From: Octopus vulgaris
Lineage: Eukaryota
Assembly (NCBI GenBank): GCA_951406725.2
Contig: OX597820.1
Coordinates: 4,960,001 to 5,024,000 of the forward strand
Direction: 5' to 3'
Length of the DNA stretch: 64,000 bases
Shown: positions 1 through 64,000 of the stretch, piece by piece
Position numbering within the stretch: the first letter of the stretch is position 1
Layout: each line of letters begins with the position of its first letter
The notes under the pieces: model-generated
What the model saw: the letters and a program-made list of their open reading frames with translations, nothing else
The model's database searches: none
What the model was told of the DNA's origin: nothing
Made by a program: the position numbers and the translations under genes

Positions 1-1070
1 TCTATGAAATATTATTTTCGTCACACTTCTGCGAACCCCTCACTAGCAATTACATTAAGTGAGTTGTAGTGGAATTATTCCTGTGGAATATTTACTAAGG
101 AATTGTGCAACGCAAATTGTGACCCCTCAAGAAATGAAAGAAGTGAATATCAGGGTTTTGTGTTTGCTTACAATTGTTAAAACATTCCTTTGTCGGTAAG
201 ATTGTTTCATAATGAGACAAGGTAAAATAAGCACATATCTATTACCTTCTGTTTTCACTGACATGCAATAAGAATGCGGCAAGGAGAAATGGTAAGACGC
301 ATTATTCAAGCCAAACCAACGGGCAGGAGAACGAAATGGTTGGATATTAAGGCCTAGTTTCAAATGGTCATGCCTGGGAATCCAGTAGAAAGTATGACTT
401 GCTTCTGACAGGACTCGAAGGACGAGATGCATGAGGGCTCTACGTCTAAGAACCCTCATAGGAATAGTGGGCAGAAAAACTGGATGGATAGATGGATATA
501 TTTTGTCTGTGTTTGTGATAGAAAATAAATCTCCAATTTTACAAAAAAAATTAATATTTAATAGATTTAAAACATGAAAACATACAAAAAGCATTTCCAT
601 GTGTCAAGATCATCGTCTGAGCGGGGTAAGGAGTGGATTTATGTCTTCAAATGTCTTGAACAAACTGGTTCCACAAAGGAATCTCCCCCCGCTCCAAAAA
701 GACCACGTTCTGTAAACCATTTTAGAATATATTCCGAAAGTAGAAAATCCTGTGACGGGAGAAATTTACATAATGGTAATTTGCATATATTATTGTGGAA
801 TAAAATTAGTAAAAGTTGATAAATAAAATACATTTTAAAACCCTAAGTGGCATTTCAGTCACCATGTATAACACGCCTACAACAACAAAGAAAAAAAATA
901 TATATATGTGTGTGTGTGTCCCCCTTCAATATCTATAGATATACGCTTACACGAACGCGCATACACACACCACCTTTTAAATACAGCCATTCATGCACTC
1001 CTATATACGTGCATATGTCTGTGTGTGTGTCTAGGTTATGTATAAATACATACCTACGTGTGTGTGTGTG

Positions 1071-1107
<37 letters not shown>

Positions 1108-1108
<1 letters not shown>

Positions 1109-1395
1109 GACTGTCGGTTACGACGACGAGGGTTCCAGTTGTCCCGATCAACGGAACAGCCTGCTCGAATTAACGTGCAAGTGGCTGAGCATTCCACACA
1201 CACACATGCACCCTTGACGCAGTTCTCGGGGAGATACAATGTGACAAGGCTGGCCCTTTGAAATACAGGTACAACAGAAACAGGAAGAAAGAGTGAAAGT
1301 TGTGGTGAAAGAATACCGCAGGGTTCGCCACCACCCTCTGCCAGAGCCTTGTGGAGCTGTAGGTGTTTTCACTCAATAAACACCCGGACTGGGAT
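1108..1395 (-). mobile_element. SINE family C, head-truncated
   Basis: Collinear with 49447-49780 (AACGGAACAGCCTGCTCG...CTCAATAAACAC). Confidence 0.85.
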
Positions 1396-1412
1396 ATATC
1401 TATCTGTCTGTC

Positions 1413-1461
<49 letters not shown>

Positions 1462-1702
1462 ATCTCTCGCCACATCGCAGTTCACCTATTGCGGTTTATT
1501 ATCTAAGCTTGCGCCAATTCATCCGTGGTGTTGTTTTGCATTTAGAATAAAATAAATATATACAAATTATAAATATATACAAATAATAAAAAATATACAG
1601 TACTGTTTCTAGTTTACTTGGCGGACTTTCACCTATCGCGGGGTGCTTTGGGACGCACCACTCGCAATAGTCGAGGGGTGAATGTGTGTGTGTATATATA
1701 TA

Positions 1703-1918
1703 TATTTCTTTACTGCCCACAAGGAGCTAAACATAGCGGGGACAAACGAGGACAGACAAAGGGGTTAAGTCGATTACATCGAGCCCAGTGCGAAACTGGT
1801 ACCTTATTTATCGACCTCGAAAGGATGAAAGGCAAAGTCGACCTCGGCCTAATTTGAACTCAGAACGTAACGACAGACGAATTACCACTTAGCATTTCGC
1901 CCGGCGCGCTAACGTTTC

Positions 1919-1922
<4 letters not shown>
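1703..1922 (-). mobile_element. SINE family A
   Basis: Reverse complement of the family A body and tail; flanked by (TA)n. Confidence 0.85.
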
Positions 1923-1977
<55 letters not shown>

Positions 1978-2488
1978 TGTATGTATGTATGTATGCACAC
2001 AGACACACATGTCTATATACAGGCGTATATATGCGTGTGTGTGAGGTTGAACATTCTGTAAGATGGAACCAGATGTCATTAACTTCCACCATTATATAAT
2101 TCAACACGAATAAAAATGGCGAGAGGAAATTAAGAACCAGCAATAAAGCTTGCAACTTCCGCATCGAGATATAGCCTGATGTTAGGTGTGCGTGTGTCTT
2201 TATATATATGACACACTTTTGTGTATATAACCAAATTTGTGTATGTGTGTGTGTGTGTGTGTTTTGGGTTCGTGCATAATTAGTGCGGCTTTTTTTCAAC
2301 AATTTTATTCAACAAAAACAATAACAACATGTAACAAAACCGTCTTTAAATGATTATTCCGGAGCATATTCACCATCTACTTCAATTACTGCTTCCTATT
2401 TGCTTGGCAGACGGCCATGCCGTCATTTAAAGATGTTTTTGTTAAACATTGTTATTACTTTTGTTGAAAAAAAGCTGCAATAATTAAC

Positions 2489-2542
<54 letters not shown>

Positions 2543-2747
2543 ATAATAATATTAGGGAATAAATCCAAACTTACAGGGAAAAATTAGATTTAGGATTAAA
2601 TCCAATTTTATAGTATAAATATATTATATTATATTATATTAAATTAGAGATAAAACCACTATTAGACAAATCAAACAGTGAAAAACATAAGCCACTACAT
2701 AAAATTAGTTTAAAAATATAAAAGTTAAAAATTAAAAATTAAAAAAT

Positions 2748-2782
<35 letters not shown>

Positions 2783-3114
2783 GCTAAGATGATCTGGTTC
2801 TTGACTGATGACTGAGGGCTTCGAATGTCCCGTCCTGTGGTTCTTGTGTCGTCTCTGTGGCGTTTCATGTTCTTGTCCATGTCTGTAATTATTTTTACTG
2901 TTTACCTATATATATATATATATATATATAATAATTATTTGAGGGAATATTATTCCTAATTTATTCTACCAAATATATACGTTTTTATTATTATTCTGCA
3001 ATTTATTTAATCATTGGTATATTATTGTTATTTTAATATTTCTATTATATGTAATTTTCTAGATGGTGTAATTTAATTGTTCATTTTGAATTGATAAAAG
3101 GTGTTTTTTTTATA

Positions 3115-3166
<52 letters not shown>

Positions 3167-3344
3167 TATGTATATAAGCGTGCATTTATGTGTGAGTATA
3201 TGTACACATACTCGCGTATACTCACTTTTGCACACACTTATATGTGTAACTATACACAAACGCTAAACACTTTATATACGTATTCATATTAAGAGGTATA
3301 ATATGCATGCGTGCACACACAGACACACACACACACACACACAA

Positions 3345-3715
3345 TTCTTTTGTTTCAGTCATGTGACTGCGGCCATGCTGGAGCACCGCCTTGAGAAGTT
3401 TTAGTCGAAGAAATCGACCCCAGGACTTATTCTTTGTAAGCCTAGTACTTATTCTATTGGTCTGTTTTGCCGAACTTCTAAGTTACGAGGACATAAACAC
3501 ACTCAGCATCGGTTGTCAAGTGAAGATGGCGGGTGGTGGGGACAAACAAAGACACACACAAACACAGACATATATATTTATACGACGGACTTCTTTCAGT
3601 TTCCGTCTACCAAATCCACTCACAAGCCTTTGGTCGGCCCGAGGCTATAGTAGAAGACACTTGACCAAGGTGCCACGCAGTGGGACTGAACCCGGAACCA
3701 TGTGGTTGGGAAGCA
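3345..3715 (-). mobile_element. SINE family B (tRNA-like head, internal microsatellite, CR1-type tail)
   Basis: Minus-strand head has GGTTCCGGGTTCAGTCCCACTGCGTGGCAC; tail is GGCGGTGCTCCAGCATGGCCGCAGTCACATGACTGAAAC. Confidence 0.88.
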
Positions 3716-4535
3716 AATACACACACACACACATCAGTTAAATATACATATAAACATACGTGTGTGTGTGTGTGTGTGTGTGCGTGCGCGCATCTGGGTC
3801 TTTATTTGATAACCGGTGCTGGTTTGTTTACATCACCATAACATAGCATTTCAGCAGCAAAACATATCGATAAACTGCATTGATATCGATATGATCGACT
3901 GTTTAGTCGAACGGCAGTGCCCCAGCATGGCCATAACTCAATGACTGAAAGAAACAAACGCGTAAAAGTGCGAACTTTTTGACTAATCACCGATTCTACC
4001 AGTTTCCCATCAGTTTCTCTTGATTTCTTCATTGACCAAAGTCTTCAGATTTATAAGAATTTGTCGCAAGAACTTGACCAGAAGAACTATCGAACTCAAA
4101 GCCTACTGCCATTTTAACCAATGGCGCCAGACAAGGGTATCTCCATCATCATCATCATCATCATTACCACCTTCCTCTTTTCTCTCTCCGTCCTCCATCC
4201 TCTTCATGATCATCCACATCACCACTCATCTCTGTCTCTTACAAAATCTTTATCTTCGTTATTGTCACTACCACAGGCACCACCAGCCCCTACACTACAA
4301 GCGCCCCACCGTCACCCTCCCTACCATCACCACCACCCCACCACCATATCGCCAGCGTGATCATCATTATATTCATCATCATCATCCCCATCATCGCCAT
4401 CAAACGGTAAAGAAGATCCCTCAGTGAGAACATCAACAACATCAATAACAGTTGCCGTAGTCATTGGCCATGAAATTGGTAAAGTTAGGTGAAGCGAGAA
4501 ACTAGTAGTAGACAGGTGGATAATGTGAGACACAA

Positions 4536-4584
<49 letters not shown>

Positions 4585-6296
4585 CACATACACGTGTGTA
4601 TGTATATATAAATACACACATAACACACACTGTGTGTGTGTGTGTATATATATATGAGTGTGTGTGTGTGTGATATATATATATGTATATAAAGGTGTGT
4701 ATGTATATAAAAATATATGTATATGAATGTGTATGTGTGTATATATATATATATACACACTAAACGAAAAGTACAGAATATGAAATGGTATTTTAGTGTA
4801 CATATATGGATGTGTGAAGCTGTGTGTGTGCGCGCGCACACACACACACACACTGAGCTGGGAATAGATCAGTTTAAGAACTGATAGAATTTCCAAAATT
4901 ATATAAAAAAAAGTCTTGGAGATGTTGCTCGATCGTTGAAACGTAATGGTCGTGGAAGATCATTGGATGACAATTGTTTTCTCCATTAAAGTTCCAGGAA
5001 ACCAACCAATCACAGTTCTCGGTTAAATCCTCCTGAATCTAGGAATGTTTACTGAGGTGCTACAAGACTTTCGATAAACAAATATTTCTTCTCTCATGAC
5101 AAACGCTCAAACGTCCCAATGCTGTCCCAGTGGTACAGATTGAAGCTGACGTAATTATCGCTGCGGACCTAAACATCAGTTTTCCTGGGCTATTTATATT
5201 TTACTTCAAGGAACGAAAGAAAAAGGGTTTATGATCTATGTTAAGGGACTCCGAGATTGATGGGACGAACACAAAAAAGTTGTTTTTAACTGGGGACTTG
5301 ATTGGAAAGTTTGCACCAAATTCTGCAACCCTGCAAAAGACATTCGGGTTAGGGTGCGAAAGTGGGTGAGGTATTAAACCTATTATGCAAAAGCGTGGGT
5401 GACCATTCCGACGGGTCACCACACACTTTCTGTAGGTTAAATTTCACCATCAAGATATTGGTCAAACCGAGGTCGAAGAAGGACCCTTTTGCCCAGTGTG
5501 GGACTGAAACCGAAACGACGGGGTTGGAAAATGAGGTTCTTAACCTCTCAACCACCAAAATTAGTAAAGTTTATTAAAATTCGTAAGGAATAAATTCGGA
5601 GCCCGAGCTGTAGCCTTCCTTCAGAATGTGAGTGTGTAAGCGTCTGTGTACGTATGCGCGCGTGTGCCAGTGTATCCGTGTATGTGTGTCCTTGATTTAG
5701 AACTGTCCAGAAAATAATTCAAACCCAAACAACTATTGACCCTGATGCAGCTCACACAAGACAAATCCTGGAATCCTGCCCTCGTATTTGTTACCGTTTC
5801 TGCTGATAGAAACATTCTAAATAGAAGACAATCAGTCAGATTAAATGAAGACTTCATCACCAACATACACCGGGTTCTGACTCATGTACCAGATGGTTCC
5901 TCCTCTTGTCTTTTCAACCGTTACTATAACGGCCTCTGTTCATCTTCCCTAACGACTGTATCAACTGTGTTCTAATCCTGTCCTCCTCTGTTCTCTCTAG
6001 CATCACAAACCCACCGCAAAACTATTTTCGCGACCTCTCCTAAGAATCTTTCAATTCCATACCTTTCCATACGTGCCCTCCATGTAAGAGAACATTCCAG
6101 CCTGGATAGGCGCCGTTAGTTAATTGCGGGTTGGCTGATGGGATCGATACATGGATAGTACGCATGCGCTCAAGAATGTACAGGTGACACAGAAGCTATT
6201 CCTCAGTGTTGGTCATCTTGGACAAGGAAGGACGAGCATGAAGGTATCTCTCGCCCATCTACATCCGTCCGACCACACACGCGCACGCACACGCGC

Positions 6297-6329
<33 letters not shown>

Positions 6330-6399
6330 TCTTTACATTACATGAATAACATTCTTTGTCATTTTAGTAGGAATACTTTTAATCATCTTCTAAAACGCC

Positions 6400-6534
6400 G
6401 TACTTTCCAACCACACGGTTCTGGGTTCAGTTCCCACTGCGTGGTACGTTGGGTATTATGTCAACTATAACCTTGAGGCAACCAAAGCCTTGTGAGTGGA
6501 TTTGGTAGACGGAAACTGAAAGAAGCCCGTCGTA

Positions 6535-6577
<43 letters not shown>

Positions 6578-6873
6578 TGGTAAAAATGTATATAAGTGTG
6601 TGTGTGTGTATGTGCGTGCGTGCGTGCGTGTGTGCGTGCGAATGTCCGTGTGTCCCCCACCGCTTGACAACCGGTGACCCAACGGTTCCGCGTGACCCAG
6701 CAGTTCCGTGAAAACAGACAGATAGAAGACGTGACGAGGTTTAAAAATTAAAAATAAGTCCTGGGGGTCGATTCGTTCGACTAAAAATAAATAAATAAAT
6801 AACTATATAAAAACTTCAAGGCGGTGCCCTAGCATGGCCACAGTCTAACGACTGAAACAAGTAAAAGATAAAA
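6400..6873 (+). mobile_element. SINE family B
   Basis: CCAACCACACGGTTCTGGGTTCAGTTCC ... GGCGGTGCCCTAGCATGGCCACAGTCTAACGACTGAAACAAGTAAAAG. Confidence 0.85.
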
Positions 6874-7639
6874 AGCTATTACTTGACACAATAAAGACTA
6901 AAACCTTTACTACAACAACGTAGATTGATAGACACACAGACACACAATAACATGTGCCCGCCCGTCCGTCCGTCCAAACACTCTCTCTTCACAGAACGAT
7001 GTAAGAGAGGAAGATAGAGATAACAGAGACATCGGTAACGATACTGAAGTCCTGGTTATTGACAGTTGAAATCTTCGTTTCGTTTCAATTCTTCCGGCTT
7101 TTATCTTTCTATCTCGTTGACTTTCAACCCTCTTCAGTCTTTGTATTTCCCACTCCTCCCTCAAGGAGACCCCGAAATCCTTAAATCTTCCCCATTAACC
7201 CCAGAAATGCCACAGCTTTCATCACTACCACTTTTGTTTTTATGATTTCTCTTTCACGTTCATTCAACCGTTGAGTTTATATCAGAAAGAAATAGGCGAA
7301 TTCTGTACCGGAACGAATTGGCGAAGACGAACAACGTCAGCGAAGACATCAACAACGACATCAACAACAGCAATAACAACAGCAATTATTCTGTTAACAA
7401 CTCTGACAACGCAAGGTAATAATGAGGGACAATACAGCAACAATACAGACAGGGAAACTATTAGTAATAAAAAAAAAAAACGGAAAAAAATACAGAAACA
7501 AGTATGACATAAAAACAATTTGAAGCTGATAATCTCAATAATAGAAAGGAACACCAGCGTTAATTTTCTTATTTAGGCCCCAGGCTAGGAAACAGGAGCA
7601 GAAGGAGAGTTGATTAAATTGAGCCGAATAATGTTATTA

Positions 7640-7857
7640 GTATCAAATTTTGGCACAAGGTCAGCAATTTCTGGGAAGCGGGTGTGTCGACTGTATTATC
7701 CCCCAATACTCAACTGGTACTTATTTTATCGACTCCGAAAGGATGAAAGGCAAATTTGACCACTGTGAAATTTAAATAAATTAAGAACGTAAAGCCGGAA
7801 GAAAAGGCGCAAAATATATTGTCCGGCACCGCAATAATTCTGCCAACTCAACGCCTT
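7640..7857 (-). mobile_element. SINE family A variant with alternative tail (…CCTTGTGCCAAAATTTGA)
   Basis: Same GAAAGGATGAAAGGCAAA core with a different 3' end. Similar copies at ~18378-18530(-), 32587-32800(-), 32940-33140(+) and 59598-59760(+). Confidence 0.7.
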
Positions 7858-8991
7858 ATTTTATCTTCATAATAACGTAAAATGGTTTCTTTTGGCACGG
7901 TAGGGCCAAAACATTGGGGATAAAATGGGAAATGCAAAAAAAGGAACTGTGGGGGGCAAAAACCAGTAAAAAGAAAATGATAGCCAACAGCGCTGGTAGA
8001 TAAAAAAGTGAACGGTCGGGTGATGATGATGATGATGATCCAAACAGTGATAATATTACAATCTGTAGAAGTTCAACGAAGAAGCCATTGATAAGAGATT
8101 CCCGAACATATGTCCGTTCCTGGTGACCGAAGATTTTACAGAAAACAAAATAAAAAAGATTTTTGTTTGTTTTTTTACTGTTTTTTTTTTTTCACCAATT
8201 AATTATTAAAGAGTAGCGTCACTTCTAATTGTGTCCTCGAGCACAAAGCATGTCATTGGCGCGCCACAGGCCAGCTATCGTGTAGTTATGACCTTTTAAC
8301 AATTGGCTTCAATGAAAAGCTTGCCTTTAAAAGCTATGCTACAGAAAAATGTAGATCCCGTCCTCAACTTCCTTGATTTCATGAACGTGACCAGCCAGCC
8401 GTGCCATCTAAAATGAATTCATGTAACAAAGAGTAAGGAAACTAACTGCTCGAGCGTCACCTCCAGAACTTCCTTATCTCTTGACGGGACCCAAACTTGT
8501 TTGCCTTTTGACGGACAGACAGAGAGGGCAGTGGTTGCATACAATATACTAATAGAAAAATAATTATGATTTCTTTTATTGTATCAGATATAATTCAAAG
8601 AGAATTGAGTAGGAAAAGTCAAAATACAGCTAAGAAAGGGACGTGATGAATATGAAGAGATAATTCGATGGACAGAGCGAAATAGATAAAGACAGAAGAA
8701 GAAAGACTAATCGAATAAGAAGAGGAAGAGTAGGAGGAGTAAAGGAAGAAAGAGATCAAATATGGTATTTAAACAAAACAACGTTAAAAAAAACAGAGAA
8801 AAAGAGCAATGGTAACAATGTCAACACAATACTGGAAAGATCTATCTGCAGGCGTTTGATATATGTATTCATCCAACCTCTTTTTATTATTATCTCCCTT
8901 TCATTCAACCTCTTTTTTCTCCCAATCATTCGCCATGTTGGACCACTGAACTCAACACGTTCTTTTCATTCTCTCTCTATTTCTTCTTATT

Positions 8992-9029
8992 TCTTTCTGT
9001 CGAAGAGCTTAGGCTCGAAACGTAAAAGA
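8992..9029 (+). ncRNA. Minimal hammerhead motif (one core substitution) in a Penelope-like terminus (~8930-9125)
   Basis: TCTTT-CTGTCGA-A-GAGC-TTAG-GCTC-GAAA-C-GTA-AAAGA. Confidence 0.55.
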
Positions 9030-9834
9030 CTTTTCCATTTACCCCGAGCGTCCTAACCAATACATCTGCTTGTTGTTCATACGCCTGTCTTTGTCCTTTG
9101 GTTTTCTATAAATCTGAACTATATAAATATATAGCATCTTTTATCTTGTTTCAGTCATTAGACTGTGGCCATGCTGGGGCACCGCCTTGAAGTTTTTAGT
9201 CGAATTAATTGACCCCAGTACTTTTTCTATCGATATCTTTTACCGAACCGCTAAGTTGCGGGGATGTAAACACGCCAACACCAGTTGTCAAACGGTGGCG
9301 GGGGAAAACACACACACACACACATGTATATAGTAATAATAATGACCCTTTGGTGTAATTTATGAATATTTTATCGCAGCGGTACGCGCGTTTCCACAAA
9401 TCACATGTTTGTCTCTGCCACACACACATAAATTACTTGTTGCTAGTTGAATCCGTTGGAACATTAAGAGAATGGCAGCCATGCTGTACAAGTGATTCTT
9501 CTTATAGAAATTGCTGCTTTGATACGGTTTGTGCTGTTTTATTTTTTCCTCAGTCGTACAAACGAAACCTTTACTGGTCTGTTTGTTGTTACGGTCGAGT
9601 TATTTCGCCTTTCTTGCATTAACGAAACACCGACCAAGCCGTAACTTCTTCACTCCACAGCAGACTACAATCTCTCCGTAACACTAACCTAAACGTTAAC
9701 GTAGAACAGCGGTTCCCAACCTGGGACCACAGAAGATTTTCTTCATAAAATTTATCTGCATTAAATAAGTTATACTTCTTCAATTCATACAATATTCTCA
9801 CAATTTCATTTAAACAACTTCTGATAATATATAT

Positions 9835-10066
9835 ATTTCTTTACTGCCCACAAGGGGCTAAATATAGAGTGGACAAACAAGGACAGACAAAGGGATTAAG
9901 TCGATTACATCGACACCAGTGCGTAACTGGTACTTATTTAATCGACCCCGAAAGGATAAAAAGCAAAGTCGACCTCGGCGGAATTTGAACTCAGAACGTA
10001 GCGGCAGACAAAATACTGCTAAGCATTTCACCCGGCGTGCTAACGTTTCTGCCAGCTCACCGCCTT
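9835..10066 (-). mobile_element. SINE family A, full length
   Basis: On the minus strand runs from AAGGCGGTGAGCTGGCAGAAACG to CCCCTTGTGGGCAGTAAAGAAAT. Confidence 0.9.
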
Positions 10067-10099
10067 TATATATAATAATATATAATAACAAAAATATAA

Positions 10100-10275
10100 C
10101 ACTGGATTAAAAAAAATTTTTTTGTAAGTTGTTTTAGTTTTTTTTTAACTGGTTTAGGGACAACTTTGCACCGCTGAATCCGAAAATGAGATCCGTTCCT
10201 CTCGATTAGGTCAGGTTTCTATGTTAAGCTGAGTTTTTTAAAAATCCGATCTTCTGACGAACTTACATTTTTCTG
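10100..10275 (-). mobile_element. Probable 3' terminus of the Chapaev3-like element
   Basis: Begins CACTGG on the plus strand and carries TTTTCGGATTCAGCG on the minus strand. Lies downstream of the transposase remnant, separated from it by younger insertions. Confidence 0.45.
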
Positions 10276-10381
10276 ACATTATCGTTGATATGTGTGTGTG
10301 ATGCTTTGGATATTAGTAATTAAATTGATTACATTATATATATATGTGTGTGTGTATGTATACATACACATACAGACACAT

Positions 10382-10440
<59 letters not shown>

Positions 10441-10441
<1 letters not shown>

Positions 10442-10643
10442 TTTTTTCTTTTACTTGTTTCAGTCATTTGACTGCGGCCATGCTGGAGCACCGCCTTTAG
10501 TCGAGCAAATCGACCCCGGGACTTATTCTTTGTAAGCCCAGTACTTATTCTATCGGTCTCTTTTTGATGAACTGCTAAGTGACGGGGACGTAAACACACC
10601 AGCATCGGTTGTCAAGCAATGCTAGGGGGACAAACAGACACAG

Positions 10644-10674
<31 letters not shown>

Positions 10675-10854
10675 TACATACATACATATATATATATATA
10701 CATATATACGACAGGCTTCTTTCAGTTTCCGTCTACCAAATCCACTCACAAGGCATTGGCCGGCCCGGGGCTATAGCAGAAGACACTTGCCCAAGGTGCC
10801 ACGCAGTGGGACTGAACCCGGAACCATGTGGTTGGTTAGCAAGCCACTCCTGCG

Positions 10855-10855
<1 letters not shown>
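10441..10855 (-). mobile_element. SINE family B, near full length
   Basis: Collinear with 3345-3715. Further partial copies at ~3800-3955(+), 5430-5555(-), 9137-9320(-) and 54690-54990(-). Confidence 0.9.
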
Positions 10856-10907
<52 letters not shown>

Positions 10908-11003
10908 CAAATAAGGGTGAAAAATTAGATATTAATTTAATAATACCATCAATTTAACACCAAGTGGCTTAGCGCATAAAAACCAGGGATACAATAAAAA
11001 TTG

Positions 11004-11131
11004 ATACATAAATATAAGAGAGTGACCACTATATGGTCGACTAGCGCTAAAAATAGATCCGCTAATACCATAGCGGATCTATTTTTAGCGCTAGTCGACC
11101 ATATAGTGGTCACTCTCTTATATTTATGTAT
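11004..11131. repeat. Perfect 61-bp inverted repeat with 6-nt loop, within a (TA)n-embedded element (10903-11131)
   Basis: 11004-11064 is the reverse complement of 11071-11131; loop ATACCA. Confidence 0.95.
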
Positions 11132-11349
11132 GTATATATATATATATATATATATATAATTATCGGTTAATTTTTGTTAATATTTCTCATCCGGAACACA
11201 GTTTATTGATTAAGTGTTACAAACTTCGATTACTTTAAATTGAATAGCAGATTCTGATAAAGATAAATATCTGTAAATTAAATGTTACGTCATCATTGTT
11301 CAAAAATTCAGGGTTTGAACTTGCGATTATTCGAACCTCTAGAATGCTG

Positions 11350-11775
11350 ACCGGCAGGAACGTCTCTCTCTTCAGAGTCCAACAGTAATCTACCATCACG
11401 ACTTCATCCCAGCGTCCCTGATACCTGGTCTCCATCTTTCATGTCCTGATGGAATCTTTTCTCCTGCTCGTCACTCATTAATCTCAGATTCTCAGGAAAC
11501 CGATCCATTTCAGAGAATAAGTAATGCATTTTAATGTTCCCGTTGCATCCGAGATTTCTGAAAGCAGCCAGCATACTGATGACAAGTTCTGCGTAGTTCC
11601 TCGCCTTGTTGTTGCCAAGAAATTTCTTCACGACCAGAACAAAAGCCTTCCACGCTTCCAGTTCAACTTCATTCATTGAGGTTTCAAACTAAGGCTCTCT
11701 GATGAGCTGATGGATTTGAGGACCATCAAAGATACCAGATTTTAACTTCTCAATGGTCAATCCTGGAAAAGCCTG
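11350..11775 (-). pseudogene. DNA-transposon transposase C-terminal remnant, Chapaev3 (CMC)-like
   Basis: FPGLTIEKLKSGIFDGPQI…AWKAF…FLGN…NY…LGC…KMHYL…FPENL…SDEQEKRFHQD…METRYQGRW…DYCW. Family assignment is from recall of these motifs. Confidence 0.75.
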
Positions 11776-12543
11776 TTATCGGTTATAAGAACCTCAAAGC
11801 ACCGGTCATTTACGTATTCAATACAAGACGACACGGCTGAGGTTTCGGAAATATCTTGATTTTGCTGTTGTTTAACCCCAAGTTAGTTCTCATCAGGCAG
11901 AGTCATTGAAAAGGAGCATTCAATTTAGAGACAAAGTGTGTGTGTGTGTGTGTACCGTGGACTACGTTATCTAATGTGCCCTTTATAATAAGACAAACAT
12001 AGTTTAAGAGCGAGGTGGCTGATATTTTTAGCAGAATGTTCGTCTTTGTTTTACGCAGAGACAAGGAGAATGGTCGGGACGGGTGCTGGGGAATGAGAAA
12101 CGGGTGCATAGAGTTGGTTTACATGTAGAAATCATTGAATTAGCAAGTTTAGAGATGCTGATAAAAGTCTGCAGTAATTATCCCTATATAGTTACGTATT
12201 TCTCAATATTTGATGTTTTTCTTAAGTCAGTAGGGGAGTGAAATTCAATAATAGTTCTCTGCTTTTGTTTCACACTTTCAGAAAATAATACCCGTTCTCT
12301 TACTTAACCGTTTGATCTATTTTCCATTTCTCCATTTTTAGGGGTTTTTCTTTTTATGTTTTTTTAATAACAACGAAAGAGAAGAGAAAATGTCAGACCG
12401 ATTGATAAATCTAACAAGACTGTTGTTTATCTTTGGCCAGACTTACGATATGTCATAATATTATGATTGTATTCATCTATGACTACTCGCAGCAGCTATG
12501 TTACAATCTCATGAATCAGATTATAATTTTGTCTGGACCAGTA

Positions 12544-12557
12544 GTGCCATCTGGTGG
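12544..12557 (-). promoter_or_regulatory. Candidate CTCF-binding site
   Basis: CCACCAGATGGCAC matches the bilaterian CTCF core consensus CCASYAGRKGGCRS and lies in non-repetitive sequence. Motif match only. Confidence 0.4.
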
Positions 12558-12728
12558 AGTGGAAAGGAAACAGCTTCTGTAAACTATGTAACAGGATAGC
12601 GAATGTTATAATAACAATGGCGGAAGGGGTGGGGGTCGGGGGAGGAGCGTCATTACACTATGGAAACATGTTGGATTCACAGATTGTTGACAAAATATTC
12701 ATATCGACGTATGTTCCTTAACTTTATA

Positions 12729-12767
<39 letters not shown>

Positions 12768-13035
12768 ATATATTGCACCCGCTTATACTCGTGTATGTTT
12801 GTGGATCCCATATATGTACACTTTGGGTGTATATATGTAATTTCATGTGTCTAATTCTACACATACATTGGTAAATATTTACCGCTTTATCCCTCTATCT
12901 ATCCATATCCGTGTGTGTATGTATGTATATATGTATATATATTCACACGTGTCTGTGTGTGAATATATATATATATACATTCACACGTGTCTGTGTGTGA
13001 ATATATATATATACACACACGCGTGTCTGTGGGTG

Positions 13036-13099
<64 letters not shown>

Positions 13100-13605
13100 T
13101 CACACTTTATACACACACACACACATATATATATATGCGTCTGTGTAAAAAGTGTGAATAGCTAATTTAAATACGACGGTTGTTTAACTCGATATAGTTG
13201 GTTAAGTAAATTTATTAACCCTGCTCGAAGAGATTCTAAGCTGAGCTCCTCCCCACCATTTCTTAATAACACCCAGCTGCTAATACCACCCAGGTACGAA
13301 ACATTGCTTGCTGTATGTTCACACCAGTATATAGGTATTAATCCCTTGTGGATGAGGAATTTGACGAGCTGGTGGTTTTTGCACTATGCACGTTGGGTTT
13401 GTGGGATGGCCTAGTGTACACACACACAAACACACACAATCACACACACTATGTTCCGAGTTCAAATCTGGTCTCTTATTCTCGGAAAAAAAAATCCCGG
13501 TTCATTTGAGACCCAGCAGAATGTGATGGGTTTTGGAAAACCTTAATTGCTCGGTTATCGGGGAAAACACGAGATCCTTTACGGTTCTGTGCACTTAACG
13601 AACGA

Positions 13606-14450
<845 letters not shown>

Positions 14451-14461
14451 ATAAAAAGTTC

Positions 14462-14598
14462 TTCCGCCGAGGTCGACTTTGCCTTTCATCCTTTCGGGGT
14501 CGTTTAAATACGCACTGGAGTCGATATAATCGACTTAATCCGTTCGTCTGTCCTTGTTTGTTCCCCCTGTTTGTAGCCCCTTGTGCGCAGTAAAGAAA
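14462..14598 (+). mobile_element. SINE family A, 3' part
   Basis: TTCCGCCGAGGTCGACTTTGCC...GTAGCCCCTTGTGCGCAGTAAAGAAA. Confidence 0.85.
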
Positions 14599-14642
14599 AA
14601 ATTAAATGTTCGTTATATATGCATATAATGTTCGTTTTACAC

Positions 14643-14683
<41 letters not shown>

Positions 14684-15335
14684 CGCTGATATGCATTGGC
14701 GAATTATATTATTTCCTATTTGGAGGTTTCAATTGGCGAAACAAATTTAACTGGATGCCGGCGCTTTATGATCAAAAGCCCTTGATATATTTGTTCCGCA
14801 CCGAATTACTAACACACACTTGTTATTCAACCGGCGACTGAATCAATGCTATCAAGTAATCAACGATTCTCTTGTTTACCAATTGCCACATGAAATATTT
14901 AAAAGATATCTTAAAAACTGTTGGATGCAACGTATGGAATATTTGACTATTATTTCTAGCACTTCTTGTGACTGCGTAGTGGCTCCCTTGCTAGTGGATA
15001 TTTTATCTGATGACGAAATCTCACGTTTCGAATACCGAGGGAGCAAGTTCGATACCTTGTGTCTACGGAAATGAATATTTCGCGTTTGTTGGTAGATAGC
15101 GAGTAATAGTATTAGCGGTTTGTCATTTAGTGTTTACAAAGTAACCAAAGCTACATAAGCAGTAAGCAGTAACTATTACTGCGTTTTTTTAAACTAGTAC
15201 ATAATTATTTTAACACTAACATGTATTAGCAATTACTATTCTTAATCTCTTTGCCTTCTGCCCAATAAAAACAATAGTTTCCTAATAATCTCCTTCTCCC
15301 TCTTTCGCACAATCTCTCTCTCTCTGTCACATTCA

Positions 15336-15397
<62 letters not shown>

Positions 15398-15558
15398 TAG
15401 TGTGTGTGTGTGTGTTGGTGGTGCGCGCACTTGCATGTTTTCATAGGCTTTTATATTTCATTTTTGATTATGTATGTATAATGCATACACACAATTATAT
15501 CCCGATTTTAGTGCACTCATTTTTCACTTAGTTTATGTTTCTTTCAGACAAGTTCTTG

Positions 15559-15590
<32 letters not shown>

Positions 15591-17660
15591 TACATCTGCA
15601 CACACATACCTGTACACCTACACCCATATACACACACACGCGCGCCCACACATACACGTATATCATTTCTTATTTGCACTTGTATTCTAAGCGATTTGAT
15701 TCAAGACTGTTGAAACCAAAAGATTTACTTGATTCTAGAATCCTTTTTGTCATAAGCACACAGACACTCATTCACCTCCTCCTTCTCCTCACCACAAGCA
15801 TACACTTTTACCAGACACTCTTTCGTTCCCTTCTGCTTTATTATTTTGCAGTGATATTTTCGATACGAACATCGTGTATCAAAATTTTTCAGAGCATATC
15901 TACGAACTGGTCGCTGATATCTTACTTCATCGCATCTGTCTATTTCGAAGTAAGACGTTATAACAATTATGTTTTGTGTTGGTAACAACTTGTTTTGAAT
16001 GCATATTCCGTTAGCTCTCTATATCTGAAGGCGGTGTCTTCACTGATGCTGAATGAAAGATTGAAGATTTATACTTTTCGATTAAATTCCCCTTCAGAAT
16101 ACAGAGCTACAAGTATGTCAGGATTTTGTATCTGTATATGCACCTTTGCAGTAATTTTGCACTCTACTCCTTGATCACATCGGACGCATTCGACACTTTA
16201 GTGGAGTGTAATCATTCAGACGAAACTGAGGATTCTTCGTCGCTACCCAGAGTTTCTCGCGACATTAAATCCTTCAGCCGACAAAAAGGTTACCCATTCA
16301 CCTGACGCCAGAGAGCCTGAAGAGCGATGCAATAAAACCACCAACCTCAGTTGGTCAGGCATTTTATACGAGTTAGCTTTGGCCTTCCATCTTGTTTCTC
16401 GAGTATTCATCAGTATGGTACTCCTGTAATAATTCTACTATTATGAACATGAAAAGTGGATGAGTTTACAGCAGCGGCAACCCATGATGCTACGAGGATT
16501 TGGGGAACCTCGAAGGTTTTGGTTAATAAATTTACCTAAGTATATCGAGTTAAACACCCGTCATATTTAAATTAGTTATTCACGAGGATTTGGAGAACCT
16601 CTTCTTTATTGGAACGAGGAAGCTAAAACTGCGGATATGAAGAAAATGAAATGTGAGAGGCGGTTTTGATGTGGCAGAGTCCAACTTAGAAATTAAAAGT
16701 AGGACGGAATTGAAACCGAAACCGCGTTGCTGCGATGCGAACGAACATCTTCACCGCATAGACATGTTTTCCGTGTCCATATTGAAATTTAAAAATATAA
16801 TTTAAAATTTTAGAAAATAAATCAAATTCTTTAGTAACATAACAAAAGTGTTATTCCAAATTTTGCAACGCAGAAATAGGACTAGTAAAACAGAAAGCAG
16901 TCTTATTGAGGTTTCAAAATATTTTTACTTTAAAGCAGTTTTTCTTCAACTTTTCATTTGAAGTGGCCCCCCCCCCCTTTTTTTACCTACGAAATCAAAC
17001 ATATTGAGAACGTTTCTTTTGAGAAGTCCATGAAGCCTTTCAGTTCTTTGGTCTCCGAAAGAAAATGTCAGACTAAGGCGCCGGTCAGTGCCTTTGGTTA
17101 TAACGTTCATACCTTTATGTTTGTACGAAAAATCAATATAATAAAACAATGACAGCGTGGAAGGGGCGCGCGCACACACAGAGCATTATTTGGTGTCAAA
17201 ATCTTCGATCTGGTTACAGACGATGTTTCAATGAAGTTTTTTGTTTGCTTGAATGATTAATAGGTGTCTTCCGCGCTGTAATAATCTTAGTTTTACTCTG
17301 TCTCACATCAAATCACTCGCCTTGTATGTACATCTCCAAAACACACTAAATGTTTCTAACATAGATATAAAACCTGGAATTCCTTGTAGAAGTGTTAGTC
17401 GGTTATATCAACCCCAGAAGTTGACTGGTACTTTGATTCAAAAGAACGACAGACAAAGTTGACCTTGGTAACATCTGAAGATCTCGATGTAAAGCAATGG
17501 AACAGGTATCGCTGTTTCTTTTACAGCATTTTTTGTGACACTTCATTGATTTTGCCTGGGTATATCGTATTTCTGGAATACTCGGCCACATACTAATTCA
17601 ATCAGTAAGTCAAACAGTTTAGCAAACATCTGAATCCTTACCGCCCAAAACGACAGAAAA

Positions 17661-17692
<32 letters not shown>

Positions 17693-19429
17693 CCCGGGAT
17701 ATATCTGCATTAAGTACGATCCATTGATAGTTATTTTAATGTAATATTATTGCTTTCGTTGTTTTCATATAACAAATATCTGCGCAGACTCCAAAAGCTG
17801 ACTTCCAATATGGAACTCACAAGCGACGGGATCGATCGTAGAACCATCACGATATTGAACTCACACAGGCGAAGCTATCACATGATGCACGGTGGACGAA
17901 GGTAATAAGGCTTTGAAAAGGCGAGCTGTTAACTCATACATGTTTCTGGGCGTCCAATGTTTAGCGTTGTTAGTAACTGTGGACATGTTTGTGACATTTA
18001 CATCTGATCTTCACCTCTTAGCACAAAGAAGTGATAACTGGTCCACACAACCTCCTAAGTAAACACAAGTCTTATCGCTACGATGTCATAACTCGTTCAC
18101 ACAACCTCTTAAATAAACATAGGTCTTAACATGTGACCTTTATCATAATACTGATCTTTCTTAGTCGGTGGTGTTGGTGGTGGTGGTGGTAGTGATTATG
18201 GTCGATTTAATAGTGGTGGCGGTGTTGAAAGTGTCTTCTTAGTAGTGGCAGTAAGGGTGTGGATGGAGGCGATATCAGTGGTTGCGTTTTTAGTTTAGTC
18301 TAGCAGGGCCTTAATTGAATAAACCTGACAAAGCCATTCCACCTGTGACCACATCTTCTGTTAAATGTATCCAATACTGGTTTCAAATGTCGGTACAAGG
18401 CCAATAATTTCAATTACATCGGCACCAGCGATCTGTTGGGGACTTTCTTTTATCGATTCGAACTCATAGAGTACAGACGGCTGAAGTGCCGCCGGCCCTT
18501 TTACCCGGTGTGCCAACAATTCTTCCAGCGCTAATATTACATTGATAATGGATCTTTCTCATTTTGAAAGGATAGAAATTGATTTGAGGAATTTAAACAG
18601 TTGTCTAACTTTATGTAGAGGATCCTTATATAAGTCGTGGATGATGAAATGCGATACAGTCGTGACCATCCTACCTCAGGGGAAAATATATTTCATATAC
18701 AAGTTATTGTAAACATACGTTTCCTTCCTTTCCGGGACAAGTTTGACCAGGGGCTAAACAACAAGCGCAGTAGCAGTAACAACAACAACAATAACAACAT
18801 CAGGAACTTCAACAGCGGCCACATCCCCAGTATTAACACCAACACTGAACCACCACCACCGCCGCCGCTGCCACCACAGCAACTGTAATGCAACCACCAT
18901 CAACACAGCCTCCACCATCACCACCAGTAACACAACCTCCGCCATTACCAACAGAAAACCCCCATCGTCAACATTAACACCTCTCCCGCCACCACCGCAA
19001 GCAACTCCCACACACCACGCGCCCACCACCACCACCATTCACCCCATCCCCACCACCTCCCTGCCTCAGTATAATCCCTGATAAAGTAAACAGCAGCCAC
19101 TATTTCAAAATGGTGACTAATTCAGACAGGTTTGTCCACTTGGCTTCTCCAAACTCTCTCACCCAATGACGCCATTTTCTATCGAACAATGTCGTCAATA
19201 GATTAGGTTTATTGGCGCCGTGAATATCGATTAATGCATCATCGATATTGGTGGTAGTCTTATTAGTCAACATCAATCATCATCATCACCCTCCCCCACC
19301 CCAAGAACATGAAGGAATCGCGTTTTAACGATATTAGATAGAATTGAACAAATAAATTGAAATATCTACTCATTGAAATGGAGATAACAACCGCGGTTGT
19401 TGCACTCGTGTGTGTGTGTGTGTGTGAAC

Positions 19430-19460
<31 letters not shown>

Positions 19461-19761
19461 TCAAGTGCGATAACTCTAAACACATGTTCACACACGTGTT
19501 TGGTGTGATTTCTCCGGGTTGTTTACGCGCGGTCACACAGTCGTAGATCGAATTACATTCACTTATTGATTACCATTTACTGACCACGACATGTCCAAAT
19601 AGTAGGTGTGTGTTTATCCATATATATGTATATATTTATATCTCCCTCTCTATCTCTATCTCTATATATATATTTATATATTCCTCTCTATCTCTTTATC
19701 TCTCTCTCTCTATATATATATTTATATCTCTCTCTCTATATATATATATATTTATATCTCC

Positions 19762-19793
<32 letters not shown>

Positions 19794-19835
19794 TTATATC
19801 TCCCTCTCTCTATCTATATATATATATATATCTCC

Positions 19836-19900
<65 letters not shown>

Positions 19901-20040
19901 CTCTATCTCTTTCTCTCTCTCTCTCTCTCTCTCTCGATATATATATATATATATATGAATAAATGAAAGAATGGAGTCGAACGAAGATGTTAACAAAATT
20001 CGATGCTGACGATAAACATAGGATAATTCATTCACCTACT

Positions 20041-20071
<31 letters not shown>

Positions 20072-20403
20072 TTCCCTAATTAGATGGGCATATAACAACA
20101 TGGTAGCCGACACTCAAGATCTTTAGTGAGACACAACTTTATCGATGTACGTAATAAGACCCAGACTGCAAAATCGATACGACACAATATATTAAACGGA
20201 GTCCTACACATAAACAACAACAGGACAGGTCGAAGCGAACGTCGTACAGAATAAAGCTGAAAACCAAATCCGTCTCCTCGTTACCTATATATATATATAT
20301 ATATATTATCAATAGTAATAAAGGGTAAAATTAATTAACTAGTAATTAATAATTCCACCAAGTAGAATTCGGCATGATAAAAGGACCATTTTTCGGTAAA
20401 CTT

Positions 20404-20737
20404 AATATTTTATAATTACGAGTATAATTATAATTAGGGTTCAGCAAAGATTTACTTTACCACCTACCGAACTTTAGAATTAGCAGCCAAACAACCTTAG
20501 CTATTTCTTCTACTATAAGAAGAGACTCCCGGAAAAAACAAAATACTCGAAATAACCCACGCAGACAGAGAGGAAAAATAACGAGATTTACTTATTTCGA
20601 GTATTTTGTTTTGTCCGGGAGTCTCTTCTTATAGTTAAAGAAATAGCTAAGGTTCTTTGGCTGCTATTTCTAAAGTTCGGTAGGTGGTAAAGCAAATCTT
20701 TGCTAAACCCTAATTATACTCGTAATTATAAAATATT
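20404..20737. repeat. ~150-bp imperfect inverted repeat, (TA)n-embedded Penelope-like terminus
   Basis: Arms at ~20404-20555 and ~20592-20737. A single-arm relative lies at ~45690-45830. Confidence 0.88.
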
Positions 20738-20791
<54 letters not shown>

Positions 20792-20946
20792 GTATTTTTC
20801 AATATTTACAAATAACACGGAAAAAATAAATAGTTACCGGTGTAGCAAAAATTCACAAAGTACCAAGGATGTAACAGCCTATTTGTAAATGGAGAAATTC
20901 CATTGCTTAGTGAAATGTTTTTGTATTACATAGATAAATAAATGGA

Positions 20947-21509
20947 GTTAAACACAGGTATTATTCAAATCTTTATACTTCCGACATATGTTTCGAAGAA
21001 AACAGCATTATTCCGGAAGGAATAAAATGTAAAACAATGCAATCTTCTCATCAGGGGAAAAAAAGAGAAACAAAACGCACCGATAAGATATTTTAACTGA
21101 ATGTGATTACTGCATATATGACGAAGGGAAAGCTGGTAGGTTATTTTTTTTAACCGTTAATATATATAACGTCAAAGGCAATTTGTAGAAAAAGAAGGAA
21201 GAAAGAAATTAACCGAAAATTAAAAGTGGAGAAATATAGTGCGATAGGTGAATAGGAATAAAGGTAAAAGTCCTTTCACGTTATATATACTAACGTTCTT
21301 TTTTTTAAATAACACACCAGCGTTCCCTTCATCATATATACAGTAATCACGTTCGGTTAAAATGTCTTATTGATGCCTTTTGTTTCTCTTCCGTTCCCCC
21401 CGAAGAGAAGATTGCATTGTGTTATATCATTTTATTCCTTCTGGAATAGTACCAATGTTTTCTTTGAAGCATATGTCGGAAGTATGAAGATTTGAATAAC
21501 ACCTGTGTT

Positions 21510-21514
<5 letters not shown>
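20947..21514. repeat. ~225-bp imperfect inverted repeat containing hammerhead motifs
   Basis: Arms at ~20947-21172 and ~21278-21514 (AGTTAAACACAGGT / ACCTGTGTTTAACT). Confidence 0.88.
20979..21060 (-). ncRNA. Minimal type I hammerhead ribozyme motif (Penelope-type)
   Basis: Minus strand: TTCC-C-CTGATGA-GAAGA…TCTTC-GAAA-C-ATAT-G-TC-GGAA. Core intact, 5-bp stem II, palindromic stem III ACATATGT. Confidence 0.75.
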
Positions 21515-21561
<47 letters not shown>

Positions 21562-21705
21562 TAAAAGGAATTCCAACCTTGTCTGATTTTCACGTTTTAT
21601 TTACAATCTTATAATGACATATTATAAGATAATATATTATAATAGAATAGATTAAAATAAAATAAAATAAAATAAAATAATAGAATGTTAAATGTTCATT
21701 CTGAT

Positions 21706-21750
21706 TGAACTAGTACTTTCATGCATTGAATTCTGCAATCTTCGGGTTCA
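21706..21750 (-). ncRNA. Minimal hammerhead motif (one core substitution)
   Basis: Minus strand: TGAAC-CCGAAGA-TTGCA-GAATTCAA-TGCAT-GAAA-GTAC-TA-GTTCA. Stem I is TGAAC/GTTCA; palindrome AGTACT. Confidence 0.6.
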
Positions 21751-24632
21751 TGTAGTAGTGGTGACAGTCATGCTTCACAATTTTTGACTGTAGCAAGATG
21801 ATTGATTCTGTGCTATAAATACAGCTGGGAGAGGCTCCAGAGTGCGAGGTTTTGCAAACTGTATTCTGACCAATCAGTGTGTAGTATCACTCAATTACTT
21901 AAGCTGATTGGTTGGTTGAGCTGATTGGTTTAGGCGTCACGCTTTGTTGGACATGTCAAGAGTCCTGTATCTTAACCCTGGCTGAGGCAGCAATTGTTGG
22001 GCTATTTTTAGAAATGTTGTAAATAGCCTTTGTCAGAGATTTTTATATTTTTATATTTCAATTGTCATCATCATCATTGTCAGCACCTTAATTATTGTTG
22101 CTAGTAGTGATGGTGGTGGCAAGAGAACTTTTAACCCTAAATAAGATAATTTTCCTGCTATCTTCATCTTGATCACCTTTAGTATTGTTGTTGTTGTTAG
22201 TGGTCATGGTCGTAGCAGTAGAAGTTTTAGCTTCGAATGACGCCACCCCGCTGGCTAAGCGAGCAGGTTAATATATATATACTACTAATATAGGATTAAG
22301 TTTTTTTAACAGACAAAAAATTCCATAAAAAAATGTGGCAGCATATTAAAATACCTTTACAGTTAAAATTATAAACGGTTATATTACGGTTAAAATTATA
22401 AGTTGTACATACATATATATATATATATTGGTGTGGAGGCGCAATGGCCTAGTTGTTAGTGCAGCGGACTCGCGGTCGTAGGAACGCGGCGGTTTCGATC
22501 CCCAGACCGGGCGTTGTGAGTGTTTATTAAGCGACCCCCCCCACACACACACGCATACACACAAGCAAGGACACAACAAGAATAAGCACACAGAGGAACA
22601 AGCGCGCACGCACAACCCATTAGCTTTCTCTTCCCAATTGACAAGCCAACACGTGGTCACGGAAATGACCGATTCAGTGTTTACATTATTTCGAGTTAAA
22701 ACGAAAGATTGCTATATATATATATATATACATATGTGTGTGTGTGTGTGTGGTAAATGAGAGACGGAAGATGGAATATACGAGAGTTTTTATTATTAAT
22801 CACGACAATTGTTTCGACACATCTAGCATCGATCCCTCACTTAACCCGGTTCAGAAGCATCCGGTGAAGATGTATATCACATCGGGTGATGATACAACTC
22901 GTTAAAATAGATACAACTCAAAAAAATAACAGCTCCGCAACGTGTCTTCTCATTTCTTAGAATGAAAAGTAGCAAAACGAAGACAATATCTTCATTTACT
23001 TAGAAGATCAAAAATAATATCACAGATGCAAAGAAGAAACGAACACGCAATACAACGAGAAGAGTATTAAAAATAACCGTTAACTAAGATCGAAGTATAA
23101 ACGCCCTCGCGCAAGCTACATGGTGCATGTACTCTCGCTCATACAAGCATCCACGAAAATGTAAACATACACACACATGTGGTTTGGTGAACTCACGATC
23201 AAAAAGCGAATTAAATAGTTCATTGGTGTTTATAAGAATGAGGAGGTTAGAACTAAACTTCATTCATCCGTACCGAATTGTAAATTATGTTTAATAGATA
23301 CTCAAATTCACTCCCACAGCATTTAGCGAAAGTCCGTTTAAATGCATTTAGACATGTTGAGAATCTTTCAGAAATTCTATTAATGATCTTCTCATGTGTC
23401 CACTTTTCGGTCGCAAAGTGTTCAATATTGTTCGATATACAGTTAATAGAGAGCATTATGTACAAAAACGAGATAATCATACAACATGTGTGGTGTTCAA
23501 TAAATACATGCAAAAACATGGATATTAATGGTCACATTGATATCGATATCAATAAGCAACAAAAATTTCTTTTTTTTTTTTTTCTCCAGTTTCATGCAAA
23601 AGATTTTATAAGTTAACAAGGAGAGAAAACTGCTCTCGATGGCAAATCATATTTTGTTTGAATTATTCTCGGTTACCAACATGGAAAGATGTTTGATCAA
23701 GGTTTACCGTCATAGGATTACAAAAGAATGAGAAAACCGAAATTGCACTTACCTTATTTAATACTCTAACACGATTGCCCGTGGCTCGTTGGGCCACCAA
23801 TAGTTCAAGGTATCCGAAAATATCGCGTATCTCAGGGAATCCGTGGTCTGATTTACGCGAAACTTATTCTATTCCGTTTGTATTCACATTTCAATGGTGC
23901 CCTACTTTCAGAGAATTTTCCCAATATGCACCCAATATATATTAAATTACAGACAAGCAAGTAATCACAGACTTTTAATAGTAGACAGTCCACCACCTCT
24001 GACCGGAGAGTAGTGCTCAATATTTCCAAGTAAAACCCTCAGTGGTCGGAAAGCAGAAGTTCTAGGGTTTAAGACGGCATTTTTTGTGTACATCCACGTT
24101 TTATATAGTCAGAGAATCCATTAGAATCTAGACGCATCAACACGGTGGACGCCAGGAATGGCTACGCACCATAACATTGAATTCACAGCGAAGTAAAATA
24201 ACATTTAGGCATTATTTGTTGGTTGTATACAGCAGGTGTATATGTACTAATCCAATATAAAACGTAGATCCGATTCAGGGCTTGTTCCAGGTGTGGGATG
24301 CAGTAGTTGTAATAACTGGTACCACAGAATTAGTTATTAAAATTTCAAGCTCCAAGATATCAGTCTGGATACTAAGTACGCCATAGATATTCCGAATTTA
24401 CTGGTAGGTGAACAGAAAAAAAAAAATTCTGGATGGCCAGAAGCAGATAATATACGGAGAAGAAAAGTGGAAAAAATATCGAACATTTCTTCGCAATTGT
24501 GGGGAAGGGATGTAAGGGGAGGTGGTTATCTGCTTTTAGAATTAGAATTCAACAGAAGGTTAATGATAAATTACAGAATGGCAACAGTGTAAATTACACG
24601 GTCAGGTGTTCGAATTCGCCATGGTTCTGTAT

Positions 24633-24792
24633 ATATTTCTTTATTGCCCACAAGGGGCTAAACATAGAGGGGACAAACAAGGACAGACAAAGGGATTAAG
24701 TCGATTACAACAACCCCAGTGCGCAACTGGTACTTTATTTATCGACCCCGAAAGGATGAAAGGCAAAGTCGACCTCGGCGGAATTTGAACTC
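24633..24792 (-). mobile_element. SINE family A, 3' part
   Basis: Reverse complement of family A from the B box to the tail. Confidence 0.88.
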
Positions 24793-25053
24793 ATATTATG
24801 GTGAATGTTCAGAATGGTGTATTTTGCAGGTGTTTCTCTCTCGCTCCAAATCTCTTGTTTATAAAACACAATTATATGTGTCTGTGGAAGGTTAATAAAT
24901 AAATCGAATGAAAACAGAAATAACAAAAAAAAAATAAAGGAAAGAAATAATGAATAGAAATTTTATTTTTTAAATGAAGTCTCTTGTGTTCACGAAGCAA
25001 TGTGGTTGTAAGTCTATACACACACATACACACACCATAATATATAAACCATT

Positions 25054-25169
25054 AAGGCGGCGAGCTGGCAGAAACGTTAGCACGCCAGGCGAAATACTTA
25101 GCGGTATTTCATCTGTCGCTACGTTCTGAGTTCAAATTCCGCCGAGGTCGACTTTGCCTTTCATCCTTT
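25054..25169 (+). mobile_element. SINE family A, 5' half (tRNA-like head)
   Basis: AGGCGGCGAGCTGGCAGAAACGTTAGC ... B-box-like GAGTTCAAATTCC; breaks off at CATCCTTT. Confidence 0.9.
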
Positions 25170-25222
25170 TTTACACTTTTTCTGTTTTGGCGGCCGTTTT
25201 CGGTCTGTCAGACAGAAAGGAA

Positions 25223-26638
25223 ATGGACTATGAGTCTCTAACAGACTTGTCCACGACAGATGAGGAACTGGAACAGGCAATTGCAATGAAGCTGATGGAA
25301 GAAAAGGCTGGAGTTTTCGAGTCTTTATCAGACTTGCCTACGTCTGAGAAGGAGCTAGAAATGGCAGCAAGGAATTTGGAAGAGAAGCTGGGTTATACCT
25401 ATGCCGGTGTAACCAAGAAGGCGGAAGAGAAAGGGGTCGACATGGCCAAGTTGACAAGTTACCAGAAATACATGAAAAAGGAAAGCGGTGAGGTGGAACT
25501 ATCACCGACACCCAGGAGAAAAGAATGGTATGATAAGAGGACCATTATGTACAGGGTGTTCGCAAACGAAAGGAAGAGGGTAGAAGTTGTAACCATGGAA
25601 TGGATAGAGGAAGCCCTGCGAAGAACTGAGGAGGAAATAAATTTTCTGACTCGAGGATCCAAGTACGGTACCGTAGTTGTGCATTTCAAAACTGAGTCTG
25701 CAGCGAGGAAGATGGCGGCGAAGGCGGTGAAGTCAGAAAAGGTAACCCTATTACCTACGTATTTAAACAGGAGGATTACACGAATAAGGGTGGAGGGAGT
25801 GCCACCAAACGTGGAGGCAGAATGGATTGTGGCGGCTGTGATCAGCGGCCACGAGGACGAGGTGGATATTCTCCATGCCTCGGTTAAGTCCGAGGGCTGG
25901 AGAGGCGTAACAGTGGAGCTGAACGTACAGGCAGAGACCGAGGTACTGGTGGACCTGACGGAAAGCATCAGACTGGGAGACGTGATCATGAGAGTGTGGG
26001 TGGAGGGCAGGGCTCCACGTTGTTACAAGTGTGGCCTGAGGGGTCACATAAGAGCCTTCTGCCCTCCCCCAGGGAAAGAAACGGATTCCGAACCAGAGAG
26101 AGAGAAGCAGAAACCAGAGGAGAAGGAAACAGAGGAAGAGAATACACAGAAATGGAAGGAAGCTGGAAGTAAGAGGAAGAGAAGAATTCGTGGAAAAGAA
26201 AATAATATGGAACTCCAATCTACCCCAAAACCACCCACACCCTCTGAGTCCCACCCTATCCATGCAGACATTGAACCCACCCGCTCCCCCCCAACAAGAA
26301 AACAAAAGAAAAAAAAAGAATACACACACACAAGAGATTGAAATCGAACCCAGGCCGTACATTTGTACTATGACTGAACAGAGGGAAGTTAAAAGTCTAA
26401 TGGAAGAGTATAAACGGTATGATGTTGGAGAGACTAGGTATGCTGTGATTGAAAAAAGAACATAGGTGAGTTTATGGGGAGGTGTGAAAGGGAGAATTGG
26501 GAGGTGAAAGATATAAGAATGAGCGATGAATTCGTGGAAAATATGAATGAGTATTTCGGAGTAAGAATGGATATGGAATTTATTCGTATTGGCAAAGAAC
26601 ATTCAAGTGACTATGAAAAACAAAGGACAGGTAAGTGA
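25223..26638 (+). CDS. Gag/ORF1-like nucleic-acid-binding protein, copy 1 (acidic repeat N-terminus, RRM-like region, CX2CX4HX4C knuckle); two compensating 1-nt frameshifts in A-rich runs
   Basis: Starts MDYESL at ATG 25223. Contains GTVVVHFKTESAA, ITRIRVEGVPP and VEGRAPRCYKCGLRGHIRAFCP (knuckle at 26021-26062), a layout typical of L1/Tx1-type non-LTR ORF1. The consensus of the three copies continues to ...EKQRTGK* (~471 aa). Confidence 0.8.
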
Positions 26639-26986
26639 TGCTGACGGACGGGGCCGTTGGTATCGCTTTCATTTTATCATTTTTTTCGTTTAACACTTCA
26701 TGTTCATATAGTTTAATTATAATGTTCTATGTCCCCATGTTTTGTTATGTCCGCCGTTCTTCGTAGCCCCTTAGTGGGTAATAAAGAAATAGAAATTCGG
26801 CAACGAATTTTGAAGGAGTCGGTCGTGTTTTTTTACGCTCGTAAAATTCGGTAAAAAAGAACAAAAGGCGTTGTTGTTGTTGTGGAAATTCTGAACGGCG
26901 TTGACGCGGTTTCGCGTTTCGCTCGTTCAGCGCGTTACACTTTTTCTGTTTTGGCGGCCGTTTTCGGTCTGTCAGACAGAAAGGAA

Positions 26987-28394
26987 ATGGACTATGAGTC
27001 TCTAACAGACTTGTCCACGACAGATGAGGAACTGGAACAGGCAATTGCAATGAAGCTGATGGAAGAAAAGGCTGGAGTTTTCGAGTCTTTATCAGACTTG
27101 TCCGAGAAGGAGCTAGAAATGGCAGCAAGTAAATTGGAAGAAAAGCTGAGTTATACCTATGCCGGTGTAACGAAGAAGGCGGAAGAGAAAGGGGTCGAAA
27201 TGGCCAAGTTACCAAGTTACCAGAAATACATGAAAAAGGAAAGCGGTGAGGTGGAACTATCACCGACACCCAGGAGAAAAGAATGGTATGATAAGAGGAC
27301 GATTACGTACAGGGTGTTCGCAAACGAAAGGAAGAGGGTAGAAGTTGTAACCATGGAATGGATAGAGGAAGCCCTGCGAAGAACTGAGGAGGAAATAAAT
27401 TTTCTGACTCGAGGATCCAAGTACGGTACCGTAGTTGTGCATTTTAATACTGAGTCTGCAGCGAGGAAGATGGCGGCGAAGGCGGTGAAGTCAGAAAAGG
27501 TAACCCTATTACCTACGTATTTAAACAGGAGGATTACACGAATAAGGGTGGAGGGAGTGCCACCAAACGTGGAGGCAGAATGGATTGTGGCGGCTGTGAT
27601 CAGCGGCCACGAGGACGAGGTGGATATTCTCCATGCCTCGGTTAAGTCCGAGGGCTGGAGAGGCGTAACAGTGGAGCTGAACGTACAGGCAGAGACCGAG
27701 GTACTGGTGGACCTGACGGAAAGCATCAGACTGGGAGACGTGATCATGAGAGTGTGGGTGGAGGGCAGGGCTCCACGTTGTTACAAGTGTGGCCTGAGGG
27801 GTCACATAAGAGCCTTCTGCCCTCCCCCAGGGAAAGAAACGGATTCCGAACCAGAGAGAGAGAAGCAGAAACCAGAGGAGAAGGAAACAGAGGAAGAGAA
27901 TACACAGAAATGGAAGGAAGCTGGAAGTAAGAGGAAGAGAAGAATTCGTGGAAAAGAAAATAATATGGAACTCCAATCTACCCCAAAACCACCCACACCC
28001 TCTGAGTCCCACCCTATCCATGCAGACATTGAACCCACCCGCTCCCCCCAACAAGAAAACAAAAGAAAAAAAGAATACACACACACAAGAGATTGAAATC
28101 GAACCCAGGCCGTACATTTGTACTATGACTGAACAGAGGGAAGTTAAAAGTCTAATGGAAGAGTATAAACGGTATGATGTTGGAGAGACTAGGTATGCTG
28201 TGATTGAAAAGAAGAACATAGGTGAGTTTATGGGGAGGTGTGAAAGGGAGAATTGGGAGGTGAAAGATATAAGAATGAGCGATGAATTCGTGGAAAATAT
28301 GAATGAGTATTTCGGAGTAAGAATGGATATGGAATTTATTCGTATTGGCAAAGAACATTCAAGTGACTATGAAAAACAAAGGACAGGTAAGTGA
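26987..28394 (+). CDS. Gag/ORF1-like zinc-knuckle protein, copy 2 (6-bp in-frame deletion; frameshift in C/A runs near 28045-28072)
   Basis: ORF track 26882..28096 plus 27948..28394; same motifs as copy 1. Confidence 0.8.
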
Positions 28395-28741
28395 TGCTGA
28401 CGGACGGGGCCGTTGGTATCGCTTTCATTTTATCATTTTTTTCGTTTAACAATTCATGTTCATAAAGTTTAATTATAATGTTCTATGTCCCCATGTTTTG
28501 TTATGTCCGCCATTCTTCGTAGCCCCTTAGTGGGTAATAAAGAAATAGAAATTCGGCAACGAATTTTGAAGGAGTCGGTCGTGTTTTTTTACGCTCGTAA
28601 AATTCGGTAAAAAGAACAAAAGGCGTTGTTGTTGTTGTGGAAATTCTGAACGGCGTTGACGCGGTTTCGCGTTTCGCTCGTTCAGCGCGTTACACTTTTT
28701 CTGTTTTGGCGGCCGTTTTCGGTCTGTCAGACAGAAAGGAA

Positions 28742-30157
28742 ATGGACTATGAGTCTCTAACAGACTTGTCCACGACAGATGAGGAACTGGAACAGGCAAT
28801 TGCAATGAAGCTGATGGAAGAAAAGGCTGGAGTTTTCGAGTCTTTATCAGACCTGCCTACGTCTGAGAAGGAGCTAGAAATGGCAGCAAGTAAATTTGGA
28901 AGAGAAGCTGGGTTATACCTATGCCGGTGTAACGAAGAAGGCGGAAGAGAAAGGGGTCGACATGGCCAAGTTACCAAGTTACCAGAAATACATGAAAAAG
29001 GAAAGCGGTGAGGTGGAACTATCACCGACACCCAGGAGAAAAGAATGGTATGATAAGAGGACCATTATTTACAGGGTGTTCGCAAACGAAAGGAAGAGGG
29101 TAGAAGTTGTAACCATGGAATGGATAGAGGAAGCCCTGCGAAGAACTGAGGAGGAAATAAATTTTCTGACTCGAGGATCCAAGTACGGTACCGTAGTTGT
29201 GCATTTCAAAACTGAGTCTGCAGCGAGGAAGATGGCGGCGAAGGCGGTGAAGTCAGAAAAGGTAACCCTATTACCTACGTATTTAAACAGGAGGATTACA
29301 CGAATAAGGGTGGAGGGAGTGCCACCAAACGTGGAGGCAGAATGGATTGTGGCGGCTGTGATCAGCGGCCACGAGGACGAGGTGGATATTCTCCATGCCT
29401 CGGTTAAGTCCGAGGGCTGGAGAGGCGTAACAGTGGAGCTGAACGTACAGGCAGAGACCGAGGTACTGGTGGACCTGACGGAAAGCATCAGACTGGGAGA
29501 CGTGATCATGAGAGTGTGGGTGGAGGGCAGGGCTCCACGTTGTTACAAGTGTGGCCTGAGGGGTCACATAAGAGCCTTCTGCCCTCCCTCAGGGAAAGAA
29601 ATGGATTCCGAACCAGAGAGAGAGAAGCAGAAACCAGAGGAGAAGGAAACAGAGGAAGAGAATACACAGAAATGGAAGGAAGCTGGAAGTAAGAGGAAGA
29701 GAAGAATACGTGGAAAAGAAAATAATATGGAACTCCAATCTACCCCAAAACCACCCACACCCTCTGAGTCCCACCCTATCCATGCAGACATTGAACCCAC
29801 CCGCTCCCCCCCAACAAGAAAACAAAAGAAAAAAAGAATACACACACACAAGAGATTGAAATCGAACCCAGGCCGTACATTTGTACTATGACTGAACAGA
29901 GGGAAGTTAAAAGTCTAATGGAAGAGTATAAATGGTATGATGTTGGAGAGACTAGGTATGCTGTGATTGAAAAGAAGAACATAGGTGAGTTTATGGGGAG
30001 GTGTGAAAGGGAGAATTGGGAGGTGAAAGATATAAGAATGAGCGATGAATTCGTGGAAAATATGAATGAGTATTTCGGAGTAAGAATGGATATGGAATTT
30101 ATTCGTATTGGCAAAGAACATTCAAGTGACTATGAAAAACAAAGGACAGGTAAGTGA
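28742..30157 (+). CDS. Gag/ORF1-like zinc-knuckle protein, copy 3 (+1 near 28895, -1 in A-run near 29830)
   Basis: ORF track 28637..29011, 28896..29891 and 29888..30157 together reproduce the consensus protein. Confidence 0.8.
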
Positions 30158-30310
30158 TGCTGACGGACGGGGCCGTTGGTATCGCTTTCATTTTATCATT
30201 TTTTTTCGTTTAACAATTCATTTTCATAAAGTTTAATTATAATGTTCTATGTCCCCATGTTTTGTTATGTCCGCCATTCTTCGTAGCCCCTTAGTGGGTA
30301 ATAAAGAAAT

Positions 30311-30527
30311 CAGAAACGTTAGCACGCCGGGCGAAATGCGTAGCCGTATTTCGTCTGCCGTTACGTTCTGGGTTCAAATTCCGCCGAGGTCGACTTTGCC
30401 TTTCATCCTTTCGGGGTCGATTAAATAAGTACCAGTTACGCACTGGGGTCGATATAATTGACTTAGTACCCTTGACTGTCATTGTTTGTCCCCTCTATGT
30501 TGAGCCCCTTGTGGGCAATAAAGAATT
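30311..30527 (+). mobile_element. SINE family A lacking first ~15 nt
   Basis: CAGAAACGTTAGC...GGTTCAAATTCC...GAGCCCCTTGTGGGCAATAAAGAA; matches the other family A copies in the window. Confidence 0.92.
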
Positions 30528-30618
30528 AAATATATAAACCATTGTGTATCTGAACATCTGACCATGCAATTAACAGTTCAACCATTTTGTAATGTGCGTG
30601 TGTGTAAATGTGTGTGAA

Positions 30619-30851
30619 TACGAGGGGTTTCTGGAAAGTTCCTGGTTTTAAGGGTGTCACGAAAGGCCTGATTGGAGGCCCAATATTCCAAATTCCTTTA
30701 CGGGGCTTAGAAAAACTGAAGGACCACTGCAATAAGTGTGTGAATCTGAGAGAGGGGAATAAGTTGGATACAATTATAATTAACTAATTCCTCCTCTATC
30801 TTCTTTTACCCAAAGCCAGGAACTTTTCAGCACCCCCTCCCCCCCTTCATA
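30619..30851 (+). mobile_element. Non-autonomous Tc1/mariner element (MITE)
   Basis: TIRs TA-CGAGGGGTTTCTGGAAAGTTCCTGG / CCAGGAACTTTTCAGCACCCCCTC. The internal GLEKLKDHCNKCVNLR-GE resembles a mariner transposase C-terminus. Confidence 0.75.
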
Positions 30852-30991
30852 CGTAAAATTACACGTGTTTCAATGATTTATAAAGAAAAATTAAGAATTC
30901 CTCAAAATTAATCGATATATTGTAATTGTTAGGTTCGAGGGTTCAAATCTTGCTTCAGCTTTCTTTAATGACGTTTTGAAATGTTATAGAT

Positions 30992-31217
30992 TTATTTCCT
31001 TATTGCTCACAAGGGGCCACACACAGAGGGGACAAATAAGGACAGACAAAAGGATTAAGCCGATTACATCAACCTTCAGTGCGTAACTGGTACTTATTTA
31101 ATCGACCCCGAAAGGATGAAAGGCAAAGTCAACCTCGGCGGAATTTGAACTCAGAACGGCAGACGGCATACCGCAAGGAAGTTCACCCGGCCTGCTAATG
31201 CTTCTGCCAGCTCACCG
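30992..31217 (-). mobile_element. SINE family A
   Basis: Reverse complement of near-full family A. A more degraded relative follows at ~31240-31405. Confidence 0.85.
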
Positions 31218-31532
31218 TTTTGAAATGTTATATATTATGGACTATTTACGTTCGACCCAGAGTACGATTTAAAACTGTATCTGAGGTACTTATGTTAACG
31301 CCCCGAAAAGATTAATTTCAAATCAACCGCGGTGAAACTTGAACTCAGATCGTAAAAGCAGATGAAAATTAGTTTGTCTGGCGTGCTAACGATTCTGCCA
31401 ACGCGGTGGCTTCAGTAGATACTCCTGTTAATACTGATTTTTCAGTGGACACGATATTGCTGCCCAGGTAACTAAACTCGTTGATATTAAATCTCACATT
31501 GCTAAGGCTTGGGCAGCTTGCAGAAGATGCTG

Positions 31533-31902
31533 TTGCTGTTGCTGTTGAGCGTAGTGGTCTTCGTCCAGTGGGAGAAGTCCGAAATGTGGTCCTTTGCTAT
31601 TCGTAAGACCCGCAGAAGAGAAAGCAGGTCAACCCCCGACACCGAGAGCATCGACGGATGGATGAATGCGCATCCAGGCTCAGCGGTTGCGTAGGAAGTC
31701 GGGGACAAGAAACAGGAAGAAAGAGTGAGAGAAAGTTGGAGCGAAAGAGTACAACTGGGGTCGCCACCACCCGCTACCGGAGCCTCGTGGAGCTTTAGGT
31801 ATTTTCGCTCAATAAACACACACAATGCCCGGTCTGGGAATCGAAACCGCGATTCTCCGACCGCGAATCCGCTGGCCTAACCGCTGGGCCATTGCGCCTC
31901 CT
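31533..31902 (-). mobile_element. SINE with family C head/body and a different 3' tail ending (CAGCAA)n; 15-bp TSD
   Basis: TTGCAGAAGATGCTG at 31518-31532 and 31903-31917. The head matches family C; 31533-31705 is unrelated to the other family C tails. Confidence 0.88.
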
Positions 31903-31975
31903 TTGCAGAAGATGCTGGATGCCAAGTTGAAGACCTAAAAACACTAATGGAAGATCGGGATGAACGGAGAGAGGT

Positions 31976-32559
31976 AGTCGGGCTGGCCCGGGCGCAAAAT
32001 TTTTTCGCACGAGAGTTCCGGACCCCGGTTATAAACCCATATGCATACAGCCAATCAGAGCTAATTTAATTAAATTAGTTTATCAAACTAATTTACGAGT
32101 GGCACATAACAAGTGATGGACGATAAGATAAGGAATGACCATGCTTCTTTTCTCTTTTAAGAATGCTTCTTGTTCCTGTTCCAACCATGGCAGTCTCTGC
32201 GTAGTTATTTGTGTTGTTGTTTACTTTGTAAAACAGTAAAGGGAGAGGGTTGCTAGCACATCACCCTCTACCCACATTTTCCCCATCCACATCTTTACCA
32301 TATGGGACCCTAACAAAATCCGATAACAGGTATAGATGCAAACCCATCTAATTACTTGTCTCCTTCTAAAATCAGGCAGAACTTGGCGATCGGTCGACTT
32401 ATAAGACCGCTCTTTGTCTTGAGTTTACCTGGTAGAGTGTGTTAACTTGACAACAAGGTCAAGGTGAGTTCTGATTGGCTGTATGCAAATGAGTTCATTA
32501 CTGGGGTCCGAAACTCTCGTGGTAAAAAAAATTTTGCGGCCCGGGCAATCAACCTGACT
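31976..32559. mobile_element. MITE-like element with ~85-bp imperfect terminal inverted repeats
   Basis: GCCCGGGCGCAAAATTTTTT…GCATACAGCCAATCAGAGCT (31986-32061) versus AGTTCTGATTGGCTGTATGC…AAAATTTTGCGGCCCGGGC (32468-32546). No clear TSD. Confidence 0.7.
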
Positions 32560-32586
32560 GGATGATGCCACAATAAAAAAAAAATA

Positions 32587-32800
32587 CCGGTTTCAAATTT
32601 TGGTCCAAAGCCAGTAAGTTTGAGGGGTGAGGATGGGGGTAGGGGTGGGGTTAAGTCGATTACATCGATCTCAGTGTTCAAATGGTGCTCATTTTATTGA
32701 CCGCTGAAAGAATGAAGACAAAGTCGACCTCGGTGGAAATTGAACTCAGAGCATGAAGACGGATGAAATGCCGCCAAGCATTTTGTCCGGCGCACCAACA
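32587..32800 (-). mobile_element. SINE family A variant (degraded)
   Basis: AAAGTCGACCTCGGTGGAAATTGAACTCAG core. Confidence 0.7.
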
Positions 32801-34012
32801 ATTATAGAGATTATATATTTATGAAATTATTAGAAGACTTGTGTGTTCAAGAGTTGCTGCAATCATAAAATTCCATCCAGCCATCCATAACCTTTTGCTT
32901 CAAAACATTGCTGGCCTTGTGTCCACTTCGGAAACTCAGGCCAGATTCGTAGGCACATCGGACAAAATGCTTAGCGGGATTTGTTTCGTCTTTACGTTCT
33001 GAGATCAATCCCCACCAAAATAGAATTTGCCTCCTCCTGTTGGGACCGATAATACAAGTACCAGTGGTGTACTTGGGCCTATGTAACCGACTAACCCTCT
33101 CTGCCAAAATGGCAGGCCTTGTGTCTGTAGTAGAAAAGATTATTATGTTTGTTGCTGTCATTATTTATTTGTTTGTTTGTTTGTTTGTTGTTTTCCCCGC
33201 ACGAGTCTTCCAGTGGCAACCATCTTGCTCTTGCATACATGGATATAATTTTCAGCTGCTGTTTTCTCTCATTATTGACTTTAAGGGCTTTGGGTTACCC
33301 CCCCCCCTCAGTGTATTCCTGCTGCAACCAATTTAGGTATAAGCCTTTTATTCTGGAACCTTCAGATGTCAATCGATACGGGCCCAGATGCGTTCAGTAA
33401 GCATGGTTTTGTTCGAAATGCCCTTCATAGTTGGGTCCCACTCGCCCTTGCAAATAAACAGTCCAGAGTTGAGAAAGTGGGTGAGTGACGTTAGGGAATG
33501 TACGCATGCACTTGGGCCAGCATACCTTCTCTCTTCGACGAGCTGCTACAATGAGATTCACAACAGATAAACGTGGGACCCCAAAGTACCCTGTTACCAC
33601 GCGGGAATAGGAGGCACTGTAAAAGTCATGTACCAGTCATGTACCAGTAGAGGGCAACTTAAGTCTTCATTTCCTCTGCCCCCTACAAAAGTAAGCGCAA
33701 GCTGGTGGCAGGAGCTGGCAGCAGAGAAGAGCTGAAGAGAAACAGCATGCACTGATTACAGGCATTGTTCCCCCGTCACTCCTGCAAAGGAGCCCTTCAT
33801 ACTCACCCTGCATAAAAGTACAAGCACGCATCAAGTATGTATGGACGTATGGTTCCTCTTATTATATAATAAGTATGCATGTTTGAATATACGTATGGAT
33901 GTATGTATATTATTTATATATTTATATATACATATAAGTATGAATATTCACAGATTGCGCAAACACTTTTGCTTCCTCCCTATACACACACACATACATG
34001 CATACATATATC

Positions 34013-34115
<103 letters not shown>

Positions 34116-34351
34116 ACACAAACACATACATACACATACATACCCACACACACATACGTATATACATATATATATATATATATGCAAGCACATGTATACA
34201 CACACACACCTATATACACACACACAACACACACACATATACATACATACACACCCACACACACATACACACTCATACACACATACACACACACATATAT
34301 GTATATATATATGTATATATGTATGTATATATATATATATATGTATGTATA

Positions 34352-34409
<58 letters not shown>

Positions 34410-35018
34410 TATATATATATATGTATGTATATATATATATACACGTACACACACAGATATAGGTGGGTGGGTAGTGAGACGGGTAGGTAGCTAGACAGGC
34501 TTCAAGCTTAAACGTCTCTGCTGGAAAGAAAGAGAAAAGATATCAGATATATATATATCTAGGCTGAAGCAAATATTTGACGGTGAATGCCGATCGCCAG
34601 GAAATATAGAAAGGATATGGTTATTGGCACGGACATTTCATAATAGCATGGTTATTGACACGGAACACTCCGTAACACAAAGAATTTGCTTAAATATCAT
34701 TTGTCATTAAACAAGATATTACTCTGGTTGCAATTTAATACGGTATTCTTGTGCGGAACCTTGCGTTCTTCATCGAACGAGATTTTAACAGGATTTTCAG
34801 GAAGATGGAAACGGCTATGTGCTTGAGAATGTTGACAGGTAATAGCTGATATAGAGACATCAAACGGGTGTATCTAGGAAGTTGCCGACTTTCGTAGGAG
34901 TAGAGTGGTGAGGAAGCCATAAAGAATTTGGTTCAAACACGAACAGAATTACTTTAAGGCTAAAATCAAAGAATAGCTATAGAGACGCACAATGTCGCAT
35001 GTATATATATATACATAC

Positions 35019-35074
<56 letters not shown>

Positions 35075-35246
35075 GTATATATAATGTATATATAATCGAA
35101 ATAAGCAACAAGGATATCCAAGGTAGTGTAGTACAATTGTTTCATGCTACTTCCTTTTATGAAACACTAAGTATTACATCAACCATACAAAATTCGGGTG
35201 CCTTTAATTTAAGTACCATATTAATGTGAATCTAAATTTTGCTGAA

Positions 35247-35341
<95 letters not shown>

Positions 35342-35756
35342 GTATATACATACATATACACGTAATACATACATACATAATACATACATATATATATATA
35401 TAAGTATGCAAAAATATACACGTCTATTTACATATGGGTGTTTATTTCTGTATATACGTTTATGTGTACATTTGTCGGTGTGTGGGTGGCTACCTAAGTT
35501 TCCGTGTATGAGTATAAAGTAAAGACATGTCTTCTTTTCAGATACGAGTATCAGTTATATAATGAATGTAGTTATCCCTGTATAAGGTAGCATGTACAAG
35601 GCACTTGAACTTTCATTTAAAGACACAGGTAAACATACGCACGCGCATGAATCCATATACAGCATATACACACGCGTACAGAAACACAGACATCGGACCA
35701 GGCAGAAACACTAAACTCCAATAACACTTAGAGATAACATGAAAGTCATGAGATTG

Positions 35757-35767
35757 CTATCTATCTG

Positions 35768-35858
<91 letters not shown>

Positions 35859-35863
35859 GTCTG

Positions 35864-35922
<59 letters not shown>

Positions 35923-35939
35923 GTCTATCTGTCTATCTG

Positions 35940-35990
<51 letters not shown>

Positions 35991-35999
35991 GTCTATCTG

Positions 36000-36067
<68 letters not shown>

Positions 36068-36087
36068 GCTATCTATCTATCTATCTA
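35757..36087. repeat. (CTAT)n microsatellite
   Basis: Direct inspection. Confidence 0.98.
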
Positions 36088-36425
36088 TTTGTTTGCCTCT
36101 CTCTCTCTCTCTCTCTCTCTCTCTATGTATGTATGTATTTGTAGTGTAATATATACATTCATAGAATCATGTGGTTATCACAGGAAGCTTCTCTAGCAGA
36201 TCCCGGCTATCATACCGTATTGTAATCCAGTTGGAGAAGTTTAAGGCAGAGTTCTATGCAGCAGAAATCAGATCTGATTGAATAGATTTTTACGTAAGGA
36301 GTATATGCTCCTCATGGTTTATCGGTATGTATGTATGTATGTATGTATGTATGTATGTATGTATGTATGTATGTATGTATGTATGTATGTATGTATGTAT
36401 ATATATACATACATATATACATATG

Positions 36426-36493
<68 letters not shown>

Positions 36494-36514
36494 TAGAGAG
36501 AGCGAGGGAGAGAG

Positions 36515-37216
36515 AGAGTATGCATTCGTTGGTCTCGAGAGGCTGTGGACCTGTGCCCAAAGAAATCGTGTCAGCCCAAAGAAATCGTGGTGCAGCCACG
36601 GAAGTGCAGCAACTGCATTTGAGCACGTCTTGTGCGCTTTTCGTTGATGACCAGTACCTATTTTTCTTCAGCTCTCTTCATTTCCTTTTGCAGTATTTGC
36701 CTCCAGCCTGGGCGATCATTTGCAACCTCTTCCCATCTCAGGACGTCCAGATCAAGCGATTTAATATCTCTGTTACAGACATCTTTGAAACGAGGATGAG
36801 GGCGTCCTCGTGCTATTGTGCCGGTAGCCAATTCCCCATTCAGGAGGTCTTTTGAGATCCTTCCCTCTGGCATGCGATGAACATGACCGAGTCAGAGCAA
36901 ACGACGCTGCTGGAGCAACCTATTTACGCTGGGTCTCTTGGCTCGGTCGAGAACTTCGGTGTTGATGTTGATGATTTGGTCAGTCCACTTGATGTCCAAG
37001 ATGCGTCTTAAATTGCGTCTTAAATTGCATCTTAAATTGCGAAGGTGAAAGACGTTGAGACGTCGCTCCTGTCTAGAGTCGAGTCTCCATCTCTCGCTGC
37101 CATAAAGTAGCGTACTAGGGACAACAATTTTGGTGCTTGCAGCCAGTTTTTTGTTTTCCAGACTCTCTTTGTGAGCCTGGCAAATGTGGAGGATGCTTGA
37201 CCGATTCGCCTGTTGG
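36515..37216 (-). pseudogene. RTE-clade LINE 3' remnant
   Basis: RRIGQASSTFARL, TLLYGSE, LRRILDIKW, QRRL-LGHV-RMPEGRISKDLLNGEL-G-RGRP-RFKD are RTE C-terminal motifs. Confidence 0.88.
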
Positions 37217-37425
37217 TCATACATAAATGCATACATACATACATACATACATACATACATACATACATACATACATACATACACACATACATACATACAT
37301 GCATACATACATATATACATACATACACACATACATACATACATATACATATATACGTAAATACATACATGCATACATACATACATACATACATACATAC
37401 ATACATACATACATACACACATACA

Positions 37426-37459
<34 letters not shown>

Positions 37460-37506
37460 CATACATACATACATATACATATATACGTAAATACATACAT
37501 GCATAC

Positions 37507-37537
<31 letters not shown>

Positions 37538-37945
37538 CAGACATACATATTTTGCCTGAGACGATCTATCAACATTTGATTGAGAAGAAACTTTCCGACA
37601 AAACTAACCGAATAATGACATTTCCTCGGACTCTTTGGTTTCTTCAATTAGATTTTGGCTTCATATAATATTGGCTGTTGTAACTCGGAGTTGTTATACA
37701 GAATCAATGCATACGTCCATCACACACACACACACACACACATACGCACACACACACGCGTATTCGCACACTGTGTATGTAATTTTGTGTGTGTATATAC
37801 ATATATACAAACACAAACATATATGTATGTATGTATGTATGTATGAATGAATGAATGTATGTATGTATGTATGTATGTATGTATGAATGTATGAATGTAT
37901 GTATGTATGTATGTATCTATGAATGTATGTATGTATGTATGTATG

Positions 37946-38030
<85 letters not shown>

Positions 38031-38321
38031 AAGGTACATTTTCTCAGATCTGCGTATTTGTTACAAGCTAAATAATCAGGCGGGAGGAAACGGAGTTGAT
38101 TTCGGAAGTGGGGGCCATGTTGTATGTCTTGTTTCTTCAACAGAACATACTCAAACAGGAAGTGAATATAAATGAACAATTTGTTTTTATTATTTATTTA
38201 ATGGGGATATTTATATAAATTTTTTTTTTTTGAGGCTGTGTTCTTCTTTTTCCCCTATATACAATATAACCTATATGTAGCACACACACACACACACGCA
38301 CGTACGCACACACACACACAC

Positions 38322-38357
<36 letters not shown>

Positions 38358-38440
38358 ACTAACAAATACTTTTGTATATATGCAGTGCATCTTTCTCTCT
38401 CCCCTCTCTCTCTCACTATGTGTATTTATATATATGTATA

Positions 38441-38505
<65 letters not shown>

Positions 38506-38518
38506 GTGTGTGTGTATA

Positions 38519-38601
<83 letters not shown>

Positions 38602-39041
38602 CATACATCCATCACACACACGCACACACACATATATACATGTATTTATGTATGTATGTATGCATGCATAAATATATATTTATACAGTATGAACAGAGTA
38701 ATGAAAACATGTTTTGTGTACTTTGCGCTATGGGACATACATGTGTTTCGGCAAATCGCTGCTAGATTTACGTGATTCCTGTTGAGGCACTTTTTAAATC
38801 TTGTATATTTACCTTTTCAGCGTTCTGTGTATGAACTTTGGTGGCATAAAGTTAATCTTTATGTTCAACTTTACAAGCATGCCCTGTTAAACACCGAATT
38901 CTGCCTTATTAGACTAGGGAGATCCTCTCATATAGGCACCTTGTGCATAAAGGCACACACGTTAATGTCGCACGACCTCGTGAGTACCACTGGCGATTTT
39001 TTTCCTCTGTCTTCCCTTCTCGGAATCTTTCCTTCTCCTAT

Positions 39042-39076
39042 GTTTCCGACGAAGAGCTCCGCTCAAAACGTTAAAC
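39042..39076 (+). ncRNA. Degraded hammerhead motif in a Penelope-like terminus (~38990-39176)
   Basis: GTTT-CCGACGA-A-GAGC-TCC-GCTC-AAAA-C-GTT-AAAC. Downstream GAGCGTC..AATAC and the AACT(AT)n end are shared with the 8930-9125 element. Confidence 0.5.
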
Positions 39077-39170
39077 CCTCCTTCTTCCCTTCTTTCCTGA
39101 GCGTCCAATAATACTTTATTTGTTCCACGTCCTCGCGTTGTTGTGTTTTTTTGTGCTTTCTTGTTTGGAT

Positions 39171-39232
<62 letters not shown>

Positions 39233-39339
39233 CTGCTCGCTTAGCCAGCGGGGTGGCGTCGTTCGAAGACTAAAACAATGCGAACGCATTGTGACCAGCG
39301 ATGTGTAGCAACATCTGATGGTCTGGTCGGTCACGTGAT

Positions 39340-39410
<71 letters not shown>

Positions 39411-39414
39411 TGGC

Positions 39415-39757
39415 ATTCAGTCGATTACGACGATACGGGTTCCAGTTGATTAACGGTACAGTGTGCTCATGAAATTATCGTGTAAGTGGCTGAGCACTTC
39501 ACAGATACGTGTGCCCTTAGCGTGGTTCTCAGGGAGAGTCCATATGACACAGGCTAGACGTTTGAAATACAGGTAAAATAGAAACAGGAAGAAAGAGTAA
39601 GAGAAAGTTGTGGCGAAAGAGTACAGCAGGGTTCGCCACCACCCACTTCCGGAACCCAGTGGAGCTTTAGGTGTTTTCGCTCAATAAACACTCACAACGC
39701 CCTGTTTAGGAATCGAAACCGCAATCCCACGACTGCGAGTCCGCAGACCTAACCACT
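39415..39757 (-). mobile_element. SINE family C
   Basis: Collinear with 49447-49780. Confidence 0.85.
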
Positions 39758-40133
39758 TCCAAACTCACACACACACACACATGTGTGAGAGAAAAGAAAA
39801 GGGTGCGAGGGTATGTAAGAATTTGACTGCGAATATCGAGGCCTGAATGTAGGTCGCGGGGGTGTGTAGGGAAATTAGCTGCATGTGTTTAGAGGGTCGC
39901 TTATTTACAATGCTGACTTGATGCAAAGGGGAGAGAGAGAGAGAGTTATCGCTAAGGACTATACAACATAGGGAGCAGTAAGGTGTGACAGAAGTGTTAG
40001 GGTTGTAGTTGTGTCCTTGGCCACGTTTTTGATACAGATTTTAATCTGGCACAGCTTTAAACGGGACCGTGAAGGTGCATGGCCTAATGGTTAGGATATT
40101 GTATTCGCGATCGCATGATCATGGTTTCGATTC

Positions 40134-40205
<72 letters not shown>

Positions 40206-40957
40206 GTGCATTGTGTTCTTGAGCAAAATACTCCATTTCACGTTACTTTTGTTTTGTTCACTCAGATGTTAAGTAACGAATCTGCGGTGGGTCGGTGTCC
40301 CTTTCATAGTGGATTTTGGGGTCCTAGTCGTTTATATGCTCTGGAGACCGGGAAACTGGCTCTGGAACTCTAGTACTCGGAAATAGTAAAATTTCCATGT
40401 GTCTAATGACTGGGTGTTAACTGCACCATTTTAGCAGTTTAGTGTGGCCCATTGTAAAGGTCGTGGGCCCTGTCCCTCCTTCAGTGAAAATCAAAACAAA
40501 ACAAAACAAACAAACGAATATCAGAGACAAAAACATGGTGAGAATCGTCATAAGAAGGGTGTTGAATGAAAGGTTCTTGGCGGTTTTATTTGTTGGGTTC
40601 GTCATCCTTAGTTTATGGGTCCACATCTCAACCTCACATCTTTTATATTTCAGCAGGTTTATTTAAACATATTGCCTTGCGCTGCTAAATATAAACTGAA
40701 TGGATAAATTTTAAGGCGATCCAGCCGTGACCATCCTATAGTGTAAGGAGTATTTATAACACAACATAGGACTGTATGAAATAACCCAAAACGTTAGACA
40801 AAGTGGAAGTTGAGCGGTATTTGGCTGCTATTTTCGTTTTTTTTTCTCTAGGCACAAGGCCCGAAATTTTGGGGGAGAGGTAAAGTCGATTAGATCCGGT
40901 AAGCCACTCCTGCGTCTGCTTAGATGCATACATATATATACAATATATTATATTACT

Positions 40958-41003
<46 letters not shown>

Positions 41004-41039
41004 ATAGATGCATAGATCCATAGCCACTTCACAGTATCA

Positions 41040-41545
41040 CATTATCGACCAGACCATAAGATGCTTCCAATTCTGACTTGATTGCGCCATTCTTTTCCAT
41101 CTTGACCCAAACTGCTTGACCAAATCGTCTTCGCATCGTCGTGGAACCCTTCCAAGTGGCCTTTCCCCATCTCTTGGATACCTCTCTGCAACTGCAGGGC
41201 TTCACCTGATGTCTGTGAACCTTGCGACATTTTGCAGCCCAGTGGCACTTGTGGTTTTGGCCCTCTGTGCTCGTAGGGCACCTGATCATTTCATTTTGAA
41301 TATGCTCCCTTAATGATATTCCTTACACATGGATATCTCCATGGTCCTTTGCGTCGTATCCAATCGATGTTATATCCTCTTCGTAGTATCTCAGGGCTCG
41401 CATGCATTTAAGAGCGCAGGTAGGACGGTGCTATCGAAGATTCTAGCGCGTATGGTATTGCCTACATGTGTTTGAAGCATATCTTATATTGAGTTAAATG
41501 CCTTCCATCCCGCCCTGGTTCTCTTTAAGATTTCGGCATCTATTG
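41040..41545 (-). pseudogene. Degraded RTE-clade LINE fragment
   Basis: Broken minus-strand frames give RAGWKAF, IFDSTVLPALL and VARFTDIR*S-AVAE-YPRDGERPLGR-PRR. Confidence 0.7.
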
Positions 41546-42001
41546 CCACATACGTAGGCGTAAATACATAACATCCATATTTGCCACATGCATACATAAA
41601 TATATACAAAGATACCTATTCGCATGCACACGTAACTAAACGCTTAGTGGCACTAGTCGTTAGCTGTTACGTAAGCACATGGAGAAACAGATCCATTATA
41701 TTTGTAAAGACATAGAAACATCTGGAAGATACAAAAGTAGATAAATAGAGACTTATGCAAGCATATCCATAAACATATGCGTACGCATAGCTACATGCCT
41801 AAACATGAAATGCGTACATTGATGGGTAGAGATAGAGATACATATATATGCATACATACATAGAACATTATATCTTTAGATACATATATACATCTGTAGA
41901 CATACAGACATAGAGATATATTTATAGAGAACATAGGTATATCCAGAGGCATACAGAGACACAGCTACGTACTTCCTTACTTCCTTAAAAATACAAAATA
42001 T

Positions 42002-42110
<109 letters not shown>

Positions 42111-42125
42111 TATTAATAATAAAAT

Positions 42126-42560
42126 ATTAGGGAATAAATCCAAACTTACAGGGAAAAATCAGATTTAGGATTAAATCCAATTTTATAGTATAAACATATT
42201 ATATTATATTATATTAAATTAGAGATAAGACCACTATTAGGCAAATCAAACAATGAAAAACATAAGCCAATACATAAAATTAATTTAATTTATATTATTT
42301 TAAATATATATCAAAGTATTAAAAGTTTAATAAAACACTACGATCGTTTCATGGCTGTACAATTCGAATAACAATAATATATATATATAAGAAAGTATAC
42401 TAGTTCAATGAGAATAGACATTAAGTATTAAAAGTTTAATAAAACACTACGATCGTTTCATGGCTGTACAATTCGAATAACAATAATATATATATATAAG
42501 AAAGTATACTAGTTCAATGAGAATAGACATTAAATATTTAATCTACAATATTTCATTTGT
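42126..42560. mobile_element. (TA)n-embedded Penelope-like terminus with a 108-bp tandem duplication
   Basis: Matches 2551-2750. AAGTATTAAAAG…GAATAGACATTA is repeated (~42314 and ~42423). The minus-strand GAAACGATCGTA resembles a hammerhead 3' half. Confidence 0.7.
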
Positions 42561-43051
42561 TCACTTAAGACAATCAATACTTCATTTCATTTCTTTCTTA
42601 CTGTATATTCTATATTCTATATCCTATATCAATATTATAAGAATATAAATAAAACTTAAAAAACAGACAGAGTTGGAATTCTTTTGAGTAATATATATAT
42701 ATATATAAGATCCAAGGATCGAAGTGTAGGAAGAAGGTTAGCTTCAAGCAAATCGTAGAAAATATAAAAAACAACTTTTGGGACCAATAGTAGTTTATTT
42801 GAAGCAGAAGGTTGTAGATTTTTGCCGTATCGAAGTATGACAGACTGAAAAAATGTTTTCGATTTCACGGTAGGCAGACAGCGTTGCCAGGTTTGCGAAT
42901 AAAACACAAGAGCGAAGGAGTGGAATGGATAAGATCCGGGCTGGATATGTGTCATAGCGAATGGAACCTCGGAAGTGGTAAGTATCCACTTTGCAATACA
43001 CTGCACTGTCCCCTCTTTGTTTACTCCCTTTGTGGATTATAAAGAACGTAC

Positions 43052-43247
43052 GAGGTTTATACCGCAGGCTACTCTTCAGGTCAAGGGTATCTTGATTAAA
43101 TGAAGTTTATATTCTATATTCTTACCGTGGCCTCTACACATTCTGATCGAATCGTTCGTGTATTGACATGTATCTCCTTACTACAAGGTAAACTTTATTT
43201 AATCAAGATACCCTTGCCTTAAAGAGTAGCCTGCAGTATACACCTCG
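43052..43247. repeat. ~58-bp imperfect inverted repeat
   Basis: GAGGTTTATACCGCAGGCTACTCTT…ATCTTGATTAAATGAAGTTTA versus TAAACTTTATTTAATCAAGATACC…AAGAGTAGCCTGCAGTATACACCTC. Confidence 0.8.
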
Positions 43248-43329
43248 CTTGGATATTTAGCACTCCAGAGGTTCCGCTCGCTAGGAAATATATGTAGGCC
43301 GGATGTTATCTGCTCCATTCCTTAACTCT

Positions 43330-43366
<37 letters not shown>

Positions 43367-43430
43367 GCACATGCATGCATCCATACATAAATGCATACAT
43401 ATATATACACATCCTTGAATACATACATAC

Positions 43431-43535
<105 letters not shown>

Positions 43536-43605
43536 CATGTATATATATATATACATATACATATATATATATGCATATATATATATATATATATGTATAT
43601 ATATG

Positions 43606-43688
<83 letters not shown>

Positions 43689-44914
43689 CCACATACATAC
43701 ACACATACAAGCATGCCTGCTCAGATGCACACATACGTTACGGATATGTTACAGACACGTAGCTTCATGCTTATACATAAATACGCAATATCCATCGAAT
43801 ATCATTTCCAAACTGAAACCTTCTAGGAATTCTATGAGGAAAGATTACTTCACAGAAACTAAACAAGGTGTGGTACAGTTTTCTTTCAGAATTATGAGCT
43901 TTGACTTCTTTCTGAAATGACCCAAGAAGATAACGAAAATAAGATTGACAAGCGCCGGAAATATTTTGGCTTCCGTTCTGAAAATAGGTATTATGTTACC
44001 ATTCCATAACTCTTGTAGGTGATATGACTATTCCAGGTCTTTGTGGAAAAGAGAGAGAAGCGTGGTGGTGAGAGAGAGCTGTGTTACTTTTATAGTTTTA
44101 TTCTATGTCTGTCTTGCTTCCTATATCCTGTCCTAAATTTATCTGATTTAACTTATCTCTTTCGTCTTCATTTTCGCAAGCTTCTCCTTGATTGGAAATG
44201 ACTTGTAAGCCATGTTCCCGTGCGAAATCTCCTATAATTCTCTCTTCCGACGTCAATCGCTGAAGAAGACAAGCTATTAAAACGAATATATATTTAGTCG
44301 CTATTATGTCTACTAAACTCTCTTAAGTGCTTATTGATAGAAGCCACAGCCCAGCAAGCCAACATGTGTGCCCTTACAGTTTTAATAGATGTTACCGTGT
44401 CATTGTTTTAGCAATACACAAGTGTATTGAAATATAGGGCAGCGATTCACAGAGAGCTTGTGAAAGTTGCGTCACTGTCTTTTCATGATAGGCCACAAAC
44501 ACACACGACATGCTTGTCCACGTGACACATTTATTTCTTATCACTCGCCATCTTTTGTGTTGTTTGTTTGGTCTCTCAAAGTGATTTGTTTGTTAAAATC
44601 TAAAGGAGCCATACTATTTCTAGTGTGGGATAAACATGAAATAACGAGAAATTTGCGACTTGCTACAGAACCAAGCCCCAGTTAGTTTCTGCGCATGCGC
44701 ACATCAAGGAAGTTGAACGCTTGGATTGTGTGTTTTTTTTTCCATTGAATAGTCTACAATATATATGTATACATATATTTGTGCGTGTGTGTATGTACGT
44801 GTGTGCATGCGTACATGATGCTATGTGTGTACACATGCACACACATATACATGCATACACATATATGCGTATATATATGTGTGTGTATAAGTATGTATGT
44901 ATGTATGTATGTGT

Positions 44915-45232
44915 GTAGAAGACATAGAAACCTTTGCTTCGGATCGAGTTGGATGGCGAACTACTGCACACTTTTGTGTGGAGTGGAGTGAAAGCATTTG
45001 AAGGGGCCAGGATAATGCATGTAAGACTCAAAACAGATCTAAGGAAGAATGTTACGATCAAGAAGGTGAACGACAATGACTTTTTTTTGTGTGCACAGTT
45101 TGTGACAGACCCTGCCTGTCTTTTGCTGGGTTCAAATCTCACCTGCGAACCCATGGAAAACGAACCTTCACCAACTATTCTACCTATATGTTTGTGCACA
45201 CCTTTCAAACTGCATAAGGAGTAGACAACCAC
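44915..45232 (+). pseudogene. RTE-clade LINE extreme 3' fragment
   Basis: ETFASDRVGWR…WSGVKAFE and a terminal C2H2-like CTVCDRPCLSFAGFKSHLRTH across frameshifts. Confidence 0.65.
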
Positions 45233-45326
45233 CATATGCGTATGTATGTATGTATGTATGTATGTATGTATGTATGTATGTATGTATGTATGTATGTATG
45301 TATGTGTGTGTGTGTATGTATGTATG

Positions 45327-45357
<31 letters not shown>

Positions 45358-45518
45358 GTATGAATGTATGTGTGTATGTATGTATCTATCTATCAATATA
45401 CTCTTTCTCTCTCTCTATATATATATATGTACTATGTGTGTGTGTGTATGTGTATATGTGTATGCATAGAGTGCACAAACAAATATCTGCAAACTTGTAT
45501 ATATGGAGTAGGAAAGAA

Positions 45519-45589
<71 letters not shown>

Positions 45590-45825
45590 AGGTGGTGCTA
45601 TTAAGTTAGACATGGCCTGGGCCAATAATGGCCGAAACCTATCAAAGTATCAAAGTATCAAAGTATACCAATATATACATATATATATTAATATACAAAT
45701 ATTCTATAATTATAAACATAATTATAATTAGGGGTCAGCTAACTGCTTCACCACATACCGAATTTAGAAATAGGAGTTAAAAATTCCTTTTCCACTACCG
45801 TAAGAATCTCTCAGACAGTAACACA

Positions 45826-45890
<65 letters not shown>

Positions 45891-45894
<4 letters not shown>

Positions 45895-46953
45895 CTGGTA
45901 TGCTTTGTGAATCACTCATTTTACACAAGAGGCAAAAGATAAAGAAGAGAAAGAACAATCTCTGGAACAACTCAATCAACATTTGTCCGAATTATGCACC
46001 ACTCTTCATTCTTTACCTCATAATAATTATTTAAATAAAAATCCACCTACAGATGGTACATGAATTAAAAACCGCATTATCCACATATGGAATGAAAAAC
46101 TGAAAGCCAGAAAATTTTCTTTCTGGAATACGATTAAAAGCAACCACGCGGCAGAAATTTATGAACGCTGGTTAAATTCAACAGCAATAATTTTGCCTCG
46201 TAAATTCCAAATTAAACGTATTCCAAGCGAGCAGGACCAACAAAGACAATTAAGGGAGAAACTAACAATGGAAAAACATGAAGACAGAAATAGAACTCCT
46301 TAAGCTTAGAGCGCTAAGCAGTGAACAGAAATTTAAAAACATAGATGAAGAAACCTACAACGAACAAATCCACCACCCACGATACAGACAGATACAGTGA
46401 ACACATAGAAAGGTGTGCTAGGAACCTTAATCCTAATTTCCTAATTTTCCCCTTCTATCAATGTTCACAGAACACTTCAGTACAACAAATAATGATTAAA
46501 GAAGCAACTTTCATCCATAAATATCTGCCACAACTCAATATGAACACATACAGAACACTACTCACCTTTCAATTAATAACACACATACACCCCATACACC
46601 ATTCACATTACATATCTATATCTACCCTAATTGCACCAAATCAAGAACTACTTACCTCCCTTACACAATCTTTTCACTCAGGGACTAGTAGACCCGACAC
46701 CGTTCATTAATCGGTGCGCATTCAAAGCAGTGATCAGTAATTTTACGAAACCGGTATGCTTTTGAATCTCTCTAACAATTCACAATAATGACTTTTATTC
46801 TTACCTCAGTTCATCTAATTGTTTATATCTATCGTTACTTTTCATAAAAAGCCTTCACTTTTTTTTGATTTCCAATGTGCATTTTCGCTTATTTTTTTCT
46901 TCTTACTTTCCCCTTACATTTCCACGCGTAGTTTATATTTTCTTTTTATAACA

Positions 46954-46960
<7 letters not shown>
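45891..46960 (+). mobile_element. Internally deleted Penelope-like element in (TA)n
   Basis: The tail SEHIERCA…F-IFPFYQ…IKEATFIHKYLPQLN resembles a PLE GIY-YIG C-terminus. Partial direct repeat GAAAC[T/C]GGTATGCTTT at 45891 and 46747; degraded hammerhead at 46721-46766. Confidence 0.72.
46721..46766 (+). ncRNA. Degraded hammerhead motif
   Basis: AAAGCA-GTGATCA-GTA-ATTT-TAC-GAAA-C-CG-G-TA-TGCTTT; two core mismatches. Confidence 0.55.
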
Positions 46961-47017
<57 letters not shown>

Positions 47018-47086
47018 TGTATAAATCCATAAATCTTAAAAAAAATTTTAGCCCGAAGGCCGCGGCCATGCTAGGGCACCACCGCT

Positions 47087-47125
<39 letters not shown>

Positions 47126-47128
<3 letters not shown>

Positions 47129-48370
47129 AGTTAGTTAGTTAGTTAGTTAATTTGGCTCAAAAGCAAATAGCAAGGCCATGTAGGGGGACATGGAGTTAAG
47201 TACAGGGTGGTGTTCATGTAAAGAGTTCAGGCCACTTGAGGTCCAGGGAGGCTTTGAACAAAGCGGTCGTCGGCATCTTCACCATCTCGTCTGGCAGCTT
47301 GTTCCACGGATCCGCAACCCGGACGGAGAAAGCTCCTCTCCTTCGATTGAGATGAAATCGTCGCAGGTAGAGCTTTTCGGAATGACCCCGCAGCCGACGC
47401 TCCGGAGCAGGAGTGAAGAACAGCTCTTTCGAGAGGTTACACTTCCCGCTTATGATGTTGTGGGCGAGAATGAGATCACCACGGCGGCGGCGTTTTTCAA
47501 GAGAACAAAGGTCGAGCGTCCTCAGCCTTTCTTCGTAGGACAAATTTTTGAGACCATGAACCATGCGGGTAGCCAGCCTCTGGACTCTTTCGAGGTGCTG
47601 TATGTCTTTGAGGAGATAAGGAGAAGAGGCTTGAATCCCATACTCCAATATGGGTCTCACCAGCGTGACATAGAGTGGCAGGAATATGGCTGCTGTGAGC
47701 ATTCCGAATGACCGTTGAATCAAAAACAGAATTCCGCGCGCCTTGTTGGCAGCATGGACGCACTGGGCCGAAGGCGAAAAGGAGGAATCCACCAAGATAC
47801 CCAGGTCCTTTACCTGATCGGTCCTCTCCAGCAGCAGACGACCCGGCTCGAAATCAAGTTGAGTTGCAGGAGTAGAGCCGACAGGCAGATGACAGCACTT
47901 CGACACGTTCAGACACAGGTCCCAATCGTTAGACCACTTCCAAATTTGGTGGAGGCATCGACGAAGATCCTCTATACTACCGCGAGGAGCGACCAGTTTG
48001 ATATCGTCGGCAAATAGAAGGGTGTGTTGCGTAATGTCGTCGGGCAAGTCATTTATGAAGACTAAGAACAACAAGGGCCCAAGCACTGAACCTTGAGGCA
48101 CGCCACTGCTCGCACTGGAGACGTCGGACCGCGAACCATTAACTTGAACTTGGAAGGAGCGATCTGAGAGGAAGGCACCAACCCATCGTACAATATCCGG
48201 ATAGAAACTATATGCTTGAAGCTTGACAAGTAGTAGGCGGTGGTTTACCGAGTCAAAAGCTTTGGCAAAGTCCAATAAAACGATGTCAACAGCATCACTA
48301 TCATCGAGGATGCGCGTCATCAATTCTTCCATTACTAGTAAGTTGGTCAAGCATGATCTCTTCGGCACGA
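47126..48370 (-). mobile_element. 5'-truncated CR1/L2-group LINE; uninterrupted 384-aa RT and C-terminal frame (47214-48368); (TAAC)n tail; inserted in (TA)n
   Basis: RT motifs LDFAKAFDSV, SGVPQGSVLGPLLF, LLFADD, VKDLGI and LERVQRLAT; (GTTA)n at 47126-47150. Confidence 0.95.
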
Positions 48371-48486
48371 TATATATATATATATATCATTAATAATATC
48401 AAGGTAAGACAAAAATTTAGAAAATTTTTACTACCAGTGGCTTAGTGTGCAGGAAAATTAGTCAATAAACTATACATTAATCATAT

Positions 48487-48848
48487 AAATACAGTGTACA
48501 TTTAAACACATAAGAGGCATCCGCCATAGGATACCTGGCACGCTAGAGGGAACAGCCAAAATCCAAACCACTATTAGGAATTAATTTCGAAGGAAATGAA
48601 GAGTAAAAACATTTACCATCTATCTCCTGGACCATGGTTTCTGACTGATGAAGACTCGCCTAACAAATTATTTTATTTGCTAATATAGAGTCAGAAACCA
48701 TGGTCCATGAGATAGATGGTAAATCTTTTTATTTTTCATTCCCTTCGAAATGTATCCCTAATAGTGGTTTGGATTTTGGTTATTACTTCTAGCGTGCCAG
48801 GTATCCTATGATGGTTACCTCTTATGTATTTAAAAGTACACTGTATAT
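48487..48848. repeat. ~155-bp imperfect inverted repeat, Penelope-like terminus
   Basis: ATACAGTGTAC…GGACCATGGTTTCTGACT versus AGTCAGAAACCATGGTCC…GTACACTGTAT. Confidence 0.88.
48645..48705 (+). ncRNA. Hammerhead-like motif at the centre of an inverted Penelope-like terminus
   Basis: CTGATGA-A-GACTC…GAGTC-A-GAAA-C-CATG-G-TC; palindrome ACCATGGT. Stem I is lost at the inversion point. Confidence 0.55.
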
Positions 48849-48852
48849 ATAT

Positions 48853-48914
<62 letters not shown>

Positions 48915-49446
48915 TGAGAAGGAGAGAGCGGATGGTCTCACTAATGAAAGTGAGTTAATTAAACTTCCGAAGCTGGTTAATTACTTGAGACCAAGTTCCG
49001 GTGCGTCACGTGTTCTAGCTAGCGCCATCTAGACTGCAATCACATCGTTCAACTAACTGCAAAAGAGAATAGACACCAGATGAATATATTTTCAAACCTG
49101 TGGTTATAATCCGCTAAGGAATCGAGCTAGATGTCCAGGATAAATAATCCGGATCATTGTGGCTTAACGCCTGATCACAACCAAGCAATCAGTTACTCAG
49201 TTCAGTTAGTAATCCGAAATATGTACCAGATCGATATGGAAATATTCAGTCTCCAAGCGAGGTTCATCGATCAGTTCGATCTGCTGTCAGAACTAAATAC
49301 CAATCAATCTGATTCAACCGTAGATTAAGTCCTCCAATCAGTCCACTTAGCTGTCACAAATACGGTAGGCGTGGACTGCTCTTAGCATATGGAAGTGGTT
49401 CAGTCTGTGATCACAGTCCACCAAACAGTGGGCACCGGAACAGAAA

Positions 49447-49780
49447 TCAACGGAACAGCCTGCTCGTGAAATTAACGTGTAAGTGGCTGAGCACTCCACA
49501 GACACGTGTACCCTTAACGTAGTTCTCGGGGATATTCAGCGTGACACAGAGTGACAAGGCCGACCCTTTGAAATACAGGTACAACAGGAACAGGAAGTAA
49601 GAGTGAGAGAAAGTTGTGGTGAAAGAGTACAGCAGGGATCACCACTATCCCTGCCGGAGCCTCGTGGAGCTTTAGGTGTTTTCGCTCAATAAACACTCAC
49701 AACGCCCGGTCTGGGAATCGAAACCGCGATCCTATGACCGCGAGTCCACTGCCCTAACCACTGGGCCATTGTGCCTCCAC
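49447..49780 (-). mobile_element. SINE family C (tRNA-derived)
   Basis: Minus-strand head GGAGGCACAATGGCCCAGTGGTTAGG (A box) ... GGTTTCGATTCCC (B box). Related copies at 1108-1395(-), 39415-39757(-), 61172-61485(-) and head only at 22432-22532(+). Confidence 0.88.
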
Positions 49781-50473
49781 AAACAGTAGGTACCACTCTC
49801 AGTAAAAATCAATCTGCTCGAGGCGCTGACCACTGTGCAGCAAGTCAGTCACATTGTTGTCAAACACAGGTTCAAGGAAATGCGGCCAGTCTCAGACCAC
49901 AGTCCAGCGATCATTCGGCCGAATTGTGGCGAGTAGGTGTGTGTGTGCTCACAGCATACTCGGAGTGGCCATCAAAGAAGAGGACACACTCATAACCGTC
50001 ACATGTTTCCCATTTATGGTTTTGTTTACTTGGACAAATCGATGTTTTTGAGGTCCGCAAAGAAACAAAACAAAACAAAAAAAAGCAAAAAACAAAACCA
50101 AAAAGAAATTGGGAAAAGAAGTGGGGGGAGGGATGGTGGCCTTGCGAGAAGTGCAGGGAAACAGCTTCAGTAGGGGATCGAACACCCGCATTTAAATTTA
50201 GTCCACCGTCAACAACACTCACCGACACCATGACATGCAGATTTAGGACACGACTATACATACACATACACACATACAAATTCATAAACACACACACACA
50301 CACACAAACACGAACACACACACACACACAAACACAAACACAAACACACACACATAATTACACATAAACCTATAAACATATACATGTGTGTGTGTGTGTG
50401 TGTGTGTGTTTATGTGTGTGTGTGTAATTATATAAATTCAGTATAGCGAATTATAACAAAAATATTATGCATG

Positions 50474-50504
<31 letters not shown>

Positions 50505-50593
50505 ATATACAAATATGTACACACAGACATATGTATTTGTATATGTGTTTATGTGCGTGTCCATAACTATACAGTTGTTATTGACTAAAAGCA

Positions 50594-50689
<96 letters not shown>

Positions 50690-50949
50690 TGAATAGAAGA
50701 GACAGAGATTGAAGTAAGCAAGATAGTGCGTTTGTTATCTCTTTCTATTGAGATAAACAGGATAAGTCGACAGATAGAATCAGATGAAAGAACACCACCA
50801 CCTCCACCTCGTCCCACCCGTTCCTTCTGCCCCCTTATCTCTGTCATACTCCGATACAGAGCGGTTAATGCCAGCACCAGCACCACTATCATAACGATCG
50901 CTAACCGTGGCGCCAGTATCAAAACGCTCATATATGCATACATAGAGGT

Positions 50950-50980
<31 letters not shown>

Positions 50981-51057
50981 CATACATACACAGACACAAA
51001 CACACACACACAAACATATATAAAGATATATATATATATGCATAACTGTATTCATTC

Positions 51058-51094
<37 letters not shown>

Positions 51095-51116
51095 CATATG
51101 AATGAATACAGTTATG

Positions 51117-51166
<50 letters not shown>

Positions 51167-51299
51167 CATATACCCTGCATACATACACACAAATACACAC
51201 ACACGCACACACACAGACACACACACACATATATGTATGTATATATATATATATATATCTGAAAAGGTGTGTGAATGTGTGTGTGTGTGTGTGCGTGTG

Positions 51300-51333
<34 letters not shown>

Positions 51334-51802
51334 TATCGTGTTATAGCTCAACATTACATCTAACTTCGGAGTCGAAAGAGAACTGGGTAACCTTCGGAAT
51401 GGTCCAGGGTTCAACTTCACCCGACGTTACTAACTCCGTAACAGAGACACTTATCTATCAGAAGTCCAGTCTATCTAGCCGTAAGCAGATACCAAACATT
51501 CTCACTTATGATAAAACGATATTTGTTACGGCGCGGCAGTCTATACGTGCAGTCAATAAATAGTATTGACTAGTTTAAGTTACAAGAAGCTTTACTTTCT
51601 AATCAGTTCAGAGTTGCTTCTCTTGGTATCTGCTGCTGAAGAGAAGAAAAATATCCGAAAGGTGTTCAGCAGTCCAAAAACTGAACGTTCTTAGCTGACA
51701 ACTACATTTTGTCTTTTCTTCATGGGGAAATGCCGCGAAAAGACTATACAGGTTCATATATGTGTGTGTATATGTGTGTGTATGCATGTATATATGTATA
51801 TA

Positions 51803-52187
51803 TCTCTCTCTATATAAACGGCAGTTTGTCTGTGCGTGTTTCTGTGTGTCTGTTTGCTTGTACCCTCACCCTGACCACGGCTTTCAACCGCTTCTGATGA
51901 AACTTGACACACACATAGCCCAATGTCATAATTCAAAACTAACGCAGCGAAAATTTTGAAAAGTTCCCCCAGTTCTGAAAAAAATCGATAAATTCGACAT
52001 GGGGTCGAGAATCAGAAACACAAACCACAGACTGTCTAGGGGACGCAACTCCACCTTTTTTAACTATCAAACAAAAATTTACCATAATTTTTTTCCATTT
52101 TTTTGCTCTTTTTTGGCTATAACTCTCTAAAAATGCTTTATAGTTATTTCCCTTACAAACCTGAGCAACGCCGGGCGATACTGCTAG
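51803..52187 (+). mobile_element. Non-autonomous Helitron
   Basis: 5' A|TC…CTATATAAA, subterminal imperfect hairpin CCTGAGCAACGCCGGG, 3' CTAG|T, no TSD. Confidence 0.8.
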
Positions 52188-52699
52188 TGTATATATACAA
52201 CAATTTATGTATGTATGTATGTATGTATGTACCTCGTAATCCCGTAGCAAATACATTGAGTGTGTGCTACAAATAATGTTTACATTATTCGAGCTACTTT
52301 TAATTCATAATCTAACTTCTTTCCTGTGTGCCACGCCGCAGCACATCAGTATCTAGAACTTCACTCTATATTTGCATAGAAGTCACAGAACGACGATTCA
52401 TTTGGTTTTTGTGATGATCCGCGTACATGGCAACGAGAAGCCACAATAATGGCGGAATATCGGTATTTAGCATTCTCGATGATTTCAAGGCGAGTTGTTT
52501 CGCCTAATCCGTGGCATTCAGGTGCACTTTCAGTGCCGGTGTCGTGAACATAGCTTTTCCCAGAGGCTATCCCTTGGCAAATTTAGAATATAAACAAAAC
52601 ACATGTACCATGTATATGCGACCAATAATATATATATATATATATGTATTTATTTATAATCGTTGTCATATATTGTGCGCCTGCAGTTGCAGCGCATTG

Positions 52700-53097
52700 A
52701 TGACATTACAACGAAATTGTTCCCGATCAAGAGTGAGCTCCCCACCTGCCTTGCCACTTTTGTACAGTCAGCTTGTAATACTGTCCACTCATTGCCCTCT
52801 ATGCCAGCCCCTTGCTCTACAGCCCTTTACTCTTCCTTCCAAGATACTACTTTCCAGACTTCTGCTTCTTCGAACATGGCCACAGTAGATGAGATTTTGT
52901 TTCTTTCTCAAAGTTCGAGAGTAGTCTTTCCTCTATATGTTCTAAACATCCATTCATTCGCTGGTGGTCCTTGTAGGAGGCCCGTAACTTTCTCCTGTAC
53001 ACCTTGTTTCGAACGCATTGGTTATGTTCTCTGCGAATTCGTTCAGCTTTCATGTTTCGCAAACATAAATGCCTATTGGCCGAATGAGAGTTTCCAC
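52700..53097 (-). pseudogene. Degraded RTE-clade LINE fragment
   Basis: LIRPIGIYVCET*…AFETRC…YCGHVRRSRSLESSILEGRVKGCRARG on the minus strand. Confidence 0.65.
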
Positions 53098-53175
53098 TGA
53101 CCTCGTTTTAAACGTAATTGAGACACTTTTGCTGTATGTGCGTGTGTGGGTATGTGTGCGTGCGTGTGTGTATAA

Positions 53176-53213
<38 letters not shown>

Positions 53214-53320
53214 GGTACTGTAAATTTAGGGTGAATACTTGATAGGTGTAAGCACCTGTATATGCCAGATAGTGGCAGAGGTGAGAGAGAATATATCAAA
53301 TAAAATTAAAAACAGTATAT

Positions 53321-53413
<93 letters not shown>

Positions 53414-53563
53414 GGGTAGATGGACAGAAAGGTAGATAGGTATGTATATACACAACTCGATACATGCAGCGGCTTTTGGTGAAAAAGAGCGGAGTGCAAA
53501 TGTTTGGAATACAGATAACAATCTGTTAATATGTGTATACACACACAGCGACACAAACATGAC

Positions 53564-53648
<85 letters not shown>

Positions 53649-54159
53649 TTATATATATATGGAGATATGGAGAAGAAAAGTGTTAACGTATGCAGTAAGA
53701 GATACCTTGGGATAGACATGTATGTGTATAAATATATTTTTATATATATATATATACATATATGTTGTGTCTGTGTATATATATAACTTTTATATACATA
53801 ATTTTTAGCTTGTTAGACAACAGTAGAAGTGATAAGACTCGCCCTATAATTACGAATGTATATTTATTCAACGGAGTTATTAATTGTGGGTTTACGATGT
53901 AGGCTGACTAACAACTCGCAAAAATTTGACCGAAGGGTCACATGAAGGCAGAACGAAAGGGTGGGGACTCACACTTTATGAAAGATTTGCGTCTTACGAG
54001 GCGAGAAACATTCTAGAACAATACATAATCAATGCATTTATTAGCTAATTAAAAACTAACACAGATGATTATCAGTTCCTTATACATACTTTTAGAGACA
54101 CGCATACATATATATATATATATGTGCATGCACATATGAGTATAGCTGCGGATATACAT

Positions 54160-54223
<64 letters not shown>

Positions 54224-54642
54224 GTATGAATGTGTGTACATGCATATTCATATGCATATACATACACACACATACGTATGTATGTTTAAATATGTACCGA
54301 AGGCGAGATATGGTGTAAAATAAAACCGCGTTGTTTGTGAGAAAAACTGAAATAATCTACTGTTTGGGTGTACAGAGACTGGATTACGTATAATTTGCAC
54401 ATTCTCGTCGTTTCACGAGTACTATCTTTGTGCGTGCGTATATGCATGTGTATACATACAAACATAAATACTTACATACATACATACATAAATACATAAT
54501 ACATACATAAGTACATACATACATACATACATACATACATACATACATACATACATACATAACATACATACATACATACATACATACATAATACATACAT
54601 ACATACATACATACATACATACATACATACATACATACAGGC

Positions 54643-54690
<48 letters not shown>

Positions 54691-54827
54691 GAAAAAATCC
54701 ATCGCAGGACTTTGTATGCGTAGTACTTATTCTATGCGTTTTATTTCCCGAACCACTAAGTTACGAAGACGTAAACATGCTAGCATTAGTTGTCAAGTGA
54801 TGGTAGGACACACACACACGCACACAC

Positions 54828-54858
<31 letters not shown>

Positions 54859-55019
54859 TATGTACGAGGGACTTCTTTCAGTCTCCATCCACCAAATCCA
54901 CTCACAAGGCTTTGTTCGACCCCAGGTTTTAGTAAAAGAAACTTGCCCTCGTGTCACGCATTGGGACTGAACTGGGAACTGTGCTATTGGGCTCACACCC
55001 ACTCCTATATAAATATATA

Positions 55020-55998
55020 TATTTCTTTTTTCTAGTTTCAGCTCAGAGCTGCGGCCATGCTGATGCACCGCCGTTTTGTGCTACACTCTTATTACGAAGA
55101 ACCTCCTCTAATATGTGGCACTTGGTGAAGAATGGAGTTTGATATAGCTACTCTCATTTGCACCACTTGCCGTGAGGTAGGTTCATCTGGGACTCTTGAC
55201 AGGAAGATGTCCAGCTTTGATTTAAAAACACCTACATCTACTTTGTGCAAGTTCCTCAGACTCTTTGGGAGTATATTAAAAAGCTGTGGGCCCTTGAAAC
55301 TCAGGCTGTTGCAGAAGCTGGTCCTGAAGCGTGATGGCATTGCTAGGATCTTTGGCACTATGCAGTGTCGTCCCGTTCTAGCGTTGGTGTAGCTTACAAT
55401 GCCAAAATTTGGCACAATTCCTTCCAGGATCTTCCAGACATATATTACTGCATACCTCTCCCATCTTCTCTCCAGGGAGTAGAGTCTTAGCTGTTTCAAC
55501 CTTTCCCAGTAGCTGAGCTGTTGCAAAGAGATGATCTTCTTTGTGAATCTTCTCTGGATTGCTTCAAGGTCCGCTGTTAATTTTACACTGGTGGGTGACC
55601 ATAGCTGTGAGCAGTAATCCAGGCGACTGAGGATGAATGTCCGCCAGAGGACCATCATGGTTTCCTTATCTCTGGTTCTGAATGTTCTTAGGATCCACCT
55701 AGCCGGTCGTCTGCACTTTGTCGCCATCCTGGTAATGAGCACTTGGAAAGAGGTATCATCACTTATGTCTATACCCAGGTCCCTCACAGACTTAGGCTCT
55801 GGGATTGAAATTCCCTGTGGACCGGTGTATCCTGTAAGTTTAATATTCAGTTTTGGATGCTGGTAGCGCAGGGCCTGGAATTTTTCAGCATTAAACTGCA
55901 TAGTTATTATCCTCAGCCCATCTGTAGATTGAGTCCAACTCCTGCTGCAGGTGTGCAACATCGCTGAGGTTCTGTATTTTCTGCGAGACTTTCGTATC

Positions 55999-56000
<2 letters not shown>
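55020..56000 (-). mobile_element. 5'-truncated CR1/L2-group LINE (RT C-terminal half; frameshift near 55900) with 3' UTR
   Basis: DTKVSQKI…[12 protein letters not shown]…MQFNAEKF…VRDLGI…RLDYCSQLWSP…LEAIQRRFT…LYSLERR; flanked by (TA)n. Confidence 0.92.
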
Positions 56001-56069
<69 letters not shown>

Positions 56070-56175
56070 GAAATGAGGCAATCAGAAGATCGGATGGTTT
56101 ATATTTACAGATATTTATTTATATATTACATTTTTTACATATATATCATATATATCATATATATATATATATATA

Positions 56176-56406
56176 TATAAAATATTATTAGAGACAAAAC
56201 CACTATTTTGCAAGACAAACAAGGAAAGACTTAATCAATACATAAAATTTTAATAAATAGTCAATGTATTGATTAAGTCTTTCCTTGTTTGTTTTGCAAA
56301 ATAGTGGTTTTGTCTCTAATAATATTTTATAATATTTTACTATAAAATTGGATTTAATCCTAAATCTGATTTTTTCCCTGTAAATTTGGATTTATTCCCT
56401 AATATT

Positions 56407-56410
<4 letters not shown>
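56176..56410 (-). mobile_element. (TA)n-embedded terminus with ~68-bp inverted repeat; same family as 2551-2750, 42126-42560 and 63821-63975
   Basis: Shared end TTAGGGAATAAATCCAAA[C/T]TTACAGGG…AGATTTAGGATTAAATCCAATTTTATAGTA; arms at ~56176-56243 and ~56263-56330. Confidence 0.8.
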
Positions 56411-56462
<52 letters not shown>

Positions 56463-57051
56463 ATATATATTATGTATTGTTGCATAAAGTGACTATTTCG
56501 AAGGGGATGATGTTAAAACTTAGGTAAATAAGTTATTTTTTTTCTGAAACATAACTGGTCCGGGAACCTTTCGATACCACCTTATGTATGACGTTTACTT
56601 TTGCAGCGTGACATAATGTGTCATGGTCACTGTCGACATACGTGCACATACACAAAAACCCATACATGCGTATATACATGTATGCACACATACCTACATG
56701 TGTGCAGGCACTACATGCATGAGGCTCCGATGAGGCTATAAGTTGTTACTCAGGCACTCAACTATGAGTACACCGCATCGTATGGCAGAAACAACTGTAG
56801 GCCAATGAAGTTCGTAAGAAAAGCGTTTATTCCTTTGCCATCCATTATTCTTATTACCGCTCTGTACTCTACCACCATTTCGTTCAGACGCATATTGAGT
56901 TCTACAGTAGGCTACTAGTATCGCAATGCCTGTGTCCCTCTCTCTCTCTCCTCTCTCTCTCCCCACCCCCTCTCTCCACACACACATATATGCATATATA
57001 TATATACATATATATATACATATATATATATATATACATATATATGTATAT

Positions 57052-57138
<87 letters not shown>

Positions 57139-57322
57139 TATATGTATATATATATACACCACATATATATATATATATATATATATACACCACACATATA
57201 TATATATATACACACATATATATATATATATCGTAAGAGAAGAAACTATTTTCGAGCGATTAAAAGAGGTTACCGAGGGATATTCACCCTTACACATGTT
57301 TGTGTGAATGTGTATGTAGGTT

Positions 57323-57391
<69 letters not shown>

Positions 57392-57504
57392 GTATATATC
57401 GGTAGAAAAATCAGAGATTAGGATAACAGAAAGACAATTACAATTATACAGAAACAAACATACACAGATACACGCACACAGACACATATTTACACACACA
57501 CTGT

Positions 57505-57579
<75 letters not shown>

Positions 57580-58089
57580 GCACACACATCCCCCTATAGT
57601 TTACAGCTACAAAGTAGAGTCAGATTATCATTGCTCAGATACAATTATCAGCTTTACAGCGACGGCTCAGTGTTACGGAAGATAGAGGAAACATTATCTC
57701 CCCTTTTGTATAGCCTGCCGTGTCCTCCGATAGGCGTTTCACATACCGCGTTCCTGTAATGTTATCATCGCTTCTCAATCTTGATAGAAGCTTGAGGTAA
57801 CAAAAGGGGGTTAAAGAAATTAGGATTTGTCCCCTTTGCGCACCAACCTTAGCCACACAGCAATCCCCTCTTCTTCCACCGACACATTGCACCACTATCA
57901 GCATTGCCTATTTAAACAGTCTACGTACAATGCATGTGTGCGGGTGTGGGTGCGTTTCTGTTGGCCAATCTCGTGTCTTTTCGCTTGTTTTTCATTATAA
58001 TTGCGTAGAGAGAAACAAGATGTGCATATATGCGACATGTAGCACATACATCCACACGCACACACATGTAGACACATTGAGAGATAAGC

Positions 58090-58130
58090 ATATATATATA
58101 TATATATGCTTATATATATACATATATGCT

Positions 58131-58179
<49 letters not shown>

Positions 58180-58281
58180 AATGTATATATATATACATAT
58201 ATATATATATAAATGTATATATATATAAATGTATATATATATATATATATATATATTCAAATATATATATGTATATTCATG

Positions 58282-58317
<36 letters not shown>

Positions 58318-58382
58318 AATGTATATATATATATAAATGTATATATATATATATATATATTCATATATATATATGTATATTC

Positions 58383-58422
<40 letters not shown>

Positions 58423-58438
58423 GTATATATATATATAA

Positions 58439-58484
<46 letters not shown>

Positions 58485-58489
58485 TCATG

Positions 58490-58534
<45 letters not shown>

Positions 58535-58535
58535 G

Positions 58536-58585
<50 letters not shown>

Positions 58586-58735
58586 TATATATATTCATAT
58601 ATATATATGTATATTCATATATATATATATATGTATATTCATATATATATATGTATATTCATATATATATATGTATATTCATATATATACATTTATATTC
58701 ATATATATATATGTATATTCATATATATATGTATA

Positions 58736-58781
<46 letters not shown>

Positions 58782-58800
58782 ACACACATTTATATATATG
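58090..58800. repeat. Degenerate (TA)n array with higher-order AAATG / TTCA interruptions
   Basis: Direct inspection. Confidence 0.95.
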
Positions 58801-59597
58801 TGTGCGTGTAGCTGATATGTCTGTATGTATGAGCGTGCAATTCAGTTAGTTTCAGCTTCTATGAAGAGATATTGTATGCGTATAAGCATGTATGTCTCTT
58901 TGCATGTTTGTAGATGTGTAGCAACGTATTCACGTGTGCATGCATGGCTCAGTGGTTGAAGTGTCGGGTTTACAATTGTGAGGTTGAGAGTTCGATTCCT
59001 GGGCTGGACTATGCGTTGTGTTCTTAAGAAAGAAGAGCCTTTGTTTCGCGTTGCTGCAGTCACTCAGCTGTAGAAATGATCTGCGATGTCACTGGTGCCA
59101 AGCCGTATCGGCCCCTTTGCCTTTCTCTTGGATAACATCAGTGGTGAATAGAGGGGAGACTAGTATGCATGGCCGACTGCTGGTCGGACTTGTGCCTCAG
59201 AAGGGAACTTTCTAGAAGCAATCCCATACAGATGGCCTCATAGCCTGTGTTTAAAAAATATGACTGCAAAAGCGCTTACACACGCAATACAAAAACTTAA
59301 TTCCAGAAGGTTCGGGTCATTCTGTTTTTCAAATTTGTTTTAAAATACTAAGCAGTTTTAAGAAAATCTTTCTTCATGTATGTGTGTGTGTGTGTGTGCT
59401 TTGTGTGTGTTTGTGTGTGTTGTGTGTGTGTGTGTTTGTACCTATTTGTATATGAAGGTAGTCTCTCGTTGTCCGAGAGAGATGATTTTTGCAACTTGAT
59501 GCTGAACAACCTGCGCAAATGATTCGCTTATAGTGATCAAATGTATGTGCCGCACATCAGTTGATTCCCTTCATAAAATGGACGGACGAAGACACCA

Positions 59598-59760
59598 TCT
59601 GGCGGGATCGTTAGTAAGCCGGATAAAAAGCTCGTCCGTCCGTCTTAATGTTCTGAGTTCAAATTCCGCCGAGGTCCACTTTGCCTTTCATCCTTTTGGG
59701 GTCGATATAATCAACGTACTCCAACCCCAAACATCCTGGCCTTGTGCCAAAATTTGGAAG
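59598..59760 (+). mobile_element. SINE family A variant
   Basis: GAGTTCAAATTCCGCCGAGGTCCACTTTGCCTTTCATCC...GGCCTTGTGCCAAAATTTG. Confidence 0.75.
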
Positions 59761-61054
59761 TGATGTTATAGAGGGAGGCAGTATTATTGCCGAATGATAG
59801 CCATTGCATCCTGTTTAACTAGATGTATTATTAGAACGCCGTGATACTGAAGTATTCACCCCGAGTTCTGTGAGCGGTGCTTGGTATTTCTTGTTTGCTA
59901 CCGTTATCTTTGTGCTTTCATGCAGTAGGTAGCGATTCAAGACGCTTCCTGGCGGTGAAATCTACAGCACTATAGCGCCCCTACAATGCATTCACGTTAG
60001 GTAGGCTATAAAGATTGCTATATTGGCCGTACACACACACACACACACGAAAATATATTATATATATGTACCTGTATATGTATACATATATTTTTGAGTA
60101 TATATATGTATATATATATATACACATATATACATACATATATATATATGTATATATACATGCATATATATTTATACATATATGCATATGCATATACATA
60201 TATGTATATATATATATATACATATATGTATATATATATGTATATATATATATATAATATATATATATGTATATATATATTATATATATATATATATATG
60301 TCTTATGTCTATATATGTGTATATATGTATATTTATATATTTTATATATTTTATATATACATATATAATATACATATATATATATGTGTGTGTGTGTGTG
60401 TGCACACACACACTCACATATACACTCACACATACACACAATCACACATACACACACACACACACACACTCACACAGACATATACATGCGCATATTTGAG
60501 TGTGTATATATGTAAGCATAAACATTTTCTATATGGACATTTCTTTCACTTATTAACTATGACAACGCAAACATTTCGCAGCAAAATTTCTGTCGCTTGT
60601 GACGGAATCGCAACGAATTTGGTATTCGGCATTTAATCCTTTGAGCTGACTTCATCTGTTCCAGATAACCTCGTCTGCTCACACTTGAAATAATCTCCCG
60701 TCAAACACACTCAATATCCATTACAATCTTCAGCAACAGATATCGTATTTCTTTATTTACATTCGTATGACCTTTGACCCGATTCTTAGTGTTCTTGAAT
60801 AAATTGTCTGCTTCATTTAAATTTATATCGTTTCCATCAAGTCACTGACATCTTGTTAGTCACGGCCCTCTAAAGTTGGGTAATAGTAGATATGTCAACT
60901 AGTTCTGTTCTTTGATACTGGTGGTCACTGGACGGCTGTCTCGGTCGTCTCTGCAGTTTGATGGTGATGTTGTTGCTGTTGTTGTTATTGTCATCGATAA
61001 GGCTGAAGCTGTTGCAGCTAGCGTTGTTTATCTGGCCGTGATGTAGCAGTAAAC

Positions 61055-61171
<117 letters not shown>

Positions 61172-61959
61172 GTTGGCACTCCGTCGCTTATGACGATGAA
61201 CGGTCTAGTTGATCTGATCAATGCCACAGCCTCCTCGTGAACTTAACGTGCAAGTGGCTGAGTACTCCGCAGACACGCGTACGCTTAACGTAGTCCTTAA
61301 GGAGATTCAGCGTGACACCGAATGTTACAAGACTGGCCCTTTGAAATGCAGGTACAGCTAATTTTTATCAGCTGAGTGGATTCGAGCAAGTGAAATATAG
61401 TGTCTTGCTCAAAGTCTCTGTGAATCGAACTCACGACCTTACCACTATTAGCCAAATACCTTAAACACTAAGCCACACGCCTTCACACATACACACACAC
61501 ATATGCACGCGCGCACAGAGACTCACTTACACATACATATTCAAAACCGAATAAAATTCCACCTAATTTTTCTAATTTTTCGTCGGGTTGTTAAAGAAAA
61601 TTTCCTTTGAGGACAAGACTGGCAGACAGAACCGCCAAATGGTTCCACTACAGTTGCGCATGACATTCACATGTGGATCTCTATCGCCTGGCAGACGTTG
61701 CTTTGCCCAATCAGATTCAAACAAGACTTTCCAGGCACACATTCAGTCTCACGTGACGCCGCAATGGCTGTCAGTCTGTGTGTGTGTGTATGTGCGTCTC
61801 TCTCTCTGTATATTATCCGAAAAGTACAGTATCATATATCCATCATGGCTGATCTTGGCAATCAGTTTCCGATTATATAACCTCACGCTCATCAGAGTTA
61901 GACGATATGAAAGGGAATATGACGACTGCTCTCTATTGTCATATAATATATATATATAT

Positions 61960-62146
61960 ACTCTTTTACTCATTTACTTGTTTCAGTGATTTGACTGTGG
62001 CCATGCTGGAGCACCGCATTTAGTCGAGCAAAGCGAGCCCAGAACTTATTCCTTGTAAGCCTAGTACTTATTCTATCGGTCTCTTATGCCGAACCGCTAA
62101 GTTACGCTGACGTAAACACACCAGCAACGGTTACAAGCGATGTTAA

Positions 62147-62206
<60 letters not shown>

Positions 62207-62300
62207 CACACACACACACAACACACACATATGTATATATATATATATATATATATACGACAGGTTTCTTTCAGTTTCCTTCTACCAAATCCACTCACAA
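61960..62300 (-). mobile_element. SINE family B, head-truncated
   Basis: GTTTCAGTGATTTGACTGTGGCCATGCTGGAGCACCGC...CTACCAAATCCACTCACAAG. Confidence 0.85.
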
Positions 62301-62406
62301 GACTGTCTGTCTGTCTGTCTGTTTGTCTGTCTATCTGTCTGTCTGTCTATCTGTCTGTCTGTATCTCCCTCTCTCTCTATCTCTATCTGTCTGTCTGTCT
62401 GTCTTC

Positions 62407-62494
<88 letters not shown>

Positions 62495-62495
62495 A

Positions 62496-62528
<33 letters not shown>

Positions 62529-63699
62529 TTCTGTCTGTCTTTCTGTCTGTCTATCTGTCTGTCTGCTTGTCTGTCTGTCTATTTGTCTATCTGTCTGTCC
62601 ACCCTCACGCCCATCTGTCTACCTACTTATCTACACTCACCGTTTTATTCAAATATCTGTTCACACCAAACCACCCGTGTATCAACGGAACTATATTCAA
62701 CAATTCACACGCCATCCCACCCCACCAAATACCCTGAACAATTAAAAATAAACCATCTCACGTAACATTTACCTGGCGTTAATGTTTTGCCGATGAAATG
62801 TGTCACACCTCACCCTGGTTCTGACCGATTTCCTCCAAACATAACCTGATGATGAAAAGAAAAAAAAAACTAATCAACTCTACAATTCTGTCTGGACAAC
62901 ACCCTCAATAAAATGCTGCACACCACCCTGATTATCGAATACGCAATAATAGAGCTATTCGTTTTAATGCTTAGGATTTCACATGCTGATTATTTTTCTA
63001 TCCTTGTGTACCCTGGGTGGTTCATAAATGATCGGATAATTCCGGTGCGTGCAATATTTTAATTAAATACACGTGAGGCATTTCCGGGTGGCGTGGAGTG
63101 TCTAGCATGTTAATCCCACCCTTAATGAACTATTTCTCAAGCAAAAATATTCTTATGTTGTTTCAATCGGCTGATGTTTTTTTTTTTCCTTTTTGGTTTG
63201 TAGTGAGATTCCTGTAGATGTTGCTGTTTAACCCTTGGTCACTCGTAATCCACACAACCCATTACCAAAAGCATTCTCTTCCGTCATCGTTCGATCCATA
63301 ATATTCTGAGATGGTCAACGATTTTGTATAGATAAGGAGTTATCTCCCTTGCAGGACATTGTTAACAGCGCATGACTAGAACTGGGAGAAGGTATATCCG
63401 GTGCATACCTGGAATGCTTGGGCGAGAGAGAGTTTCTTGCTGTGAGATTACACGACCCCCCCCTTTTTTTTCTCTTTAAAGACAGTAATATGGAATTTAA
63501 AAAAAGATTTGGTTGCTGCTTCCAGCCATGTAGAGGTTTTGACATTGTTGTTTCCACATCGGCTGTTGTTTAACCCCAGGCTAGGCTTGATTCAGTGCAT
63601 CTTTGACAGAAAGCATTTTAATTGTGATGAGCCTGTCTTTCATTCAGACGTACTAAGCCCTGAATCACATTATCAAATGTATCCTGCACATACATAGGA

Positions 63700-63730
<31 letters not shown>

Positions 63731-64000
63731 GTGTCTGTGTGAATGTATATCTATGTATCTATACATACATACATATATGTATGTATATATGTGTGTGTGT
63801 CTATATATGTATATATATAATATTAGGGAGTATAACTCCAAACTTACAGATATAAGTTATATATTAAAAAAAAATTATATATATACATATATATATATTA
63901 TTTGTTATTTACTTATTGATTTATGTCTATCACTGTTTGAATTGCATGATAGTGGTTTTATCTCTAATTCATATCATATATATATATATATATATATATA

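Follow-up and report, generated by a model that had tools for sequence, protein, structure and literature searches.

Why does one pair of 15-bp target-site duplications (TSDs) enclose a SINE head, three head-to-tail units and a further SINE? Is such a structure the record of a single target-primed reaction that copied five RNAs, or does it reflect the arrival of later elements within a SINE that was already resident? The answer favoured here is that the SINE probably came first, that three ORF1-only units were inserted at its nt 16, and that RNA from a SINE copy elsewhere in the genome (on contig C23) was likely joined to unit 1.

Layout of the composite locus

The arrangement described in the sequence-only reading, with SINE head, unit, unit, unit and SINE inside one 15-bp TSD (25039..30543), is confirmed (Table 1). 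Within the window, the whole 64-kb stretch of DNA analysed, AATATATAAACCATT occurs at 25039 and 30529 only. All three unit tails end in AATAAAGAAAT and adjoin AGAAA or CAGAAA, such that the described joining of each unit 3' end to a partner starting (C)AGAAA holds for every unit. The 1-nt insertion that breaks the ORF1 of unit 3 is possibly a consensus artefact. The other long ORFs of the window, all unrelated to the array, are frames through microsatellites or pieces of LINEs.

Table 1. Features of the composite locus, in window coordinates.
Feature	Position	Strand	Remarks
15-bp TSD, left copy	25039..25053	+	Likely the resident SINE's; hosts at C2a and C2b have analogous outer duplications
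SINE head nt 1-117, TTTT end	25054..25170	+	nt 34-117 likely from a second SINE template, match G000:C23 (L149)
SINE nt 16-33, same on both sides	25069..25086	+	Position of the inner target duplication of other loci
Unit 1, ORF1-only, 5'-truncated, starting at unit nt 145	25171..26790	+	ORF 25223-26341, 372 aa, CCHC knuckle
Spacer AGAAATTCGGCAACGAA	26791..26807	+	Remnant TSD from another multicopy repeat
13-nt leader 3' of first spacer		+	Equals 5' end of the LINE family that uses the spacer's target
Unit 2 including spacer and leader	26791..28546	+	ORF 26987-28096, 369 aa
Second spacer, foreign TSD, identical to first	28547..28563	+	
Unit 3 including spacer and leader	28547..30310	+	ORF1 disrupted by 1-nt insertion near 28892
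SINE nt 16-233	30311..30528	+	Likely resident host; 3' tail common to units and LINE
15-bp TSD, right copy	30529..30543	+	

The two SINE segments

Elements that carry the tail of the units repeatedly adjoin SINE nt 16/17. The junction between unit tail and SINE nt 16 has 23 exact-pattern matches, and a survey of unit-SINE junctions at other loci, as the sequence-only reading had recommended, returns 165 matches to the tail-to-nt 16/17 pattern at <=1 mismatch, against 0 for the reversed control. Among the exact matches, four loci besides the window have an insertion at nt 16 that is not a SINE. In three of them (C18, C2a and C2b) SINE nt 1-33 lies upstream and the SINE insertion site bears an imperfect inner duplication of ~19 nt; at the fourth, C16, an upstream SINE head is absent within about 9 kb. 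The host SINEs at C2a and C2b retain their own outer TSDs, of 17 and 14 nt, respectively, and at C2b two elements are parted by the ~19-nt duplication.

These similar elements, with their inner duplications and retained outer TSDs, suggest that the right SINE is likely an older host to which the outer 15-bp TSD belongs. Its 29-nt diagnostic stretch has no exact match elsewhere, and the closest full-length relative among those checked shows 9/218 differences. As the right SINE head (nt 34-116) is identical to copy L072, only the 3' half of this SINE argues for age. Sister-species contigs cover SINE nt 1-23 only and are too alike for dating the host.

The left SINE head has a different history. 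The 101-nt pieces at 25069-25169 and 30311-30411 differ at 8/101 positions, as the sequence-only reading had counted, with the first 18 nt identical and mismatches starting at SINE nt 34; any two of the three units are separated by 15-16 substitutions in about 1.6-1.75 kb. From the C23 SINE, which has T at nt 117, the left head shows 0 differences in 116 nt, and a 41-mer of this head has just two exact matches genome-wide, in the window and at C23. Among 43 unselected SINE heads none is identical to the left head outside the 41-mer, and four have T117. The type is marked by A34, A43 and A58, three G-to-A variants that are also present in one more copy, L152. Given its identity with the C23 copy, the left head was likely picked up from cut-short RNA of that SINE. 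Given this identical donor, the reading of the 101 bp as a long TSD is rejected, and the idea that the two heads come from different SINE templates stands. The SINE at 9835 was considered as the left-head template and rejected (91% identity, 10 differences in 116 nt). In place of RNA capture, gene conversion or a very small SINE subfamily might underlie the agreement with C23, in view of the variants shared by L152.

The point at which the left head stops is explained by its donor. RNA polymerase III (Pol III) stops at TTTT (the T4 rule), and transcription would have terminated at the TTTT of the C23 SINE (nt 114-117), which together with the TT of the unit gives exactly the observed T6 junction. 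The T4 runs into unit nt 145 (TTACAC) without overlap or microhomology, and this SINE-unit junction has 1 match in the pattern search. Of 12 further loci carrying a T-tract at the corresponding place, five have a SINE head that stops there and is joined to other sequence; in none of the 12 is the partner a unit or LINE.

Could all of this have been generated at a bare site by one target-primed reaction in which SINE, unit, unit, unit and SINE RNAs were copied serially and the 15-bp TSD was made? The whole structure does lie within one perfect TSD, and the left junction resembles an end-to-end join of RNAs. However, such an event requires a SINE RNA with its 5' end at nt 16, a position that by analogy with tRNA-type promoters we take to be inside the A-box region, whereas 3 other loci show nt 16 serving as a DNA target and bearing a duplication of its own. 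Moreover, an identical donor exists for the left head but not for the right SINE 29-mer, and the spacers between the units are relics of DNA targets. A five-RNA event is very improbable, and the claim that the 15-bp TSD marks one is not supported, given the recurrent site at nt 16/17 and the separate inner duplications elsewhere. What survives of the proposed template jumping is that one or more RNA-to-RNA joins are likely, as indicated by the left junction, but not five RNAs in series.

Units, spacers and mixed arrays

The units are ~1.75 kb in length, are related to an L1-group LINE and are ORF1-only in a HAL1-like manner. Their ORF of 369-372 aa contains no RT or APE family in Pfam, where matches are sub-threshold only, including a weak zf-CCHC (E 0.066, under the cut-off); Rfam gives no meaningful match. 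A LINE with intact ORF1, an APE-RT ORF2 and the tail of the units is found in the C19 array. Its ORF1 shares 32% identity over 236 aa with that of the units (E 8e-44), and its ORF2 displays APE, RT and zf-RVT, with human L1 ORF2p as the best PDB match (E 3e-64). This partner LINE couples an APE endonuclease, an RT and a C-terminal zinc motif with an ORF1 containing a CCHC knuckle, and from its clade features we take it to be Tx1-like; named Tx1 references are absent among the 120 homologues listed for it. A related tail, CCCCT..GTGGG(T/C)AATAAAGAA, is common to the units, the SINE and two LINEs, and would be used by the partner LINE enzyme. At C19, C5 and C18b the C19-type LINE lies at the same position of one repeat, a multicopy target preference, and it is this other target, as opposed to SINE nt 16/17, that the intact copy uses. 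Mammalian HAL1 derives from mammalian L1 and is poly(A)-tailed; the window's units lack poly(A), and mammalian HAL1 proper was on that ground rejected as their identity.

Between the units, the spacer corresponds to the TSD of a different repeat, which contains it once when empty (774 matches). Spacer and leader occur together at 3 loci only in the pattern search, with the patterns confined to the window, C17, C19 and LINE copies, and the three-unit string of a donor is not in the assembly. A diagnostic word of unit 2 has one further copy, of another subfamily. Because the spacers are the TSD of another repeat, they point either to a donor with several units or to renewed insertion at a leader that had been brought along. 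There is about an even chance that the units were co-copied from the read-through RNA of a stacked donor array, while their re-insertion here at the carried leader is possible but less likely. Separate end-to-end jumps between units are doubtful, and passage through a circle more so.

Units stack in mixed arrays across the genome, although the arrays examined represent a best-match sample, the best 20 of 596 candidates in the unit search having been scored. Unit 2 has its closest copy in this sample, at 7 substitutions, in the third unit of the C17 array, which is matched by the 3' alleles of unit 1 and the 5' alleles of unit 2, across their junction. More generally the units form mosaics on a fine scale, with a site in unit 3 that resembles a hybrid joined out of register; alleles may therefore have been mixed during polishing.

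The arrays bear most directly on a reading that keeps the resident SINE and the C23 capture but brings the units in singly. Here unit 3 would have carried the foreign leader, units 2 and 1 would have inserted at the start of the leader, and the 5' joints of the units would have formed by annealing to sequence already present. Such sequential stacking is the usual array-building mode of the unit family. For instance, spacers copy the local upstream flank at C14, C8, C4b, C17, C10c and C2b, insertions at C17, C19 and C18b share the re-used AGAAATTC site, and the bodies of neighbours diverge as much as those of non-local copies, with <=1 nt of difference in the first 200 nt in 14/26 scorable neighbour pairs. 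Owing to the same divergence, the idea that arrays generally arise when one unit is duplicated in tandem was rejected. Yet the window's units are unusually alike, their 15-16 differences contrasting with a neighbour mean of about 41; no SINE-derived duplication is found between them, unlike at C2b; and the junction of units 1 and 2 is crossed by C17-type alleles. One-at-a-time insertion is, on balance, unlikely here.

An origin at the level of DNA has also to be considered, either by recombination of a unit circle or concatemer into the SINE or by gene conversion of the left head from C23 with a later deletion fusing it to unit 1. The order of tail, TSD and leader is the expected junction of a circle between C17-type TSDs, and the mosaic nature of the units fits as well. 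Against this, the left junction is unique, lacks microhomology and falls exactly at the donor T4, and the block of C17-type alleles extends beyond the length of one unit, which does not fit a single circle. DNA-level formation is consequently held to be improbable. Of the integration into a resident SINE raised in the sequence-only reading, the SINE target is retained, since nt 16/17 is a recurrent site, and the circle or recombination is unneeded and the junctions that it predicts at other loci were not found.

Is the structure real? Read-level comparison, from which low-share sequencing runs were excluded, joins the left flank to SINE nt 1-21/23 in Logan contigs from 4/4 runs (organism A n=2, B n=1, D n=1). 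Among the contig matches listed for these 4 runs no piece bridges a SINE-unit junction or the array; at the left end matches are swamped by SINE copies, so a missing bridge there is no proof. Read support thus covers the left flank-SINE join and not the array interior. A mis-join or a wrong copy number in this repeat-rich region would agree with the missing spanning contig and the signs of allele mixing in unit 3, but the TSD is perfect at both ends, the right junction lies at a known hot spot and the terminator-like T4 of the donor explains the left junction base for base. An assembler has no reason to generate a TSD, a hot-spot junction and a T4 join, and the chance of an assembly artefact is accordingly slight.

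Under the preferred, resident-SINE reading, a SINE would first have inserted at AATATATAAACCATT, making the 15-bp TSD. An L1-group (Tx1-like) LINE endonuclease/RT may then have nicked this SINE at nt 16/17 and primed on the unit tail, with the units perhaps co-copied from the read-through RNA described above. Copying would have continued onto the C23 SINE RNA, either by an end-to-end template jump or following ligation of that RNA onto unit 1. Finally, the cDNA end may have paired with nt 1-33 of the host itself, and such pairing would hide the inner TSD and leave an apparent 101-bp repeat with 8 differences; the putative inner TSD (SINE nt 16-33) is indistinguishable from the donor's own nt 16-33. 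In a version that we regard as rather unlikely, one priming at the SINE hot spot copied four separate RNAs end to end, three leader-bearing units and the prematurely terminated C23 SINE. If true, such a chain would document that an L1-group enzyme of an invertebrate carried out serial template jumping or RNA ligation in vivo, and its donors could be traced.

Comparison with known systems

HAL1 (half-L1) elements contain ORF1 only, without endonuclease or RT, and are related to an autonomous L1-group element. The units share this organisation and relationship, but differ in having a shared structured tail in place of poly(A) and in forming dispersed head-to-tail stacks of mixed subfamilies.

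The nearest parallel to the left junction comes from U6/LINE-1 and Alu/LINE-1 chimeras, for which RtcB ligation or template switching has been proposed (Moldovan 2019, PMC6789731; Law and Burns 2025, PMC11838501). As U6/L1 chimeras are portrayed in these accounts, they and the window have in common a Pol III-type RNA, ending in ~4-6 T, that is sense-joined to 5'-truncated L1-group sequence. In the window, however, a SINE that breaks off at an internal TTTT, and that can be traced to one copy, takes the 5' position; several ORF1-only units in a row follow on the 3' side, and the host is an invertebrate SINE whose inner TSD would be hidden by homology. The locus would thus carry the U6/L1-type layout over to an invertebrate and to RNA of a SINE, with a single source copy named. 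It would also imply that an old, mutated SINE copy is still transcribable and capturable, and the defined RNA end makes ligation versus template jumping testable.

Site preference within another repeat is described for crocodilian Tx1-Mar LINEs and SINEU and for Xenopus Tx1 in Tx1D, and tandem Tx1-type copies that sandwich a TSD have been interpreted as sequential insertions (Kojima 2015, PMC4494074). To the extent of that description, the likeness is that L1/Tx1-group machinery favours a site inside another repeat, here putatively SINE nt 16/17. The differences are that the target in the window is a SINE with the LINE's own tail, that the passengers encode ORF1 and that the spacers derive from the target of another locus. 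In R1 arrays formed by double insertion, the junction TSD points to the birth locus of the tandem (McGurk and Barbash, bioRxiv 10.1101/158386). Judged by the portion of that report consulted, the window is alike in that a target duplication lies where its head-to-tail copies meet, and unlike in that this TSD points to a locus other than that of the array. Two traps follow for the interpretation of such structures: a lone outer TSD may belong to a host element, and an intra-array TSD may originate at another locus.

In an octopus, 13 recently active L1-Tx1 families have been reported (PMC13282606); the available text of that paper is silent on nesting, and no description of the present arrangement was found in the cephalopod literature as accessed. 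ORF1-only passengers, repeat targeting, tandem stacking and small-RNA chimeras each have precedents, and the interest of this locus therefore lies in their combination and in the traceability of its parts.

The array and its probable host SINE

The window is eukaryotic DNA rich in microsatellites, from a genome of 2.8 Gb, and its SINE is presumably octopus-type. The 15-mer AATATATAAACCATT occurs at only two places in the window, and the single 15-bp TSD around a SINE head, three units and a SINE described in the sequence-only reading is borne out. So is its count of eight differences between the two 101-nt SINE pieces, every one of them past the first 18 nt; substitutions among the three units number 15-16.

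Features of the window, with the array segments in order
Feature	Position	Description
15-mer, first copy	25039
Left SINE head	25054-25170	SINE nt 1-117
Units 1, 2 and 3, head to tail	25171-30310	~1.75 kb, ORF1-only; unit 1 from unit nt 145
Right SINE	30311-30528	SINE nt 16-233
15-mer, second copy	30529
Direct duplication	42314-42538	109 bp, 99% identical
LINE frame fragments	47217-48386 (-); 55095-56063 (-)	RT-like, by eye from translation; unrelated to array

The history we consider probable is one in which the right SINE would have inserted first as host, and the units would then have entered it at a hot spot at SINE nt 16/17, with a second, truncated SINE RNA being captured at their 5' side. 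A genome pattern search finds the junction between the tail and SINE nt 16 at 23 places, and that at nt 16/17, allowing one mismatch, at 165 (reversed control, 0); of these 165 loci 24 were examined, with a SINE upstream in 23 and an internally deleted LINE in one. Among the 23 places, four besides the window hold non-SINE insertions at nt 16. In three of the four, SINE nt 1-33 lies on the upstream side and about 19 nt are imperfectly duplicated; the host SINE retains its own outer TSD at two of the three, and one of the loci holds two elements with the ~19-nt duplication between them. At the fourth, on C16, an upstream SINE head was looked for and none was seen. The two SINE pieces in the window are identical across the very stretch that is duplicated at the other nt-16 insertions. 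A 29-nt diagnostic word of the right SINE is matched exactly nowhere else in the genome, and 9 differences in 218 nt separate this SINE from the nearest full-length relative that was checked, although the head taken alone is identical to another copy. From the hot spot, the hosts that keep an outer TSD and the unmatched 29-nt word we infer that the right SINE was there before the units, as their host, and the 15-bp TSD would be its own. In sequencing-run contigs from organisms A, B and D (B and D being sister species) the left flank runs on into SINE nt 1-21/23, which fits an older host without dating it. A single event copying five RNAs, as had been proposed for the single TSD, is unlikely given a hot spot that generates its own duplication and the outer TSDs of hosts elsewhere.

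Stacks of one SINE within another are seen repeatedly at nt 16/17, and at nt 50 as well, with multimers of up to five heads (L051-L073, L109-L132).

The left junction and its probable SINE donor

The junction of the left head with unit 1 occurs once in the genome. A 41-nt word of this head has two exact and three one-mismatch matches. Of the exact ones, the C23 copy shows no difference in the whole 116 nt; at nt 117 it has T rather than C and so carries TTTT, an established Pol III stop. The T4 of C23 and the TT of the unit make up the T6 of the window, with neither overlap nor extra base. In a set of 43 full heads taken without selection, four have T117 and no head shows such identity outside the 41-nt word. 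The identity with C23 could possibly arise from a small SINE subfamily or gene conversion, because another locus, L152, has three of the same variants. Twelve other loci have a T tract at this place; in five of them the head ends at the tract and is joined to other sequence, and none of the 12 shows a join to a unit or LINE. The junction may have formed by either ligation or template jumping, which we do not rank. Integration into a SINE, the other earlier proposal, is retained in refined form: a resident host is likely, and the left head appears to be a separate template.

A candidate for another end-to-end join is L160 (G000:C5:29.81 Mb), where the SINE head stops at the T tract and two A connect it with a full SINE at the latter's 5' end.

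The units and their inner junctions

Each unit encodes a single protein of 369-372 aa, with a CCHC knuckle and without RT. Across 236 aa this protein shares 32% identity with the ORF1 of a full LINE from the C19 array; the 1130-aa ORF2 of that LINE combines APE, RT and zf-RVT domains, and its best solved-structure match is human L1 ORF2p. A short 3' tail, in the window without poly(A), is common to units, LINEs and SINE. This combination points to the units being ORF1-only passengers of an L1-group LINE, in which they resemble HAL1. The partner LINE would be Tx1-like by resemblance; no named Tx1 reference appears among the 120 homologues listed for it. At L114 (G000:C1:105.51 Mb) a LINE with an internal deletion, fusing ORF2 residues 6-30 to 1065-1121, lies at SINE nt 17 and may represent a stage in the origin of such units.

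The 17-nt spacer before units 2 and 3, AGAAATTCGGCAA(A/C)GAA, is a foreign TSD: an unrelated repeat, with 774 matches, contains it once, and at C17 and C19 it stands on both sides of insertions. The 13-nt leader after it is the 5' end of the LINE family using that repeat as target, and a genome search finds spacer plus leader only in the window, C17 and C19. The repeat is a second target, struck at one site by the full LINE family and its units (L133-L147; G000:C5:2.69 Mb, C18:68.11 Mb, C19:67.42 Mb, C17:0.62 Mb). With 52 units aligned, unit 2 comes closest to the third C17 unit, from which 7 substitutions separate it, and alleles of C17 type extend from the 3' half of unit 1 over the junction and most of unit 2. 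This continuity favours co-copying from a multi-unit template, but such a donor was not found in the assembly, the family habitually builds up by successive re-insertion at the leader, and an out-of-register hybrid in unit 3 suggests that polishing may have mixed alleles.

Arrays elsewhere and related systems

A genome search with unit 2, in which the best 20 of 596 candidates were scored, gave at least 76 matches, most of them in head-to-tail arrays that mix subfamilies and in some cases contain full LINEs. Body divergence in 30 neighbouring pairs is about equal to that of non-local copies, the first 200 nt differ by at most 1 nt in 14 of 26 scorable pairs, and spacers at C14, C8, C4b, C17, C10c and C2b copy local upstream flank. 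Together these features argue that arrays usually grow by one insertion after another at the 5' end of an element already in place, the new 5' joint presumably being made by homology.

At L041 (G000:C14:47595400-47602500) four units of different subfamilies have one common 5' truncation point and spacers copying ~35, 50 and 68 nt of upstream flank; duplications of this length suggest that every incoming unit acquired its 5' joint from the one already resident. Many arrays have long flanks on both sides in common (L034 on C13, L035 on C8, L037 on C7, L038 on C3, L039 on C19, L048 on C1), the downstream flank ending in a short hairpin and then CTAG, as in Helitron-type elements, so a larger DNA element may carry such arrays around.

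Tandems of SINEU-3 (PMC4494074) and of Drosophila elements (bioRxiv 10.1101/158386), which like the octopus arrays sandwich a TSD between copies, are likewise read as repeated insertion. The left junction has its likeness in U6/L1 chimeras, where an RNA with a terminal T tract, U6 ending in ~4-6 T, is joined to a 5'-truncated L1, and for which RtcB ligation is reported (PMC6789731); Alu/L1 chimeras are ascribed to ligation or template switching (PMC11838501).

Follow-up and report, generated by a model that had tools for sequence, protein, structure and literature searches.

The window, by which we mean the whole 64,000-nucleotide stretch of the Octopus vulgaris contig OX597820.1 that was analyzed (positions 4,960,001 to 5,024,000 of the forward strand), contains three head-to-tail units of the 1.76-kb type, which are 98.7–99.1% identical to each other over aligned columns (Table 1). 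An earlier note made from the sequence alone had proposed such an array, with a leader of ~195 nt and a 3′ UTR of ~150 nt per unit, and the measured lengths of 196 and 152 nt bear this anatomy out. The CCHC zinc knuckle named there (CYKCGLRGHIRAFC) is present, and neither reverse transcriptase (RT) nor LTR or TIR occurs in the unit. As self-comparison and mapping also revealed no LTRs around the unit, it is not an LTR element or the gag of a provirus. The internal junctions are identical, as had been stated (AATAAAGAAAT abutting AGAAATTCGG); the claim that the units join without spacer holds only with a reservation, because the first ~30 nt past each internal junction are imported and consist of 13 nt of a target site, which is itself absent from the window, and a piece of a LINE head. 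The array is framed by two different SINE heads, and a direct repeat surrounds the entire composite. A 99-bp target duplication as the origin of the two SINE heads was rejected, because they differ at 8 of 99 positions and the differing bases are those that distinguish two subtypes in a set of 26 SINE copies. No tRNA gene was detected in the window, and Rfam gave no credible match over positions 24500–31500. The window units are mosaics of variants, and the 3′ end of unit 1 together with the body of unit 2 matches one single unit at C17a. The junctions of the array, hereafter called a train, stem from a locus of the Helitron-B type (see below), and its last step was probably a template switch onto a second SINE.

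Table 1. Features of the composite insertion (coordinates refer to the window).
Feature	Position	Strand	Remarks
15-bp direct repeat, left copy	25039..25053	+	Flanks the entire composite as its target-site duplication; no third occurrence in the window
SINE head only, ~113 nt	25056..25169	+	T-run joins SINE head to unit 1
Unit 1, family A	25171..26790	+	5′-truncated, begins at unit position 145; ORF from 25223
Unit 2, full length	26791..28546	+	Imported start of ~30 nt (piece of Helitron-B target, piece of LINE1 head); ORF 26987–28394
ORF1 core, unit 2	27158..27830 (approximate bounds)	+	Two predicted RRMs and CCHC zinc knuckle, read on intact relative P0001
ORF1 C-terminal domain, ~95 aa, alpha/beta	28100..28394	+	Predicted model, without clear fold match
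Unit 3, full length	28547..30311	+	ORF from 28742
3′ tail	30268..30311	+	GCCC..GGGY hairpin and AATAA; common to LINE1, LINE2, families B, C, D, and SINE
SINE minus first 14 nt	30312..30528	+	Junction at recurrent site, between GGC and AGAAACG
15-bp direct repeat, right copy	30529..30543	+	Pairs with 25039..25053

The ORF of ~471 codons that the note had assigned to each complete unit is found in none of the window units, whose longest ORFs comprise 372, 369, and 309 aa. Two 1-nt indels interrupt each unit, and of these six in total, four lie in a C-run or A-run: the frame is broken near 26309 (A-run) and 26455 in unit 1, at 28043 (C-run) and 28065 (A-run) in unit 2, and at 28895 and 29828 (A-run) in unit 3. 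Short-read contigs possess one extra A in the A-runs at 28065 and 29828, and the run length with this extra A is the commonest one and in-frame. Natural intact copies of 471 or 472 aa are present elsewhere in the genome, and an ORF of at least 445 aa occurs in 28 of 99 near-full copies; in the survey of frameshifts, 83 of 137 non-homopolymer calls fell into the first 70 nt and were left out as a variant N-terminus. The family was also recovered in short-read contigs of four runs with two organism labels, these contigs being blind to ends and read-through; none of the listed data sets that contain the family is recorded as RNA, and 14 are only guessed to be RNA.

The encoded protein has two predicted RRMs, the CCHC knuckle, and a small C-terminal domain. 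An AlphaFold model of the core, built on the intact relative P0001, reached a pLDDT of 92.6 and retrieved tandem-RRM proteins as top fold matches in a structure search. Pfam did not recognize the protein: the knuckle stayed below the cut-off (E 0.07–0.08), and Transposase_22 gave no match. A protein search returned five matches, all of them partial gene models of O. vulgaris. The model of the C-terminal domain (pLDDT 81 from 10 sequences, with two of five models under 50) had a best Z of 5.0 and found no counterpart in Foldseek at E 0.001 or in the Atlas, which does not imply a new fold. The ORF1 frame is under purifying selection. The dN/dS comparison suggested in the note yielded core values of 0.1–0.27, namely 0.10 between families A and B1 (near saturation), 0.19 between B1 and B2, and 0.27 for variants common to at least five loci vs. 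0.61 for singletons. The ORF1 tree comprises 27 rows, with 18 of 150 listed matches used, and its deep nodes are weak.

The ORF1 core shares 33–35% identity with the ORF1 of three LINEs in the same genome that possess an ORF2. One of them has an open ORF2 of 1130 aa with APE, RT, and a C-terminal zinc motif, and the closest solved relative of the LINE ORF2 is human L1 ORF2p (E 3e-64, compared to 6e-21 for R2). The ORF1 of these partner LINEs belongs to type I, which has been defined by an RRM plus CCHC (PMC5203782), and more than 20% of their flanks lie in one repeat, which is the threshold for a target preference of the Tx1 kind. We refer to these LINEs as L1/Tx1-type. Family A, to which the window units belong, has its 3′ tail in common with the autonomous elements LINE1 and LINE2; the hairpin of this tail is without covariation support, because its 4-bp stem is invariant. 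No LINE with an ORF1 close to that of family A was seen. Judging from the homologous ORF1 and the same 3′ tail, the L1/Tx1-type LINEs are likely the RT donors, and the ORF1-only unit likely borrows endonuclease and RT in trans from these relatives.

The family is not limited to the window, as a search of the source genome with a 34-nt knuckle pattern gave 215 exact matches (control pattern: 0). Among the first 100 matches listed, 73 have a same-strand neighbor within 2 kb and form 43 loci, which are spread along the contigs, with two of the 43 within 1 Mb of an end (hand count). Thus, the trains are interstitial and not telomeric. They combine at least five ORF1-only families with LINEs, all in the same direction and head-to-tail, and their composition differs from locus to locus; one train consists of 14 units over ~23 kb. 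No ORF2 was found downstream of ORF1-only copies in the mapped regions, so the alternative that other copies run into ORF2 and RT does not apply there. Hundreds of young octopus copies carry only the RNA-binding gene, and the proposal of a young, protein-coding, RT-less non-LTR element is upheld by its dispersal, the lack of ORF2 in mapped regions, and the selection on its frame. Solo copies show target-site duplications and 5′ truncation, the hallmarks of target-primed reverse transcription (TPRT). Duplications of 15–17 bp were present in 4 of the 15 non-Helitron insertions tested, three of those being 5′-truncated, and the other 11 had no clear short duplication. Of the loci sampled, the first 19 were taken by BLAST rank after scoring of 20 among 596 candidates, and the others come from contigs C1–C8 only.

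Insertions recur at three target sites in host repeats, termed Helitron A, Helitron B, and SINE. Non-autonomous Helitrons start with 5′ TC and end in a 3′ hairpin followed by CTAG; the host repeats have these termini and are read as Helitron-like. A Helitron host also holds a decayed ORF1 piece, and the motif GATTTGAAC at the Helitron site was not taken for a B-box, as it sits in codons of that piece. The Helitron A site accounts for 29 of 51 loci, and the Helitron site for 16 of 32 in a set not picked by BLAST rank. Junctions of the tail with ACMTGG numbered 159, vs. 1034 empty sites, and the variant ACATGG was found in 89 of the first 100 listed filled junctions vs. 27 of the first 100 listed empty ones (Fisher p 8e-20, hand counts). 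Each LINE is tied to its own site: LINE1 to Helitron B, LINE2 to Helitron A (13 of 14 long young copies, from 30 loci, end at the Helitron site or at a family member ahead of it), and another LINE to the SINE site. The heads of family members apparently serve as targets as well, since 85 of 109 family-A 3′ ends abut such a head (ends without a tail within 260 nt or with <100 nt of flank were left out); these heads contain RAAATTCGGYAAA, as does the Helitron-B site, and the nicks near them are scattered over ~170 nt. Units of one tail type use different sites by lineage. For one tail type with 58 units, 42 share the junction class with their nearest relative at another locus, compared to a mean of 19.3 in shuffled data (0 of 2000 shuffles reached 42), where the 58 units represent only about six lineages. 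That the junction sequence follows the donor lineage hints that read-through RNA helps to pick the target.

Most trains appear to have grown by repeated separate insertions at the same sites. The nearest relative resides at another locus for 65 of 88 units, a signal that could in part result from gene conversion or from assembly consensus mixing; median distances differ little, with 1.9% within and 2.5% between trains. Four units at one site are 0–0.13% apart, and the Helitron copies that host them differ by 4.0–5.8%. Trains grow in single-copy DNA too, where the flank is nicked. At C14, flanking single-copy sequence is repeated with 100% identity over 36, 49, and 64 nt ahead of three units, which have two tail types and are 1.7% apart, and at C4b, in near-unique DNA, the closest relatives of four of five units reside at other loci. 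A minority of trains also gained units by local duplication: for 23 of 88 units, the closest relative belongs to the same train, in some cases at a distance of only 0–0.07% (L105, L091).

Taken together, we consider it probable that this octopus family encodes only an ORF1, of a type shared with LINEs like its tail, borrows its enzymes, and forms trains mostly by repeated same-site insertions. In the mechanism that we propose, ORF1p would act in cis as an RNA chaperone, which would be the reason for its conservation, and the ORF2p of a LINE would recognize the tail hairpin and prime at a loosely specific nick. A founder would land at a Helitron site, a SINE site, or in ordinary DNA; later copies would insert no more than tens of bases away from the 5′ end of the resident unit and often copy the local flank as a long duplication. 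Site choice may be sharpened by read-through RNA, which would extend past the tail into the neighbor downstream of the donor and pair with matching DNA. We give this step slightly less than an even chance and favor it narrowly over DNA recognition by ORF2p; tethering by ORF1p or open chromatin is a rather unlikely alternative. In its furthest form, which we regard as speculative and on balance unlikely, the system would guide itself: read-through RNA would remember the donor's neighbor and steer a borrowed L1/Tx1 enzyme, lineages would lock onto Helitrons, SINEs, or each other's 5′ ends, HeT-A-like trains would arise without telomeres, and this niche would repeatedly breed ORF1-only parasites.

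The same trains could also arise if targeting were purely a matter of DNA recognition by the LINE protein, each lineage's endonuclease reading an extended site at Helitron A, Helitron B, or SINE that insertion regenerates, with family heads merely resembling or adjoining these sites. We regard this as a serious possibility of somewhat less than even probability: it fits the known behavior of Tx1, including tandem SINEU copies around a duplication (PMC4494074), the attachment of each LINE to one site, the preference for ACATGG at filled sites, and the resemblance of RAAATTCGGYAAA to the Helitron-B site. However, the three sites have little in common beyond a pyrimidine–purine step, and neither the spread of nicks near heads, nor the different sites used by one tail type, nor the growth of trains in single-copy DNA is expected from it.

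It is improbable that trains mainly represent multi-unit read-through transcripts or products of template jumping, each inserted in one event and later shuffled by gene conversion. The single duplication around the window composite, with its two SINE subtypes and foreign-locus junctions, the match of units 1 and 2 to one C17a unit, and the recurrence of the same junction types across chromosomes would suit such an origin, but distances of A and of the downstream B2 are uncorrelated at nine loci (rho −0.12, p 0.71), copies of the local single-copy flank separate unlike units, almost every leftmost unit in a Helitron train has its full length, and a single train reaches the 14 units given above. 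Capture and spread of an ORF1 train by a Helitron, or a local tandem duplication or assembly artifact, has very little probability. Most loci are Helitron-hosted, the Helitron holds the decayed ORF1 piece, and frameshifts cluster in homopolymers; this reading is nevertheless contradicted by hosts that are 4–6% apart around inserts only 0–1.4% apart, by the different make-up of each train, by the 22 of 51 loci outside Helitron A, and by the presence of the family in the short-read contigs.

Repeated insertion of an ORF1-only element remains the preferred reading, and precedents exist for each of its components: HAL1-like coding, transposon targeting by Tx1, and tandem insertion. The combination as telomere-free HeT-A-like trains was not found in the literature searched, which excluded Repbase and Dfam. 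Helitron-like elements are added as apparent targets of L1/Tx1-type LINEs, and if read-through RNA does steer insertion, octopus would offer a natural example of retargeting influenced by RNA, with relevance to retrotransposon-based gene insertion. Octopus trains have also been mis-modeled as host genes and may be mistaken for tandem gene duplications. HAL1 (half-L1) of mammals is non-autonomous, encodes only ORF1p, and has several origins (PMC5753468). The octopus unit resembles it in its single ORF homologous to LINE ORF1, the absence of ORF2, the 3′ end shared with LINEs, and dispersed copies with target-site duplications and 5′ truncation, so that the likening made in the note fits in the mode of working, presumably including RT borrowed in trans. 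It differs in the predicted type I architecture of RRM–RRM–CCHC (HAL1: type II, Transposase_22) and in its conserved tail, strong site preference, and mixed trains, whereas HAL1 has poly(A). A Tx1-type LINE that prefers one DNA-transposon site, with tandem non-autonomous passengers around a duplication, is described for Tx1 of Xenopus (in Tx1D) and for crocodilian Tx1-Mar with SINEU (PMC4494074). In octopus, however, the hosts are Helitron-like elements and a SINE, the passengers are protein-coding, and train growth also takes place in single-copy DNA, at the 5′ ends of the passengers themselves. For R1Bm and SART1Bm, annealing of the RNA 3′ sequence to the target is reported to help accurate priming (PMC7265360); a comparable role of RNA–target pairing may exist in octopus, with several lineage-specific targets instead of one fixed target. 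HeT-A of Drosophila and other telomeric elements include ORF1-only members arranged head-to-tail with RT-bearing partners and have repeatedly lost ORF2 (PMC5537684; 10.1101/2025.06.09.658640). The likening to HeT-A holds for this architecture of same-direction arrays, and fails for the telomeric position, the poly(A) and long 3′ UTR, and the Jockey partner: octopus arrays are interstitial, have endonuclease-type duplications and a 3′ UTR of 152 nt without poly(A), and their partner LINEs are L1/Tx1-type. In Drosophila, telomere maintenance goes together with head-to-tail arrays that include ORF1-only members; octopus trains show the two apart, and as a young telomere-free case they offer a test of why ORF1-only elements do so well in arrays and which role the conserved ORF1p plays.

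As the interpretation in the earlier note requires, the RT-less unit is not confined to the window. A 34-nt knuckle pattern has 215 exact matches in the 2.8-Gb genome (control pattern, 0), and the first 100 listed matches, 73 of which have a same-strand neighbor within 2 kb, fall into 43 loci that each hold between 1 and 14 units and are dispersed along contigs. An ORF of at least 445 aa is present in 28 of 99 near-full copies. In the near-full copies, homopolymer runs, which account for 7% of the ORF, contain 97 frameshifting indels and the remainder of the ORF 54, when 83 calls that reflect a variant N-terminus are excluded; nonsense changes number 8. Because of this homopolymer excess, because in-frame is the commonest class of run lengths (30/77), and because short-read contigs restore a missing A at 28065 and 29828, many frame breaks are probably read errors. 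A public O. vulgaris assembly, which may not be the one analyzed here, is Nanopore-based (PMC13282606).

The window units, which are 98.7–99.1% identical, belong to family A. Their architecture was described correctly as regards three same-strand units with a leader (196 nt) and a 3′ UTR (152 nt), but the 471-codon ORF is open in none of the three, the longest ORFs being 372, 369, and 309 aa. The composite is also wider than previously recognized, as it includes flanking SINE parts and a direct repeat. Between the two SINE heads there are 8 differences in 99 positions, none of them in the first 17 nt, and each head matches a different subtype. Each of the two internal junctions contains 13 nt of the site in a second Helitron-like repeat (Helitron B) plus a piece of the head of LINE1, a full-length L1/Tx1-type element. 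Neither piece occurs elsewhere in the window, and the junctions thus came from another place. The train, i.e., the same-direction array, could have formed by serial addition at the SINE site, with the last unit switching template to another SINE RNA, or have arrived ready-made in one event. The units are mosaics, for which conversion or assembly mixing could be the source.

Features of the window array and of other elements in the window and at other mapped regions (L numbers)
Feature	Position	Strand	Remarks
SINE head	25056-25169		precedes unit 1
Unit 1	25171-26790	same as units 2 and 3	truncated, 5′ start at unit position 145
Unit 2	26791-28546	same as units 1 and 3	
Unit 3	28547-30311	same as units 1 and 2	
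SINE without 14 nt			3′ of unit 3
15-bp direct repeat	25039 and 30529		encloses entire composite
3′ fragment of another LINE	47214-48332	-	RVT_1 match (E 2e-22)
3′ fragment of another LINE	55092-55961	-	no Pfam match
Family E ORF1 (413 aa)	L061:377-4120	-	distant family, tandem, period ~2.5 kb; repetitive leader, different tail; 1.3 kb from family-A train; no ORF2 between two copies
Helitron A	L107:~990-2030		1044 bp; abundant, 1327 exact matches of a 24-mer

Candidate partners occur in the trains themselves. One train holds a full LINE whose ORF1 has 463 aa and whose ORF2, open over 1130 aa, encodes an endonuclease, an RT, and a zinc motif; the solved structure nearest to this ORF2 is human L1 ORF2p; a second LINE of 5.3 kb, with copies 97–100% alike, is frequent in trains. 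Both LINEs, the ORF1-only families A–D, and the SINE have in common a tail containing a 4-bp hairpin plus AATAA, which fits the expectation for tail-recognizing LINEs (PMC4176376). Solo copies carry duplications of 15–17 bp and are truncated at the 5′ end, clearly so in 4 of the 15 tested. We infer that the partner LINEs mobilize the ORF1-only units in trans.

The mapping set of 52 regions represents 51 loci, of which 29 (with locus C17a reassigned) lie at a single position of Helitron A, a 1-kb Helitron-like repeat, two in Helitron B, and three at the SINE site; the other 17 lie elsewhere or were mapped without reaching their ends. Genome-wide, the Helitron A hot site has 1034 exact empty sites, and there are 159 tail-ACMTGG junctions. 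Four units only 0–0.13% apart sit in Helitron hosts differing by 4.0–5.8%, and four B2 units 0.5–1.4% apart in hosts differing by 4.0–5.9%; the insertions were therefore separate and later than the spread of their hosts. LINE1, B-like, and A units account for 8 exact junctions at the Helitron B site, and A, C-like, and LINE copies for 6 at the SINE site. Helitron A carries a decayed ORF1 piece within which the hot site lies; in a shorter variant without this piece, older LINE2 copies occupy the corresponding position (L195, L196).

Within trains, 85 of 109 family-A 3′ ends adjoin the head of a family member. The nearest relative of 65 of 88 train units is at another locus, and an A unit and the B2 behind it show no co-variation. 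For the other 23 it lies inside their own train, and some neighbors are near-identical, so local duplication contributes. At locus C14, the upstream flank is single-copy, and its last 64, 49, and 36 nt are repeated exactly before three units, which have two tail types. This is the pattern expected if a new copy were to nick just upstream of a resident and copy flank and head; C4b, in near-unique DNA, is similar. Short inverted head copies precede the head at the left junctions of L079, L080, and L076 (e.g., CACGAC before GGTCGTG), resembling snap-back additions at 5′ junctions. An inverted truncated unit in L158-L160 is the sole opposite-strand unit seen within a train. At L075, a near-duplicate flank of ~70 nt with several mismatches lies on both sides of one unit, followed by three internally deleted 1.2-kb units.

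Which bases come directly 3′ of the tail goes with lineage. Units with one tail ending join CG within heads (31 units), and those with another join ACAT, AGAT, or AGAA sites (15); for a third tail type, the junction is mostly at GCTC, which lies in the same heads at a distance of a few bases (12/19). In a set of 58 units with one tail type, which represent about six lineages rather than 58 events, 42 have the same junction class as their closest relative at another locus (shuffle mean, 19.3). The element ends just 6–8 nt after the AATAAA signal, so that, from the general mode of poly(A) cleavage, transcripts would be expected to carry some downstream sequence. In R1Bm and SART1, pairing of the RNA 3′ end with the target helps priming (PMC7265360). 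We tentatively and slightly favor RNA-assisted site choice over DNA recognition by ORF2p, itself a quite possible explanation, and over tethering, which appears unlikely. SINE copies (L137, L141-L144, L162) often end in a junction starting with GGTA, whether in SINE-SINE arrays or elsewhere, and resemble the ORF1-only units in this junction memory.

The core model of P0001, an intact natural family-A ORF1 protein, was rated confident (pLDDT 92.6; 73 sequences) and resembles tandem-RRM proteins (Foldseek best E 9e-6), its first domain matching La with a VIA Z of 9.4 (rmsd 2.5 over 81 residues). One CCHC knuckle follows the predicted tandem RRMs, and on this model the protein is a type I ORF1 as defined previously (PMC5203782). 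Atlas returned ZCCHC3-like clusters as a lead; a further ORF1 domain of ~95 aa had no clear structural match. The family-A core is 60% identical to B1 and B2, and 25–38% to families C, D, and E and the ORF1 of three LINEs. Core dN/dS is 0.10 for A-B1, with dS near saturation, and 0.19 for B1-B2; variants common to at least five loci have 0.27 versus 0.61 for singletons. Selection has thus long acted to preserve ORF1 in RT-less lineages, and this would imply a benefit in cis. Protein-search matches are Octopus vulgaris entries as labeled by the source; O. bimaculoides, O. sinensis, and Argonauta also have named homologs. In five public gene models (P0004-P0008), ORF1 parts are joined to exons of the host, and one of these models includes many host domains; mis-annotation is the probable cause and exonization a possible one.

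The literature consulted contains no description of ORF1-only families in molluscs, of Tx1-type LINEs that target Helitrons, or of mixed trains at interstitial sites. The paper on O. vulgaris repeats gives only L1-Tx1 and Helitron totals, and "ORF1" is absent from its supplement; a catalogued consensus may exist in its deposited library, Repbase, or Dfam. Several traits have precedents: a preference of Tx1 for DNA transposons, with tandem passengers (PMC4494074; PMC3747384), and ORF1-only coding in HAL1 (PMC5753468) and HeT-A-type elements (PMC5537684; 10.1101/2025.06.09.658640). The octopus unit works like HAL1 and its trains are arranged like those of HeT-A, yet it is a member of neither.

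What the first reader, a model, noticed from the sequence alone, without database searches (positions are those of the whole stretch)
30245..30527. The gag-only unit and SINE-A share the same 3' recognition tail
Seen: the unit ends TGTCCCCATGTTTTGTTATGTCC…GTAGCCCCTTAGTGGGTAATAAAGAAAT, while SINE-A ends TGTCCTTGTTTGTCCCC…TAGCCCCTTGTGGGCA[A/G]TAAAGAAAT (copies at 9835, 14462, 24633, 30311). Both can form a short GCCC/GGG[C/T] stem before the tail. Established: stringent LINEs recognise a 3' stem-loop that is shared with their partner SINEs. Inference: a three-member system of one unseen autonomous LINE, a non-coding SINE and a coding ORF1-only parasite, all using the same RT. Neither RT-bearing CR1/L2-group LINE in this window carries this tail.
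Basis: partly seen in the sequence, partly recalled or inferred. Interest (0 to 1): 0.8.

Follow-up and report, generated by a model that had tools for sequence, protein, structure and literature searches.

The report
Octopus ORF1-only retrotransposon shares SINE tail
An octopus jumping gene that encodes only an RNA-binding protein and an abundant non-coding repeat end in the same short hairpin-bearing tail, so both probably borrow the copying enzyme of one still-unidentified full-size retrotransposon; parasites of this general kind are known from other animals.

Summary
A 1.76-kb unit (three head-to-tail copies, 25171-30310) and a roughly 230-nt SINE share their last 50 or so nucleotides, almost exactly over the last 27. 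The tail belongs to the unit family: in public contigs it is as deep as the body and is present in a diverged copy. The unit encodes an ORF1-type protein (two RRM-like folds, one CCHC knuckle; named relatives are from octopods) and no reverse transcriptase.

Two additions. (1) One 15-bp target-site duplication brackets the whole SINE-half + three units + SINE composite, and its two SINE pieces differ like unrelated copies, pointing to a template switch between unit RNA and SINE RNA. (2) A sister SINE keeps the same loop on a stem with swapped base pairs, which supports the hairpin.

The autonomous LINE was not found; no genome was held, so the three-member system remains inference. ORF1-only non-autonomous LINEs (HAL1, HeT-A, Ag-Sponge) and SINE-LINE tail sharing are known. 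Verdict: new variant of a known kind, interest 0.5.

The parts
25039..25053 (+). Left copy of a 15-bp target-site duplication
   Evidence: Exact 15-mer found only here and at 30529 in the window; 0 of 19,924 random 30-nt windows shared 14 nt or more with this flank
25054..25169 (+). SINE-A 5' half (positions 1-116: head and start of core), joined directly to unit 1
25171..26790 (+). Unit 1, 5'-truncated (starts at unit position 144); ORF1 25223-26341, 372 aa
26791..28546 (+). Unit 2, longest form; ORF1 26987-28096 (369 aa), small ORF 28125-28394 (89 aa), 152-nt 3' UTR
   Evidence: fold
28547..30310 (+). Unit 3; ORF1 frame broken early (ATG 28742, stop 29011; rest in 28878-29891), small ORF 29888-30157
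30250..30310 (+). Shared 3' tail of unit 3 (same at 26730-26790 and 28486-28546); hairpin at 30286-30299 with 4-bp stem and 6-nt loop, then AATAAAGAAAT
30311..30528 (+). SINE-A copy starting at SINE position 16; tail about 30472-30528 with 4-bp stem and 5-nt loop
30529..30543 (+). Right copy of the 15-bp target-site duplication
9834..10066 (-). Full-length SINE-A copy
1703..1922 (-). SINE-A copy; stem kept through a G-U pair
30991..31222 (-). SINE-A copy with its own 16-bp TSD; stem has one mismatch
24634..24793 (-). 5'-truncated SINE-A copy, best match to the unit tail
14462..14600 (+). 5'-truncated, more decayed SINE-A copy
59605..59762 (+). Sister SINE ('B'): same head and core, different tail, same loop on a stem with swapped pairs. 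Other copies near 7640-7841(-), 32590-32803(-), 32942-33140(+), 18380-18523(-); tail-only pieces at 40840-40885(-) and 32890-32940(+)

Best explanation
The unit is a high-copy, non-autonomous, ORF1-only non-LTR retrotransposon of an octopus. It carries a probable internal promoter in a CpG-rich 5' UTR (inferred), a type I ORF1 RNA-binding protein (shown by fold model) and a 3' tail. The tail ends in a 4-bp hairpin with a CTT(A)GT loop followed by AATAAAGAAAT. SINE-A carries the same tail. Both RNAs are most likely bound through this tail by the ORF2 protein (endonuclease + RT) of one autonomous LINE and inserted by target-primed reverse transcription (inferred). The LINE is unseen. L1/Tx1 is the best guess (about 50%), from the two-RRM + single-CCHC ORF1 and the 15-16 bp duplications at A/T-rich sites; a CR1/L2-group partner is the next guess. 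The composite in this window most simply records at least one RT template switch between unit RNA and SINE RNA. Either (a) unit cDNA was primed inside a resident SINE at position 16 and finished by jumping onto a second SINE RNA whose cDNA paired with the resident head, or (b) the whole composite was made in one multi-jump event. The three units come from one source: a multimeric or repeatedly used template, or later tandem duplication.
For: Tail sharing is beyond chance and sits at both 3' ends. It is more conserved in the last 27 columns (2-4 differences) than upstream (15-16 of 34-35), Fisher p 0.002-0.013 with a boundary chosen after the fact; SINE-SINE pairs show no such step (12% vs 16%). 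The tail is intrinsic: summed contig depth in bin 30227-30286 lies within the body range in 3 of 3 organism-A runs laid (the fourth run, organism B, covered only 3 of 30 bins, none in the tail), and a diverged contig (13 changes, 7 gaps in 150 nt) reaches 30308. Other tail-to-head joints start at 28583, 28588 and 30025 in run X1, as expected of independent 5' ends. ORF1: confident model (pLDDT 95.7) with tandem-RRM matches, CCHC in 26 of 77 aligned members, CCHC and ZCCHC3-type Atlas clusters at 0.90-0.92. No RT in the unit. One 15-bp TSD surrounds the composite. The duplicated SINE segment differs at 8 of 101 with no shared private change, like unrelated copies (8-13 of 101 among the four least diverged), against 0.9-1.0% between units; binomial 3e-5 at a 1.2% rate. 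Hairpin: 3 of 4 pairs change on both sides between SINE-A and sister B, 90% of cells paired, 0 of 500 shuffles. Class precedent: PMC5786205; SINE-LINE-RNA chimera under one TSD: PMC2104539.
Against: No autonomous LINE with this tail was seen. Scans that could run found only 2 bacterial chance hits and 0 viral hits; no octopus genome was searchable. No individual unit copy with its own TSD was seen. The hairpin alone is weak (z -1.2 to -2.1). The covariation is essentially one event (A versus B lineage), the rows were chosen by the loop motif, and two decayed B copies were left out. A two-RRM + CCHC ORF1 is not diagnostic of a clade (PMC4120745). The two unit-unit junctions are identical, and all window units carry the minority allele at 12 of 24 sites checked, which fits DNA-level duplication as well as template jumping. 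RNA labels of the runs are guesses, so transcription is not shown.
Confidence: 0.6

Rival explanations
1. Tail capture: the unit's ORF1 comes from one LINE clade, and its master copy took the tail from SINE-A (or from SINE-A's LINE) by a template switch. It now rides an RT unrelated to its ORF1, possibly a single-ORF LINE such as RTE or Dong-R4, or a separate ORF2-only element.
For: Tails in this SINE group are exchangeable (A and B share head and core). Unit-SINE chimeras occur here and SINE pieces join the unit at other places in public contigs. None of 30 scanned homologs has an EN or RT family, and 'longer' and 'near' searches found no fused form. Four related proteins sit on contigs of 1.85-1.93 kb.
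Against: ORF1 and ORF2 are normally separate proteins, so absence of fusions is weak evidence, and those searches were insensitive (one search found none of the 338 relatives). Unit and SINE tails differ at about 45% of columns upstream of the hairpin, so any capture is old.
Confidence: 0.2
2. Relaxed recognition: the shared end is a 3'-processing signal or an inherited relic, and a poly(A)-type L1/Tx1 RT mobilises both RNAs without reading the hairpin.
For: The tail contains AATAAA. Two of 6 SINE-A copies break the stem. Tx1-mobilised SINEU elements end in poly(A) and show no identified LINE tail (PMC4494074 passages).
Against: Copies end in AAAGAAAT followed by target DNA or a short repeat, not poly(A). 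Three of 6 SINE-A copies (9834, 1703, 14462) read AGTAAA. Pairing is kept across families A and B.
Confidence: 0.12
3. The shared tail is real but the composite is a DNA-level product: an old unit insertion into one SINE with a 101-bp duplication, or ectopic recombination between SINE-flanked loci, followed by tandem duplication and homogenisation of the units. It then says nothing about a shared RT. (Rival for the composite only; compatible with the other readings of the tail.)
For: Identical unit-unit junctions, and shared minority alleles at 12 of 24 sites. The downstream SINE carries several private changes, as an old resident would.
Against: The two SINE pieces share no private change and differ at two sites that vary among other copies too. 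Unit 1 lacks the 143 nt present in units 2 and 3, so a monomer could not have seeded the array.
Confidence: 0.3
4. The unit's tail is a chance match or a local decayed SINE fragment.
For: The near-exact match is only 27 nt.
Against: Shuffle tests; tail present at body depth and in a diverged copy in public contigs.
Confidence: 0.02

Closest known systems
ORF1-present non-autonomous LINEs: HAL1 (from L1), HeT-A (from Jockey), Ag-Sponge (from CR1)
   Same: Encode only an ORF1 protein and depend on another element's RT (PMC5786205 passage; HAL1 also PMC5753468 passage). HeT-A forms head-to-tail arrays (recalled).
   Different: Octopod ORF1 family with two RRM-like folds and one CCHC; no poly(A) end; tail shared with a tRNA-type SINE; no sign of a telomeric role in this window; parent LINE unknown.
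Stringent LINE-SINE pairs sharing a 3' stem-loop (eel UnaL2/UnaSINE, recalled; bivalve SINEs with CR1-14_CGi)
   Same: Common 3' tail with a small hairpin and short terminal repeat (PMC3747384, PMC4824008 passages).
   Different: Here the second holder of the tail is a coding but RT-less element, and the LINE is not identified.
Tx1/L1-clade LINEs and ZCCHC3-type RRM-RRM-CCHC proteins
   Same: RRM + CCHC ORF1 variants are described as consistent with the Tx1 clade in non-mammalian animals (PMC5203782 passage); L1-Tx1 has 13 recently active families in O. vulgaris (PMC13282606); Atlas hit to a ZCCHC3-domain cluster at 0.90.
   Different: No ORF2 to place on an RT tree; type I ORF1 also occurs in L2, CR1 and Jockey.
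Template-switch chimeras (WEIRD/Mg-SINE/MGL of Magnaporthe; U6/L1; R2 jumps)
   Same: Several RNA copies fused under one short direct repeat (PMC2104539 abstract; PMC3414825 passages).
   Different: Five parts, three of them near-identical coding units, and no LINE sequence in the chimera.
MetaSINE / octopus tRNA-derived SINEs (OK, OR1, OR2)
   Same: tRNA-like head, conserved core, exchangeable tails; the partner LINEs of MetaSINEs were unknown in 2016 (PMC4824008 section 9).
   Different: That SINE-A's core is the Meta domain, or that SINE-A is a named octopus family, is recall only; no sequence was available to test it.

Membership tests
ORF1-only non-autonomous LINE (HAL1/HeT-A/Ag-Sponge class) | Encodes a LINE ORF1-type RNA-binding protein | tested here: met
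   Two RRM-like folds + CCHC
ORF1-only non-autonomous LINE (HAL1/HeT-A/Ag-Sponge class) | Lacks ORF2 (endonuclease, RT) | tested here: met
   1.76-kb unit; no RT or endonuclease Pfam family in its three tested frames; tblastn with the window's two RT-type ORFs finds nothing in it
ORF1-only non-autonomous LINE (HAL1/HeT-A/Ag-Sponge class) | Multi-copy family with a fixed 3' end and variable 5' ends | tested here: met
   Unit 1 truncated at position 144; joints to 28583, 28588, 30025; one X12 contig at depth 4653 against 7-28 for most diverged contigs listed (depth is only a rough guide)
ORF1-only non-autonomous LINE (HAL1/HeT-A/Ag-Sponge class) | Dispersed copies with their own target-site duplications | tested here: inconclusive
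   Only the composite's TSD was seen; contigs are too short to show flanks
ORF1-only non-autonomous LINE (HAL1/HeT-A/Ag-Sponge class) | 5' and 3' parts derive from an identified autonomous LINE | not testable with these tools
   No genome held; no repeat library searchable
HAL1 in the strict sense (mammalian L1-derived) | Type II (Transposase_22) ORF1 and poly(A) end | tested here: not met
   Query has a CCHC knuckle and no Transposase_22 hit; copies end in AAAGAAAT without poly(A)
Tx1/L1 clade | RRM + CCHC ORF1 | tested here: met
   not diagnostic
Tx1/L1 clade | RT-domain phylogeny | not testable with these tools
   No linked ORF2 recovered
Stringent LINE-SINE partnership | Shared 3' terminal sequence between the non-autonomous members | tested here: met
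Stringent LINE-SINE partnership | Conserved 3' stem-loop | tested here: inconclusive
   Covariation between SINE-A and sister B at 3 of 4 pairs, but one lineage event and motif-selected rows; no compensatory change between unit and SINE-A; weak folding z
Stringent LINE-SINE partnership | Autonomous LINE carrying the same tail | tested here: inconclusive
   Absent from the window and from microbial and viral collections; octopus genomic DNA could not be searched
Stringent LINE-SINE partnership | Tail required for mobilisation | not testable with these tools
   Needs a reporter assay
LTR-type gag element (TRIM/LARD, provirus) | Terminal direct repeats around the coding region | tested here: not met
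   Self-comparison shows no terminal repeat within the unit; the array starts at position 144 and ends at the tail
MetaSINE | tRNA-derived head followed by the 66-bp Meta domain | tested here: inconclusive
   A- and B-box-like motifs by eye only; ARAGORN and Rfam give nothing; the domain sequence was not obtainable

The most novel reading that the evidence does not exclude
This ORF1 family is not a recent deletion derivative but an old, diversified lineage of ORF1-only elements in octopods. It acts as the separately encoded RNA chaperone of a 'split' LINE system: the RT comes from an element with no ORF1 of its own, and ORF1 element, RT element and the dominant SINE are addressed by one hairpin code (constant loop, family-specific stem). 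SINE amplification would then depend on two coding partners. Nothing here excludes this: 338 relatives at about 24-57% identity in the listed rows (one short 83% fragment aside), none of 30 scanned linked to EN or RT, related proteins on 1.7-1.9 kb contigs, and unit and SINE RNAs apparently meeting in one RT complex.
Probability: 0.12. Interest if true: 0.82.

Novelty: new variant of a known kind. Interest (0 to 1): 0.5.

Why it matters
SINEs make up about 12% of the O. vulgaris genome (PMC13282606), and the partner LINE of this SINE was not found in the papers searched. The tail gives a direct handle: a short motif plus hairpin to pull out the partner, and an ORF1 family that should point to its clade. 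An ORF1-only element and a SINE competing for, or sharing, one RT is a natural test of what ORF1 contributes in trans. The A/B hairpin pair (same loop, swapped stem) offers a ready-made specificity experiment. The five-part composite is a candidate fossil of template switching between a coding parasite and a SINE.

Tried and rejected
Whole-genome search: no genome held. Word-indexed protein searches found nothing for the single protein, nothing at 1508-4305 aa and one known member at 108-1507 aa; they are insensitive here. Genomic context of relatives: the alignments had no stretch conserved enough. Tail pattern scans: 2 metagenome hits, both in bacterial-looking coding DNA, and 0 viral. A weak fourth tail hit at 43007-43046 (E 0.004) lies just after a splice-donor-like motif with no RT frame upstream; read as a short SINE remnant, not a LINE end. 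The idea that the 89-codon downstream ORF is the C-terminal domain seen in longer relatives was not supported: rank 299 and 487 among 1000 shuffles, Atlas below 0.9. Single-sequence fold was unusable (pLDDT 38.7). The first pair count used an alignment with the gap misplaced and was discarded. Ribozyme or tRNA search: no Rfam match at gathering score in 24500-31500, only chance-level matches by E-value. LTR/gag reading rejected (no terminal repeats); relative P0041 joins an ORF1 N-terminal piece behind an integrase piece, read as a chimeric gene model. Organism B's RNA run held one 151-nt contig at depth 2.3, no evidence of range. Similarity of the RT1 3' UTR to the sister-B tail is weak (18 of 1000 shuffles for one copy, 216 for another). 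Earlier scan notes: three look-ups, nothing.

Full report
1. Observation. The window is repeat-rich animal DNA; named relatives of the unit's protein are from Octopus sinensis, O. vulgaris, O. bimaculoides and Argonauta hians, so I take it to be an octopus. No whole genome was held. The unit occurs three times head to tail: 25171-26790 (starting at unit position 144), 26791-28546 and 28547-30310, 0.87-0.99% apart. All three end in the quoted tail. Six SINE-A copies with a tail are in the window (1703, 9834, 14462, 24634, 30311, 30991), plus a 5' half at 25054-25169. Aligning the whole unit to each of the six always gave the last 27-49 nt of both; 0 of 200 shuffles reached the score for five copies and 1 of 200 for the sixth. 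A profile of SINE tails alone finds the three unit tails at E 3e-5 to 8e-5. The two CR1-like pieces (clade name from a recalled motif) do not carry the tail; only the first has an RT Pfam hit.

2. The tail belongs to the family. Twenty-four runs were listed; 19 hold half or more of the unit's words, all organism A, 15 of them guessed to be RNA. I laid 4 of the 24 on 28547-30345. In the three organism-A runs, summed depth in the bin 30227-30286 lies inside the range of the body bins (X1 256,000 in 139,000-698,000; X12 18,300 in 5,300-40,900; X9 232 in 26-375). A diverged X12 contig (13 changes and 7 gaps in 150 nt) runs to 30308. In X1, 56 contigs lie on the unit's end with SINE-tail letters before 30294. 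The tool warns that depth is no copy number; one X12 contig with a single change has depth 4653 against 7-28 for most diverged contigs listed, so hundreds of close copies is a rough inference. X1 also shows tail-to-head joints entering the unit at 28583, 28588 and 30025, so head-to-tail joins with other 5' starts exist elsewhere. The first 60 nt of the window's unit have only 1-3% of body depth in the DNA-type runs, so the usual 5' end may lie near 28590-28620. The fourth run (organism B) gave one short contig. Contigs could not show what lies upstream of unknown tail holders; 458 loose-end rows were not displayed.

3. The protein. A full scan gave 338 relatives at E 0.001 or better. With 77 sequences aligned, the model reached pLDDT 95.7. 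Foldseek's best matches are tandem-RRM proteins (17 at E 0.001 or better, low TM because the domains are hinged). VIA-align gives Z 9.3 (rmsd 2.5, 81 residues) for residues 30-117 to the La RRM and Z 7.9 (rmsd 2.6, 78 residues) for 116-198 to an ACT-type domain of the same general fold; these Z values are modest. A CCHC knuckle follows (26 of 77 members hit zf-CCHC). This is a type I LINE ORF1 as defined in PMC4120745 and PMC5203782, not an LTR Gag. None of 30 scanned relatives has an endonuclease or RT family, which is weak evidence because ORF2 is a separate protein. The unit itself has no RT. Units 1 and 2 have open 372- and 369-codon frames; unit 3's is broken early. An 89-codon ORF follows in another frame; an A-run before it varies in length among window copies and public contigs, but a link to the C-terminal domain of longer relatives was not supported.

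4. The hairpin. Alone it is weak: z -1.2 to -2.1 on six folds, and 2 of 6 SINE-A copies break it. A scan for the loop motif gave 22 sites in the window: 9 in SINE-A or unit tails, 5 in a sister SINE ('B') and 8 elsewhere, mostly unpaired. B shares SINE-A's head and core but ends differently. In B the same five-letter loop sits on a stem whose letters are swapped. On 12 fragments (10 distinct), 90% of cells pair, 3 of 4 pairs change on both sides, and 0 of 500 shuffles and no slid register reach this. Limits: rows were chosen by the loop motif, so the closing pair is fixed by construction; two decayed B copies were left out; the change is one lineage event counted many times. The unit's loop has six letters. 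Between unit and SINE-A the last 27 columns differ at 2-4 places against 15-16 of 34-35 upstream, a step not seen among SINE copies; the boundary was chosen after the fact.

5. One exact 15-mer lies at 25039-25053 and 30529-30543 and nowhere else in the window; none of 19,924 random windows shared 14 nt with that flank. It brackets SINE positions 1-116, the three units, and SINE positions 16 to the end. The 101-nt segment present on both sides differs at 8 places with no shared private change, like unrelated copies, while the units differ by about 1%. The simplest reading is two different SINE templates and at least one RT switch between unit RNA and SINE RNA. Either unit cDNA was primed inside a resident SINE and finished on a second SINE RNA, or all five parts came in one event, as in the three-part fungal chimera under a 14-bp repeat. 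Against over-reading: the two unit-unit junctions are identical, and at 12 of 24 sites (picked by me from the 40 rows shown of 150, where another letter dominated a DNA-type run) all window units that cover the site carry the minority allele. The three copies therefore share one source, and DNA-level duplication is not excluded.

6. Mechanism and odds. Shown: shared intrinsic tail, ORF1-only content, high copy, one TSD around a mixed insertion. Inferred: recognition of the tail by one ORF2 protein and TPRT (0.6). Rivals: tail captured by an ORF1 from another clade (0.2), relaxed recognition (0.12), chance (0.02); separately, a DNA-level origin of the composite (0.3). For the partner's clade, L1/Tx1 is the best guess: SINE-A shows 15- and 16-bp duplications at A/T-rich sites, and of the clades recently active in O. 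vulgaris (RTE, Dong-R4, CR1, L1-Tx1, Hero, R2) only CR1 and L1-Tx1 normally have an ORF1 (recalled). A weak counter-hint is that the second CR1-like piece ends in the same last 8 nt as the tail (34-38 of 1000 shuffles).

7. Known versus new. ORF1-present non-autonomous LINEs are an established class (HeT-A, HAL1, Ag-Sponge), as are SINE-LINE tails and template-switch chimeras. I found no description of this octopus element or of its tail in nine successful paper searches or in the supplements searched. Repbase, Dfam and the O. vulgaris curated library (80 L1-Tx1 consensus families) could not be searched and may already hold the unit and its partner. One supplement file each of PMC4824008 and PMC4758252, and four files plus two oversized archives of PMC9115989, were not seen.

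8. What I saw of each paper. Passages: PMC4758252, PMC9115989, PMC5753468, PMC4494074, PMC3747384, PMC5203782, PMC4120745, PMC11203168, PMC5786205, PMC8967140, PMC3414825. Passages plus section 9: PMC4824008. Part 1 of 3 of the text: PMC13282606. Abstract and outline: PMC2104539. Not seen: Albertin 2015 (not held), Bao and Jurka 2010, Ohshima and Okada 1994 (known only through citations in the above).

9. Verdict. Observation confirmed; interpretation partly supported and strengthened by the composite and the sister-SINE covariation, but its central member, the autonomous LINE, is still unseen. New variant of a known kind; interest 0.5.

Noticed in passing
25039-30543: One 15-bp duplication brackets SINE half + three units + SINE; the two SINE pieces differ like unrelated copies.
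   Followed up: yes
59605-59762(+), 7640-7841(-), 32590-32803(-), 32942-33140(+), 40840-40885(-), 32890-32940(+), 18380-18523(-): Sister SINE with SINE-A's head and core but another tail, keeping the same loop on a stem with swapped pairs.
   Followed up: yes
28125-28394 and 29888-30157: An 89-codon ORF follows ORF1 in another frame; the ESM Atlas holds it as a predicted protein with no clear look-alike. In unit 1 it stops after 31 codons.
   Followed up: partly
28547-28745: Unit 5' UTR is CpG-rich (observed/expected 2.2 in unit 2) and folds moderately well (z -2.55); no Rfam ribozyme match. Its first 60 nt are rare in public contigs.
   Followed up: partly
unit places 28643 and 29838: Public contigs join the unit to a SINE-A head at these places, so SINE-A also appears to insert into the unit; SINE-in-SINE joints (30328 to 30311) occur in two runs.
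   Followed up: no
55020-55094(-): 3' UTR of the second CR1-like piece folds into hairpins and ends in the same last 8 nt as the shared tail; weak.
   Followed up: partly
47125-47216(-): 3' UTR of the RT-bearing CR1-like piece ends in (TAAC)n-type repeats and weakly resembles the sister-B tail (18 of 1000 shuffles for one copy, 216 for another).
   Followed up: partly
1113-1383, 22432-22534, 31708-31901, 39411-39757, 49446-49778, 61174-61356: A second dispersed SINE-like family unrelated to SINE-A.
   Followed up: no
3350-3716, 6403-6557, 9121-9322, 10441-10842, 54688-54983, 61946-62304: A third dispersed family, often carrying an internal (CA)n run; four of the unpaired loop-motif sites seem to belong to these other families.
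   Followed up: no
42820-43046(+): A splice-donor-like motif near 42979 followed 30 nt later by a 40-nt tail remnant; possibly a host exon. Frame not resolved.
   Followed up: partly
20397-20742, 20927-21533, 11004-11131: Long inverted repeats (MITE-like foldbacks) in the self-comparison.
   Followed up: no
proteins P0003, P0008, P0010, P0017, P0022, P0079, P0088: Longer relatives share a C-terminal region with a 'L(K)xxF(P)xDVG'-like motif that has no Pfam match.
   Followed up: partly
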